From Candidatus Bathyarchaeia archaeon (GTDB taxonomy: Archaea; Thermoproteota; Bathyarchaeia; Bathyarchaeales; Bathycorpusculaceae), in the NCBI GenBank assembly GCA_050012755.1, contig JBEKGO010000025.1, positions 1-40,634 on the forward strand: a DNA stretch of 40,634 nucleotides. The letters are read 5' to 3'. The position numbers and the translations under genes are program-made. This document shows, one piece after another, positions 1-40,634 of this stretch. Position 1 is the stretch's first letter. Each line of letters starts with the position of its first letter. The notes under the pieces are model-generated. The model was given only the letters and a program-made list of their open reading frames with translations, had not been told where the DNA came from and ran no database searches.

Positions 1-2
1 AT

Positions 3-101
3 CAGCATTGGAGTTTTATTCGCTACTATAACTATACGAGGCCTCATGAGGGAATAGGCTATTTAACTCCCGCTGAAATATACCTCAAAGAAAAAGTGTA
101 G
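3..101 (+). mobile_element. 3' end of IS481-family (integrase-core/DDE) transposase, truncated by window start
   Basis: Frame 3 reads QHWSFIRYYNYTRPHEGIGYLTPAEIYLKEKV*, matching the YN..RPH....Y.TP.E.Y C-terminus of integrase-core transposases; the stop overlaps the terminal IR. Confidence 0.85.
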
Positions 102-121
102 CCCATTTTCTAGATAGAACA
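96..121 (-). repeat. Right terminal inverted repeat of IS481-like element
   Basis: Reverse complement TGTTCTATCTAGAAAATGGGCTACAC matches 40515-40540 at 22/26 positions; the TGT terminus is typical of IS481. Confidence 0.85.
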
Positions 122-220
122 CCAAATTAACGCAAAGACATAACGATGGACCAAGTAGCAGACTCGCACAAATCAAAACACAGAGACAAATTTGGCAAAA
201 ATGCCCTATGGTTAAGCTCC

Positions 221-358
221 TTACTTACCAACTTTGTCTTTGGAAAGTAAGTATTCAACGTATTCTCTTATGGTGCGGTTTGTTTCCTTGGCTCTTTTTT
301 TGACCTCTTTATGGACACTGTCTGTGACTGTCAAGCATTTGTATCCTTTACGTGGCAA
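221..358 (-). CDS. 45-aa ribbon-helix-helix-like small DNA-binding protein (not in ORF track)
   Basis: TTG start with GGGAGA upstream; MPRKGYKCLTVTDSVHKEVKKRAKETNRTIREYVEYLLSKDKVGK* shows a beta-strand plus two-helix RHH pattern. Confidence 0.7.
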   Translation of the reverse strand: MPRKGYKCLTVTDSVHKEVKKRAKETNRTIREYVEYLLSKDKVGK

Positions 359-492
359 AAACTACCGTCTCCCAAGTACTTTACCGCACAATTAAATATA
401 TAATTAACGGTGAAGCATGACGGAGAAAAACCTGTTTATCGTGAAACTTTAAATAAATATACGTAAGCTAACTAACTTGAGAGGGGAGTAAA

Positions 493-690
493 ACGCCTAA
501 AAAGGGCTACAAGAGCATAACCGTAAAAGCTGAGGTTTACGATTACTTCTTTAGAGAATGGCTCAAAGTTAAAGAGGAATACGTCATCAAGAAAGGCATT
601 CACAGTTTCTCAGCCTATGTTACCTTCACCTTAGCTGGACTGATGAACGAAGACAAGAAGTGCAAAACCGAAAGAGATATTCATAAATAA
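493..690 (+). CDS. 65-aa RHH-like small protein with probable ACG start (not in ORF track)
   Basis: (M)PKKGYKSITVKAEVYDYFFREWLKVKEEYVIKKGIHSFSAYVTFTLAGLMNEDKK...; GAGGGGAG at 481-488; in-frame TGA at 478-480 upstream; N-terminus resembles that of 221-358. Confidence 0.65.
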   Translation, partial: TPKKGYKSITVKAEVYDYFFREWLKVKEEYVIKKGIHSFSAYVTFTLAGLMNEDKKCKTERDIHK

Positions 691-936
691 AAAAGCCTAT
701 TTGGCTAATGACTACTTGAGAAAGTGCATTGGCACGGTTCTTCAAAAGCACCAATTATCAATGAAGGAATCGGATAGCTCACTAGTAATTTACCGTCCTC
801 GAACTTGGCCAAACTATTCTAAGGTTTTTTATTCCTCCAAAAATTCAACTTGGCCTACGCTTTCTTGCTGTTGTAGTTACCTAGCAGTCACATACAGTTA
901 TTTTATCAATTGCAGAACTAGTTATGGTTAGCTTTT

Positions 937-1932
937 ATGAACGACATTATTACGGTAAAGAATCTCGTTGAAGTTTATTCTGACGGCACCAAAGCCGTTG
1001 ACGACATCTCTTTTAGGGTGGCTGAAGGAGAATTCTTCGGTTTTCTTGGGCCTAACGGAGCGGGAAAAAGCACAACAATCAAGATTCTAACGACCCTTCT
1101 TAGAAAAACGTCGGGCTCGGTTACTATTGCAGGATACGACGTTGATAAACAAGCAGCCGCCATACGCAAGATCATCGGTGTTCAAAGCCAAGAAACAACC
1201 GTGGACGGTGACCTCGCTGGAAGAGAGAATATTACACTTCAAGGTCATTTTCACCAGATGAGCGGAGATGAAATCAAGAAAAGAGTAAACGAACTTTTGA
1301 TTCTCGTAGGTCTTGAAGACGCCGCCGAAAAACGCGCCAGAAACTACTCCGGCGGAATGAAAAAACGCCTTGACCTCGCCACTGCTTTAGTCCACAAGCC
1401 CAAACTCCTGTTCCTTGATGAACCAACCACTGGTTTGGATCCACAATCCCGATCGGCTATTTGGAGTTATTTGGAAAAATTAAACAAAGAAGAAGGAATA
1501 ACCATTTTTCTAACCACGCAGTACCTGGAAGAAGCCGACAAGCTATGTAAAAGACTTTCAATTATTGACGTTGGAAAAATAGTTGCAAGCGGCTCTCCCC
1601 TCGAGCTAAAACGTGAAATTGGCGCAGACTCTATAAGAGTCTCACTTGAAAACTGCAAAAAAGACAGCGCTAAAGCCAAAGAACTCATCGAATCAATGAC
1701 GGGCGTCGCTCAAATTGTGGATTCTGAAGAATGTCTCACTGTTTACGCAAAAAACGCCGGTCTGCTAATAGCTGATATCGTGCGTGCACTTGACAGCAGT
1801 GACATTCGACTTACATCAGTTACGTTTTCCTCGCCTTCACTTGATGATGTCTTTTTGAAACACACTGGCAAAAGAATCCGAGCTGAAGAACTCGTCAAGG
1901 CTCCCAGTAGAATGTTTGGAGGGAGGCGCTAA
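937..1932 (+). CDS. ABC-2 type (DrrA-like) exporter ATP-binding protein
   Basis: Walker A GPNGAGKST, signature YSGGM, Walker B LLFLDEPTTGLD, C-terminal SLDDVFL. Confidence 0.95.
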   Translation: MNDIITVKNLVEVYSDGTKAVDDISFRVAEGEFFGFLGPNGAGKSTTIKILTTLLRKTSGSVTIAGYDVDKQAAAIRKIIGVQSQETTVDGDLAGRENITLQGHFHQMSGDEIKKRVNELLILVGLEDAAEKRARNYSGGMKKRLDLATALVHKPKLLFLDEPTTGLDPQSRSAIWSYLEKLNKEEGITIFLTTQYLEEADKLCKRLSIIDVGKIVASGSPLELKREIGADSIRVSLENCKKDSAKAKELIESMTGVAQIVDSEECLTVYAKNAGLLIADIVRALDSSDIRLTSVTFSSPSLDDVFLKHTGKRIRAEELVKAPSRMFGGRR

Positions 1933-1934
1933 GA

Positions 1935-2708
1935 ATGACTTTGCTTTCTGATACCCGTTACATTTTCATTAGGTACATGACAAAACTTGTTCGAACTCCT
2001 ATTCTGCTTTTCTTTTCGCTCTTCCAACCCCTTCTGTTCCTTTTACTATTCACACAGTTGCTAGGCAGACTGGGCAATTTTCCAGGAGTGCTGCCTGCAG
2101 GAGTAAGCTATCTGGAGTTTGCTGCCGCGGGAATTTTGATGCAAAACGCTTTTGGAAGTGCATTGCAATCAGGAAACTCGATAGTTGCTGACATCGACTC
2201 TGGGTTTTTGCAGAAAATGCTTGTGACCCCTGTCAGTCGACCCGCGATTTTGCTGGGTAGGTTAAGTAGTGACGCCTTTAGAGTAGTTGTCCAAACCGCC
2301 ATAATTCTTGTCTTAGCATATGCATTAGGGGCCTATGTCAAAACTGGTGTCCTCGGAATTCTAGGTATCTTCTTTACGCTTGCATTCTTTGGGCTCGCGT
2401 GGTCAGGAATTTCTTTAGCGTTAGGCATGAAGACCAGAAGTTCTGAGACAGTTTTTGCCATAGGAGGAGTTATCACTTTTCCTTTGCTGTTCTTGAGCCC
2501 CGCGTTGTTCCCGATTAATTTCCTGCCATCCTGGGTGGGAACTGTCTCTATGTTTAACCCTGTGAGCTACGCTGTTAACGCCAGCAGGGCGTTTATGATT
2601 ACTGGCTACGATTGGGGCACGATACTGCCTGCTTGGGGGGTCATTGGGCTAGTGGCCGTAATAACAATGAGTGCAACATTGTATCAATTTAGAAAAGTAG
2701 TAAGCTAA
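1935..2708 (+). CDS. ABC-2 type exporter permease
   Basis: About six hydrophobic segments; 'G.L.KMLVTPVSR..ILLG' and 'NPVSYAVNA.R' ABC-2 motifs; 2 nt after the ATPase stop. Confidence 0.93.
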   Translation: MTLLSDTRYIFIRYMTKLVRTPILLFFSLFQPLLFLLLFTQLLGRLGNFPGVLPAGVSYLEFAAAGILMQNAFGSALQSGNSIVADIDSGFLQKMLVTPVSRPAILLGRLSSDAFRVVVQTAIILVLAYALGAYVKTGVLGILGIFFTLAFFGLAWSGISLALGMKTRSSETVFAIGGVITFPLLFLSPALFPINFLPSWVGTVSMFNPVSYAVNASRAFMITGYDWGTILPAWGVIGLVAVITMSATLYQFRKVVS

Positions 2709-2935
2709 GGGTAAATGTGCGCGTCAACATCCATCGGATTATGTAAGCGCGTAATTTTTGCTTCAATCAATTCTGATTCAGCATCGATTCCTTTCAGCGC
2801 TTTAGAAAACCCAGCCATGATGTTGCCAATGGTTTCTTGTACAAAATTGTTTAAAGGCAACTCTTTTCCATCTACGAACATTTTTGTGTCAAAAGATTTT
2901 TTCATTATTCTATGTTTTTCTCCCAATAAATTCAC
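2705..2935 (-). CDS. Small hypothetical protein resembling the C-terminal domain of archaeal MobB-like proteins (true start probably MKKSF)
   Basis: VDGKELPLNNFVQETIGNIMAGFSKALKG pattern recalled from such domains. Confidence 0.55.
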   Translation of the reverse strand: MNLLGEKHRIMKKSFDTKMFVDGKELPLNNFVQETIGNIMAGFSKALKGIDAESELIEAKITRLHNPMDVDAHIYP

Positions 2936-3135
2936 GAGCTAAAAATTTAATTCTAAAACTGATAAACCATTCGATAACAAGATATGCATGAGGAAACGCA
3001 AGCCACTATAGTTTATTGCCTTCGCGTATTGAGCTATATATTTTAATGCAAAAATATGGGAAAAAAAGCTTGCTTAAAGTAACAGCTAATATACTTGAAC
3101 AATCGATTTAGTTTGGACTTAACAAAAATTTACCT

Positions 3136-4845
3136 TTGGAAAAAAGGAGCGGCACTGTGCTTAGTAAACTATGGATCAAGCTCAATGCGTTGTCCTCGAA
3201 AAAGCCCTTAAAGTACACCCTCTATCTTTCTGCAATTATTATTTTCTTTGCTATAATTCTTATTCCACCCATAATCGGCATTTTAATTAAGGCACCGACA
3301 ATAGGCAACATCACCAGCCAACCTGCCTTAATGAACACGGCATTGGGCGCAATCTCAAACTCATTCACCATTGGCTTAATCGTCGCCGCTTTAGACCTCC
3401 TTGCGGGAGTGCCCTTAGCCTGGCTTATTACCCGTGGAAAATCAAGATGGCTAAGTGTCCTCGATACCTTGGCTGATTTACCATTTGTTGTTCCGACCGC
3501 CGCTTTAGGTTATTCGCTTCTGCTGTTTTGGAGTTCTGGCGGAGGCATATCCGCATTTTTTGGAGGACCACTTGTTTCCCCCGGTTGGTTGCTTGTGATG
3601 CTTTTGCATTTCACTTTTTCTTTCCCCGTGGTTGTCCGTATAATAGTTGGAGCAATGCTTGATTACAAGATGGAATATGAACGAGCGTCAAGAACACTTG
3701 GTGCTCCGCCGTTAACCGCTTCTAGAACCGTCACCTTTCCTATCACAAAGCCATCCCTAATTGCAGCGTTCTCTTTGGCATTCGCCCGGTCGCTCTCAGA
3801 AACGGGCGCAACGTTCATTGTGGCGGGCGCCGTCTTCATGAATGGCCCTGTTTTCTTACAAACAATTAGTAATGAGTTTAAAAAAGGCGCAATCCCCATA
3901 GGCACCTATGAAGGTGCTACTGTCTTTGCAAGCTTAATATTAATCGTTGTTTCGCTTAGCCTTTTTGCGTTAATACGTATTTTAGGGCAAAAAATAAAAT
4001 TGCCGTTTGGTCACGGCTTGCCCGTTATTGAGAAAAAAATCAGTTACAAAAAAGGGGCTTGGTCAAGAAACAGCATTGCATTATTTGTCTTTGTATTTTT
4101 AGTTTTGATACCTTCACTTTTTGTTGCTTTGCCAGCTTTCCAAGCAGTTGCTAATGGAACCCCGCTAATTCAGGCTTTAGCTGGAGCAGGTATATGGACA
4201 AGCTTCTGGCAAAGCTTGCTTTTATCTTATGTCTTAGCGGGCATTGTAACAGTCCTAGGCATTGTTCTTGGTATACCGATGGCAATACTGCTTGCGCGTA
4301 AAACATTTGGCAAATGGCCCTCAGCAATACTTGACTCATTAATCAATGTCCCTATCATCGTACCATCAATCGCCTTAGGCGTCTCCCTGAAATTTTTCTG
4401 GCAAGGGGTCCCCGGCATACCTGCTTTTCTGCTGTTGGTATTTGCCCACTTAGCCATTACCTACCCCTATTTTGTAAGGTCCATGTCTGCAGCAATGGAG
4501 AGAATAAGCGTAGATATGGAAGAAGCTGCAAAAACACTAGGAGCTAAACCTCTTACAGTTTTTAGATCAATTGTACTGCCACTCACGAAATACTCTATTC
4601 TTTCAGGAGCAATAATCGTTTTTACCAGAAGTGTAAGCGAAACAGGTGCAACGTTGGCTGTTTCTTCAAATTTGCAGACGGCGCCTGTGCTGATTGTCAA
4701 CTGGGTTAACTCTCTTAGAGGCGTTACAAAACCAATCATAGGGGTTAACTCATTAACGGTGGGTTTAGCTTGCGGCATTTTGATACTGCTAAGCTTCATA
4801 ATACTACTGGTTTTAAGGCTTTTAACTAGAAAAGGGAAGGTTTAG
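3136..4845 (+). CDS. ABC importer permease with two BPD_transp_1 domains (Fe3+/thiamine/oxyanion class)
   Basis: Two EAA loops (YERASRTLGA, MEEAAKTLGA), duplicated 'RSLSETGAT/RSVSETGAT', about 12 TM segments. Confidence 0.9.
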   Translation: MEKRSGTVLSKLWIKLNALSSKKPLKYTLYLSAIIIFFAIILIPPIIGILIKAPTIGNITSQPALMNTALGAISNSFTIGLIVAALDLLAGVPLAWLITRGKSRWLSVLDTLADLPFVVPTAALGYSLLLFWSSGGGISAFFGGPLVSPGWLLVMLLHFTFSFPVVVRIIVGAMLDYKMEYERASRTLGAPPLTASRTVTFPITKPSLIAAFSLAFARSLSETGATFIVAGAVFMNGPVFLQTISNEFKKGAIPIGTYEGATVFASLILIVVSLSLFALIRILGQKIKLPFGHGLPVIEKKISYKKGAWSRNSIALFVFVFLVLIPSLFVALPAFQAVANGTPLIQALAGAGIWTSFWQSLLLSYVLAGIVTVLGIVLGIPMAILLARKTFGKWPSAILDSLINVPIIVPSIALGVSLKFFWQGVPGIPAFLLLVFAHLAITYPYFVRSMSAAMERISVDMEEAAKTLGAKPLTVFRSIVLPLTKYSILSGAIIVFTRSVSETGATLAVSSNLQTAPVLIVNWVNSLRGVTKPIIGVNSLTVGLACGILILLSFIILLVLRLLTRKGKV

Positions 4846-4895
4846 AATGATAACTAATAAATGCATTAAAACAGCATCAATTGGAGAGTTAACTT

Positions 4896-5993
4896 ATGCC
4901 TGATATCCGAGTCGTAAACTTGACAAAAAAATACGGAAAAATATGCGCTTTGGACAATGTTAGCTTAACCATAAAAGACAAAGAGTACTTCTCACTGCTT
5001 GGACCAAGCGGCTGCGGCAAAACAACCCTTCTGCGTCTTATAGCTGGGCTTATTGAACCTGACAGCGGCGAAATCTACATTGGGGACCGACGGGTAGACA
5101 AAGATCCACCTGAAGACCGAGACGTCGGTTTTGTATTCCAAACCTTTGCCCTTTTCCCGCATATGACCGCCTGGGGCAACGTAATTTACGGTCCAAAAGT
5201 GAAGAATTACGACCAGAAACAAGCTGACACCATTGGGCACGAAGTTTTAGAGCTTGTAAAACTTAACGAACGCTTGACCGCTTATCCCAGTGAACTTAGT
5301 GGTGGCATGATGCAAAGAATAGCTGTTGCCCGAGCGTTGGCTGCAGGCGCCAAAACGCTGCTTTTAGATGAGCCGTTAGGTCAGTTGGACGCAAAGGTTC
5401 GAAATGAAATTAGGTATGAAATTCGAAGAATGGCTAAAGACCTCAAACTGACGGCAATTCATGTAACGCACGATCAGGCCGAAGCAATGTCAATTTCAGA
5501 TAGGATTGCAGTTATGAAAAATGGAAAAATCGTTCAAATTGGCAGTCCACAAGAATTATACATGCATCCGAACAGCTTGTTTGTTGCTCACTTCATCGGT
5601 GAATCCAACTTTTTAGAAGGCTACATTACCAAGACAAATGGCTATTCTGAATTAGAGTTACGTGGCGGATTAAAAATTAAAGCCCAAAACACTGAAATAA
5701 AAGAGGGCGAAAGAATAGTTTTAGCGATAAGACCTGAAACATGCGAAATGAGAACCGGGCATGTCTCCACCGAAAACGCGTTGTTTGGGAAAATTGATAA
5801 AGTGACTTTTGAAGGAACTTTCGTCCGCTATGAAATCAGGCTTGAAAATGGCGACCGCTTAGTAATAAACAGGCCCTCCCTAACTGAAGAATGGGTTGAA
5901 ATCGGACAAGAAGTAACTATCACTTATCCACTTGAGAAGGCTCATATTTTTGCGTATCCAGAAGCGGGTTTAACTGAGGAGATCTCAGTCTAA
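4896..5993 (+). CDS. ABC importer ATP-binding protein (PotA/FbpC-like, C-terminal TOBE-like domain)
   Basis: GPSGCGKTT, VFQ..ALFPHM, LSGGMMQR, LLDEP, HVTHDQAEA. Confidence 0.93.
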   Translation: MPDIRVVNLTKKYGKICALDNVSLTIKDKEYFSLLGPSGCGKTTLLRLIAGLIEPDSGEIYIGDRRVDKDPPEDRDVGFVFQTFALFPHMTAWGNVIYGPKVKNYDQKQADTIGHEVLELVKLNERLTAYPSELSGGMMQRIAVARALAAGAKTLLLDEPLGQLDAKVRNEIRYEIRRMAKDLKLTAIHVTHDQAEAMSISDRIAVMKNGKIVQIGSPQELYMHPNSLFVAHFIGESNFLEGYITKTNGYSELELRGGLKIKAQNTEIKEGERIVLAIRPETCEMRTGHVSTENALFGKIDKVTFEGTFVRYEIRLENGDRLVINRPSLTEEWVEIGQEVTITYPLEKAHIFAYPEAGLTEEISV

Positions 5994-6115
5994 TTTTACT
6001 TGCAATCATCTTTTCATTTTTACGTTAATTCTTAATTAACGATGGACTTCGCAATATTTTTGTTCTTAATATTTAAATCCAAGAATGTTGCTTTGGAAAT
6101 TAAGCTCGGGGTAGT

Positions 6116-6364
6116 ATGGGAGAAGAGATAGCGGAACAAGATAGTATAGTCAGCGATCATGGTGATAGCATTTACTTGAGATCAGATAGCCATCCAACAG
6201 CTAACTGCAAGATTGTTTGTTTGCAGATGTTTTATTCAGATAACCTTATATTCGTTCACGAATACGCTTTTGGTTATAACAAATCCAAATCTGACTCTAC
6301 TCTTGATGTAGATTTAATGATTAAAAACAAAAGCATTAATGGAGAAGTATCGTATGTTTGTTGA
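6116..6364 (+). CDS. Hypothetical 82-aa protein upstream of hydrogenase cluster
   Basis: ATG preceded by GGGGT; AT-rich TATA-like sequence upstream; no recognisable motif. Confidence 0.4.
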   Translation: MGEEIAEQDSIVSDHGDSIYLRSDSHPTANCKIVCLQMFYSDNLIFVHEYAFGYNKSKSDSTLDVDLMIKNKSINGEVSYVC

Positions 6365-6498
6365 AGCCCTTATTGCGGTTACGTCAACATTCCTATTAAC
6401 ATTAGCGATTAACACTTTGGGCAAAAAGTCTTTAATGTTACTCTCTCATCTTGGGCGTTCACTTGCCTTGGACAAGTTCTTTTAAGAGGAGATAATAC

Positions 6499-7068
6499 AT
6501 GATGGCAAACGTAGTAACATGGGCTCGTGTAAAATCTCCGTGGGTCATACACTTCAACTCAGGCGCCTGCAACGGATGCGACATTGAAATAGTAGCATTG
6601 CTGACACCAAAATATGACGTCGAACGCTTCGGCGTTAAACTTGAGCCCTCACCCAGGCATGCTGATGTTTTACTGGTAACGGGCGGTGTCACAAAACAAT
6701 GCGAAGAACGACTAAAACGGATATACGACCAAATGCCACAACCCAAATTTGTTGTTGCAATCGGCGCATGTGCATGCTCAGGCGGGGTGTTCGCAGGATG
6801 CTACAACGTCGTCGGCGGCGTAGATAAGGTGATTCCAGTTAATGCATATATTCCTGGCTGTCCGCCACGCCCAGAAGCACTTTTGGATGGAGTAGTTAAG
6901 CTTCTGAATGCCTTAGATCCGCCTAAACCAAAAAAACAAGCGAAACAACCTCAATTGCCCAAAGAAGAGCCAAAGGCTGAGGCTATAAAACCAGAAGCAG
7001 CTACCCCCCAAGAGGTTAAACAAATTGTTAATGAGGAAAAACCAAATGTCAAACAGCAACAAGATTGA
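6499..7068 (+). CDS. Group 4 [NiFe] hydrogenase small subunit (NuoB/EchC-like)
   Basis: GACNGCDIE, PRHADVLLVTG, IGACACSGG, YIPGCPPRPEA; Pro/Lys/Glu-rich tail. Confidence 0.93.
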   Translation: MMANVVTWARVKSPWVIHFNSGACNGCDIEIVALLTPKYDVERFGVKLEPSPRHADVLLVTGGVTKQCEERLKRIYDQMPQPKFVVAIGACACSGGVFAGCYNVVGGVDKVIPVNAYIPGCPPRPEALLDGVVKLLNALDPPKPKKQAKQPQLPKEEPKAEAIKPEAATPQEVKQIVNEEKPNVKQQQD

Positions 7069-8620
7069 TATTATTAGCGTAATTGAATCAAAAGTTCAAT
7101 CCAAGATCCAAATCCAAATGGGACAGCTTGGTAAGGCTGCAATAATTACCAGTAATGGCTCACACAGAGACGTTATCAAAGCCATGGTGGAGGCTGATGA
7201 AAAAACTGCAGTTTCCGCCATAACCGGTCTTGATCTTGGTCAAAACCTGGGCATCCTCTATCATATTCGCACCTCCAATGCTTTCATAACGATAAGAGCT
7301 GAGGTCTCAAAAGAAAACCCGAAAATTGCAACTATTGTAGACTTAATGCCAGGCGCAACTTTTCACGAATTAGAGGTAGCGGATTTATTTGGTGTAATTT
7401 TCGAAGGGAACACCCTCTCCGGTCATTTCGTTTTAACCGAAGATTGGCCTGAAGGCGTTTATCCACTTAGAAAAGACGTTAACGCAAACGAAGTTAAACT
7501 TAATCCTGCAAAAAACGTCGAAAAAAATTCAGAAAATGATAATGTTGTCAAAATTATTATTGGTCCTCAACACCCTGCGTTATTGGAACCGGAAAAATTT
7601 GCAGTTACAGTCGAAGGCGAAATCGTAACTAAAGTCGAACCTCGCATTGGTTATGTACATAGAGGAATCGAGAAGGCGTCTGAGTCACGCAGTTACGTGC
7701 AAGATGTTTACTTAGTTGAAAGAATATGCGGTATATGCAACTCTATTCACGCAGCAAGTTTTGTTGAAACTGTAGAAAAAATATTGAAAACCGACGTTCC
7801 GCCAAGAGCTAAATACTTACGAACAATAACTTTAGAACTAAACAGATTGCACAGTCACTTGCTAACTTTAGGGCATGCATGCTTAGAAATAGGATATGAT
7901 ACCATGTTCCAATATTTCTGGCGTGACCGCGAACCCATAATGGACCTTATTGAACTAACAAGCGGCAACCGAGTTTATTCCTCAATAATGACGGTGGGCG
8001 GCGTAAGACGCGACTTAAAAGAAACAGACATTCCAAAAATCAAAAATACCTTAGCTGATTTGAGAACAAAAATACCCTTCTACAAACACACCTACGAAAC
8101 CAATTCATCCATAAAATTACGCATGCAAAACGTTGGCACATTATCAAGGCAAGATGCCTTGAAACTCAATGTAGTAGGCCCTGTTGCAAGAGGTTCAGGC
8201 GTAGACATAGACGTACGCAAGGATGAACCTTACGAAGCTTATGGCGAAATTCCATTCAAAGAAATAACCTACACCGAAGGCGACTCATGGGCTCGCATGA
8301 ATGTTCGCATGGATGAAATTGAAGAAAGCATCAAAATTATCGAATATGCACTTGACCATTTGCCGAGCGGACCATATAGAGTTAAGGCGCCTAGAATTGT
8401 TCCTGCAGGCGAAGCAGTTAATCGAGTTGAAGCACCAAGAGGCGAGCTTTTCTACTATGTAAAAAGCAACGGGACAGCCAATCCAGAACGCGTTAAAGTC
8501 CGCACACCAACCTTCGCAAACATTCCCGCATTCCTCAAAACAGCAATTGGAGAAAACCTTGCTGATGTCCCCCCGAACTTTGTCAGTTTAGATCCTTGTT
8601 TCTCATGTACAGATAGATAA
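7046..8620 (+). CDS. Group 4 [NiFe] hydrogenase large subunit, NuoC-NuoD-type fusion
   Basis: N-terminal NuoC-like domain (E.ADLFG..F.G, YPLRKD); GPQHP, HRGIEK; L1 RICGIC and L2 DPCFSCTDR*; ATG at 7046 with GAGGA upstream preferred over TTG at 7025. Confidence 0.93.
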   Translation: MSNSNKIDIISVIESKVQSKIQIQMGQLGKAAIITSNGSHRDVIKAMVEADEKTAVSAITGLDLGQNLGILYHIRTSNAFITIRAEVSKENPKIATIVDLMPGATFHELEVADLFGVIFEGNTLSGHFVLTEDWPEGVYPLRKDVNANEVKLNPAKNVEKNSENDNVVKIIIGPQHPALLEPEKFAVTVEGEIVTKVEPRIGYVHRGIEKASESRSYVQDVYLVERICGICNSIHAASFVETVEKILKTDVPPRAKYLRTITLELNRLHSHLLTLGHACLEIGYDTMFQYFWRDREPIMDLIELTSGNRVYSSIMTVGGVRRDLKETDIPKIKNTLADLRTKIPFYKHTYETNSSIKLRMQNVGTLSRQDALKLNVVGPVARGSGVDIDVRKDEPYEAYGEIPFKEITYTEGDSWARMNVRMDEIEESIKIIEYALDHLPSGPYRVKAPRIVPAGEAVNRVEAPRGELFYYVKSNGTANPERVKVRTPTFANIPAFLKTAIGENLADVPPNFVSLDPCFSCTDR

Positions 8621-8632
8621 AGGTGAAAATAT

Positions 8633-9028
8633 ATAGCGAATAAAAAAAGAGCTTCATCTTCCAACATAGCAAGACGGGCATTTTCATCCATCTTTAAAAA
8701 ATCAGCGACTCAAAAATACCCCTTTGTAAAGGCTTCCGTGGCTGATGGCTTTCGAGGTAAACAAATATTTGACATTGAAAAATGCATAAGCTGTGGATTA
8801 TGTTCCAAAGATTGCCCCGCAAATGCCATAGAAATGATCGATGTTGAAGGCAAAAAAAGACCCCTTTTTCATTTGGACAGATGCGTTTTCTGCTATCAAT
8901 GCGCCGACACTTGCCCCAAGAAAGCGATTCAACCAACTTCGATATTTGAACTAGCCTGTATTGATAAAAAAACGCTTGAGCTGAGACCTCAACCACTACA
9001 GGCCTCAGTAAAACAACCAACTTCGTAA
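8633..9028 (+). CDS. 2x[4Fe-4S] subunit (NuoI/EchF-like); N-terminus extends to a probable ATA start at 8633
   Basis: CISCGLCSKDCP and CVFCYQCADTCP; the in-frame stretch FKKSATQKYPF...GFRG (NuoI-type N-terminal motif) begins upstream of the track's GTG at 8738. Confidence 0.88.
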   Translation: MANKKRASSSNIARRAFSSIFKKSATQKYPFVKASVADGFRGKQIFDIEKCISCGLCSKDCPANAIEMIDVEGKKRPLFHLDRCVFCYQCADTCPKKAIQPTSIFELACIDKKTLELRPQPLQASVKQPTS

Positions 9029-9163
9029 ATTCTTTGTTTCCTGAGGATTTCACATTTTGGCCATCAATTTCTTACTGCCATTTTCAACTAGTTAAGATTA
9101 TTTAATAAAAACAAAATGTTTGGTTATGAAAAAAATTTGGAGTATAACGTAGGTAGTTGCTAA

Positions 9164-10114
9164 CTATACGCCTATTCCAGCCAGTATGAGAACTATCTGC
9201 AGAATTGCTAGCGGTAGTAGATATCTCCACATTCCTGAAATTGATTGGTCCAAACGTAAGCGTGCAAATATGGCTCTGAGGAATGAAATCAGTAGAACCA
9301 CCGCGATTGTTTTAATGATGAAAAACACTGCTGCGGGAATGAATGCTATTTGCTGTATTCCGCCCAAGTAAAGGGCTGCTATTAACCCTGATGCTAGAAT
9401 TAGCTCTAGATTTCTTCCAAGTCTGAACATAGCTAGTTTTTTGCCGCTGTATTCAGTTAGCCATCCTGCAACAACTTCTGATTCCGCTTCAGGAATGTTG
9501 AAGGGCGCAGTCTCAAGTTCGGCGAGAAAACAGACTACTAGTACCGCAAACCCTATTGGTTGAAGAAAAATCGTCCAGGTTGCTGTGTTTTGCCAATTTG
9601 AAATGGTACTTATTGAAAGACTTTGTGCTGCGATCGCTGGGCCAATTAATGCTAAAGCCATTGGAATTTCAAAACTCATCATTTGAAGTATTGCACGTAC
9701 TCCTCCAATGATGCTGTATCTATTCATTGAACTCCAACCAGCAAGGAATACGGTGATAATCATCAACGTGAAAACAAACAAAACCAGTAATAAATCTCCT
9801 TCAAAAGCCACGATAGCCGAGCCTGCAATGGGTAAAACAAATAATGCAGTCAATGGTAATGCGAGGTAAATGATTGGTGCAGCTGAAAAAATAAATTTGT
9901 CACATACCATCGGAACAATGTCTTCTTTTGAGAGTAATTTAACGAAGTCAGCAACGGGCTGAAAAAGACCTGCTGGGCCAGTATGCAGAGGGCCATACCT
10001 GTTCTGCACTTTAGCATACAATTTCCTGTCTATCCATTCATAGAAGAAAGCTAACACCAAGAGGAACAATATGCCTGGGAAAATAAGGATCTGAAGTATA
10101 TCAAGTGCAATCAT
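9164..10114 (-). CDS. NuoH/FpoH-like membrane subunit
   Basis: DRKLYAKVQNRYGP, GLFQPVADFVKLLSKE, PFNIPEAESEVVAGWLTEYSG, RLRLDQ. Confidence 0.94.
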   Translation of the reverse strand: MIALDILQILIFPGILFLLVLAFFYEWIDRKLYAKVQNRYGPLHTGPAGLFQPVADFVKLLSKEDIVPMVCDKFIFSAAPIIYLALPLTALFVLPIAGSAIVAFEGDLLLVLFVFTLMIITVFLAGWSSMNRYSIIGGVRAILQMMSFEIPMALALIGPAIAAQSLSISTISNWQNTATWTIFLQPIGFAVLVVCFLAELETAPFNIPEAESEVVAGWLTEYSGKKLAMFRLGRNLELILASGLIAALYLGGIQQIAFIPAAVFFIIKTIAVVLLISFLRAIFARLRLDQSISGMWRYLLPLAILQIVLILAGIGV

Positions 10115-10243
10115 TGTTTTGTCTCCCCTCTGAAACCCTTGTTAACTCTTAACGCTCTTTTAATATTATCTTTATCGGATTAACGATTGAGAATAATAAA
10201 AACCCTGTGGTATATTTATAAAAAATATTTTTGGTGAGGTGAC

Positions 10244-10582
10244 TTAGAGTCGTTTTCTGCCGAAAACAAGCATGGCAACTGACATCAAAACAATCAAAGC
10301 GTAAACAATCGGCATTAATCCAATAGTAAAAAATGCGGTCACCATCATAAATGCGAAGATATCGAAAATAAGGAAATAAACTGCAAACGTAAGGAATCTT
10401 TCGAGACCAATCTTTACTTCCTCAAGAGGCGTGTCTTCTCCGCAAGCATAAGGTGCAGTTTTTCCAGGCAAATTTTGGGTGCCTTTTGCTGAGATTTTTC
10501 CCCCAATCAGATAGATAACCACGGCTACTATTAATGAAACTCCGAATACTAAAGGTAGAATCAAAGGGATGTCGCTGATCAT
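10244..10582 (-). CDS. NuoA/FpoA-like membrane subunit
   Basis: PYACGE loop, FAVYFLIFD; three TM segments. Confidence 0.85.
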   Translation of the reverse strand: MISDIPLILPLVFGVSLIVAVVIYLIGGKISAKGTQNLPGKTAPYACGEDTPLEEVKIGLERFLTFAVYFLIFDIFAFMMVTAFFTIGLMPIVYALIVLMSVAMLVFGRKRL

Positions 10583-10642
10583 TTTTGCCCCTTCACCTAA
10601 AGATTTTAAAGCAACCTATTAAACCCTTCTTATAATTATTAA

Positions 10643-10912
10643 ATGGGAGACGGGGTAAGGACGCTAGAAGAAGTGCTACAATATGTTCTGATGATTGCAA
10701 CACTCATTTTAGCAATTTCAGCAATTGAACTGAAAAATCTTTTGCACGCAGCGATTTCTTTCTGCGGAATGTGCATTATGATCGGGGCGCTCTTTTGGCT
10801 TTTGGATGCTCCCTATGCCGCTGTTTTTCAAATTCTTGTTTATGCAGGTGCCGTTGTAACAATTTTTCTTGCAGCTGTAATGTTGACAACACGCAAGGAG
10901 AGCATAAGATAA
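10643..10912 (+). CDS. NuoJ N-terminal half (FpoJ1-like)
   Basis: NLLHAAISF, LDAPYAAVFQILVYAGAV. Confidence 0.88.
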   Translation: MGDGVRTLEEVLQYVLMIATLILAISAIELKNLLHAAISFCGMCIMIGALFWLLDAPYAAVFQILVYAGAVVTIFLAAVMLTTRKESIR

Positions 10913-10913
10913 C

Positions 10914-11192
10914 ATGAAAATTAATATCATAATAATTGTCGGCATTTTGTTTGCCTTATTGGCCCTGGCTGTTTTTACGTTGGTCGCCACGCAGAATCCT
11001 TTCCCAGCATTCAAATATGCCACACAAACCGACCACTATGTAAGCGTCACACAAAATATTGGTCCTGAAGACAGCCGCTTTTTGTGGACCAACAATACCT
11101 TGAACTTAGTCGCACAAGCCTTCGTCCTTTTTGCCGCTGCGACTGCAACTCTTGCTTTGTTAAACACTAACAAATCAGAGGAATCTGAATGA
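10914..11192 (+). CDS. NuoJ C-terminal half (FpoJ2-like)
   Basis: Two TM segments flanking 'IG..DSRFLW'; lies between J1 and K. Confidence 0.7.
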   Translation: MKINIIIIVGILFALLALAVFTLVATQNPFPAFKYATQTDHYVSVTQNIGPEDSRFLWTNNTLNLVAQAFVLFAAATATLALLNTNKSEESE

Positions 11193-11503
11193 TTGATTTA
11201 ACTTTCTATCTAATTTTTTCCATTGCGCTCTACATGGTTGGACTATATAGTCTAGCAACAAAGCGCAATATGCTCAGACTCGTCTTAGGAATTGAAATGA
11301 TCATAAACGCAGCAAACATTAACTTCGTTACACTCGCAGCTTACGCGATGCCAGGTTTTGTAGACCCATTGGGCAATTCTTTCGTTTGCATTTCAATAGG
11401 TTTAGCTGGAGCAGTAAGCGCAGTTGCTCTTGCAATTGTGATCACAGCCTATAGACTCTACGGAACTCTGGATGTGGACGAATTAAGGCGTCTCAGGGGT
11501 TAA
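11189..11503 (+). CDS. NuoK/FpoK (MrpC-related) subunit
   Basis: RNMLRLVLGIEMIINAANINFV; C-terminal YRLYGTLDVDELRRLRG; ATGA overlap with J2. Confidence 0.92.
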   Translation: MIDLTFYLIFSIALYMVGLYSLATKRNMLRLVLGIEMIINAANINFVTLAAYAMPGFVDPLGNSFVCISIGLAGAVSAVALAIVITAYRLYGTLDVDELRRLRG

Positions 11504-11518
11504 AGGAGGAACAATCGA

Positions 11519-12985
11519 ATGTTTACTCTGCCACTTGACATACTTCTTGTTTTCACTGCTGTGTCACCAGTTATAGGTTGGGTAACTCCAAAACTTTACA
11601 GAGCAAAACTGGCAGGAGCTTTTGCTGCAACAGCGCTGGCAGTAACAGGCATTGCCCTATACAGCCTCTACCAAACCGTTTCCAGCACCGGTCCAATCTA
11701 CTTACCGAGTAATTCTCTGATTGGCGCCCATCTAAAAGTTGACATGCTGAGCATCTTTATGACGACTATCTTTCTGGGATTAGGGTTAGCTGCAACCGTT
11801 TATTCAATTATTTACGTTGAGAAAAGTCGAAGGGCACCGATGTACTACACATTAATTCTAACAATGATAAGCGGTATGATTGGTATTGTTTTCTCAGGCG
11901 ACTTGTTTACGCTATTTGTTTTCTGGGAACTAATGTCCATTTCAACGTACGCCCTCGTTTCTTTCTACAGGGAAAAATGGGCTTCGATGGAGGCAGGCAT
12001 AAAATACCTAATTATGAGTGCTGCTGGCTCTGCCACCGCGCTTTTTGGGATCTCCCTTCTATATGGTATGACCGGAACGTTGAGTTTCGAAGGACTCGCA
12101 ACCGCGTTTAACGCCGCAACACCGAATACTTGGTTGTACGTTGCAGCCCTATTCATCTTTGTGGGATTTGGAGTAAAAGCTGCTGTTGTTCCTCTTCACA
12201 CTTGGGTGCCTGACGCATATTCTTCAGCTCCAGCGCCGATAACTGCAATGCTTTCAGGCATCGTAATTGGACCAGGAATTTATGTTATTGCTCGCACATT
12301 CTTTTCGGCTTTTCTATCGATTCAGGCACAGTGGATGCCGATTGCCGCGATTTTAAGCTTCATAACGATGATTGTTGGAAACATCACTGCACTTCTTCAA
12401 ACGGACCTGAAAAGAATGCTTGCCTACTCGAGCATTGCACAAGTTGGATACATGCTAGTTGGCTTAGCCGTGGGAACTCAAACGGGGTTGACAGGAACCT
12501 TTCTACAGTTCTTTAATCACGGCTTAATGAAAGGTCTCGCTTTCCTCTGTGCAGGCGCAATCATATTCAGATTAGGCGCAAGAGAGTTGCAGGACATGGT
12601 TGGAGTAGGTCGTAAGATGCCTGTTACAGGAATTGTTTTTTCAATATCTCTTTTCGCTTTGATTGGAATTCCTCCCTTTAATGGCTTCATCAGCGAACTA
12701 ACTCTTTTCACATCGACTTTCCAAGTGAACTTGGCTTGGCTAGGTATTGCGTTAATCGTGAACAGTGCCATATCTGCAGCCTATTATCTGCGTGTGGTAC
12801 GAACAATAATGCAGATACCTGTTTCAGAAAATGTTCAAAAAGTTAAGGAAGTGCCCTTGCTCATGCTTATTCCACTTTGCGTTCTTGCTGCCTCATTAAT
12901 TGTATTCGGCCTCTGGCCTGACCCATTAGTTAACTTCGCCAATCAAGCTGCAAAAGCACTTGTGTCCTTCGGAGGTCTGATTTAA
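11519..12985 (+). CDS. Antiporter-like subunit (NuoN/MrpD-like)
   Basis: FVFWELMS, EAGIKYL, VKAAVVPLHTWVPDAY, KRMLAYSSIAQVGY. Confidence 0.92.
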   Translation: MFTLPLDILLVFTAVSPVIGWVTPKLYRAKLAGAFAATALAVTGIALYSLYQTVSSTGPIYLPSNSLIGAHLKVDMLSIFMTTIFLGLGLAATVYSIIYVEKSRRAPMYYTLILTMISGMIGIVFSGDLFTLFVFWELMSISTYALVSFYREKWASMEAGIKYLIMSAAGSATALFGISLLYGMTGTLSFEGLATAFNAATPNTWLYVAALFIFVGFGVKAAVVPLHTWVPDAYSSAPAPITAMLSGIVIGPGIYVIARTFFSAFLSIQAQWMPIAAILSFITMIVGNITALLQTDLKRMLAYSSIAQVGYMLVGLAVGTQTGLTGTFLQFFNHGLMKGLAFLCAGAIIFRLGARELQDMVGVGRKMPVTGIVFSISLFALIGIPPFNGFISELTLFTSTFQVNLAWLGIALIVNSAISAAYYLRVVRTIMQIPVSENVQKVKEVPLLMLIPLCVLAASLIVFGLWPDPLVNFANQAAKALVSFGGLI

Positions 12986-15061
12986 ACGATATTCACTGAT
13001 TTTATTCCTTGGCTCTGCTGGATATTTCCCATAATTGGCGCTCTATCAGCGTTGATCCTGAACAAAGTCAATCGACAAGTTATGGACATAACAGTCATCG
13101 TTCTGGCAGCGCTAGGCTGGGTAATGGCACTTCTCCTAATTCCCAATTTATTGAACTACAACTACATTGACAAAACGGCTTTTTGGTTTTCCCTTGGAGG
13201 CGGCAAATCGATTGGCATAGGCATGCTGATAGACCCTTTGAGCATAATTATGATTAACGTAGTAGCATTCTTGGGTTTGCTTATTGTAATTTATTCAAAG
13301 AAATACATGGCAGACGATGCCAACGCAAGCCGATTCTGGTTTTTCATGTCGCTTTTCATCGGTTCCATGCTGCTCGTGGTGTTGGCTGATAACCTCATTT
13401 TAATGTTTGTCGGATGGAAACTAGTTGGCTTATGCAGTTTTGGATTAATCGGCTACTACTACCAAGACAAAAAAGAACACTGGATTGGTGGGCCTCCTCC
13501 TACTCCATTCGTGAAACCCTCTAGAGCTGCGTTGAAAGCCTTGTTAGTTACAACCTTAGGTGATATGGCTTTATTAGCGGGCATAATAATCATTTACCTA
13601 TACGCTGGCACCTTCAACTTTCTACAGATACTTCAAACTGCAGGCACATGGCTACCTGCAATGGCATTGACACCTGGAATGTTAGCATTAACATGTGTGC
13701 TACTCCTACTCGGCCCATTTGCAAAGTCCGCGCAGTTCCCATTTCATGAATGGCTGCCCGAGGCAATGGCTGGTCCAACTCCAGTTTCAGCACTCATCCA
13801 TGCGGCAACCATGGTTAAAGCAGGAGTCTACCTGATTGCCCGTTTACTACCAATCTTTTTCTTCGCCGCATGGATTGCTACTCCAGCATATCCAGAAGCT
13901 CTAACATTCTTCATAGTTGCCGCAATCATAGGCGCATTTACCGCTTTCATGGCTGGCACACAAGCGATTGTTGGCAAGGAACTAAAGAAAGTATTAGCCT
14001 ATTCCACAATGAGTTCTATTGGATATATGATTCTTGCTTTGGGTATAGCCGGCTTGAGCTCAACCACTTTGGTTGCAGGAACGGCTTCTGGAATCTTCTT
14101 CTTAATCAACCACGGCATTTTCAAAGTCATCTTATTCCTCTGCGCAGGTATCATCATACATGCTTCTGGTTCAATTTACCTCTCGGACATGAAACTTTCA
14201 AGACAAAAAATGCGTTACACATGGGCTTTCATGTGGATAGGTACATTAGCACTTGTCGGTGTACCACTATTCTCCGGGTTTTGGAGCAAAGACAGCGTAC
14301 TTGCCGCTACATGGACAAGCGGTCAATACGCATTATTTGCCGTTGCACTGTTAACTGTAATTCTGACATCATTCTACGCATTTCGCATGATGGGCATGAT
14401 CTTCCATAGCGGCAAAAGCACTGGACCTACCCAGCCTGAAATCGAGGACCACGAAGATGCTGCCAAACATGAACATGGCGAAGCAAGCTGGATTATGCTC
14501 ATACCAATCGGCATCTTAGCCGCTTTGACAGTTATCATAGGCTTTGCCGGTCAATGGGTGAGTGATTTCCTAACAAATGCTTTTAATAAATATTTCATCG
14601 GCACACTCCACCTCGTCGCCAGTAACAGTGTAGCTTCCACCTCAGCTCTTTCTGGTTTAGGACTAGAAATTGTAGTTGCAGTGGCGTCAACTCTCATGAT
14701 TATAGTGGGTGCTTATCCCGCATACAGGCTATACGTCCAACACAAATCAAACCCCGAAAATATCGTTGGCAAAAGCCGAGGTTTACAGAATATCTACAAG
14801 TTCCTTTGGAACCGATGGTACATCGACGCCTTCTACAACAAAGTTTTCGTTAACACCACACTTGCAATCAGAGAACCATTGAAACGATACATTGAATCAC
14901 CACTTGACCAAGCATTAAACAACGGTATCCCAAGAATTTTCAATGGACTCAGTAAACAATTCAAGAAAATCCAAACAGGAATACTCTCAGTGAACATGCT
15001 GTACTTCTTGATATTTCTAGTAATTGCCCTACTAGTTTTGTGGCTAGGAGGATTTCTATAA
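12986..15061 (+). CDS. Antiporter-like subunit NuoL/FpoL; N-terminus extends to a probable ACG (or ATA) start at 12986
   Basis: AKSAQFPFHEWLPEAMAGPTPVSALIHAATMV, SGFWSKD, WYIDAFY; in-frame TM1 'PWLCWIFPIIGAL' lies upstream of the track's TTG at 13052. Confidence 0.92.
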   Translation, partial: TIFTDFIPWLCWIFPIIGALSALILNKVNRQVMDITVIVLAALGWVMALLLIPNLLNYNYIDKTAFWFSLGGGKSIGIGMLIDPLSIIMINVVAFLGLLIVIYSKKYMADDANASRFWFFMSLFIGSMLLVVLADNLILMFVGWKLVGLCSFGLIGYYYQDKKEHWIGGPPPTPFVKPSRAALKALLVTTLGDMALLAGIIIIYLYAGTFNFLQILQTAGTWLPAMALTPGMLALTCVLLLLGPFAKSAQFPFHEWLPEAMAGPTPVSALIHAATMVKAGVYLIARLLPIFFFAAWIATPAYPEALTFFIVAAIIGAFTAFMAGTQAIVGKELKKVLAYSTMSSIGYMILALGIAGLSSTTLVAGTASGIFFLINHGIFKVILFLCAGIIIHASGSIYLSDMKLSRQKMRYTWAFMWIGTLALVGVPLFSGFWSKDSVLAATWTSGQYALFAVALLTVILTSFYAFRMMGMIFHSGKSTGPTQPEIEDHEDAAKHEHGEASWIMLIPIGILAALTVIIGFAGQWVSDFLTNAFNKYFIGTLHLVASNSVASTSALSGLGLEIVVAVASTLMIIVGAYPAYRLYVQHKSNPENIVGKSRGLQNIYKFLWNRWYIDAFYNKVFVNTTLAIREPLKRYIESPLDQALNNGIPRIFNGLSKQFKKIQTGILSVNMLYFLIFLVIALLVLWLGGFL

Positions 15062-16543
15062 ATGCAAATTCCATACATCCTACTTCAAATTATTATCGCA
15101 CCACTTATCGGAGCACTCGCCTGTGCTTTCCTAGGCAAGAAGCTTAAGAAAAACTTGGGTTGGGTTGCCGCAGCCGCAATGCTCTACACAACTATTCTAT
15201 TATTTCTTGTCGCAGTTCAATTATGGGTTCAAGGCGGCTCAGTTACTGAAATTTATCAATGGGGCACAGTAGTCTTCAGTTTGAAATTTGGTTTTCTAGC
15301 GGACGGATTGTCCCTGCCCGTTGCACTTGTTATGAGCATCATTTGCACCGCCATCGCAATTTACTCGATCAATTACATGGATCACAGAATAGAAACTATG
15401 TATGGTAGAGAAAAACCTCAAATGTTCTCAATGTATTATTCGCTTTTTCTGCTTTTTCCAGTTGGACTAATCGGTGCAGCCTTGTCCACTAATTTAATTG
15501 AACTTTTCCTGTTTATTGAGGCGGCTCTTATCCCATCTTACGTTCTTTTGGATCTCTTCGGGTACGTTGATAGGCATAGAGTCGCGATGATGTCATTCAT
15601 TTGGACTCAAGCCGGCGCCGCAGTTTACTTAACAGGAGCCATATTAGCCTCAACCGGAACAGGCAGCTTCGACGTAAGTTCTCTGTCAGTTTTATCTGGG
15701 ACATCGCTTGGGTTCTGGGTATGCCTACTGATACTCATAGGCTTTCTGATAAAAATGGCAACTTTTGGCTTCCACGTTTGGTTACCTTATGTGGAAGGAG
15801 AACACGCAACATCTATCGCTTCTATCCTTGCGGCGTTCGTGGGCTTAGGTGCCTACATAATTGTGCGATTACTTTACGGCCAGCTTCTCACATCTTTCGA
15901 AGTCTTTAGCATTCCTCTGATGATATTAGCTGTAATTACTATGATTTACGGTGCTTATCTTACAATGGCACAGGACGATGTCAAACGGTTGTTTGCCTGC
16001 TCAACTATAAGTCAAACAGCCTACTCAATACTTGGAATCGCGAGCATGACAGCTCTTGGTGTTTCGGGTGGAGTCTTCTATTTCATGAGCCACATTCTTG
16101 GCAAAGCTATCTTATTCTCCGTTGCAGGAATCCTTGTTACTCAAACAGGCGTTAGAAACATAAAAGAAATGGGTGGACTGGCACAGAAAATGCCGTTAAC
16201 AGCAACACTTTGCATAATTGGCGCGATGGTTCTCTCAGGGATTCCGCCTCTGAGCGGGTTCCAAGCCGAATGGGTTATGTTTGTCGGAATATTTTCACGA
16301 GGAACCACATCTATGGTGTACTTGGCAATTGCAATAGTCGCCATCTTCGCCACTTTCTTAACCTCGGTTTACACATTCTGGCCTGCCATCCGAATTTTCT
16401 TCGGCCCCTCAAAACCAGAGATGGAAAATGTTAAAGAAGCACCCAAAACAATGACCATTCCACTTCTTGCACTTGCCATCATATCTTTGTTAATAGGCCT
16501 GTTTCCGGATATTATAATGCACTTTTTGACATCCGTAATCTAA
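15062..16543 (+). CDS. Antiporter-like subunit NuoM/FpoM
   Basis: GFLADGLSLP, IKMATFGFHVWLP, GGLAQKMP, GIPPLSGFQAE. Confidence 0.92.
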   Translation: MQIPYILLQIIIAPLIGALACAFLGKKLKKNLGWVAAAAMLYTTILLFLVAVQLWVQGGSVTEIYQWGTVVFSLKFGFLADGLSLPVALVMSIICTAIAIYSINYMDHRIETMYGREKPQMFSMYYSLFLLFPVGLIGAALSTNLIELFLFIEAALIPSYVLLDLFGYVDRHRVAMMSFIWTQAGAAVYLTGAILASTGTGSFDVSSLSVLSGTSLGFWVCLLILIGFLIKMATFGFHVWLPYVEGEHATSIASILAAFVGLGAYIIVRLLYGQLLTSFEVFSIPLMILAVITMIYGAYLTMAQDDVKRLFACSTISQTAYSILGIASMTALGVSGGVFYFMSHILGKAILFSVAGILVTQTGVRNIKEMGGLAQKMPLTATLCIIGAMVLSGIPPLSGFQAEWVMFVGIFSRGTTSMVYLAIAIVAIFATFLTSVYTFWPAIRIFFGPSKPEMENVKEAPKTMTIPLLALAIISLLIGLFPDIIMHFLTSVI

Positions 16544-16638
16544 AGGCTCTTCTGTTCTCCTTTTTGAATAATCTAAAATCACATTATTCTCAGTTACATA
16601 TTTAATACCCGAACGCCATTAATCATCTGGGGCTAATA

Positions 16639-18147
16639 TTGGAATCAAAAAAGAATCCACTTATAGCTTACAACGTTCTAGAGAAGAAAATCATAAACAC
16701 GGGATTATGCACGGCTTGTGGAGCGTGTGAGGCAGCATGCCCGGTTGGCGCACTTCAAATTGAGGGTGATAAAGTTAAACGTTTATACAATTGTGCCGAG
16801 TATTTGGACCTTTGTCCAATCTGTTATACAGTGTGTCCTCACTCTGAGGCTCTTCTGCTTAGAAGTTTGCGAGCAGTTTCAGATGCCCCGATTAAGAGTG
16901 AAGCCATTGGTTGTTACAGAAAAATGTTGCTTGCCCAAGCGGCAGACCCAAAGATCAGGGAACGAAGCAAGGGTGCTGGGGTTGTCACTGCCATCTTGAC
17001 ATTCGGGGTAGAAAACAAAATTTTCGACAGCGCCATAGTTTCCCAAGCTGAAACCCAAGATTCAACAAAGACCAAACCCATAGTTGCCACGGTGCCAGAT
17101 GACATCTTTTCTGCAACCGGTACCAAATTTTTTCCCTCGGCAGTCGGCAGTGCATATGGAACCGCTGTAATGGGGTACGGAAAGAAAAAGATCGCGTTTG
17201 TAGGGGTGCCCTGCCATGTGCTAGCCCTTCGTAAGTTAGGAGCATGGGAACATAAGATCAGTGGAGACCTCAAGATATCAATTGGTCTATTTTGCTTCGG
17301 GGCTTTCTCTCTTAAGCCACTTTTGGAATATATTGAAGAGACCTATCACATTAAGTCTACAGACATCAAGCAGATGCGACTCTCAAAAGAACTAGTTGTC
17401 CAAACCGAAAAAGAGAAAATAAACATTCCGTTTGAAGAAGTACAGAGCAAGATTTTGCCTAGCTGCAGAACATGCGCCGATTTTACTTCCGAATTTGCGG
17501 ACATCTCAGTGGGAAGCGCTTTTCCGTTTACAGACTGGTCTGTTGTGATCATACGCACCAAGGCTGGAGAAGACTTCTTTTCCGATGCAGAAAAGAAGGG
17601 GGTTCTAAATGTGCGTGCTATCGAACAGGAGCCAAAAGTGTTTGAACGTGTGATTGGAACGGCTCTAAACAAACGCAGAGAAGCTTTACGGGCAGCCAGC
17701 AAACTTGAGGAAACCGAGGGTTTTATTCCAGCTCGATTGCTAAGGGAAACGGACCTGTTGTCACACGTCAAGGTCGAGGACATCATGACGAAAGATGTCA
17801 GAACCGTGCCTTGTAACATGACAGTTAGCCAACTCTTGAAGCAGATGGCGACACAGCAACACACAGGATACCCAGTGACAGATAAGAAAGGTGAACTCAC
17901 AGGAATAGTGACCATAGAAGAGGCTTCGAGAGTGGACAAACAAAAGCGAGACGAAACACTAGTTGGCTCTATTGCTCGACCAAATCTTGATGTAGTCTAT
18001 CCTGGAGAAACAGCATCGGACGCGCTTAGAAAAATGAGCGAACAGGAAACTGGACGAGTACTCGTTCTGGACCCAGAAAATCCGCATCGAATGATAGGCA
18101 TAGTAACCAAAGCAGACTTGTTGCAAGCTTTAGTAAAACAAGCTTGA
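16639..18147 (+). CDS. FpoF/FrhB-like (F420-binding flavoprotein family) protein with N-terminal Fe-S domain and C-terminal CBS pair
   Basis: CTACGACEAACP, CPICYTVCP, GVVTAIL, FVGVPCHV, IGLFC, CRTCADFTSEFADISVG; then KVEDIMT...GIVT and GIVTKADLL CBS motifs. Confidence 0.88.
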   Translation: MESKKNPLIAYNVLEKKIINTGLCTACGACEAACPVGALQIEGDKVKRLYNCAEYLDLCPICYTVCPHSEALLLRSLRAVSDAPIKSEAIGCYRKMLLAQAADPKIRERSKGAGVVTAILTFGVENKIFDSAIVSQAETQDSTKTKPIVATVPDDIFSATGTKFFPSAVGSAYGTAVMGYGKKKIAFVGVPCHVLALRKLGAWEHKISGDLKISIGLFCFGAFSLKPLLEYIEETYHIKSTDIKQMRLSKELVVQTEKEKINIPFEEVQSKILPSCRTCADFTSEFADISVGSAFPFTDWSVVIIRTKAGEDFFSDAEKKGVLNVRAIEQEPKVFERVIGTALNKRREALRAASKLEETEGFIPARLLRETDLLSHVKVEDIMTKDVRTVPCNMTVSQLLKQMATQQHTGYPVTDKKGELTGIVTIEEASRVDKQKRDETLVGSIARPNLDVVYPGETASDALRKMSEQETGRVLVLDPENPHRMIGIVTKADLLQALVKQA

Positions 18148-18334
18148 AGAAGCTGACAAATGTTTCAAACCTAATGGGAATAACTGAAGCTAGATTTCCT
18201 TTGCTGAGCTGTTAATTTCATCCATTGTGTCCCACTTTTTTCATCTTTTTGATGAAAAATAAGCTATTGTTAAATCAAATTTATTAAGGGAAAATGCCTT
18301 AAATTACAACTTAAGGTTAGGTTGCTTAAATTTC

Positions 18335-18832
18335 ATGGCTGAAAGCCAATTAGAAAAAAAGCAAGTCCCAAATTCCTTGGCACTAGCGATAATAATTATT
18401 ATAATCGCCGCCGCCTTTTTGTGTTCTATTTTGAGTTTAGTTTATCCAGGATTCATTAACCTGCTGTCTGGTGGAAGTTACGTATCGGGTGGCGCTATTT
18501 ACGATGCGATTTACGTTATACTTACCATAGCCGCTGATGCTCTCTATCTTTTCGGAGGTGGTGTGATAGCTTTTGGTGCCATATTGGTAACTATTCATTT
18601 TATTCAATGCAAAATTAAGGATCCTTATCAGCCATCGCTTTCGACACGTTACTTGTCTGGATATTTAACGTTAAGTCTAAACTTCTTCATCGGAGCAGAA
18701 ATAATTCGTACAGTAGCTACCAGAACGTTTGATGAGTTTTTGTTGCTTATTTTGGTAATTTTCAGCCGAGGTCTTTTCACCCTGATTCTTTATTTGGAAA
18801 GAAGATGGCATGGAACAGCTGAAACTGAATAA
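18335..18832 (+). CDS. DUF1622-like membrane protein
   Basis: YLTLSLNFFIGAEIIRTV...LLLILVIFSR..FT..LYLE pattern. Confidence 0.75.
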   Translation: MAESQLEKKQVPNSLALAIIIIIIAAAFLCSILSLVYPGFINLLSGGSYVSGGAIYDAIYVILTIAADALYLFGGGVIAFGAILVTIHFIQCKIKDPYQPSLSTRYLSGYLTLSLNFFIGAEIIRTVATRTFDEFLLLILVIFSRGLFTLILYLERRWHGTAETE

Positions 18833-18932
18833 TACCTGTCCTTTTTTGTGGAAATTTTTCTTTCTGCCTTTTTATAGTTAATTAAGACTTGCAAAAATAT
18901 TGAAAAAAGAGTTGAGGGAATTGTTTACTTGC

Positions 18933-19586
18933 TTAAATTTCTACGCTCGTCCTTTTGTTCAATTCAACTCCGGTGTCGACTTCGGGAAATTGGTCTCTAA
19001 TCCTCTTCTCTGCAGCTACCTCTGCTTCCTCCAAAATTGCTAGTGCATCCTCATTTACTGTTCCAATATTTACTGGCGACTCTGACGATTGGCTGGTTTG
19101 AGTGCAAATGTCCCCCAATAGGCTTCCGATGCTTTGAAGTTCCTGGCTTGCCTGTGGCAAAATGTCCGACATCCCAGAACGAACAGTGTTTAAGACGCTT
19201 GCTGCTGGACCTAAGATCGTAACTAAATCGCCCACTTCTGAAACAGTTCTTAGACGCATGGATACGCTTTCTAAAGCAAGGGATTCTTGAATCAGCATTT
19301 TTTCTGCTTTGCGTATTTCCCCAAGTTCGTTGGCAAATATGTTTGCTCGTGCCCTATCTCTATTTGCGAGGGCGTTTACTACGGATTGGAATATGATAGC
19401 ATCTCGGTTTTGAAAACGTTGTATCGCTGCATCTAATGTTTTGGTTTGGGTATCTAAGCGTTGAATAGCCGTGTTGATTTGGTCTTTTACATTTTCGGCT
19501 GGTTTGCCGATGCTTTTAATTTTTGTTGTTAATGATGGTTCTTCCTGCTCTTTGCTTTTCCATCGGGTGATGAATCGGTTACCCAA
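18933..19586 (-). CDS. cdvB: CdvB-like ESCRT-III (Snf7 family) protein
   Basis: Helical core RANIFANELGEIRK...LALESVSMRLRTVSEVGD and acidic EDALAILEEAE; TTG start at 19586 with AGGAGA upstream preferred over GTG at 19715. Confidence 0.82.
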   Translation of the reverse strand: MGNRFITRWKSKEQEEPSLTTKIKSIGKPAENVKDQINTAIQRLDTQTKTLDAAIQRFQNRDAIIFQSVVNALANRDRARANIFANELGEIRKAEKMLIQESLALESVSMRLRTVSEVGDLVTILGPAASVLNTVRSGMSDILPQASQELQSIGSLLGDICTQTSQSSESPVNIGTVNEDALAILEEAEVAAEKRIRDQFPEVDTGVELNKRTSVEI

Positions 19587-19854
19587 ATTAATTTCTCCTA
19601 ATTTGTTTCCTGCTTCACTCTGGGATGACGATATAAAAAATTGTTTGAAATAATAAGTTAAAACTAAAGTCGCGAAAAACTTCGTTTTTAATTTTATTTC
19701 TAAACAATTAACCACTTGAACGGTTTTCTGAATTAGAAGTCACGGCAAGCCAATGAAATTTGTATTTAAACGCTACTTTCTTGCAAGCAATCTTTTCCCG
19801 CGTCTCCTATCTGTGGCTGTCTTAAAACATAAGAGTGCATATATGATTTAAAGT

Positions 19855-21096
19855 CTATTTTCTTATTTGTCCGCTGCCTAAAATAATGTATTTTGTCGTA
19901 GTTAGGTGTTGCACGCTCATGGGTCCTCTTGCGTGAAGTTTTTGGGTGCTGATGCCGATTTCTGCGCCTAATCCGAACTGGTTGCCGTCTGTGAATCGTG
20001 TTGATGCGTTCCAGTAGACTGCTGCCGAATCAATTTCTTTTATGAATTTCATGGCTTTGTCGAAATCTGTTGTAAGAATTGAGTCCGAGTGTTTGGTGCC
20101 GTATTTGTTGATGTGCGCTATAGCCTCGTCCAGGTTTTTAACGACTTTGACGCCCATTATTAAGTCTAAGTATTCGGTGTACCAGTCCTGCTCTGTTGCA
20201 GGCTTCACGTCTGAAACGATTTTGCGGGTTTCTTCGTCGCCTCTAACTTCTACACCTTCTTTTCGCAGAGCAGCGATCACAATGGGCAGATAACGTTTGG
20301 CAATTCTGCTGTGGACTAAGAGCTTTTCAGCTGCGTTGCAGGTTCCAGGTCTTTGGCATTTGGAGTTTATCACTATCGGTGTTGCTTTTTCTAAATCTGC
20401 GTCTTCTTCAACGTAAATGTGGCAGTTGCCCGTTCCAGTTTCAATAACTGGGATCCGTGAAGTCTCAACCACAGTTTTGATTAGGTCGGAGCCACCACGG
20501 GGAATAAGCACGTCAATGTATTGGTGCATACGCATCATTTCTTCTGCAACTTTGCGGTCAGGCGAATTCACAACTTGAATTGCGTTAACAGGCACGGCTG
20601 TTGCTGATAAGGCGTCGCGTAGGGCTTTACCGATGGCAACGTTTGATTGTAAAGCATCTGAGCCGCCTCTGAGAATAACAGCGTTACCTGATTTGATGCA
20701 AATACTTGCGGAATCGGAGGTTACGTTGGGTCGTGACTCATAAATTACACCCACAACGCCCAAGGGTACACGGACTTGGCTAATTATCAAACCGTTGGGG
20801 CGTGTCCAAGTACTGATTATCGTGCCAATTGGGTCTGCTAAGGCTGAAACTTCCCGCATATCCTTAGCCATACCCTGAATTTTCTTTTCATCCAATGCCA
20901 AACGGTCAAGCAACGACGCTTTGAGCCCTCTAGCTTTAGCCGCTTCCACATCTGCCTTGTTTGCCGCCAAAATCTTCTCCGCATTTGCTTCAAGAGCGTT
21001 TGCCATTCTGCAAAGCGCGGTGTTCTTGGCATCCGCTGAAAGCTTCGCCATTTCAACTGAAGCTGCCTTTGCCCTCTGGCATATTTCGGTTATCAT
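19855..21096 (-). CDS. proA: Gamma-glutamyl phosphate reductase
   Basis: VPLGVVGVIYESRPNVT, CNAAE, NASTRFTDG.FGLGAEIGISTQKLHARGP. Confidence 0.97.
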   Translation of the reverse strand: MITEICQRAKAASVEMAKLSADAKNTALCRMANALEANAEKILAANKADVEAAKARGLKASLLDRLALDEKKIQGMAKDMREVSALADPIGTIISTWTRPNGLIISQVRVPLGVVGVIYESRPNVTSDSASICIKSGNAVILRGGSDALQSNVAIGKALRDALSATAVPVNAIQVVNSPDRKVAEEMMRMHQYIDVLIPRGGSDLIKTVVETSRIPVIETGTGNCHIYVEEDADLEKATPIVINSKCQRPGTCNAAEKLLVHSRIAKRYLPIVIAALRKEGVEVRGDEETRKIVSDVKPATEQDWYTEYLDLIMGVKVVKNLDEAIAHINKYGTKHSDSILTTDFDKAMKFIKEIDSAAVYWNASTRFTDGNQFGLGAEIGISTQKLHARGPMSVQHLTTTKYIILGSGQIRK

Positions 21097-22220
21097 TTTT
21101 CTTCCCCGATTAAGTGAATATTTCTATGCTCAACGGCTTCTTTAGGCTTATTGGACCCAAATTTCTTTTGTACACCTGAGGCTTGTAATCCTTTAATCAG
21201 GTTTAACTGGCCGCTTGCGTAGCTGGGGTTGGCTTTTGCAAATTCGACTTTGTCTTCGTCGACTAAGCTGACGACGTCACCAACGTTAAAGTTCCCAACA
21301 ACTCGGGTTACGCCAACGGGCAAAAGGCTTGAGCCTTCAAGAATGGCTTTCTTTGCGCCTTCATTCACGTGTATTTCACCTTTGACTGCAGCTCCATATG
21401 CTATCCAGCGTTTTACAAACGGCATAGGGTTCTGGGGCTTAAAATATGTGCCAACGTCTTTTCCTGAGAGAATGTCAACTAGAACGTTTTCTCTTCTGCT
21501 GTTCGCAATCACAAGCGTGATACCGCATGATGTAGCGATTTCAGCAGCTTTTATTTTGCTTTGGATTCCGCCTCTCCCCAACTTGCTTTTCCCGTTAAGA
21601 GAGGCTTTTAATTCAGGAGTTATGGCGTCTACGTTTTTGATTAGTTTTGCGCCTACTTCTTGCGGGTCAGCCGTGTATAAACCATCGACGTCTGACAGAA
21701 TTATTGTCATGTCTGCACCCATTGCGCCCGCTACCAGAACCGATAGGATATCGTTATCGCTGAAGTTGACTTTGTAACCTTCAGTTCGCTTAAGTTCAGC
21801 TACTGAGGTTACGTCGTTTTCATTGATTATTGGGATAACGCCTGATTTTAGAAGCATCATTAATACGTTGCAGGTATGCAAGTACGATGCCCTGTTAGAT
21901 AGGTCCTCTGCTGTAAGCAGGATTTGTGCAACTTTTAATTTGTGCTTTTTGAAGAGTTCACGGTACTTGGCCATCAGCACGCTTTGGCCTGTTGCGGCTG
22001 CAGCCTGTTGAAAAACCACATCATTGGGTTTAGAGGGTATGCCGAGTTCTGCTATGCCTGCAGCTACAGCTCCTGATGTTACAAGCACGACTTTGTCGCC
22101 TTGTCTGATCACAGCGGCTATTTCACTGGTTAGCTTTTGCATTTCTTTTTCGTCAAGGTTTCCTTTGCCATTTGTTATGCCGCTGGTGCCAACTTTCACA
22201 ACTATTAATCTTGAAAGCAT
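21093..22220 (-). CDS. proB: Glutamate 5-kinase with PUA domain
   Basis: VVKVGTS, LVTSGAVAAG, IINEND, FSDNDILS, GGIQSKI; 4-nt overlap with proA. Confidence 0.97.
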   Translation of the reverse strand: MLSRLIVVKVGTSGITNGKGNLDEKEMQKLTSEIAAVIRQGDKVVLVTSGAVAAGIAELGIPSKPNDVVFQQAAAATGQSVLMAKYRELFKKHKLKVAQILLTAEDLSNRASYLHTCNVLMMLLKSGVIPIINENDVTSVAELKRTEGYKVNFSDNDILSVLVAGAMGADMTIILSDVDGLYTADPQEVGAKLIKNVDAITPELKASLNGKSKLGRGGIQSKIKAAEIATSCGITLVIANSRRENVLVDILSGKDVGTYFKPQNPMPFVKRWIAYGAAVKGEIHVNEGAKKAILEGSSLLPVGVTRVVGNFNVGDVVSLVDEDKVEFAKANPSYASGQLNLIKGLQASGVQKKFGSNKPKEAVEHRNIHLIGEEK

Positions 22221-22397
22221 CGCTTTATCCCTTTAAATTCCAGACTTATTGAGTTATGTCCGAAACTTCCTTAAAAATGCAACCAAATTTAGCCTCTGAC
22301 ATTTTTCTTTATTCATGTAAATTAGCGGTTTAACCATAACCAAATCGTGACTTTGTTAGAAAAACATATAAAGAAAATGCGCGTGGCTTGTTAAAAC

Positions 22398-24605
22398 ATG
22401 TTCATACCCTTACAAGCTTTAGCAACATCTCTTAACTCACCGTCCCCACTTGTATTTTGGATTGCACCAATCGCTGGTGTTATCGCCGTTCTTGCTTCAC
22501 TTTTGCTCATGCGTCATATAGGCAGAATGAGCGCCGGCGGACCAAAAGCTCAAGAAGTAGGAAACGCCATTCGGGAAGGCGCCTATGCTTTCCTGAAAAG
22601 GCAATACAAAACAATCGCTATAATCACAGTAGTAGTGTTCGTGTTGCTGTGGGTTGCTTTGCCAAGCGGATATCTTGGCGTAGGCACGGCGGCTGCCTTC
22701 TTAGTAGGTGCAGTCGCGTCGTTGGCTGCTGGCTACATAGCCATGGACAACGCAACCAAAGCAAACGTTCGAACGGTTGCAGCGGCAAAAGAAGGCGCTG
22801 AAAAAGCTTTAAAAACCGCGTTTTACGGCGGCGCCACGATGGGTATGGCTGTTGTTGGTTTATCTCTTTTAGGTGTAAGTTTTCTATTCTTGCTTTACGG
22901 TGGCTACAATGCCATGTTCGGCACACTAAGTGTTTCTGACGCTGCCACATTAGGTAGATCAGCTGCAAGCGGCATTGTCGGTATGGGTTTTGGTGCCTCA
23001 TTAATCGCTTTATTCGCCCAGCTTGGAGGTGGAATATACACTAAAGCCGCAGATGTCGGCGCAGACTTGGTCGGCAAAGTTGAAGCAGGCATTCCAGAAG
23101 ATGACCCACGCAACCCAGCAGTAATCGCCGATAACGTTGGCGACAATGTTGGTGACTCGGCTGGAAGAGGCGCAGACTTATTTGAATCTGCCACTGGGGA
23201 AAACATCGGTGGAATGATCATTGGTGGCTTAATCAGCATCGCCACGGGAAACCTACTATTCTTGGTTTTCCCGCTTATTGCTCGAGCTCTAGGCATCTTT
23301 GCAACCTTAATCGGAATGCCATTCGTGAAGCTCAATGAGGCAGAAGCCAAGCATCCAATGAAAGCTTTGAGAAAAGGTCTTATGGTAACCACGATAGTGT
23401 CAGGCATTTTGTTTCTACTCGCTACAATTTTCTTGTTAGGCAACGGCGACTTCTCAATGACCTTCTTCTACCTGTACTTCTGCTTGCTTTCAGGTTTAGC
23501 TGCAAGCGTAGCAATCGACTATATCACTGACTACTACACTGGAAGTGACCGTGGTCCAGTTGGACGAATAGCTAAAGCTAGCCAAACAGGAGCCGCAACT
23601 AACATTATCACAGGTTTTGCAGTGGGTCTCGAAACAACAGCATTGCCAATAGTATCGCTAGTTATTGCTCTCGTCACATCCTACTACTTCGGTACACAAT
23701 TCGCAGTTTCGTGGAATGCCACACATGCAGCTCAAATTACACCTTTTATAGGCGGAATTTACGGAACCACACTTGCCACGATGGGTATGCTTGCAGTCAT
23801 GGGCATGGTTCTAGCCTTAGATGGCTTTGGACCAATCGCCGACAACGCAGCAGGCATAGCAGAAATGTCAGGCGAAGGCGGCGCAGAAGAAACCATGGAA
23901 GCATTAGACGCAGTTGGAAACACAACAAAAGCATTAACCAAAGGCTTTGCACTCGGCTCAGCCCTCCTTGCGGCGCAACTGCTCTTCCAAACGTACGCTT
24001 CAGAAGTTACTTCACACACTGGCAAAACCTTTGTTGTAGATATCTCTAATCCAGCCGTGCTAATCGCAGGATTCATTGGAGCAATGTTGCCATTCTTCTT
24101 CTCCTCACAAGCAATCAGTGCAGTTGGAAAAGCAGCTGGAGAAATGGTTGAAGAAGTCAGGAGGCAATTCAGAGAAATCCCAGGTATCATGGAAGGAACC
24201 GGCAAACCTGACTACGGTAAAGCTGTAGACATCAGCACAAAAGCTGCGTTAAAAGGCATGGTGCTTCCAGGATTAATCCTTGTAATAGTTCCAGTAATCG
24301 TAGGTGTCTTGCTGGGGCCAGAAGCGGTGGGCGCATTTGTAATCGGGGCAACTCTATCAGCAGTTCCCCTAGCGCTTTTCATGAATACTGGCGGAGGCGC
24401 ATGGGACAACGCAAAGAAATTCATTGAAACCGGCAAATACGGTGGCAAAGGCTCACCTGCACACGCAGCAGCAGTAGTAGGCGACACAGTAGGAGACCCA
24501 TTAAAAGACACAGCAGGGCCAAGCCTTCACGTACTCATAAAACTGCTCAGCACATTATCAATCGTCTTCATCCCGCTGTTCATAAACCTGCTACACCTCA
24601 TCTAA
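22398..24605 (+). CDS. hppA: Membrane-bound pyrophosphatase, K+-independent type
   Basis: GGGIYTKAADVGADLVGKVE, EDDPRNP, GGGAWDNAKK, GDTVGDPLKD; GNTTKA carries the Lys that marks K+-independent enzymes. Confidence 0.95.
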   Translation: MFIPLQALATSLNSPSPLVFWIAPIAGVIAVLASLLLMRHIGRMSAGGPKAQEVGNAIREGAYAFLKRQYKTIAIITVVVFVLLWVALPSGYLGVGTAAAFLVGAVASLAAGYIAMDNATKANVRTVAAAKEGAEKALKTAFYGGATMGMAVVGLSLLGVSFLFLLYGGYNAMFGTLSVSDAATLGRSAASGIVGMGFGASLIALFAQLGGGIYTKAADVGADLVGKVEAGIPEDDPRNPAVIADNVGDNVGDSAGRGADLFESATGENIGGMIIGGLISIATGNLLFLVFPLIARALGIFATLIGMPFVKLNEAEAKHPMKALRKGLMVTTIVSGILFLLATIFLLGNGDFSMTFFYLYFCLLSGLAASVAIDYITDYYTGSDRGPVGRIAKASQTGAATNIITGFAVGLETTALPIVSLVIALVTSYYFGTQFAVSWNATHAAQITPFIGGIYGTTLATMGMLAVMGMVLALDGFGPIADNAAGIAEMSGEGGAEETMEALDAVGNTTKALTKGFALGSALLAAQLLFQTYASEVTSHTGKTFVVDISNPAVLIAGFIGAMLPFFFSSQAISAVGKAAGEMVEEVRRQFREIPGIMEGTGKPDYGKAVDISTKAALKGMVLPGLILVIVPVIVGVLLGPEAVGAFVIGATLSAVPLALFMNTGGGAWDNAKKFIETGKYGGKGSPAHAAAVVGDTVGDPLKDTAGPSLHVLIKLLSTLSIVFIPLFINLLHLI

Positions 24606-24609
24606 GAGG

Positions 24610-24645
24610 ATTTTTTTTTCTTCCTCTTTTCTTATTTTCTATTTA
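24610..24645 (+). terminator. Oligo-T archaeal terminator after hppA
   Basis: T9 run followed by a T/C-rich tract just after the stop codon. Confidence 0.55.
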
Positions 24646-24716
24646 GAACTAGAACGGTGCCGATGTACTATGTTTTTATTTCTTGGTGATGCAACTAGCT
24701 AAGAGAAGTGTAGACT

Positions 24717-25799
24717 TTGAAAATTGTTCAAAAAAATATCGAACAGGATTTCGTAAAAGTAGTTCCTGACTCGCCAGATGATCTATGGCACCTATACAAC
24801 ATCATCTACGCTGGCGATGAAGTTTACGCTTACAGTTCAAGAGCCATAAAAAGCGACACAGAAGCTTCACGACCAAAAAGTGGCGAGCGGGTTTCAGCTT
24901 TTATGGGCGTTAAAGTTATTTCCGTTGGCTGGGACAAATTTCTTGGTAAACTTCGGGTTCATGGCTTAATTTGTCATGCACCTGACATCATTCCCACTGG
25001 CGCCCATCATACTCTTAGTATAGCGTTGAATCAGCCAGTAACAATAGTGAAGAAAGAATGGCCTAAGCATATCTTGGATAGGCTGGAGCGGGCAAGCGAA
25101 ACCGAAAAACCGATGTTAATAATCTCCATCGACGATGAAGGCTTCGCTATAGCAGAAACCAAACAGTACGGCGTAGAAATCAAAGTGGAAGAACGCATCA
25201 AACTGCCTGGCAAACATGAAGCCGACAAACGGGTCGAAGGAACAAAAGCGTATTTTCGCCGAGCTGTCAACACCCTCCAGCAACTTTGGAGTCAAAATCA
25301 CAATCCAATTGTAATTATCGGTGCAGGCTTTATCAAAACCGATTTCGCAAAATACCTCTCTGAAGAAGCCCGGGAAATGTCCAAATTCGTTGCTGATGTG
25401 AAAAGCGTTAACAATGGAGGCACCGCAGGCATATACGAAGCACTACGTTCGGGTGTCTTATTGCGAGCATCTCATCAACTGCGCATCGTTGATGAAACAG
25501 AACTTGTTGAGGAAGTTATGAAGCGGTTGGGTAAAGGTGAAGGCACAGTCACTTATGGCTTGGAAGCGGTGGAAAACGCCGCCAACATGGGAGCTATTGA
25601 AAAATTAGTGGTTGCTGACACAGTGCTTCGTGATGCTGAAGAGAAGCAGCGCTTGAAATTGGAAGGTCTTATGCGGGATGTGGAGAAGCGGCGAGCAAAT
25701 GTGACTGTTGTGAGCACAGAACATGAGGCAGGCTCAAAACTGTTGGCTCTGGGCGGAATCGCAGCTTTGCTAAGGTTCCCAATTTACCGAGACAAATAA
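24717..25799 (+). CDS. pelA: Pelota/Dom34 ribosome rescue factor
   Basis: DDLWHLYNII..GD.V, GAHHTL, GGIAALLRFP. Confidence 0.95.
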   Translation: MKIVQKNIEQDFVKVVPDSPDDLWHLYNIIYAGDEVYAYSSRAIKSDTEASRPKSGERVSAFMGVKVISVGWDKFLGKLRVHGLICHAPDIIPTGAHHTLSIALNQPVTIVKKEWPKHILDRLERASETEKPMLIISIDDEGFAIAETKQYGVEIKVEERIKLPGKHEADKRVEGTKAYFRRAVNTLQQLWSQNHNPIVIIGAGFIKTDFAKYLSEEAREMSKFVADVKSVNNGGTAGIYEALRSGVLLRASHQLRIVDETELVEEVMKRLGKGEGTVTYGLEAVENAANMGAIEKLVVADTVLRDAEEKQRLKLEGLMRDVEKRRANVTVVSTEHEAGSKLLALGGIAALLRFPIYRDK

Positions 25800-25908
25800 C
25801 GTAATGATACTTAACGATTTTTCATGCTGGTTAGCTGTTACGTGCCCTTTAAATAGATGCTTTATATACCCCCTTTTGCTATTTAAATAGCCAAATACGT
25901 GATTTGAC

Positions 25909-26472
25909 ATGAGCAAAAGAAAACCGATCATCAACATACAGAACATTGTCGCCTCAGTCTCACTTAACCAAAAAATCGACTTACAAAAAATCGTAGAAAA
26001 ATTCCCCCAAACCGAATACAACCCAAGCGTATTTCCAGGCTTAGTTTTCCGATTAAAAAAACCTAAAACAGCCACCCTAATTTTCGGCACCGGCAAAATG
26101 GTTTGCACAGGCGCAAAATCCGAAAAGGAATCTCGAAGTGCAGTAGAAAAAGTTGTTAAAGAACTGCGAAGTGAAGGCATCCAAATCACGGAAAAACCCG
26201 TTGTAATGATCCAAAACATAGTTGCATCAGCTGAGCTTGGCGGCGAAATCGACCTTGAAAGCTTGGTTTACAAACTGAGCAAAGTCATGTATGAGCCAGA
26301 ACAGTTCCCAGGTGCTGTATACCGAATGGACGAGCCCAAAGTTGTGTTCCTAATTTTCTCAGCTGGAAAACTCGTTTGTGTTGGTGCCAAAAAAGAAGGG
26401 CAAGTTTACGAAGCAGTCGACAAAATTCAGGCGCTACTAGAAGAAAAAGAACTTATCTACTACCCCTCATAA
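25909..26472 (+). CDS. tbp: TATA-box binding protein
   Basis: Two repeats: NIVAS...YNPSVFPGL..R...LIFGTGKMVCTGAK and NIVAS...YEPEQFPG...LIFSAGKLVCVGAK. Confidence 0.98.
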   Translation: MSKRKPIINIQNIVASVSLNQKIDLQKIVEKFPQTEYNPSVFPGLVFRLKKPKTATLIFGTGKMVCTGAKSEKESRSAVEKVVKELRSEGIQITEKPVVMIQNIVASAELGGEIDLESLVYKLSKVMYEPEQFPGAVYRMDEPKVVFLIFSAGKLVCVGAKKEGQVYEAVDKIQALLEEKELIYYPS

Positions 26473-26474
26473 AC

Positions 26475-27179
26475 CTATTTTTTCATTCTTCGTCGAACTG
26501 CAGGATTGTTTTCTGATAGTTTTTTGAGTGCTAATTCAAACGTCTCGTCCGGAGCCAACTCTTTTTTGATGAAAACTCCCGTTCTACCTACAGAGTCACG
26601 TTTGATAAGCGTGTGCACTCTATCCAAGACGGTTTCTGCGGAAATTCCCAATGTTTTAGCTGCAGATTCTTCTTTGCCGATGATGCTGCTTTCAACATGG
26701 CCCTTTTCCGTTGGCTCAATAAGCATAAGCCGTTTATCCACTCCTGCAACCCGAATATCCATCTTAAGCTGCACAAAATTGGCCTCTCCACCAAAACGAT
26801 AAAATTCCCTCTCCACCCGGCGCATCTGCATCAGCGGAAAAGAAACCGTTGTCTGCTCATCAACTTCAATATGTGCTTTCATAGCGTAGTTTGGTGTGGC
26901 TTGAATAATGTATCTTGTATTAATCGGGACATGCGCTTTTTCCAGCGCCGTTTCCACAAGGAAGCTGTTCTGTGCTTCGCCGATAAAAATGTCGATATCA
27001 CTGGTTTTGTTCACATCGCCTCTAGCTATGCTTCCATTCACAATTGAACGCAAATGAAACTCTTCCAAAGTAACCATGATTTTTTCAGCCTGACTTCTAA
27101 GCGCTTTTAAAAGTTGCCATCGTTCAGCAGCGTATGTTACTTCTTTGTAATCTGAGGATCTAGTAGGTTTAACAGCCAT
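26475..27179 (-). CDS. Conserved archaeal pol-beta-like nucleotidyltransferase
   Basis: GSIARGDV...SDIDI motif; EFYRFGG, RVAGVDKRL, GRTGVF. Confidence 0.85.
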   Translation of the reverse strand: MAVKPTRSSDYKEVTYAAERWQLLKALRSQAEKIMVTLEEFHLRSIVNGSIARGDVNKTSDIDIFIGEAQNSFLVETALEKAHVPINTRYIIQATPNYAMKAHIEVDEQTTVSFPLMQMRRVEREFYRFGGEANFVQLKMDIRVAGVDKRLMLIEPTEKGHVESSIIGKEESAAKTLGISAETVLDRVHTLIKRDSVGRTGVFIKKELAPDETFELALKKLSENNPAVRRRMKK

Positions 27180-27257
27180 TTTACCCCAGCCATTTTAAGT
27201 TGTTAGTAAGCATTGTTTATTTACCTTAATAGTTTAATCAAATCCTAATAGTGAACC

Positions 27258-28199
27258 ATGATGACTGCCTCAGTCTGCACCGCCTGCAAAACCAAAGAAG
27301 CCTTCTTCCACAGGCAATATTCAGGGGAAACACTATGCAAAAGATGTTTCACTCAATCAATAGAAGCAAAAGTTAGAGCAACAATAAGTCGCTATCACAT
27401 GCTCAAGTTCGATGACCATTTAGCGGTAGCTATTTCAGGTGGCAAAGACAGCCTAAGCCTACTGCATATTTTGGCTAAGTTGAAGCGGTTTCGCCCAAAA
27501 ACCACGCTGACCGCCGTTACCGTAGACGAGGGCATAGACGGTTACAGGAATGAAGCCTTAGAAATTGCAGCAGCTAACTGCAAACAACTTGAAATTCCAC
27601 ATCACATTGTCTCATTTAAGGAACTTTACGGTTTCACATTGGACGAAATAGTTTCTAGGGTACGTAGTAAGGGTGAAACAGAATTGACTGCTTGCGCTTA
27701 CTGCGGGGTTTTGCGTCGAAAAGCCATAAATGCTGGGGCAAGACAAGTCCACGCCAACAAAGTTGCTACCGGCCACACGTTAGATGACGAGGTTCAAACG
27801 GTTATTATGAATATTTTCCATGGCGATATCATGCGTTTGGCTAAGGAAAAACCAGTCACCAGCGAGGTTCATCCGCTTCTAGTGCAGAAGATTAAGCCTT
27901 TCTGTGAAATCCCAGAAAAAGAAAGCGCACTCTACGCTTACATCAAAAAAATAAAGTTCCAAGATACACCATGCCCCTACGCTTCTGAAGCCCTACGCAA
28001 CGATATTCGAGGCATGATAAACCTAATGGAAACAAAGCATGCGGGAGCAAAATTCACAGTTTTCAAAGCGATAGAACGCTTAAGACCAGCGTTAGAGGAA
28101 ACAGCTAAAAAAGAAAAATTTAAGACATGTATTGAATGCGGGGAACCTTCGGCGTTGGATTTGTGCAAATGCTGTGAGATGCTGCGACACGTACGCTAA
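27258..28199 (+). CDS. tRNA 2-thiolation protein (NcsA/TtuA/Ctu1 family)
   Basis: Terminal Zn-finger CxxC pairs, PP-loop SGGKDS, CAYCGVLRR, TGHTLDDE, CPYA. Confidence 0.9.
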   Translation: MMTASVCTACKTKEAFFHRQYSGETLCKRCFTQSIEAKVRATISRYHMLKFDDHLAVAISGGKDSLSLLHILAKLKRFRPKTTLTAVTVDEGIDGYRNEALEIAAANCKQLEIPHHIVSFKELYGFTLDEIVSRVRSKGETELTACAYCGVLRRKAINAGARQVHANKVATGHTLDDEVQTVIMNIFHGDIMRLAKEKPVTSEVHPLLVQKIKPFCEIPEKESALYAYIKKIKFQDTPCPYASEALRNDIRGMINLMETKHAGAKFTVFKAIERLRPALEETAKKEKFKTCIECGEPSALDLCKCCEMLRHVR

Positions 28200-28432
28200 A
28201 GTTTGGGGTTAAATCCCTGTTCACTTTTTAATTTGCGGAGCATTTCGGAAGCTTCAAATGCATTCGCGGCTGAAGCAACTTTCTGCGCTCTAAACAGATT
28301 TACTTGTGTGCCGCAGTATGGACAGATTTTTGTTTTTTGCCCCTTAGCCGTTAACATTAAACCGCCGCATTTTGAACATTTTACAATCAGTGTTGGCTTC
28401 AATTGCATTTGGCTTCCGAAAGGCTTTTCCAC
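28196..28432 (-). CDS. Small Zn-ribbon protein (DUF1922-like)
   Basis: CSKCG...QKTKICPYCG followed by a helical tail. Confidence 0.7.
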   Translation of the reverse strand: MEKPFGSQMQLKPTLIVKCSKCGGLMLTAKGQKTKICPYCGTQVNLFRAQKVASAANAFEASEMLRKLKSEQGFNPKL

Positions 28433-28475
28433 ACACAGGTTGATAACAGTTTAGTTAGGGAAGAAGCGCGAGAAC

Positions 28476-28838
28476 ATGAGCATTGATGATGAACAGCCTA
28501 AGCCAAGGTCTCATTTGTTAGATTTGGCTATTCAATATTTTAAGAAAGAAGGTTACAAAGTAAACGGCGAAAACGCCACACTGGAGGGTCACAGCGGTGT
28601 TACTAGACATTTTGACCTGATTGTACAGAAGGGGCGCCTGGAGCAGGGCGTTTGGGTCAGGGATTGGAACAGAACCATAGGCGTAAACGTCATAATAAAT
28701 CTGGATATGGCTTCAGAAGATGTAGATTTATCCAGCCCCATTATGATTGGCGAAAAATTCAGCGACCACGCCAAATCCTACAGCAACAGACGCAAATTAA
28801 CATTATTAACTAAACAGAAATTAGGCAGCTTCAGATAG
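28476..28838 (+). CDS. Mrr-like restriction-endonuclease-fold protein, probably catalytically divergent
   Basis: YFKKEGYKV...LEGHSG..RHFDL...FSDHAKSY Mrr-like pattern; the usual (D/E)xK position reads WVR. Confidence 0.65.
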   Translation: MSIDDEQPKPRSHLLDLAIQYFKKEGYKVNGENATLEGHSGVTRHFDLIVQKGRLEQGVWVRDWNRTIGVNVIINLDMASEDVDLSSPIMIGEKFSDHAKSYSNRRKLTLLTKQKLGSFR

Positions 28839-28839
28839 T

Positions 28840-29424
28840 TTAGGCTTTAAGATATTGGTCCGTTATCCCTTCGTGTTCAAGCATACCTAGCCAATCCACA
28901 ATGCCGCTATAGCATTTTTTGCCTTTATCTAAAACATCTATGATTTCGCCGATTATTTCTTCAACTGTTTTCCCAGTAACGTCTAATTCGCAAACTTTAC
29001 CCTGCTGAGATTGCATGGCTTCAATGAGGCAAACGTCAAGTATTTCAGCCGACAGGTTCTCCCACATCTTGGTGTCCGAATAACCGCATTTCTCCATAAA
29101 CTTTTTTAGTTCTTTGGGGTTTCGACGCAAAACAAAAACTTGTGAAACGAGGCTGGTTGGGGTGACTGCCGCTGCATAGTGCCCGTCGATTATGATGTTG
29201 ACGTTGTTTAAGGCAGTGATAGTTTCGGCAAGCCTTGTCTGCATTTTTTCTTCGTTGATTATGATGGTTTTTCTTTCTTTATCTTCGCCTAATGTTAAAC
29301 CGTGGGTTTTTGCATATTCGGTTAGGTTGATGTATTCGGCGTTGAGTTTGCCAGAAAGCGCTTTTGCCACGGTTGTTTTTCCCGTGCAGGGAGTGCCTGT
29401 TATGAGGATGACGCGTTTATTCAT
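28840..29424 (-). CDS. AK6/Fap7-family adenylate kinase
   Basis: ITGTPCTGKTT, IIDGHY, K..EN..AEILDVC..EA. Confidence 0.9.
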   Translation of the reverse strand: MNKRVILITGTPCTGKTTVAKALSGKLNAEYINLTEYAKTHGLTLGEDKERKTIIINEEKMQTRLAETITALNNVNIIIDGHYAAAVTPTSLVSQVFVLRRNPKELKKFMEKCGYSDTKMWENLSAEILDVCLIEAMQSQQGKVCELDVTGKTVEEIIGEIIDVLDKGKKCYSGIVDWLGMLEHEGITDQYLKA

Positions 29425-29481
29425 GAATGTACTTGTGTGGGTGGGAAATTCTTATTGCTTCCGATTGTGCATTAAGTTTTT

Positions 29482-29793
29482 GGGCTGGCGAGTTGGTGTG
29501 TGGCTTTCGGACCCAAAATTTGGGTCTGAGGAAACTCCGCCCACGTGTAGAATTGCAGTCCCTCTGGGACAGGGCGAGAGCCTTGGCAACGGAGCAGAAA
29601 CGAAACGTCCAACTGGACTTGGCGATGACACATTTGTGATGTTGAGTGTGCCAGTTTGGAAGCGGTGAAACGGCCGTCCTGCAAGTGGAAAGGGCAAACA
29701 GTCGCTGATGAAGTCTCTACCTGAAGGCGCGGGTAGCCCGATTAGCCGAATGCCACAATAACAGAAGGCGGGTTACTGCCAACACACCAGCCC
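29482..29793 (+). ncRNA. rnpB: Archaeal RNase P RNA
   Basis: P4 halves GAGGAAACTCCGCCC (29528-29542) and ACAGAAGGCGGGTTA (29761-29775); terminal GGGCTGG/CCAGCCC pairing; hairpin GGACCCAAA/TTTGGGTCT; GCAGAAACG and GGTGAAACGGCC conserved blocks. Confidence 0.95.
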
Positions 29794-29894
29794 AATTCCT
29801 TACAGACAGGATGCTTCTTTTCCAAAACATATTTGCGCCAAGAAAAACAAAAAAGAGAGAGTTTGAAGGAAATTTGCCGATTTCGGTTTTTCCT

Positions 29895-30665
29895 TCAATT
29901 GAGCTTTCGGATTTTTGGTTGTTCCCGGAAATATCGAATACTGACTAGCGTGACAAAAGTCGATAAGACTGCGACAACTCCGATGGTTAAGGTCTCTGGA
30001 ATGGCGCCGGTAACAGTTAGAGATGAAGTTGCACGGTTTCCGCTTGTATCTATTGCCGTAACGGTGTAGGTTCCAGCAGCCACGTTGGGCACGATAATGT
30101 TAGCTGTGAAAACGCCTGTGGCACTTGTAGTTACGTTAGCAGCCGGAGTCACTGTATAACTGTAATAAGTGTAGGTGGCGCTGTAAACCTGGACGTCGCC
30201 TGTGAGGTCCATCGTAGATGTACGGCTCCATTGGCCTGTTACATAATTTATTGTGCCTGCGACAAAGTATGAGCTTGTGCTTGAGAGGGTTCCATCTCCA
30301 TTATCGGTGTACGCGGTTACTACACCACCGGAGGCAGTAGTATCTGATGTCAGGGCAAAGGAACCTGGTTTAATAGGCGCATAAGTCAAGGTACCTGAGT
30401 ATGGACCGGGACCCGTACCAGAGTAGCTCATGTTGGTCTCACTGCCGCTTACTTCTGCTCCGAACCCTATACCCACAGCTTTATTTGCTCCAAAACCGGT
30501 GCCTGCAACGCTGACGGAACCACCTGAACTACTGGAATTGGGCGTCAAAGTAATTGCACCCGCTGCGTTCGCCATCGGCATAAACATCGTTGTTGCTAAT
30601 AGAAATATTGAGAGCGTTATAAAAGCAATAATAACAGCTGAATATGCCTTATTTTTATGTTGCAT
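29895..30665 (-). CDS. Secreted Ser/Thr/Gly-rich surface protein with C-terminal IPE-TM-basic (PEF-CTERM-like) anchor
   Basis: Signal peptide ending ANA; beta-rich body; tail GAIPETLTIGVVAVLSTFVTLVSIRYFREQPKIRKLN. Confidence 0.85.
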   Translation of the reverse strand: MQHKNKAYSAVIIAFITLSIFLLATTMFMPMANAAGAITLTPNSSSSGGSVSVAGTGFGANKAVGIGFGAEVSGSETNMSYSGTGPGPYSGTLTYAPIKPGSFALTSDTTASGGVVTAYTDNGDGTLSSTSSYFVAGTINYVTGQWSRTSTMDLTGDVQVYSATYTYYSYTVTPAANVTTSATGVFTANIIVPNVAAGTYTVTAIDTSGNRATSSLTVTGAIPETLTIGVVAVLSTFVTLVSIRYFREQPKIRKLN

Positions 30666-30771
30666 CTTCTTATTCTCCTTAATTTCCTCAAAGAAAGCTT
30701 ATAATACGAATTTATATTTAACATTTTCCAAGAAGAAAAAGCTGCGTAAAACTTGACAACTGTGAAGGCTT

Positions 30772-30794
30772 AAGGCGGGTTACTGCCAGCACAC
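30772..30794 (+). repeat. Direct repeat of the rnpB 3' end (att-like)
   Basis: AAGGCGGGTTACTGCCAGCACAC versus AAGGCGGGTTACTGCCAACACAC at 29765-29787 (22/23); both are followed by AATTCC (after 6 extra nt in the rnpB copy). Confidence 0.85.
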
Positions 30795-30941
30795 AATTCC
30801 ACAAAAGAACATAACCATTTGAAAGTGGTTTTTTTATCAATTCAGAACATAATCGTTTTGGCGCTTTGCTCCAGCTTTCGCAGCTCGCTAAACTATCTGA
30901 GGAACAACCCACCTAATGATTATCAAGAGCGCAAAAAAGAA

Positions 30942-31163
30942 ATGCCCAAAGAATATGGAACAATTATTGGTAGAGTAGGCATCATTTTACTACTCACTGG
31001 AATAGTTATCACAATAGTTGGTTACTTAAGGTCTTCAGCAAACACCAACCGCATAAACAGTAGCTTGGTAACCTATCTTGGGATAGGGCTAGCGGTTGTT
31101 GGATTTATTTTACTCCTCATATTTGTTATTGAATTTGTATCAAACAACAGAAAACACCCATAA
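30942..31163 (+). CDS. Small 2-TM hypothetical membrane protein
   Basis: ATG at 30942 (MPKEYG...), two clear hydrophobic helices. Confidence 0.6.
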   Translation: MPKEYGTIIGRVGIILLLTGIVITIVGYLRSSANTNRINSSLVTYLGIGLAVVGFILLLIFVIEFVSNNRKHP

Positions 31164-31322
31164 CCGACCTCAAGCGAATTAGGCTTTGCATCGCTCTCGC
31201 TTTCACGTTCGCTCCGCTTTGCCTCATAGATGCGAAAAAGCCAAACGATACGTAAGGAGCGAGAGAGGTCATTCTCATGCAGTCGTGCGAAAGGAAGCAT
31301 AACAGAGAGAAGACTTATTGGC

Positions 31323-31544
31323 TTATTTGGTTTCAGCAATAAGTTTAGTTTCGTATTTGAATGTGCTCATGCAGACTTTACAACGAACAACATTTTCTTC
31401 AGGATAGAATAATCCTTCTCCACCTACGTCGTGAATTGCGTTCTTATGAATCTTGAAAATCAATTCAGCATTGCAGTTTGGGCATTTTTTCCTAACAATA
31501 TTGTATCCTCTAACTCCACGTTCAAGTTTTATATCTATTGTCAT
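31323..31544 (-). CDS. Small Zn-finger hypothetical protein
   Basis: CPNC...CKVC pairs. Confidence 0.55.
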   Translation of the reverse strand: MTIDIKLERGVRGYNIVRKKCPNCNAELIFKIHKNAIHDVGGEGLFYPEENVVRCKVCMSTFKYETKLIAETK

Positions 31545-31591
31545 TTTAGATACCCATTTTGAAAATGGTAGATAATTCTATATAAATTTAG

Positions 31592-31927
31592 CGCGTTTGG
31601 AAAATTCACTTAAGCAGGTTATTTGAAATTCCTCTTAGTAGAATTAGAAGTGCAATACCGAAAGACAATGTTTTTGTAATAGACTACCAAGATGATGTAG
31701 GAGCCAATCAAACCGTTTTTTTCAACCACTCAGATTACATTACCGAATTTGCAAATGAACTTCTTAATTTAAGAATTGTGACAGAAGCGAGCGAAAAAGC
31801 TGTCACGGAAGGAAAAGTTAGGGAGACAATAATCAAAGTGCGTTGTCATTACTGCAACTACACTTACGATAAGAAGATAGATAAATGTCCTCATTGTGGT
31901 GCAATGAATCCGTCAAACTGTTGTTAA
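31592..31927 (+). pseudogene. 5'-truncated or frameshifted Zn-ribbon protein
   Basis: Open frame ending IKVRCHYCNYTYDKKIDKCPHCGAMNPSNCC*; no canonical start for the first ~60 codons after the TAG at 31589. Confidence 0.55.
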
Positions 31928-32341
31928 ACAGAAACGCGTCACTTAGTGAGGAACACCAGTCCTAAGTGGTAAAGAAGTTGACAAACCAAATTTTTGCTAT
32001 CGAAGCGTATAATTGCGAAAAATGCCACCATTGCTTTAAAGTTACGATTAATCCATCCCTGTATATTTCAACCGTTTAATACTCAATGTAACATATGTCC
32101 GCATTGTCAGCGAACTTAGAGCACTTCCCAGACTCGGGACAGTGATCGCAATCGTAGTCTCCGAGGCGATAATTGACACAGCGTTTAAAGCTCTTACACG
32201 TCATTCTAAGCACTGCTCCTCAAAAACTTGGTATGACGCGGGCTATTTAAGCCATATTTCAAGCCTCGGAACATATCAAAAATTTAGCATTTATGTGGTG
32301 ATATCTTTCTTTTTCAACTATCGCTTTAACTCGATCGTGCT

Positions 32342-32663
32342 TCAGGTTTTTTCAGACCTTAAAGGGTTGGTGACCGCAGGTACGTTGTGTTTGGGTTTGT
32401 AAATTATGAATGCGTCTGGTTCCTTATCTTTCGACCGTTTTGTTCTCCACAAACTACCCTCTTGGTAAATAAGTTGATTTTTCATTAAATGCTTTGTATG
32501 CAGTTTCTTGTTTTTTCGTCAAAACCTTTACTGATAATAATTTGATATCTTCTTACGGTAGACACAGGTGTGCTTGGGGTGCTAATTCCAGATAATGCCC
32601 ATCAAGACCCGCACAATTGTCAAGAAGTTCCTTCAGAACCGATATTGCTTCCTCGCGTTTTAA
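32342..32663 (-). pseudogene. Frameshifted hypothetical gene
   Basis: KREEAISVLKELLDNCAGLDGHYLELAP / YQIIISKGFDEKTRNCIQSI / LMKNQLIYQEGSLW...DAFIIYKPK read as one protein-like sequence split by two frame changes. Confidence 0.55.
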
Positions 32664-32785
32664 ACAATCCCAGGCAATTCTCTAAGGGCCTTCTGATAAA
32701 AAAGATTCGGTAATACATCCTTCAAGAGGCGCAGTGTGGAAGATTAATTAGACGTTTCAACTATTATTTATCTTGAGGAATTTCT

Positions 32786-33625
32786 TTGGCGACACCTCAA
32801 AAAGAAATAAAAAGGAAGTTGCCCGGCATCGTTGATATTGCCTATGAGCAATACAAGCGTGATTTGCCACGTTGTCGAACTACGAGGGAACTAATGAGTG
32901 CTGATGTTGTTACGGTAACTCCGGAGGCTTCGCTTGATGATGCAGCTCAAATGATGGGTGAGAAGCATATCGGAAGCCTAATTGTAGTGAAGTATAGAAC
33001 GCCTGTGGGGATAGTTACTGAGAGGGATTTGTTAAGCAAAGTTTTAGCGCTTGGGCTGTTTCTAAAAGATGAAAAAGTGGAAGATGTGATGTCATATCCA
33101 TTATCTGGTGTTTCCTTGACGGCTAAGATAAAAGAAGTTGCCAAACTAATGATTAGTAAGAAAAGCAGACTTGCGGTGTTTGATGCTGGAAGCCTTATAG
33201 GTATAGTAACTGCTTCGGACTTAATCAAGAGTCTGCCTGATGTTCCTGAAACTGAGGTCAAAGTTGATGACTTCATGACAAAACGGGTTGTTAAAGCTGA
33301 TGAAGAAACATCCGTGTTCGACATAGCTAAAATCATGGGTAAGGAACGCATTGGCAGTGTCATAATAACCCGCAGAGGAGAACCGTTTGGTATTTTCACT
33401 GAACGAGACCTGCTCACAAATTTCTTAGCCAAAGGCAAGGCGTTGTTTAGTGAGGTAGGTCCCGAATGTTCACAGCCTCTGACCGTTATTTCCGCAGGCA
33501 CAAGCGTTCATAGAGCTGCCGCCACAATGGCTTTAAAACACATTAGACGTTTGCCTATCGTCAGAGATGAAAAGTTAGTGGGCATTATTACTGCGCGTGA
33601 CCTCGTCGAAGCTTATGCAAAATAA
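32786..33625 (+). CDS. Four-CBS-domain protein
   Basis: GIVTERDL, GIVTASDL, GIFTERDL, GIITARDL. Confidence 0.92.
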   Translation: MATPQKEIKRKLPGIVDIAYEQYKRDLPRCRTTRELMSADVVTVTPEASLDDAAQMMGEKHIGSLIVVKYRTPVGIVTERDLLSKVLALGLFLKDEKVEDVMSYPLSGVSLTAKIKEVAKLMISKKSRLAVFDAGSLIGIVTASDLIKSLPDVPETEVKVDDFMTKRVVKADEETSVFDIAKIMGKERIGSVIITRRGEPFGIFTERDLLTNFLAKGKALFSEVGPECSQPLTVISAGTSVHRAAATMALKHIRRLPIVRDEKLVGIITARDLVEAYAK

Positions 33626-33692
33626 TCTCCTTTCTTTTTTTGGGTCTCTTGAACTAAAGGTTTTCGCAAACCAGACCCTCTATCTAAATTTA

Positions 33693-34223
33693 CTACAATT
33701 GTAGATCAGCTGATTCTACTTTTCTTCGAAGAAGCCTTGACCGTGTTTCAGAATGAACCCTCTTGTCACTTATGGGAAGCTCCATGTCTTTGGCAGTCAG
33801 AACTAATATCTTTTGCACAAGTACTTGGGCGGCTCTCGCGATTTCTTTAATGGGCAGTGTTTCTTTGTCGCAGATGCCTATGCAGCAGCTTGAAAATGGA
33901 AAGTTTAATTCCAACTCAATCTTGTTTTTTTCACAGTTATAATCCACTATTGTAAACGGTTCGAGTCTGCAAACGGCTGGCCTCACATCATAGATTTCAC
34001 ATTTATTGCCCTTGGTAAGAAAAAAGCAGCTGTCGTCCTTTTTTCTGCGAATCCAAGCAATTCCTGTTTCATCAGTGGGCTCTAGAAAATCCTTGAAGCC
34101 TCTTGTTTCTATCAGTTTTTGTTCTGCTTTATTAACGTCGGGCGGCTGCATTCGGCAACAAACGCCACAGTTTTTGCATTGAAAGCCCACAGAATCAAGG
34201 AAGACAACGTTCTCAAAGTTCAA
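33693..34223 (-). CDS. YkgJ-family cysteine-cluster (CxxCxxCC) protein
   Basis: CKNCGVCC, CFFL, CEIYDVRPAVCRLEPF. Confidence 0.88.
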   Translation of the reverse strand: MNFENVVFLDSVGFQCKNCGVCCRMQPPDVNKAEQKLIETRGFKDFLEPTDETGIAWIRRKKDDSCFFLTKGNKCEIYDVRPAVCRLEPFTIVDYNCEKNKIELELNFPFSSCCIGICDKETLPIKEIARAAQVLVQKILVLTAKDMELPISDKRVHSETRSRLLRRKVESADLQL

Positions 34224-34839
34224 GGTGAATATGATTGGGAAAAATGGTTTATTTAGGTTGTGCGACGAAAATCAAATATTTTGAGGGGAATCGTTATGAG
34301 GTGCGGTGTCTAATTCTTTGTTCATTATCACCGTTGTTTGGGAGTGTCGGTTTTGACGATTAAGACTCTGCTCTGCGGCTGTGTTTATGAAGAAACTGAG
34401 TGGATGCTTGTCAGAATAAAAGAATGCGAAAAACACCATAAAGATCGAACCAAAAAAATAGAGTATAGACCAAAATCTGAATGTTGCAGAAACGACACAA
34501 GAGGCGAATAAATCTACATCAAATAGTAAATGTAGATTGCATTGTTGCTACCCATTTGAAGACGTGGCTAGAGCCGTTGATGTTTGAATCGGGGTTTAAG
34601 TTGGCGCATGAGTTGGATTTAGTAATGGGCTGGAATTTTGATAGGGCTGTGAGGTACCCATAAAGTCACCATAAACGAAGACCCCTAATATTACGACTGC
34701 AAAAATAATAAGGGCTGCTAAGGCTTTCTTATTAATGCTGTTCACCAAATTGCTATTCAGCAATAGTTTCATAAATAATTTGAGCAAAATGACAATGGAA
34801 GAATATGTTTTTTATCTGGCTACTTCAATTCAACTGAGT

Positions 34840-35151
34840 CTATTCTTGATATTTAGGACGTTTAGATTCCCTTTGCCAAAAATCGGGGTCCGCAACCAAA
34901 ATTACTTGAACTTCAACTACGTTTCTTGGATTAGTTATCACTGCTCTGAACTTCGGTGATAAATCAGTTTTAGCCAAAAAGGCCATTCTGGACTCTTCCA
35001 ACTGATCCGCTGTGCGCTCAGCTTTTTTATTTGCGTAGCCGCGGTACTTTACACTTTTTCTGCGGATGATGGCTTTATCAAAATTGTCCTTGCTGCATTG
35101 GATTAGTTTTTCGCCGTCTCGAATGAACCAGAATGGAGAAGTCTTTGGCAT
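34840..35151 (-). CDS. Hypothetical protein
   Basis: 103-aa ATG ORF, protein-like composition, no recognised motif. Confidence 0.45.
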   Translation of the reverse strand: MPKTSPFWFIRDGEKLIQCSKDNFDKAIIRRKSVKYRGYANKKAERTADQLEESRMAFLAKTDLSPKFRAVITNPRNVVEVQVILVADPDFWQRESKRPKYQE

Positions 35152-35350
35152 TATTATCGAGGCAATAGGGTCAGTTGACTGTTAATTAAGATTGTCGTAA
35201 TAAATTAGAAATTTGCCTCAGATACCAACTTATTTTTCAGTCATTTTGGAGAAACAGAATATCTGAAACTCCATTACTTTCGTGCAATTGTCTTCATCGG
35301 CACATAAGTAATTTCTGATCTTGTTAAAATTCGTAGCTTAGGGAAAAGGT

Positions 35351-36631
35351 CTATGACTCCTGTGTTTTTCGAATCGACGATTTAGCTCGCAGTACCGATC
35401 CTTTAAGGTCAATCCGTGCAGGACAAACATAGCTGCAGTGTCCACAACCGTCACATAAGTCAGCTTTAAGTTTTTGAAGTTTTTTCACGTTATTTTTGTC
35501 AAATGCTTCTTTGATCATTATCGGGCTTAAATTATGGCAGCATACAACCATGCATTCGCCGCATCTGATGCAATCCACTGTTGTTACGCTTTTGAATTGT
35601 TTTGCCTTGGGAAGATGAGGCGTTTTCTTTTCCAAAGTTGGTTTGCGTAATCCTACATTGTCCAACAATGGTGTGGTTAAATTCATTATTACAAGTGCAA
35701 GGATTGAACCTCCCAAGAAGTTCATATACGTTTGGATAATAACAGTAAGTACGCCTACTCCTGCACCGAAGATGGCTTGCCCTGTAAATGTCAATGGTGT
35801 AGATGCCGGATCAGTAGCCATGAAAAAAGCTAGGAAAATTGAGCTTCCTATGAACAGTTCGAATCCCAATCTGAGAAATAGGTCGCCACCGTAGACAGCG
35901 GTCATAAGAAGGGATATCAACGTAACTGTTCCAATGTAAGCTGCGGTTATTCTCCATTTGACGTATTTGCGACAGAGAATAAACAGTGCCACTCCAACTA
36001 TTATGACTGCTAAGCTTGAAGCTCCGCCTACCCAGCTATGAAACTTCAGAATGAAAAAAGTGTAGAATACATCTGAGGGCGAGTGGACTGTGGATTTACC
36101 CAGACAGTTCTGTATCCAGTAGGCAAAAGAACCCGTGCCACTATAGCCGATTGCACTAGTCAATGGGGGTAATCCTTGACCGCCAAAGGCACTTTCGTAA
36201 TGGTCTGCGGTCAACAGAATTGAGTTTAAGAAGGGAAAAAGAACCAAAAGCTTTGCAGCCGCTGCAGGATTCACATATTTCCTGCCCAGCAAGTTTTGAC
36301 CCTTCTTTAACCCTATCATGCCGAAAACAGCAATTACCGCCGCGAAATAGTATGCTTGAGGACCCGTAAGTGGCAATACCTCAACGGTGGCAATTGAAGG
36401 TAACCCTAAAGTGTATGAAAGGGCAACAATCAACCCGAAGACAGCAGCAGACATCGTGTTCATTGGCCCCTTGGCTTTCATCACTTTTGATAGCAAATAG
36501 TCAAGCACAACAGCAACCGCCACAGCAATCACTGAGATTATGATTGAAGTAGGCCAGTAAGAAATAGCGGAAACACCCGCGAGTATAACAAGCGCCACAA
36601 ATGTGTAGGTCATTAACTTATTTTTTGTCAT
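35351..36631 (-). CDS. RnfD/NqrB-like membrane protein fused to an RnfC-like 2x[4Fe-4S] domain
   Basis: NPAA, GGASSLA, GSSIFLAFFMATDPASTP, ALVIMNLTTPLLD; C-terminal CIRCGECMVVC..NLSP and CDGCGHCSYVCPARIDL. Confidence 0.85.
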   Translation of the reverse strand: MTKNKLMTYTFVALVILAGVSAISYWPTSIIISVIAVAVAVVLDYLLSKVMKAKGPMNTMSAAVFGLIVALSYTLGLPSIATVEVLPLTGPQAYYFAAVIAVFGMIGLKKGQNLLGRKYVNPAAAAKLLVLFPFLNSILLTADHYESAFGGQGLPPLTSAIGYSGTGSFAYWIQNCLGKSTVHSPSDVFYTFFILKFHSWVGGASSLAVIIVGVALFILCRKYVKWRITAAYIGTVTLISLLMTAVYGGDLFLRLGFELFIGSSIFLAFFMATDPASTPLTFTGQAIFGAGVGVLTVIIQTYMNFLGGSILALVIMNLTTPLLDNVGLRKPTLEKKTPHLPKAKQFKSVTTVDCIRCGECMVVCCHNLSPIMIKEAFDKNNVKKLQKLKADLCDGCGHCSYVCPARIDLKGSVLRAKSSIRKTQES

Positions 36632-36853
36632 CCAAGAATATTCTTTTAGTTTCGATATTTCCGCTCCGCTCCTTTCTAGTCAAAATTAGTTTGTCCATAA
36701 GCGGTGATTAGTTAATTAAAACTTTCTTAATTGTTCAATGCAGTTATCGATTGGATACTTTATCCGAAACAATCCGAAACACTTCAATTTATTTATTCAA
36801 TAAAGTAATCTGCGGAAAAGAACAAGCATTAAATTTGGCAATTTCTACTTATT

Positions 36854-39043
36854 TTGGCTAAATACGAGATGAACATGTTGGCTTCGCATTCTTTCCTCAA
36901 CAAGTCTCGAGCTATTCTGATATGCCTTTTAGTAATTGGTTCCTTTGCTGAGGTGGGCGCTTACTACTATGTTCAAAACTACACTTCTTATTCTTCAGCT
37001 GCTCCCACAGTAAGCGCATTTCAAGCAGGTAATCTAACGGTCGACCCTTATGAAGCCTTAGTCAATCATCCAGTAAACATTTCGATAGCCGTAGTTAATT
37101 TAGCAAATTCTCAGGGAAGCTATTCTTTAAGCCTCAAAATTAACGGCACAGTGGAAGAAACAAAAAAATTGACGTTTTTAGCCAATGAATCGCAACTAGC
37201 TTCGTTTACTGTAACCGAAGGAAACGTGGGCAGTTATAACGTATCAGTTGGCGATCAATTCGGATTGTTTACTGTCGTTACCACACCTACTCCGATGCCC
37301 ACCGCACTTCAAGTATCAAATATGTTTATTAATCCAGCTGAAGGCTGGCCTGAGCAGCTAGTCAACGTTTCAGTTGACGTAACTAACACAGGAAACGAAA
37401 CCATCAGTTATTCATTACCATTCTCAGTGAATGGTCAAGTTGATCAACACGTTCAAGTGGACCTTGCAGCAGGAGCCTCAGCAACCATAACAGCAACAGC
37501 AACTGAAGACTCCACTGGAAGTTACCAAATAACTGCTGGAGGCAGCATTGGTCATCTCACAATTGTACCAACAGGCGAGCATACGTTGCATGTAATTATA
37601 AACATGGATGGGGTACCCTTCACTCTAGACGGCGCACCTCACAATAGTCCATATTCGTCTCTGGTCACTGCTGGATCACACACAATTGTTGTTCCCGCGT
37701 CTGCAGTGATTGAAAAAGGCGGATGGGGTTCAGTAAACTATGCATTTTCAGGTTGGGACGACGGCTCCACTAGTCTAAGCAAAACGGTAGATGTGGAAAG
37801 TGAGATTTACGTGTCAGCAAATTACATTAGAACCTCGACTTCATGTCCTGTACTATCCGCATGGAATGGGATAAACTATAATTACGTTGCTGATGTTAAC
37901 GACGGTACAGGTTGGCTAGGCTACTTAGAGTATTTTAAACCCGATGGCTCAATGGTTTTCTCATATAACTATCCATATGATTACATAAAATTAGACTCAA
38001 CTCAACTTCAACCGCTCAATGGATTTTATAACTTACAAATTAGCGAACTCAATGACGAAATATTCTACATGGACTCAGTGAAACTACTTGCAGTTGATCA
38101 TCCAGCTAATACTGATGTTTTCTCGACAAAAAGCACCTTTGTCTACAATCTTACAGGTCAAGGAACAATTTACACCATAAGCAAGAACGTAGCTCCCCCA
38201 GTTTCAGCAGTAAATGGACAAAGACAAAATGTTCTGCCAATAATCTCAAAGCTAGATAATAACTTTACATTAGCAACAAGATGGACTTGGAATAATATAA
38301 CGCTTAATCTTGGCAACTTAGCTAATGCGAAGGAAATTAATCTTGTCGTTGGCGCCAAAATTGTGTGGCCAAGTACTCAGTCTGGAGGCAGTAACTTCAT
38401 GAGTTATGCTAACAAACCTGGAGTTATGCCTTCACCGCCACCTTATATGGAAGTTAAAGCTGAAAACGGAAGCTGGATTCCTGTTCCTACAAGCCGCGAA
38501 TTTCCAATTCCTTCTACGACAGATCAAGTTTTTGTAGTCAACTTAACAGGTCTGTTTCCAACTAACGATTTCGAGTTAAGAATTAACTACTATCAAGACA
38601 TTGAATTCGATTACATAGGAGTAGACACAACAGCCCAGCAAAACACAATTGTTCGCACTTTAACCGCCTCATACGCTGATCTTCAACAAGCATTCAGCAC
38701 AAATTCAAGCTCCACTGGAGCATTCACAAGATACGGCGACGTTACCTCACTGCTGCAATCAACTGATGATCAATTTGTTATCGGACGCGAAGGAGACCAA
38801 GTATCTCTGCAGTTTCCGGCGAATCTTCCTCCAGTTCCGCAAGGAATGATTCGAGATTACTTTGTTGTCGCAAACTGTTGGTTCAAAGGTTTAGGCTTGT
38901 CCTATGTGCCATTTACTGTTGATCCGCTTCCATTCCAGTCGATGACCAGTTTCCCCTATCCGACGACGGAAAGTTATCCTACCGATACAATTCACCAAGC
39001 TTACCTGAAAACCTTCAACACAAGAATAATCAATGCACGATGA
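36854..39043 (+). CDS. Large membrane-anchored extracellular protein: two CARDB/Ig-like domains plus a conserved 'SCP..WNG' C-terminal domain
   Basis: N-terminal TM; repeats 'VNISIAVVNL...G.Y' and 'VNVSVDVTNTG...G.Y'; SCPVLSAWNG, KLLAVDHP, FTRYGDV, VDPLPFQSM..FPYP, FNTR. Confidence 0.85.
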   Translation: MAKYEMNMLASHSFLNKSRAILICLLVIGSFAEVGAYYYVQNYTSYSSAAPTVSAFQAGNLTVDPYEALVNHPVNISIAVVNLANSQGSYSLSLKINGTVEETKKLTFLANESQLASFTVTEGNVGSYNVSVGDQFGLFTVVTTPTPMPTALQVSNMFINPAEGWPEQLVNVSVDVTNTGNETISYSLPFSVNGQVDQHVQVDLAAGASATITATATEDSTGSYQITAGGSIGHLTIVPTGEHTLHVIINMDGVPFTLDGAPHNSPYSSLVTAGSHTIVVPASAVIEKGGWGSVNYAFSGWDDGSTSLSKTVDVESEIYVSANYIRTSTSCPVLSAWNGINYNYVADVNDGTGWLGYLEYFKPDGSMVFSYNYPYDYIKLDSTQLQPLNGFYNLQISELNDEIFYMDSVKLLAVDHPANTDVFSTKSTFVYNLTGQGTIYTISKNVAPPVSAVNGQRQNVLPIISKLDNNFTLATRWTWNNITLNLGNLANAKEINLVVGAKIVWPSTQSGGSNFMSYANKPGVMPSPPPYMEVKAENGSWIPVPTSREFPIPSTTDQVFVVNLTGLFPTNDFELRINYYQDIEFDYIGVDTTAQQNTIVRTLTASYADLQQAFSTNSSSTGAFTRYGDVTSLLQSTDDQFVIGREGDQVSLQFPANLPPVPQGMIRDYFVVANCWFKGLGLSYVPFTVDPLPFQSMTSFPYPTTESYPTDTIHQAYLKTFNTRIINAR

Positions 39044-39164
39044 GGGAAAAATAATTTCCAATTTTCTAATTATTTTTTTCACCTAAATTTTAGCATCGGC
39101 TGAGAGAGTTAAGACTAAAAGATAGAAATCAAAGGATGAAGCATAGCAAACCTAGGCTTAAAAT

Positions 39165-39257
39165 CTAAGAAGTCTGTGTTTTGCTCTGCTTTGCTTTTTT
39201 TGCTTTTCTTTTCTCGTCTCTTTCTTTTTTGGTTAACGGTTTATCTTTTTTGGGCAT
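39165..39257 (-). CDS. 30-aa lysine-rich small protein (not in ORF track)
   Basis: MPKKDKPLTKKERDEKRKAKKAKQSKTQTS*; GGAGA 6 nt upstream of the ATG. Confidence 0.5.
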   Translation of the reverse strand: MPKKDKPLTKKERDEKRKAKKAKQSKTQTS

Positions 39258-39320
39258 TATTATTCTCCGCTCTCTATTGTAGAGAACAAGCCTTTAATAA
39301 CTTTCGAAAAAACAATCACG

Positions 39321-39662
39321 CTAACTGTATTCTCTGAAGGTGTGACCGCATTTTGTGCAGCGCATAAACTGAGTTGATGCTTCGTCGCCGCCTCGCGTTT
39401 GCACTTGCCAAACGTAAACTGTTGTATTATCGCATTTTTCACATTTCATGTGGATAGTAGGCATAGTTTTTACTTTCTGATCTTCCTCGCTAATAACAGT
39501 CATAAAAGGCTGAGATTTAGGTTGGATAACTTTTACTACTCTGGCTTGTGACCTGTTACCTTCTGCCTGTTTAACATAATTACATTTTGTGCAGGCAAGC
39601 ACCACGGTACCCTCACTTTTTTTGGGTTCAAGCCGACAACCGCAATCTGGACAAAATTCCAT
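39321..39662 (-). CDS. tfs: Transcription factor S (TFS, RpoM-like)
   Basis: MEFCPDCG, two Zn ribbons, QTRGGDE acidic hairpin, CTKCGHTFRE. Confidence 0.93.
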   Translation of the reverse strand: MEFCPDCGCRLEPKKSEGTVVLACTKCNYVKQAEGNRSQARVVKVIQPKSQPFMTVISEEDQKVKTMPTIHMKCEKCDNTTVYVWQVQTRGGDEASTQFMRCTKCGHTFREYS

Positions 39663-39828
39663 GATGTTAGAATACTCCCTTCCGAATAATTATCCTTCAA
39701 ATTAAATGGAATTATGGATATAAGCATTGTTTATGAAAAATATCCGAATTCGGGCAAACAACAATAGTTCTGTATTAGTCAAGACACAAATTAAATACAT
39801 TAGTAAATCTTTAGGCAAGCGATGAAAA

Positions 39829-40479
39829 ATGGATAAAGAAAGCAAACCAACCAGTGAATGGCAAAGCATCGAACATGCACTCGCGTATTTAGCAAGAGCA
39901 GACAAACTTCCTCACAGAACGGAAGGCGAAAGAGTACTTCTTGACCAAATTCCGTCAAATGCCCGACGTGTACTTGATTTAGGAACTGGAGACGGACGAC
40001 TGCTTGCACTAGTTGAACTTAATAGACCAAAAGTTGAAGGTGTTGCGCTAGATTTTTCGGAGCCTATGCTTGAACAAGCTCGGAAGCGGTTCGCCCAAAA
40101 CATGCGTGTGACCATATTAAAGCATGATTTTAGTTTTCCATTGCCCCAAGAGCAACTTGGAAATTTTGACGCTGTTGTATCCAGCTTGGCAATTCACCAT
40201 ATGACTCACTCAAGGAAAAAAGAGTTATACAAAGAAATATTCAATTTGTTAAATTCAAAAGGAGTTTTCTGCAATCTGGAACATGTCTCTTCACCAACGC
40301 AGAATTTGCATCTTAAATTTTAGGCGACGATCGGTTTAACTCCTGAAACTGAGGATCCGTCAAACAAGCTATTAGACGTCAAAACCCAGCTTCAATGGCT
40401 AAGACAAATAGGTTTCACAGATGTTGATTGTTACTGGAAATGGCTTGAGGTCGCGCTTTTAGTAGGTTTCAAACCCTAA
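39829..40479 (+). pseudogene. Class I SAM-dependent methyltransferase interrupted by an in-frame TAG (40321-40323)
   Basis: [21 protein letters not shown]; the frame continues 51 codons past TAG ([35 protein letters not shown]) to TAA at 40479. Confidence 0.8.
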
Positions 40480-40514
40480 AAACTTGGTCCTCTTTAGTGT
40501 CTAATTGCCTGAAT

Positions 40515-40634
40515 TGTTCTATCTTTAAAATAGGCTACATTCTCCCTAAAATGGGGGAGTGCTTGGTTGGAAAGAGATCGGGAAAAACTTAGAAAATGGA
40601 TAATCAAAAAGAAACTTGAAGGTAGAGCCGTTAC
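40515..40634 (+). mobile_element. Left end of IS481-family element: IRL (40515-40540) and transposase N-terminus from TTG at 40567, truncated by window end
   Basis: TGTTCTATCTTTAAAATAGGCTACAT; GGGGGAG SD-like motif; (M)ERDREKLRKWIIKKKLEGRAV, resembling N-termini of archaeal IS481 transposases. Confidence 0.8.

Follow-up and report, generated by a model that had tools for sequence, protein, structure and literature searches.

Near-cognate ACG, ATA and CTG codons as probable start codons in a peat Bathyarchaeia archaeon and its relatives

Dozens of ordinary genes in an uncultured Bathyarchaeia archaeon from peat, and in its relatives, appear to begin with ACG, ATA or CTG. We consider it probable (at roughly 75%) that the normal initiator tRNA genuinely initiates translation at these near-cognate codons, and that this mode of initiation extends at least across the order. 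This interpretation is based on the codons themselves, their Shine-Dalgarno (SD) context, alignment to canonical starts of orthologues, a genome-wide excess and conservation. Standard gene finders truncate or miss genes with such starts, as a previous sequence-only reading of this DNA had anticipated: according to the available text of PMC2848648, Prodigal considers only ATG, GTG and TTG as start codons.

Three near-cognate sites in the window

The window, i.e. the whole stretch of 40,634 nucleotides that was analysed, belongs to a metagenome-assembled draft genome of 65 contigs (G000). The sequence-only reading had pointed out three near-cognate codons behind SD-like motifs (ACG at 493, ATA at 8633 and ACG at 12986), and all three were confirmed in the sequence. 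At each of them, an in-frame stop lies just upstream and the conserved N-terminus is not preceded by ATG, GTG or TTG. The 16S 3' end of G000, from which the anti-SD was read, is GGATCACCTCCT, and ahead of ATG starts in this genome GGTGA most often begins at -11 and GGAGG at -14 or -13. In comparison, the three sites have GAGG at -12 (493), GGTGA at -11 (8633) and GGAGG at -15 (12986). The relevant features are the following:

443..459, forward strand: promoter-like element by resemblance, GAAAC plus TTTAAATAAATA, about 40 nt upstream of ACG 493
481..488, forward strand: SD-like GAGGGGAG, 4 nt before ACG 493, with a GAGG core complementary to CCTCC at the 16S 3' end
493..690, forward strand: small conserved gene, 65 aa, putative ACG start at 493-495, frame open to TAA 688-690
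7025..8620, forward strand: fused NuoC/NuoD-like large subunit with [NiFe] ligand motifs (Pfam Complex1_30kDa, Complex1_49kDa, NiFeSe_Hases)
8620..8626, forward strand: SD AAGGTGA, containing the in-frame stop TGA 8624-8626; GGTGA at -11 from ATA 8633
8633..9028, forward strand: NuoI/FpoI-like 2x[4Fe-4S] subunit, putative ATA start (NCBIfam NuoI, FpoI and hydrogenase iron-sulfur subunit profiles; Pfam Fer4)
11519..12985, forward strand: antiporter-like subunit of NuoN/M type (Pfam Proton_antipo_M)
12971..12976, forward strand: SD GGAGGT, 9 nt before ACG 12986; GGAGG at -15, mode -14/-13
12986..15061, forward strand: NuoL-like antiporter subunit, putative ACG start (residues 9-686 align to positions 6-610 of 615 of the NCBIfam NuoL profile)
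16639-18147: FrhB/FpoF-like gene with CBS domains, after the cluster

The frame of the small gene is closed upstream by TGA 478-480, and a canonical codon does not appear in it before ATG 643, at residue 51 of 65. A GAGGG(G)A motif is kept ahead of the gene in its homologues, and a block 'aaacctta(t/a)ataaa', by resemblance a putative archaeal BRE/TATA element, recurs at equal distance upstream of the homologous loci. The aligned first codon was ACG in 19 of 20 loci of a first set that included the window's own, the remaining one having ATG; in a second set of 79 loci it was ACG in 73, ATG in four, TTG in one and GCG in one. Fifteen of these 73 ACG loci have an in-frame ATG, GTG or TTG upstream with no stop between. 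Third-position variation among the loci indicates that the gene is read as protein. The family is multi-copy and was found only in the window's genus among the 41 genomes searched. Comparison of the small gene with Pfam and NCBIfam gave no match, and an AlphaFold2 model predicts a helical hairpin with a mean pLDDT of 81.6.

The other two sites lie in a hydrogenase operon in which Pfam identifies subunits B, fused C/D, I, H, J and K as well as three antiporter-like subunits; a possible subunit A and a second J-like open reading frame had no Pfam match. With its Nuo/Fpo subunit set in one cluster, the operon resembles that of the 11-subunit, Fpo-like [NiFe] hydrogenase Hfo described for Bathy-6 Bathyarchaeia (Loh, Herve and Brune 2021, PMC7886697), and CGICNSIH and DPCFSCTDR in the translation of the window's large subunit agree with the L1 and L2 motifs given there. 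In contrast to Hfo, which is described as lacking the FpoFO module in the available part of that paper, the window's cluster is followed by an FrhB/FpoF-like gene. A further difference is that the H subunit and the possible A subunit are encoded on the opposite strand.

For the NuoI-like gene, ATA occupies 8633-8635, 13 nt behind the stop of the large subunit. The first canonical codon, GTG 8738, lies beyond a conserved T-x-K-Y-P stretch, and the NCBIfam NuoI and FpoI profiles begin at residues 16-19, counted in the frame between stops. Among the closest syntenic orthologues, one has ATG at the aligned codon (L033), one has ATG at +1 codon (L035) and one has TTG at +2 codons (L032). For the NuoL-like gene, the preceding antiporter-like gene ends in TAA 12983-12985, which immediately adjoins ACG 12986-12988 in the same frame, and no canonical codon occurs before TTG 13052, at residue 23. 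Relative to the neighbouring ATA 12989, GGAGG would be at -18, beyond the usual range. In six NuoL-like orthologues (61-68% identity), the aligned codon is ATG in four and TTG in one, and the sixth has ATG one codon earlier. Alignment of orthologue 5' ends, as had been proposed, placed the near-cognate codons of both hydrogenase subunits at or within two codons of a canonical start. ATA 8633 and ACG 12986 are species-specific point changes, seen in none of the other relatives examined. They could still be mildly deleterious. The suggestion that weak starts might adjust the subunit stoichiometry of the complex found no support, as neither near-cognate codon is conserved and the orthologues have ATG or TTG.

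Genome-wide excess and turnover of near-cognate starts

The bulk test covered three genomes of one order: G000, its sister species G013 (1.6 of 2.68 Mb) and G040 from a different family (0.8 of 2.15 Mb). Codons located at least six codons upstream of the first ATG, GTG or TTG were considered, in G000 from 2,592 gene models, and an SD match of at least 5 nt at the right spacing was scored as a hit; the gene models are crude and the resulting candidate list includes false positives. In G000, ACG was preceded by an SD in 13 of 121 cases, a 7.4-fold excess over all codons (191/13,234; binomial p = 2.7e-8), followed by CTG (7/117, 4.1-fold) and ATA (15/425, 2.4-fold). AAG and AGG had an SD in 0/365 and 1/165 cases, and neither AUU (4/408) nor AUC (4/272) was enriched. 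Both controls in G000 were flat: at wrong spacing, the counts were 2/121 for ACG (1.0-fold), 4/425 for ATA and 3/117 for CTG, and for internal codons 91 of 4,388 ACG (0.9-fold) had an SD. ACG also ranked first in G013 (6/126, 3.3-fold), where ATA (3/305) and CTG (2/146) were not enriched. All three codons were raised in G040 (ACG 3/29, CTG 3/36, ATA 5/126), compared with 0/29, 1/36 and 1/126, respectively, at wrong spacing.

ATA 36658 of the window was discarded, since homologues begin at ATG 36631, and at least one listed ACG, C8:37657(-), has an extension that looks non-coding. Orthologue homology reaching 10 aa or more ahead of the first canonical codon was detected for 35 of 955 genes in G000 and 37 of 939 in G013, rates that are upper bounds only, as antisense frames and conserved leaders are included. 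That many genes start with TTG, as had also been noted, seems plausible from the crude G000 models, in which TTG is the first canonical codon in 759 of 2,570 and an SD of at least 5 nt precedes 12.3% of the TTG-first models vs 15.7% of the ATG-first models.

Protein domains support many of the candidates. For 10 of 12 G000 candidates, Pfam clearly places the beginning of a domain before the first canonical codon, namely UvrD, HflX, an Lrp-type HTH protein, a response regulator, ArgG, a PIN protein, uS11, a cupin, PIN_9 and an FMN reductase; one further case is marginal and one is without match. In ArgG, the first canonical codon is at residue 101, and uS11 has none before residue 43. The same was found for all four G040 candidates (OCD/mu-crystallin, flavodoxin, Alba and an AsnC-type HTH protein). 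Comparison of G000 with G013 revealed exchanges of ATA for ATG in ArgG and the PIN protein, ACG for ATG in a zinc-ribbon protein, CTG for TTG in uS11 and ATT for ATG in the FMN reductase, with the near-cognate codon in G000. Swaps in the reverse direction affect an amidotransferase (ATG in G000, ACG in G013) and Lon (ATG and CTG). Together, the SD-anchored excess with flat controls, the Pfam domain starts and the orthologue swaps in both directions support the suggestion that the lineage tolerates near-cognate starts.

Other genes have ACG in both G000 and G013: hflX, a gene on contig C29 beginning TYKSLEVMGPEHEF and another C29 gene. The hflX gene keeps ACG in 28 of 30 loci, which represent the window's genus and seven other families, and in a class-wide draw ACG was present in 6/7 loci of the window's order and 2/21 loci of other orders. 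Conservation of the non-canonical codon across species, as a regulatory weak start of the infC kind would show, was observed for the small gene (73/79) and hflX (28/30); the NuoI-like ATA and the NuoL-like ACG do not show this pattern and are species-specific among the relatives examined.

We propose that the SD:anti-SD duplex would position the small subunit on SD-led mRNAs of this order, where Met-tRNAi (CAU) may pair with ACG, AUA or CUG via one mismatch, so that the protein would still begin with methionine. Such starts presumably work well enough for ATG-to-ACG, ATG-to-ATA and TTG-to-CTG transitions to persist, and start codons of housekeeping genes would turn over between species, with the two hydrogenase subunit genes as probable examples. 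In some genes selection may instead maintain ACG, probably in the role of a weak start: order-wide in hflX and genus-wide in the small gene. The translation machinery of G000 offered no explanatory substitution of the kind that had been suspected in aIF1 or the initiator tRNA. The initiator tRNA is ordinary (A1:U72, three G:C pairs, anticodon CAU), and among the 48 predicted tRNAs none with another anticodon has initiator features. aIF1 is encoded, and no order-specific substitution was present among 30 Bathyarchaeia sequences. Neither component would therefore account for a lower stringency in this order.

Weighing other explanations

For the hydrogenase genes only, ATA 8633 and ACG 12986 might be recent start losses that the organism tolerates without using these codons; the subunits would then be produced in very small amounts or solely through termination-reinitiation from the upstream cistron, in an operon that may be decaying. 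Two altered start codons in one operon, their lack of conservation with ATG or TTG at or near the aligned codon in orthologues, and the position of both sites directly behind an upstream stop (TAA abutting in one case, 13 nt in the other) are in line with this scenario. However, both reading frames, of 131 and 691 codons, are unbroken and match their family profiles end to end, an SD at modal spacing is retained at both sites, and like changes occur in the essential G000 genes for ArgG and uS11. Moreover, for 12 of 35 near-cognate candidates vs 127 of 345 canonical SD-led starts, a preceding gene on the same strand terminates in the range -40..+20 nt; coupling is not above the canonical level, indicating that near-cognate starts are not restricted to coupled genes. 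We regard start loss as unlikely, although it is the strongest of the competing explanations.

Considerably less probable is the creation of canonical starts by RNA editing, in which C-to-U conversion would yield AUG from ACG and UUG from CUG, and A-to-I conversion would yield AUG from AUA. Editing of ACG to AUG at start codons occurs in plant organelles, where ACG is the classic edited start. In favour of editing, a single transition would convert each of the three enriched codons into a canonical start, and the enrichment is by far strongest for ACG, but two distinct editing chemistries would be required. Around the 13 ACG sites in G000, no common sequence motif besides the SD was visible. 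A DYW-type deaminase (PF14432) was not found in G000, in a weak search that was equally silent in 14 control genomes. Near-cognate decoding, by comparison, requires no additional machinery.

Slightly less probable still is initiation further downstream, at ATG 643, GTG 8738 and TTG 13052, with the conserved stretches as untranslated leaders. All three frames do contain such a downstream canonical codon, but the SD matches ahead of these are weak (2-3 nt), and the skipped stretches show conservation at the protein level, with synonymous changes, and align to family profiles. NuoL would lose most of its first transmembrane helix, NuoI a conserved N-terminal segment and the small protein 50 of its 65 residues; in ArgG, 100 residues including the nucleotide-binding motif would be removed.

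That the three codons result from errors in sequencing or assembly, conceivable in a metagenome-assembled draft of 65 contigs, is highly improbable: contigs from two other sequencing runs of other samples and studies, which may share one sampling campaign, span ATA 8633 (X2, 8000-8975; X3, 8059-9431) and ACG 12986 (X2, 12686-13480; X3, 12697-13486) with 0 differences, and ACG recurs in 73/79 independently assembled small-gene loci and 28/30 hflX loci.

Relation to known non-AUG initiation

Near-cognate initiation by Met-tRNAi, as proposed here, has a close parallel in eukaryotes and their viruses, where CUG and ACG are likewise good starts, AAG and AGG are essentially unused and Met-tRNAi initiates. 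The codon set found here is similar to the eukaryotic ranking, which is given as CUG, GUG, ACG, AUU in the available text of PMC5666671, and unlike that of E. coli. The factors involved are homologous (aIF1/eIF1, aIF2/eIF2, aIF1A/eIF1A), and aIF1 of Sulfolobus was reported to discriminate against AUU (PMC4705826, as far as available). Unlike in eukaryotes, the mRNAs here are SD-led or polycistronic and are not scanned, and AUA is enriched as well. Whereas eukaryotic near-cognate codons serve uORFs and N-terminal extensions, those described here would be the sole starts of ordinary housekeeping genes.

The AUU starts of E. coli infC and pcnB are similar in combining an SD with a conserved weak start, including that of a translation-linked gene (infC there, hflX here). 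The available part of bioRxiv 10.1101/063800 lists only two confirmed non-canonical cases in E. coli and gives initiation relative to AUG as 0.1-1% for ACG and 1-2% for AUA, AUC, AUU and CUG. Here, in contrast, ACG leads, AUU and AUC are not enriched and dozens of genes appear to be affected; moreover, the fidelity factor is aIF1 and not IF3. Among archaea, near-cognate initiation sites are also found in Haloferax volcanii, in which approximately 30% of the alternative initiation sites defined by harringtonine in ribosome profiling were near-cognate (PMC7261190). According to the available text of that study, those sites were alternative ones that its authors set aside as possible false positives. 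Unlike in the mostly leaderless H. volcanii, the near-cognate codons of the peat archaeon and its relatives appear, from their sequence context, to be the sole starts of conserved genes.

Three probable near-cognate gene starts in the window

The sequence-only reading had described three genes with a stop codon upstream, no canonical start (ATG, GTG, TTG) before the conserved N-terminus and a Shine-Dalgarno (SD) motif ahead of a near-cognate codon, and reading of the sequence confirmed these arrangements:

Small gene (65 aa): in-frame TGA, 478-480; GAGGGGAG, 481-488; ACG, 493; frame open to TAA, 688-690
NuoI-like gene: AAGGTGA, 8620-8626, including TGA, 8624-8626; ATA, 8633
NuoL-like gene: GGAGGT, 12971-12976; TAA, 12983-12985; ACG, 12986

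The sole canonical codon of the small gene is ATG 643 at residue 51 of 65, the first one of the NuoI-like gene is GTG 8738, downstream of a conserved T-x-K-Y-P segment, and that of the NuoL-like gene is TTG 13052, corresponding to residue 23. Counted in the stop-to-stop frame, the NCBIfam profiles NuoI and FpoI match from residues 16-19 onwards, and the NuoL profile matches from residue 9. Both genes therefore encode conserved protein ahead of their first canonical codon. The 16S rRNA of this genome (G000) has the 3' end GGATCACCTCCT, and the SD motifs before its ATG starts peak as GGTGA at -11 and as GGAGG at -14/-13; the three sites have GAGG at -12 (ACG 493), GGTGA at -11 (ATA 8633) and GGAGG at -15 (ACG 12986). 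ATA 12989 and ATA 8666 were set aside as true starts in view of SD spacing and alignment.

The window is a complete contig (C25, 40,634 bases) of a draft genome of 2.41 Mb in 65 contigs with a G+C content of 0.42, and the metagenome runs matching it stem from peat and wetland. The codons at 8633 and 12986 are not assembly errors, because contigs from two other sequencing runs carry the same letters, with zero differences over 8000-8975 and 12686-13480 (run X2) and over 8059-9431 and 12697-13486 (run X3). These runs represent different samples and studies, perhaps of one sampling campaign. In run X4, 8368-8735 was outside the coverage, and run X5 contained a relative about 94% alike across 11711-13500.

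The two larger genes belong to an operon of Nuo/Fpo-type subunits (Pfam), which is accompanied by further genes:

6499-18147: operon containing ATA 8633 and ACG 12986, together with the FrhB/FpoF-like gene behind it
9164-10114, opposite strand, mid-cluster: H subunit
10244-10582, opposite strand: possible A subunit, no Pfam match
16639-18147, after the operon: FrhB/FpoF-like gene (domains: two CBS, one 4Fe-4S)

The fused C/D subunit contains the motifs CGICNSIH and DPCFSCTDR. According to PMC7886697, such [NiFe] ligand motifs define Hfo, an Fpo-like hydrogenase of Bathy-6, and the complex-I-like operon is by its motifs predicted to encode an Hfo-type [NiFe] hydrogenase. Among six NuoL-like orthologues with 61-68% identity, the codon aligned to ACG 12986 is ATG in four and TTG in one, while the sixth has an ATG one codon upstream. 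The three closest NuoI-like orthologues occupy the equivalent position, following the stop after ...SCTDR in the large-subunit gene, and start with an ATG aligned to ATA 8633 (L033), an ATG one codon further (L035) or a TTG two codons further (L032). These canonical starts indicate that both hydrogenase codons are single transitions peculiar to this species, ATG to ACG and ATG to ATA, and to judge from the alignments they look like tolerated drift. Since the codons of neither subunit are conserved, the proposal that weak starts tune subunit stoichiometry found no support. The TAA at 12983-12985 terminates the upstream antiporter-like gene and immediately adjoins ACG 12986 in the same frame, which prompted us to consider readthrough of this stop and hence a fusion of the upstream subunit with NuoL; this was set aside because orthologues with the same layout have their own ATG or TTG.

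SD-anchored codons across three genomes

The bulk survey covered G000, a sister species of the same genus (G013) and a genome from another family (G040), all of one order. Crude gene models of G000 comprised 2,592 ORFs picked by codon-usage score, and the codons tested were those from the upstream in-frame stop to at least six codons before the first ATG, GTG or TTG. To count as an SD motif, a stretch had to match AGGAGGTGATC in five or more contiguous positions and to lie at the usual spacing.

Tested codons with an SD motif at right or wrong spacing in G000 and G040 (0.8 Mb); fields: codon; G000 right; G000 wrong; G040 right; G040 wrong
ACG; 13/121 (7.4-fold, p = 2.7e-8); 2/121; 3/29; 0/29
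CTG; 7/117 (4.1-fold); 3/117; 3/36; 1/36
ATA; 15/425 (2.4-fold); 4/425; 5/126; 1/126
ATT; 4/408; -; -; -
ATC; 4/272; -; -; -
AGG; 1/165; -; -; -
AAG; 0/365; -; -; -
All codons; 191/13,234 (1.44%); -; -; -
Best non-near-cognate; 3.1%; -; -; -

As a further control, ACG codons deep within genes of G000 followed an SD motif in 91 of 4,388 cases (0.9-fold), and in our judgement the internal controls suffice as evidence of codon specificity. In G013, ACG ranked at the top (6/126, 3.3-fold), and ATA and CTG were not enriched. The SD-anchored screen does yield false positives: ATA 36658 on the minus strand of the window (36631-36679) has AAGGAG ahead, yet its homologues in G040 and G013 start at the counterpart of ATG 36631. 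The SD-anchored excess gives a lower bound of about 25 near-cognate genes in G000. Genes with homology that begins 10 or more residues ahead of the first canonical codon (35/955 in G000, 37/939 in G013) set a crude upper bound, in which antisense frames and conserved leaders are still included. The first canonical codon of an orthologue proved too noisy a reference for mapping starts, as spurious canonical codons often lie upstream.

Twelve candidates of G000 were translated from the near-cognate codon, and in ten of them a Pfam domain starts before the first canonical codon.

Candidates of G000: start of the Pfam match / position of the first canonical codon, in residues
UvrD helicase 8/37; HflX 14/52; HTH_24 8/43; response regulator 3/19
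Argininosuccinate synthase 4/101; PIN 3/52; ribosomal protein S11 13/43
Cupin 40/81; PIN_9 13/20; FMN reductase 1/12

The other two were a marginal ABC ATPase (26/28) and a protein without Pfam match. In G040, Pfam bore out all four cases checked: one with ACG (an ornithine cyclodeaminase family protein), two with CTG (Alba and a flavodoxin, the latter with its codon immediately after a stop) and one with ATA (an AsnC-type regulator). Comparison of the G000 candidates with 1.6 Mb of G013 revealed clean start-codon swaps (G000/G013) for ArgG (ATA/ATG), a PIN protein (ATA/ATG), a zinc-ribbon protein (ACG/ATG), uS11 (CTG/TTG) and an FMN reductase (ATT/ATG), and reverse swaps for an amidotransferase (ATG/ACG) and Lon protease (ATG/CTG); hflX and two genes of contig C29 have ACG in both species. 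Together with the relatives, the SD-anchored excess, the Pfam matches and these swaps support the relaxed start selection that had been proposed for this lineage.

Three loci showed additional peculiarities. The ATA start of ArgG (C17:32277-32330) is overlapped by the TAA of a five-codon mini-ORF in another frame (ATG AGG GAG CAA CAA TAA), which may be due to chance or may act as a feeder for termination-reinitiation. A KH-domain (NusA-like) gene (C16:43299, minus strand) has an out-of-frame ATG shortly before seven consecutive A, and one extra A would restore the frame, as in G013. Instead of a CTG start, this could be a homopolymer error, a frameshift or transcriptional slippage. A small TRAM-like gene (TFSPKKRAPRNAK...; C9:45230 and G013:C1 at about 1,318,077) lacks a canonical start over 30-42 codons in either species and has a stop directly before ACT in G013 and a conserved run of seven A in codons 4-7.

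Conserved ACG codons on hflX and the small gene

Of 30 hflX loci, drawn from the genus and seven other families, 28 have an ACG preceded by a conserved GGAGG; the two exceptions have ATT and ACC, and ATG was found in none. The hflX ACG (C8:9698 in G000, locus L272; L273-L329) lies within the 3' end of the upstream gene, the frame of which is closed by a conserved TAG some 14 nt past the ACG. A class-wide draw contained ACG in six of seven loci of the same order, while 19 of 21 loci of other orders had ATG, GTG or TTG at the aligned position or up to six codons upstream; the remaining two, from one family, had ACG behind GGAGG and no canonical codon. Four loci of another Bathyarchaeia family (L313, L314, L316 and L317) have CTG at the aligned codon, 6 nt behind GGTG(A/G), and an in-frame GTG inside the SD motif three codons upstream, and either codon could be the start.

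The small-gene family was present in 17 of the 41 genomes searched, exclusively within the genus and often in several copies; the homologous loci belong to Bathyarchaeia of peat, bog and soil metagenomes. Its first codon is ACG in 19 of 20 loci, including that of the window, and ATG in the remaining one. Alignment of orthologue 5' ends, which had been suggested as a check and gave canonical starts for the hydrogenase subunits, returned ACG in 73 of 79 loci from a wider set of species-representative genomes (an 80th locus at a contig edge was outside this count), besides four ATG, one TTG and one GCG; in 15 of the 73, an in-frame ATG, GTG or TTG occurs further upstream without intervening stop. 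This codon is located between a TATA-like block and the SD motif and presumably lies outside the transcript. Some copies have a stop immediately before ACG, and the small gene carries a promoter-like element of its own. Third-position changes in the codons after ACG indicate that selection acts on the small protein. No Pfam or NCBIfam family matched it, the ESM Atlas contained weak look-alikes only (0.92), one of them a DUF3950 cluster, and AlphaFold2 predicted a two-helix hairpin.

In 49 of 75 loci (flanks of L071-L150), the small gene is located just upstream of a gene for a putative adenylosuccinate synthetase-like protein, to judge from a motif at its N-terminus. In the same flanks it lies downstream of two conserved small genes, encoding a Cys-rich and an Sm-like protein. 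The window copy is a paralogue at the contig end, adjoining an ABC-2 transporter (937-2708). For hflX and the small gene, the conserved ACG may reflect selection for a weak start.

Proposed initiation mechanism and comparison with known systems

Real near-cognate initiation, at least order-wide, best explains the sites, and from the genomic evidence we assign it a probability of roughly three in four. In the simplest account, the SD duplex would hold the 30S subunit in place on the mRNA, and Met-tRNAi would pair with ACG, AUA or CUG through a single mismatch. Editing of the mRNA, by which C-to-U and A-to-I changes would convert ACG, CUG and AUA to AUG or UUG, is consistent with the fact that every one of the three enriched codons is a single transition from a canonical start, and plant organelles perform ACG-to-AUG start-codon editing. 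A search for DYW deaminases was silent in G000 and equally in all control genomes and is hence weak evidence; overall, we consider editing very improbable. If true, this would be the first case in archaea of mRNA editing that creates start codons, comparable to that of plant organelles.

For near-cognate initiation, substitutions in aIF1 or the initiator tRNA had been suggested as possible causes, and neither molecule offered one. The initiator tRNA of G000 shows the ordinary features, namely A1:U72, an anticodon stem with three G:C pairs and the anticodon CAU; of the 48 tRNAs predicted, none with another anticodon was initiator-like, and besides the initiator only tRNA-Gln genes begin with A. 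The 102-residue aIF1 aligns over the full length with the Methanocaldococcus aIF1 of solved structure, and no order-specific substitution was detected among 30 Bathyarchaeia sequences. Thus, the features examined (initiator tRNA, tRNA set and aIF1) do not explain why stringency would be lower. Near-cognate candidates were not preferentially coupled to an upstream gene (12/35 versus 127/345 for canonical SD-led starts).

Bathyarchaeia are among the most abundant uncultured archaea of sediments, peat and soil and, to our knowledge, are known solely from metagenome-assembled genomes annotated by callers restricted to ATG, GTG and TTG. Should roughly 1-4% of the genes in these archaea begin at ACG, ATA or CTG, truncation, mis-starting or loss would affect enzymes, ribosomal proteins and regulators, and such systematic errors would distort metabolic reconstructions and protein databases. 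The expectation that gene callers truncate or miss these genes is supported by the description of Prodigal, which accepts only ATG, GTG and TTG (PMC2848648).

Our literature search, which did not extend to subscription journals, found no published description of near-cognate starts of this sort. The analysis contributes the controlled genome-wide test in three genomes, CTG and ATA as further codons, the turnover of start codons between species and the small-gene family. The initiation factors of archaea include homologues of eIF1, eIF1A and eIF2. With routine starts at ACG and CUG on mRNAs led by an SD motif, and with ACG conserved on certain genes, a prokaryote would be a natural system that could reveal what sets start-codon stringency and from where the near-cognate hierarchy of eukaryotes arose. 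According to the respective reports, Sulfolobus aIF1 rejects AUU (PMC4705826), and the preference of G000 for ACG and CUG without AAG or AGG resembles the ranking of near-cognate starts in eukaryotes (PMC5666671). In contrast, the study on E. coli places ACG in the weakest class, with only two non-canonical starts confirmed (bioRxiv 10.1101/063800), whereas ACG leads in G000.

Follow-up and report, generated by a model that had tools for sequence, protein, structure and literature searches.

A Bathyarchaeon encodes as a divergent pair an RnfD-family membrane protein with a fused RnfC-type iron-sulphur domain (gene A) and a stalked surface protein ending in a large domain that opens with the motif S-C-P (gene B, SCP domain), and this pair recurs in related genomes. 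The reading that we favour, with a probability of about 0.45, is that the SCP protein is supplied with reducing power by membrane Fe-S proteins, and that A and B form a co-inherited, lineage-restricted functional pair. RnfD-FeS/SCP would be one of two alternative pairings between stalked SCP surface proteins and polytopic membrane proteins with a cytoplasmic 2x[4Fe-4S] domain.

The divergent locus and gene A

The window (the whole stretch of DNA analysed, 40,634 nucleotides) covers positions 1 to 40,634 of the forward strand of contig JBEKGO010000025.1, from assembly GCA_050012755.1 of Candidatus Bathyarchaeia archaeon (GTDB lineage Archaea; Thermoproteota; Bathyarchaeia; Bathyarchaeales; Bathycorpusculaceae). 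In peat and sediments Bathyarchaeia rank among the most abundant archaea, and the host is a peat-type Bathyarchaeon. The original prediction of a divergent pair with a spacer of about 220 bp was borne out, both reading frames being found with 222 bp between them when gene B is read from its TTG start. The database call of gene B (P0001) starts at ATG 36875, giving 722 aa and a spacer of 243 bp. Alignment of nine spacers from paired loci identifies two shared blocks. The features of the locus are as follows.

35351 to 36631, minus strand: gene A, 426 aa, RnfD-family polytopic membrane protein with a C-terminal RnfC-type 2x[4Fe-4S] ferredoxin domain (ORF, PF03116, Fer4, NCBIfam, phmmer)
35654 to 36622, minus strand: RnfD-like membrane domain of gene A, residues 4-326, with loop Cys176 and the FMATDP motif (Pfam, phmmer, alignment)
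35411 to 35581, minus strand: 2x[4Fe-4S] domain of gene A, residues 351-407, with two complete CxxCxxCxxxC(P) motifs (Pfam, NCBIfam, alignment)
36632 to 36853, no strand: divergent spacer between A and B, 222 bp, with two blocks kept among paired loci (9-spacer alignment)
36706 to 36726, no strand: AT-rich conserved block GATTAGTTAAtTAAaAcTTTC, TATA-like, on the gene A side, with a putative promoter role (spacer alignment)
36814 to 36834, plus strand: conserved block GGAAAAGAACAAGcATTAAAT, 20-40 nt 5' of the gene B start, candidate gene B promoter (spacer alignment)
36854 to 39043, plus strand: gene B, 729 aa from TTG, surface protein with TM anchor, CARDB/Ig-like stalk and C-terminal SCP domain (ORF, Pfam)
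36908 to 36967, plus strand: N-terminal hydrophobic anchor of gene B, residues ~19-38 (judged by eye from the sequence, no predictor)
37307 to 37537, plus strand: CARDB domain of gene B, residues 152-228, within a beta-rich stalk (~50-325) (PF07705, E 1e-6 to 2e-8, two stretches)
37841 to 39040, plus strand: SCP domain of gene B, residues 330-729, all-beta, with a CBM32-like central jelly roll (relatives search, alignment, predicted structure)
37841 to 37849, plus strand: S330-C331-P332 motif of gene B, its Cys nearly invariant family-wide (alignments A1, A2, A3)

Gene A had been predicted to be an RnfD protein with Fe-S clusters, and this holds. Residues 4-326 match PF03116 (NQR2_RnfD_RnfE) with E 7e-37 and 127.8 bits, above the curated cut-off of 27.7, which makes the protein a member of the RnfD/NqrB family, and 4Fe-4S dicluster models of Pfam match residues 351-407. 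NCBIfam adds matches to the rnfC/RsxC C-terminus (residues 342-425, E 2e-15) and to rnfD; its matches at E<=0.01 are exclusively to Rnf, Nqr and ferredoxin families. Solved RnfD, NqrB and RnfC chains (7zc6, 9eri, 8ahx, 7xk3) are recovered by phmmer, with E 1e-13 to 1e-15 for RnfD and NqrB. The eight cluster cysteines (C354, 357, 360, 364; C393, 396, 399, 403) are invariant among aligned RnfD-FeS proteins, as is the loop cysteine C176 (36 of 36). By analogy with where RnfC lies in Rnf complexes of solved structure, the 2x[4Fe-4S] domain is probably cytoplasmic.

The membrane part thus matches PF03116 throughout and keeps the FMATDP region, and the C-terminal domain is of the RnfC type associated with RnfD; since both are present in one protein, the junction between RnfC and RnfD survives in fused form. 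However, gene A lacks the NADH/FMN part of RnfC, has an invariant cysteine in the loop after the would-be FMN site, and diverges from a surface-protein gene outside any rnf operon. We take S/T-G-A-T to be the RnfD motif with covalent FMN on a conserved threonine, attached by ApbE; the position aligned to this threonine varies among 11 orthologues (SGT, SGS, GTS, GPG, ETS). Within its own genome, estimated to be 100% complete, there are no matches to ApbE (PF02424; control genomes positive in 8 of 14), RnfA/E (PF02508; 4 of 14) or RnfG/FMN_bind (PF04205; 4 of 14), and no RnfB-type partner genes were found. An Rnf complex is ruled out by these genomic absences of ApbE, RnfA/E and RnfG together with the variable FMN-threonine, and the same findings weigh against the favoured reading. 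A MAG study notes that Rnf subunit sets in Bathyarchaeia are no more than partial and that multihaem cytochromes are absent (PMC9534799). Proteins closely related to gene A (75-77% identity) have a further Rossmann-like domain at the C-terminus, a paralogue in the same genome carries FrhB, and others carry, or adjoin, full RnfC. Judging by sequence, one membrane core is combined with varying cytoplasmic input modules.

Gene B, the SCP domain and its relatives

Gene B has the predicted build of a TM anchor, an Ig-like stalk and a domain of about 400 aa beginning SCPVLSAWNG. The hydrophobic stretch is followed by a CARDB match above cut-off (29.1-34.9 bits vs 22.7, residues 152-228, two stretches) and by the C-terminal domain from S330-C331-P332, and the protein has 15 N-x-S/T sequons. 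Of the two cysteines singled out in the domain, the first is conserved, C331 at >=90% in 37 diverse relatives (A1) and the SCP-motif Cys at >=90% in A3 (13 sequences) and invariantly in A2 (12 sequences), but the position of the second, C675 within ANCWFK, is not conserved among the aligned SCP relatives. Pfam and a sequence scan find no haem, flavin or Fe-S motif in gene B, and its stalk runs for ~270 cofactor-free residues from the membrane to the SCP domain; a direct electron wire is therefore unlikely.

The SCP domain marks out a large, as yet uncharacterised family of extracellular domains (2293 clusters at 50% identity, E<=1e-3), and no Pfam or NCBIfam model covering it was found. The hallmarks of this all-beta domain of ~400 aa are the opening S-C-P, invariant E82, D95, D148, W221 and R347 (domain numbering), and a C-terminal tail of the form PLPF..M..PYP..YP, and the gene B domain conforms to them. 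For the AF2 model of the domain (pLDDT 93.6, pTM 0.91), Foldseek gave a best E of 7e-4 with TM at most 0.24 over the whole domain, and there is no Pfam match to a jelly-roll family. Residues ~97-276 of the model superpose on CBM32, F5/F8 type C and DOC domains with VIA-align Z 7.5-10.3, values in the tool's "common" range, at an rmsd of ~3 A over 110-130 aligned residues. This likeness has limits: there is no sequence match between the two, the jelly roll is the middle third alone, and the flanking lobes and SCP motif are without a standout match.

The superposition of the central subdomain favours an alternative in which SCP is a non-redox adhesin or carbohydrate binder, gene A is a stray RnfD-FeS paralogue with other partners, and their adjacency is synteny inherited in one sublineage. 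Conserved Asp, Glu, Trp and Tyr residues in the domain (A1) point the same way, as do fusion partners of the kinds common in adhesins and in proteins that act on glycans (pilin-like, disintegrin, LamG, beta-helix and FG-GAP). We regard such a lack of coupling as quite possible, though short of probable. Against it stands the fact that about one fifth of the nearest SCP-domain relatives (29 of the best 150 clusters at 50% identity) contain 5-23 CXXCH motifs and are therefore multihaem cytochromes, their CXXCH region being fused to one or two SCP domains. Three scanned CXXCH-bearing SCP proteins match Paired_CXXCH or MtrC/MtrF models. The SCP domain is hence found in proteins built for extracellular electron transfer, like MtrC/MtrF-like conduits; gene B differs from these in its want of a haem motif, and its own genome pairs the SCP domain with Fe-S membrane proteins.

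The suspected resemblance of the domain to the C-terminus of FG-GAP/ASPIC-UnbV proteins proved to be homology. In bacterial TPR + FG-GAP + UnbV_ASPIC proteins (CRTAC1/ASPIC-like; SAR202, Acidobacteriota, Gemmatimonadota), the C-terminal ~400 aa directly after UnbV_ASPIC are ~28-36% identical to the SCP domain and share with gene B the SCP motif and the PLPF..YP..YP tail; in P0199, for example, UnbV_ASPIC spans 681-748 and the SCP match 755-1030. Gene B differs from them in having a TM anchor and CARDB stalk instead of TPR, FG-GAP and UnbV_ASPIC. Neither of its halves matches PF07593 at E<=10, which rules out that the SCP domain is UnbV_ASPIC itself.

It had further been suggested that RnfD-like genes neighbour ASPIC/UnbV-type genes, and that the pair is a stripped-down archaeal homologue of UnbU (putatively RnfD-like) and UnbV (ASPIC) of enediyne clusters. 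The occurrence of the SCP domain and UnbV_ASPIC in single bacterial proteins agrees with this. However, RnfD-like, NapH-like or DsbD_2-like genes lie within 7 kb of none of 18 bacterial SCP-domain loci sampled outside enediyne clusters, while in the control the RnfD HMM recovered 13 of 13 known loci, so a stripped-down UnbU-UnbV pairing is not what recurs. The absence of UnbV_ASPIC from gene B, the restriction of the gene A matches to Rnf, Nqr and ferredoxin families, and the NapH-like partner of two of the three Bathyarchaeial SCP clades, on both sides of the midpoint root, also argue against this homology, which we consider extremely improbable. The literature searched yielded no paper treating both UnbV and enediyne. 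The same 0 of 18 bacterial loci counts in favour of no coupling between the two proteins.

Recurrence, co-divergence and loss of the pair

The adjacency of genes A and B is more than chance. Co-location beyond this genome, as the predicted link implied, is found in 12 other genomes: the pair occurs at 12 of 79 Bathyarchaeial SCP loci taken from species-representative genomes (13 if the window is counted), related genomes being non-independent samples. It stands in at least three flank contexts (TFS/methyltransferase; PQQ-PMT/histidine kinase; AsnC/SepF/FttA), and among 10 intact pairs the pairwise identities of the two genes correlate with r = 0.83, a value as high being reached in 0 of 2000 permutations of a Mantel test. 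A pair that outlasts its flanks and co-diverges speaks against mere inherited synteny. The best 120 SCP and best 120 RnfD-FeS matches have 23 contigs in common, as judged from equal size alone, with 13 cases at <=15 kb, which suggests many more co-located pairs in metagenomes.

On the SCP tree (78 rows), RnfD-linked loci account for 12 of the 33 clade C rows, basal subclades of clade C among them. RnfD-FeS is absent from 18 of the 33 clade-C SCP loci, some of which have otherwise identical synteny; at least five state changes are needed on the tree, with no fewer than four losses of RnfD-FeS in which SCP remained. An RnfD-FeS neighbour is therefore dispensable for the SCP protein. In an even sample of 151 genomes of the class, RnfD-FeS adjoins 1 of 27 full-length SCP genes, that of the window's genome. 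In a separate set of 67 RnfD-type loci, 65 lie elsewhere than beside SCP genes and have other neighbours; the RnfD-FeS relatives away from SCP adjoin radical-SAM genes and a gene for a 220-aa membrane protein. The losses, the rare adjacency and the other neighbours all favour a lack of coupling. Among the genera sampled in the 151 genomes, full-length SCP and the RnfD-like family are confined to the same six, into which the strongest NapH-like matches also fall.

NapH-like partners and possible electron delivery to the surface

A NapH-like membrane polyferredoxin adjoins SCP in 33 of 81 mapped loci and lies within ~1.3 kb of 13 of the 27 full-length SCP genes of the even sample. In the 78-row tree, a NapH-like gene, with or without DsbD_2, is present in 32 of the 45 rows of SCP clades A and B; these clades lie on both sides of the midpoint root, and RnfD is confined to clade C. 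The arrangements comprise NapH-like with DsbD_2 and HGD-D, NapH-like alone with a gap of ~40-250 bp, and the reversed order. One such gene (G000:C2 42444-43427), partner of an SCP paralogue and not of gene B, matches PF12801 (Fer4_5) with E 5e-14 as well as Fer4 models, and the representative of cluster k1 has the same content of PF12801 and C-terminal 2x[4Fe-4S]. That a second, non-homologous membrane Fe-S protein adjoins SCP in two other clades and in several arrangements argues further against the absence of coupling.

Membrane polyferredoxins of the NapH, NosH, NosR, CcoG and MauN types serve extracytoplasmic enzymes. The SCP loci resemble these systems in that a polytopic membrane protein with presumably cytoplasmic [4Fe-4S] clusters is encoded beside a putative extracytoplasmic client, and true NapH-like genes (PF12801 and two Fer4) adjoin SCP paralogues. 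However, gene A shares no homology with NapH, the SCP client is an uncharacterised beta-sandwich protein without a known metal centre, and no quinone or NapG-like partner was seen at SCP loci. A CcdA-like DsbD_2 gene (PF13386) separates SCP from NapH-like in 22 of the 81 loci, which together with the one nearly invariant Cys of SCP recalls the CcdA/DsbD thiol-reductant transporters, but the window's own pair lacks a DsbD_2 neighbour, and the loci showed no thioredoxin-like partner.

The single nearly invariant cysteine at the start of the domain and the interposed DsbD_2 also fit a role in maturation only, in which RnfD-FeS, or NapH-like with DsbD_2, would mature the SCP protein without sustained electron flow, for example by one-time reduction of a metal, by forming or reducing a cysteine-linked modification, or by keeping the Cys reduced during export. 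Helpers of this type are NosR/NosH for NosZ, CcoG for cbb3 oxidase, MauN for methylamine dehydrogenase and CcdA for apocytochromes, and the analogy with the known NapH-family helpers would lend the idea some weight. However, no modification enzyme or metallochaperone is conserved at the SCP loci, the cytochrome fusions suggest continuous electron flow, and clade-C SCP genes without an adjacent helper persist; a role limited to maturation seems distinctly unlikely.

For the delivery of reducing power that we favour, gene A retains of an Rnf complex only the membrane core of RnfD and an Fe-S domain of the RnfC type, the part docked on RnfD in such complexes, and would take electrons from a cytoplasmic donor, either ferredoxin or, in paralogues, a fused Rossmann/FrhB/RnfC module. 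In the presumed topology, its membrane domain would pass the electrons to the outer face. Outside the cell, they may keep the invariant SCP cysteine, or a bound metal, reduced, or alternatively may reduce a substrate held by the CBM32-like SCP domain. In the two other SCP clades the NapH-like polyferredoxin, with or without the CcdA-like DsbD_2, would play the same role, and in the window's clade RnfD-FeS would have taken its place by non-homologous replacement and later have been lost several times. The originally predicted electron route from Fe-S clusters to a surface protein thereby survives as a general link, through the 12 genomes, the NapH-like/DsbD_2 neighbours and the cytochrome fusions, but its UnbU-UnbV basis does not (0 of 18).

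A more far-reaching proposal, which we think unlikely, is that SCP forms the substrate-contacting end of a cytochrome-free extracellular electron route. In Bathyarchaeia, Fe-S clusters would feed an orphan RnfD core or a NapH-like protein and through it the surface, where SCP would bind and help to reduce an external acceptor (humic, lignin-derived or metal), and in bacteria multihaem cytochromes would wire the domain.

The gene A family shows that the RnfD core is in use outside Rnf complexes, with interchangeable cytoplasmic input modules. The recurring place of SCP relatives beside other electron-carrying proteins hints that electrons may be sent to the cell surface by a route not yet described. 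Tied as it is to two unrelated kinds of membrane Fe-S protein and to bacterial multihaem fusions, the SCP family is a testable candidate for electron delivery outside the cell.

The RnfD-FeS/SCP pair and its two proteins

The genome carrying the window (2.41 Mb, 65 contigs, completeness 100%, contamination 0.97%) encodes two divergent genes separated by a 222-bp spacer, in which two AT-rich blocks are common to the pair spacers and are candidate promoters:

35351-36631, minus strand: gene A (RnfD-FeS), 426 aa, an RnfD-family membrane protein fused to an RnfC-type 2x[4Fe-4S] domain
36854-39043, plus strand: gene B, a stalked surface protein with a C-terminal SCP domain, 729 aa from TTG, or 722 aa from the ATG at 36875 as in database cluster P0001
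36706-36726 and 36814-36834: AT-rich spacer blocks, putative promoters

Residues 4-326 of gene A match PF03116 (NQR2_RnfD_RnfE, E 7e-37), residues 351-407 are matched by 4Fe-4S dicluster models and residues 342-425 correspond to the C-terminus of RnfC/RsxC (NCBIfam), while phmmer matched solved RnfD, NqrB and RnfC chains (7zc6, 9eri, 8ahx, 7xk3). Gene B has a hydrophobic N-terminal anchor, CARDB repeats (best stretch at residues 152-228), 15 N-x-S/T sequons and a C-terminal domain of ~400 aa beginning at S330-C331-P332. The description of the pair in the original prediction was right in all checkable points. For residues 1-345 of gene A and the SCP domain, a complex prediction from their own alignments (A5 and A1) scored 0.00 against a mark of 0.32; the tool gives no answer here, and the result counts neither way. 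A search for RNA sequencing runs covering 35000-39300 listed none.

ApbE, RnfA/E and FMN_bind/RnfG were not found in the window's genome, with control genomes positive for these families, and the position aligned with the FMN-threonine of RnfD is variable among gene A orthologues. Gene A thus does not belong to an Rnf complex and probably lacks ApbE-attached FMN. The gene A family has kept the eight cluster cysteines, the FMATDP region and Cys176 (window 36104-36106), which lies in a loop past the would-be FMN site and does not vary in any of 36 Bathyarchaeial RnfD-FeS proteins. Bacterial RnfD 9eri_D, the sole solved chain aligned there, has no cysteine at this position. Cys176 is also present in two other RnfD-like paralogues of the window's genome.

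These two are the other RnfD-like genes of that genome. The first encodes a 718-aa RnfD-2x[4Fe-4S]-FrhB fusion in the family's usual context, which may be a system of its own, and the second a bare RnfD of 373 aa. The context of the first is:

Contig C10, 21542-32538 (locus L096): RnfD-like fusion with a 220-aa membrane protein (224 aa here, without Pfam match), a HemN-like radical-SAM protein, a wHTH membrane protein, a radical-SAM/SPASM protein and two ~770-aa PMT_2-like proteins

In other loci a full RnfC follows the RnfD-like core or is fused to it, and four proteins of about 640 aa that are 75-77% identical to gene A (P0335, P0337, P0343, P0345) have an extra C-terminal Rossmann-like domain, matched weakly by PF01488 (22.5-29.1 bits against a 24.3-bit cut-off, with 2/4 below it). 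One of these four lies on a contig of size 61509, equal to that of an SCP protein. A transmembrane electron carrier would be expected to look like this, with one membrane core and interchangeable cytoplasmic redox modules.

The SCP domain is covered by no Pfam or NCBIfam model, even at E<=10, yet its family is large: the 50%-identity clusters matching it number 2293 at E<=1e-3, falling to 1390 at 1e-10 and to 389 at 1e-30. At 90% identity, 1786 of the 5564 candidate clusters scored pass E<=1e-3; the top 120 are 61-100% identical, and Bathyarchaeial where named. An AlphaFold2 model from a 37-row alignment is confident and all-beta (pLDDT 93.6, pTM 0.91). Structure searches used the whole model; Foldseek gave no convincing whole-domain match (best E 7e-4, TM <=0.24), and VIA-align matched model residues about 97-276 alone, to a phage tail protein and to jelly rolls of the CBM32, F5/8-C and DOC types (Z 7.5-10.3, values that are common by the tool's own account). 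The SCP profile found nothing better than E 0.26 among sequences of solved structures, and ESM Atlas matches were unnamed 'hypothetical protein' clusters only, one with UnbV_ASPIC on 25% of its members. No published description of the domain, or of its pairing with RnfD-FeS, was found in the literature searched.

Across 37 diverse SCP sequences, E82, D95, D148, G167, W221, L313, G327 and R347 (domain numbering) are invariant and S10-C11-P12 is conserved at >=90%. A second cysteine that had been singled out in the window's protein (C675, in ANCWFK) is not conserved. A sulfatase-type formylglycine motif was rejected because the sequence reads S-C-P-x-L without the arginine, a thioester adhesin domain because a CGQ-type motif is absent, and a lipobox because the cysteine sits mid-protein.

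Membrane partners of SCP genes in Bathyarchaeia

In a first survey, RnfD-FeS lay beside SCP in 1/10 close SCP loci and SCP beside an RnfD-type gene in 2/67 Bathyarchaeial loci, and the surrounding synteny (orf103, SCP, TFS, methyltransferase) was kept without gene A in three loci. A wider survey, from a 12-row alignment, mapped 79 SCP loci in species-representative genomes. Here RnfD-FeS (74-87% identical to gene A) is divergent and upstream of SCP (56-84% identical) in 12/79, within at least three flank contexts, so that the pair is more stable than its surroundings:

Context (a): orf103, the pair, TFS and methyltransferase
Context (b): the pair, a PQQ-PMT protein, a histidine kinase and an Rce1-like protein
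Context (c): an AsnC-type regulator, the pair, SepF and FttA

Context (a) also occurs without gene A (loci L101, L102, L109, L115, L118, L119, L127 and L128), as does context (b) (L106 and L108). Among ten intact pairs, the pairwise identities of gene A correlate with those of gene B (r = 0.83, with 0/2000 permutations as high in a Mantel test), which indicates that the two genes are inherited together. The top-120 SCP and top-120 RnfD-FeS lists share 23 longest contigs of equal size, 13 of them <=15 kb; on equal lengths alone, this suggests many further co-located pairs in metagenomes. Frameshifts split gene A and/or the SCP gene in the assemblies of L100, L120 and L130, which may reflect errors of assembly or genuine decay.

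The pair's neighbours in the window (32786-35151 and 39321-40323) encode a four-CBS-domain protein, a CxxCxxCC (PF03692) protein, a conserved 103-aa ORF without family, a TFS/RPB9-type zinc-ribbon protein and a class I methyltransferase, and none of them co-varies with the pair beyond context (a). The same genome has another TFS-like gene on contig C15. The window also holds an archaeal RNase P RNA (29488-29787, plus strand; RF00373, 186 bits) and, across its entire length, no tRNA gene. PQQ-like beta-propeller surface proteins of ~910 aa occur near SCP or RnfD-FeS genes in 14/81 loci (among them L012, L099, L105, L106, L112, L118-L120, L128, L129 and L175), a nearness that may be chance because each genome has many copies; the window's own genome has them in 15 places.

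A different partner accompanies other SCP genes. The window's genome has an SCP paralogue of 778 aa (contig C2, 39269-41605; 40% identical), with a row of genes downstream of it in the same orientation; the row is conserved in about 20 genomes:

Contig C2, 39269-46472 (locus L095, 6270-13473): SCP paralogue, DsbD_2/CcdA-like protein (PF13386, E 2e-23), NapH-like membrane polyferredoxin (PF12801 Fer4_5 and two 4Fe-4S motifs), HGD-D, two BcrAD/BadFG ATPases and a small ferredoxin

The HGD-D/activase genes resemble those of a low-potential reductase powered by ATP, one that might feed into the NapH-like protein. Across 81 mapped loci, SCP has a NapH-like neighbour in 33 and DsbD_2 in 22. Where the NapH-like gene alone follows SCP, the order is ammonium transporter, SCP, NapH-like and then the RNase P protein on the opposite strand, with gaps of about 40-250 bp; two loci have SCP and NapH-like genes in reversed order.

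A tree of 78 SCP domains resolves three well-supported clades, A (27 rows), B (18) and C (33, including the window). NapH-like genes, with or without DsbD_2, accompany 32 rows of clades A and B, whereas in clade C 12 rows, including basal subclades, have RnfD-FeS and 18 have nothing. The RnfD label requires >=5 changes on this tree. The simplest reading is that the NapH-like link came first and was replaced at the base of clade C by RnfD-FeS, which was itself lost several times later, an order of partner changes that we infer from a midpoint root.

In an even sample of 151 genomes spread over the class, each >=80% complete, full-length SCP was found as 27 genes in 19 genomes, restricted to family f1 and genus g19 of family f5. 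RnfD-like genes share this distribution over six genera (g1 5/6, g3 3/3, g6 3/3, g7 1/1, g8 1/2, g19 4/4) and were found in none of the remaining genera sampled. A NapH-like gene lies within about 1.3 kb of SCP in 13/27 cases (coordinates read by eye), and RnfD-FeS adjoins SCP in the window's own genome only. These counts, which are descriptive since related genomes are not independent, make the NapH pairing the common one and the RnfD pairing a patchy, sublineage feature.

SCP domains in cytochromes and bacterial proteins

Among the best 150 SCP clusters, 29 are multihaem cytochromes with >=4 CXXCH (5-23 motifs, 929-2794 aa; P0130-P0256), in which two SCP stretches are frequent. Three of these proteins were scanned, and all match Paired_CXXCH and cytochrome c3/c7 models and two match MtrC/MtrF models; one comes from a Clostridia MAG. 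Such fusions are an independent hint that SCP acts where electrons exit the cell. Further fusion partners (beta-helix/NosD, LamG, FG-GAP, a pilin-like N-terminus, disintegrin, PPC) fit SCP as a general binding module.

The original prediction had noted a resemblance to the C-terminus of FG-GAP/ASPIC-UnbV proteins and, if it held, had read the pair as a stripped-down form of the UnbU-UnbV pairing that would suggest an electron route to the cell surface. The resemblance holds. All 7/7 representative SCP proteins of 1159-1195 aa that were scanned combine TPR and FG-GAP, 6/7 match UnbV_ASPIC at E<=1e-4, and the SCP match lies directly C-terminal of it (in P0199, UnbV_ASPIC at 681-748 and SCP at 755-1030); SCP is a separate domain and not UnbV_ASPIC itself. 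Bacterial SCP proteins (Acidobacteriota, Gemmatimonadota, Latescibacterota and others) have TPR and/or FG-GAP in 11/15 cases scanned from 18 loci, 6 of those 11 with UnbV_ASPIC at E<=1e-5.

The expected RnfD-like neighbour of bacterial ASPIC-type genes did not appear in this sample. Local HMMs run on six-frame translations found an RnfD-like, NapH-like or DsbD_2-like gene within 7 kb in 0/18 bacterial SCP loci, while the RnfD HMM recovered 13/13 control bacterial RnfD loci. Neighbouring genes that were scanned have no relation to these families and encode malate/lactate dehydrogenase, shikimate dehydrogenase, a sigma factor and sortilin/BNR proteins. The broad alignments A1 and A3 lack a conserved stretch, so loci were gathered with the narrower A2 and A4. 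This keeps the bacterial sample small, at 18 loci that all stem from a single subgroup through A4 and include no cytochrome-fused forms. Literature searches found nothing joining UnbV with enediyne and, among the papers listed for ASPIC and UnbV, nothing bearing on function. The original interpretation is upheld in part, and homology of the gene pair to UnbU-UnbV is very improbable.

The absence of such neighbours from bacterial SCP relatives also favours a reading of the pair as plain inherited synteny, with the SCP protein a non-redox adhesin, as do the repeated loss of gene A and the location of most RnfD-FeS genes elsewhere. This explanation is a serious one, although we consider it somewhat unlikely.

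A possible supply of electrons to the cell surface

Solved Rnf structures and known NapH-type proteins suggest a topology in which the Fe-S domain of gene A would be cytoplasmic, the Cys176 loop would face outward and gene B would be extracellular. The membrane Fe-S protein would supply the SCP protein with reducing equivalents at the outer face, either to hold its cysteine or a bound metal in the reduced state or to reduce a substance that the jelly roll binds. To this supply of reducing equivalents, whether for a cysteine, a metal or a bound substrate, we assign a probability of roughly 45%. A direct wire is made less likely by the long cofactor-free stalk of gene B, which fits better with a flexible tether, a diffusible mediator or a maturation role. 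The last of these, in which the membrane Fe-S protein takes part in maturation of the SCP protein, gains from the same stalk and is nonetheless a distinctly unlikely account.

The pair best resembles the known arrangement in which a membrane Fe-S helper is encoded beside its extracytoplasmic client, but here the helper is an orphan RnfD core and the client an uncharacterised surface domain. In one study, BLAST detected RnfB, RnfC and RnfD only in Bathyarchaeotal MAGs, for which multihaem cytochromes are reported absent (PMC9534799). The RnfD pairing itself is patchily distributed. At the level of sequence comparison, the signal around SCP genes is real, and it renders the question of how Bathyarchaeia dispose of electrons testable.
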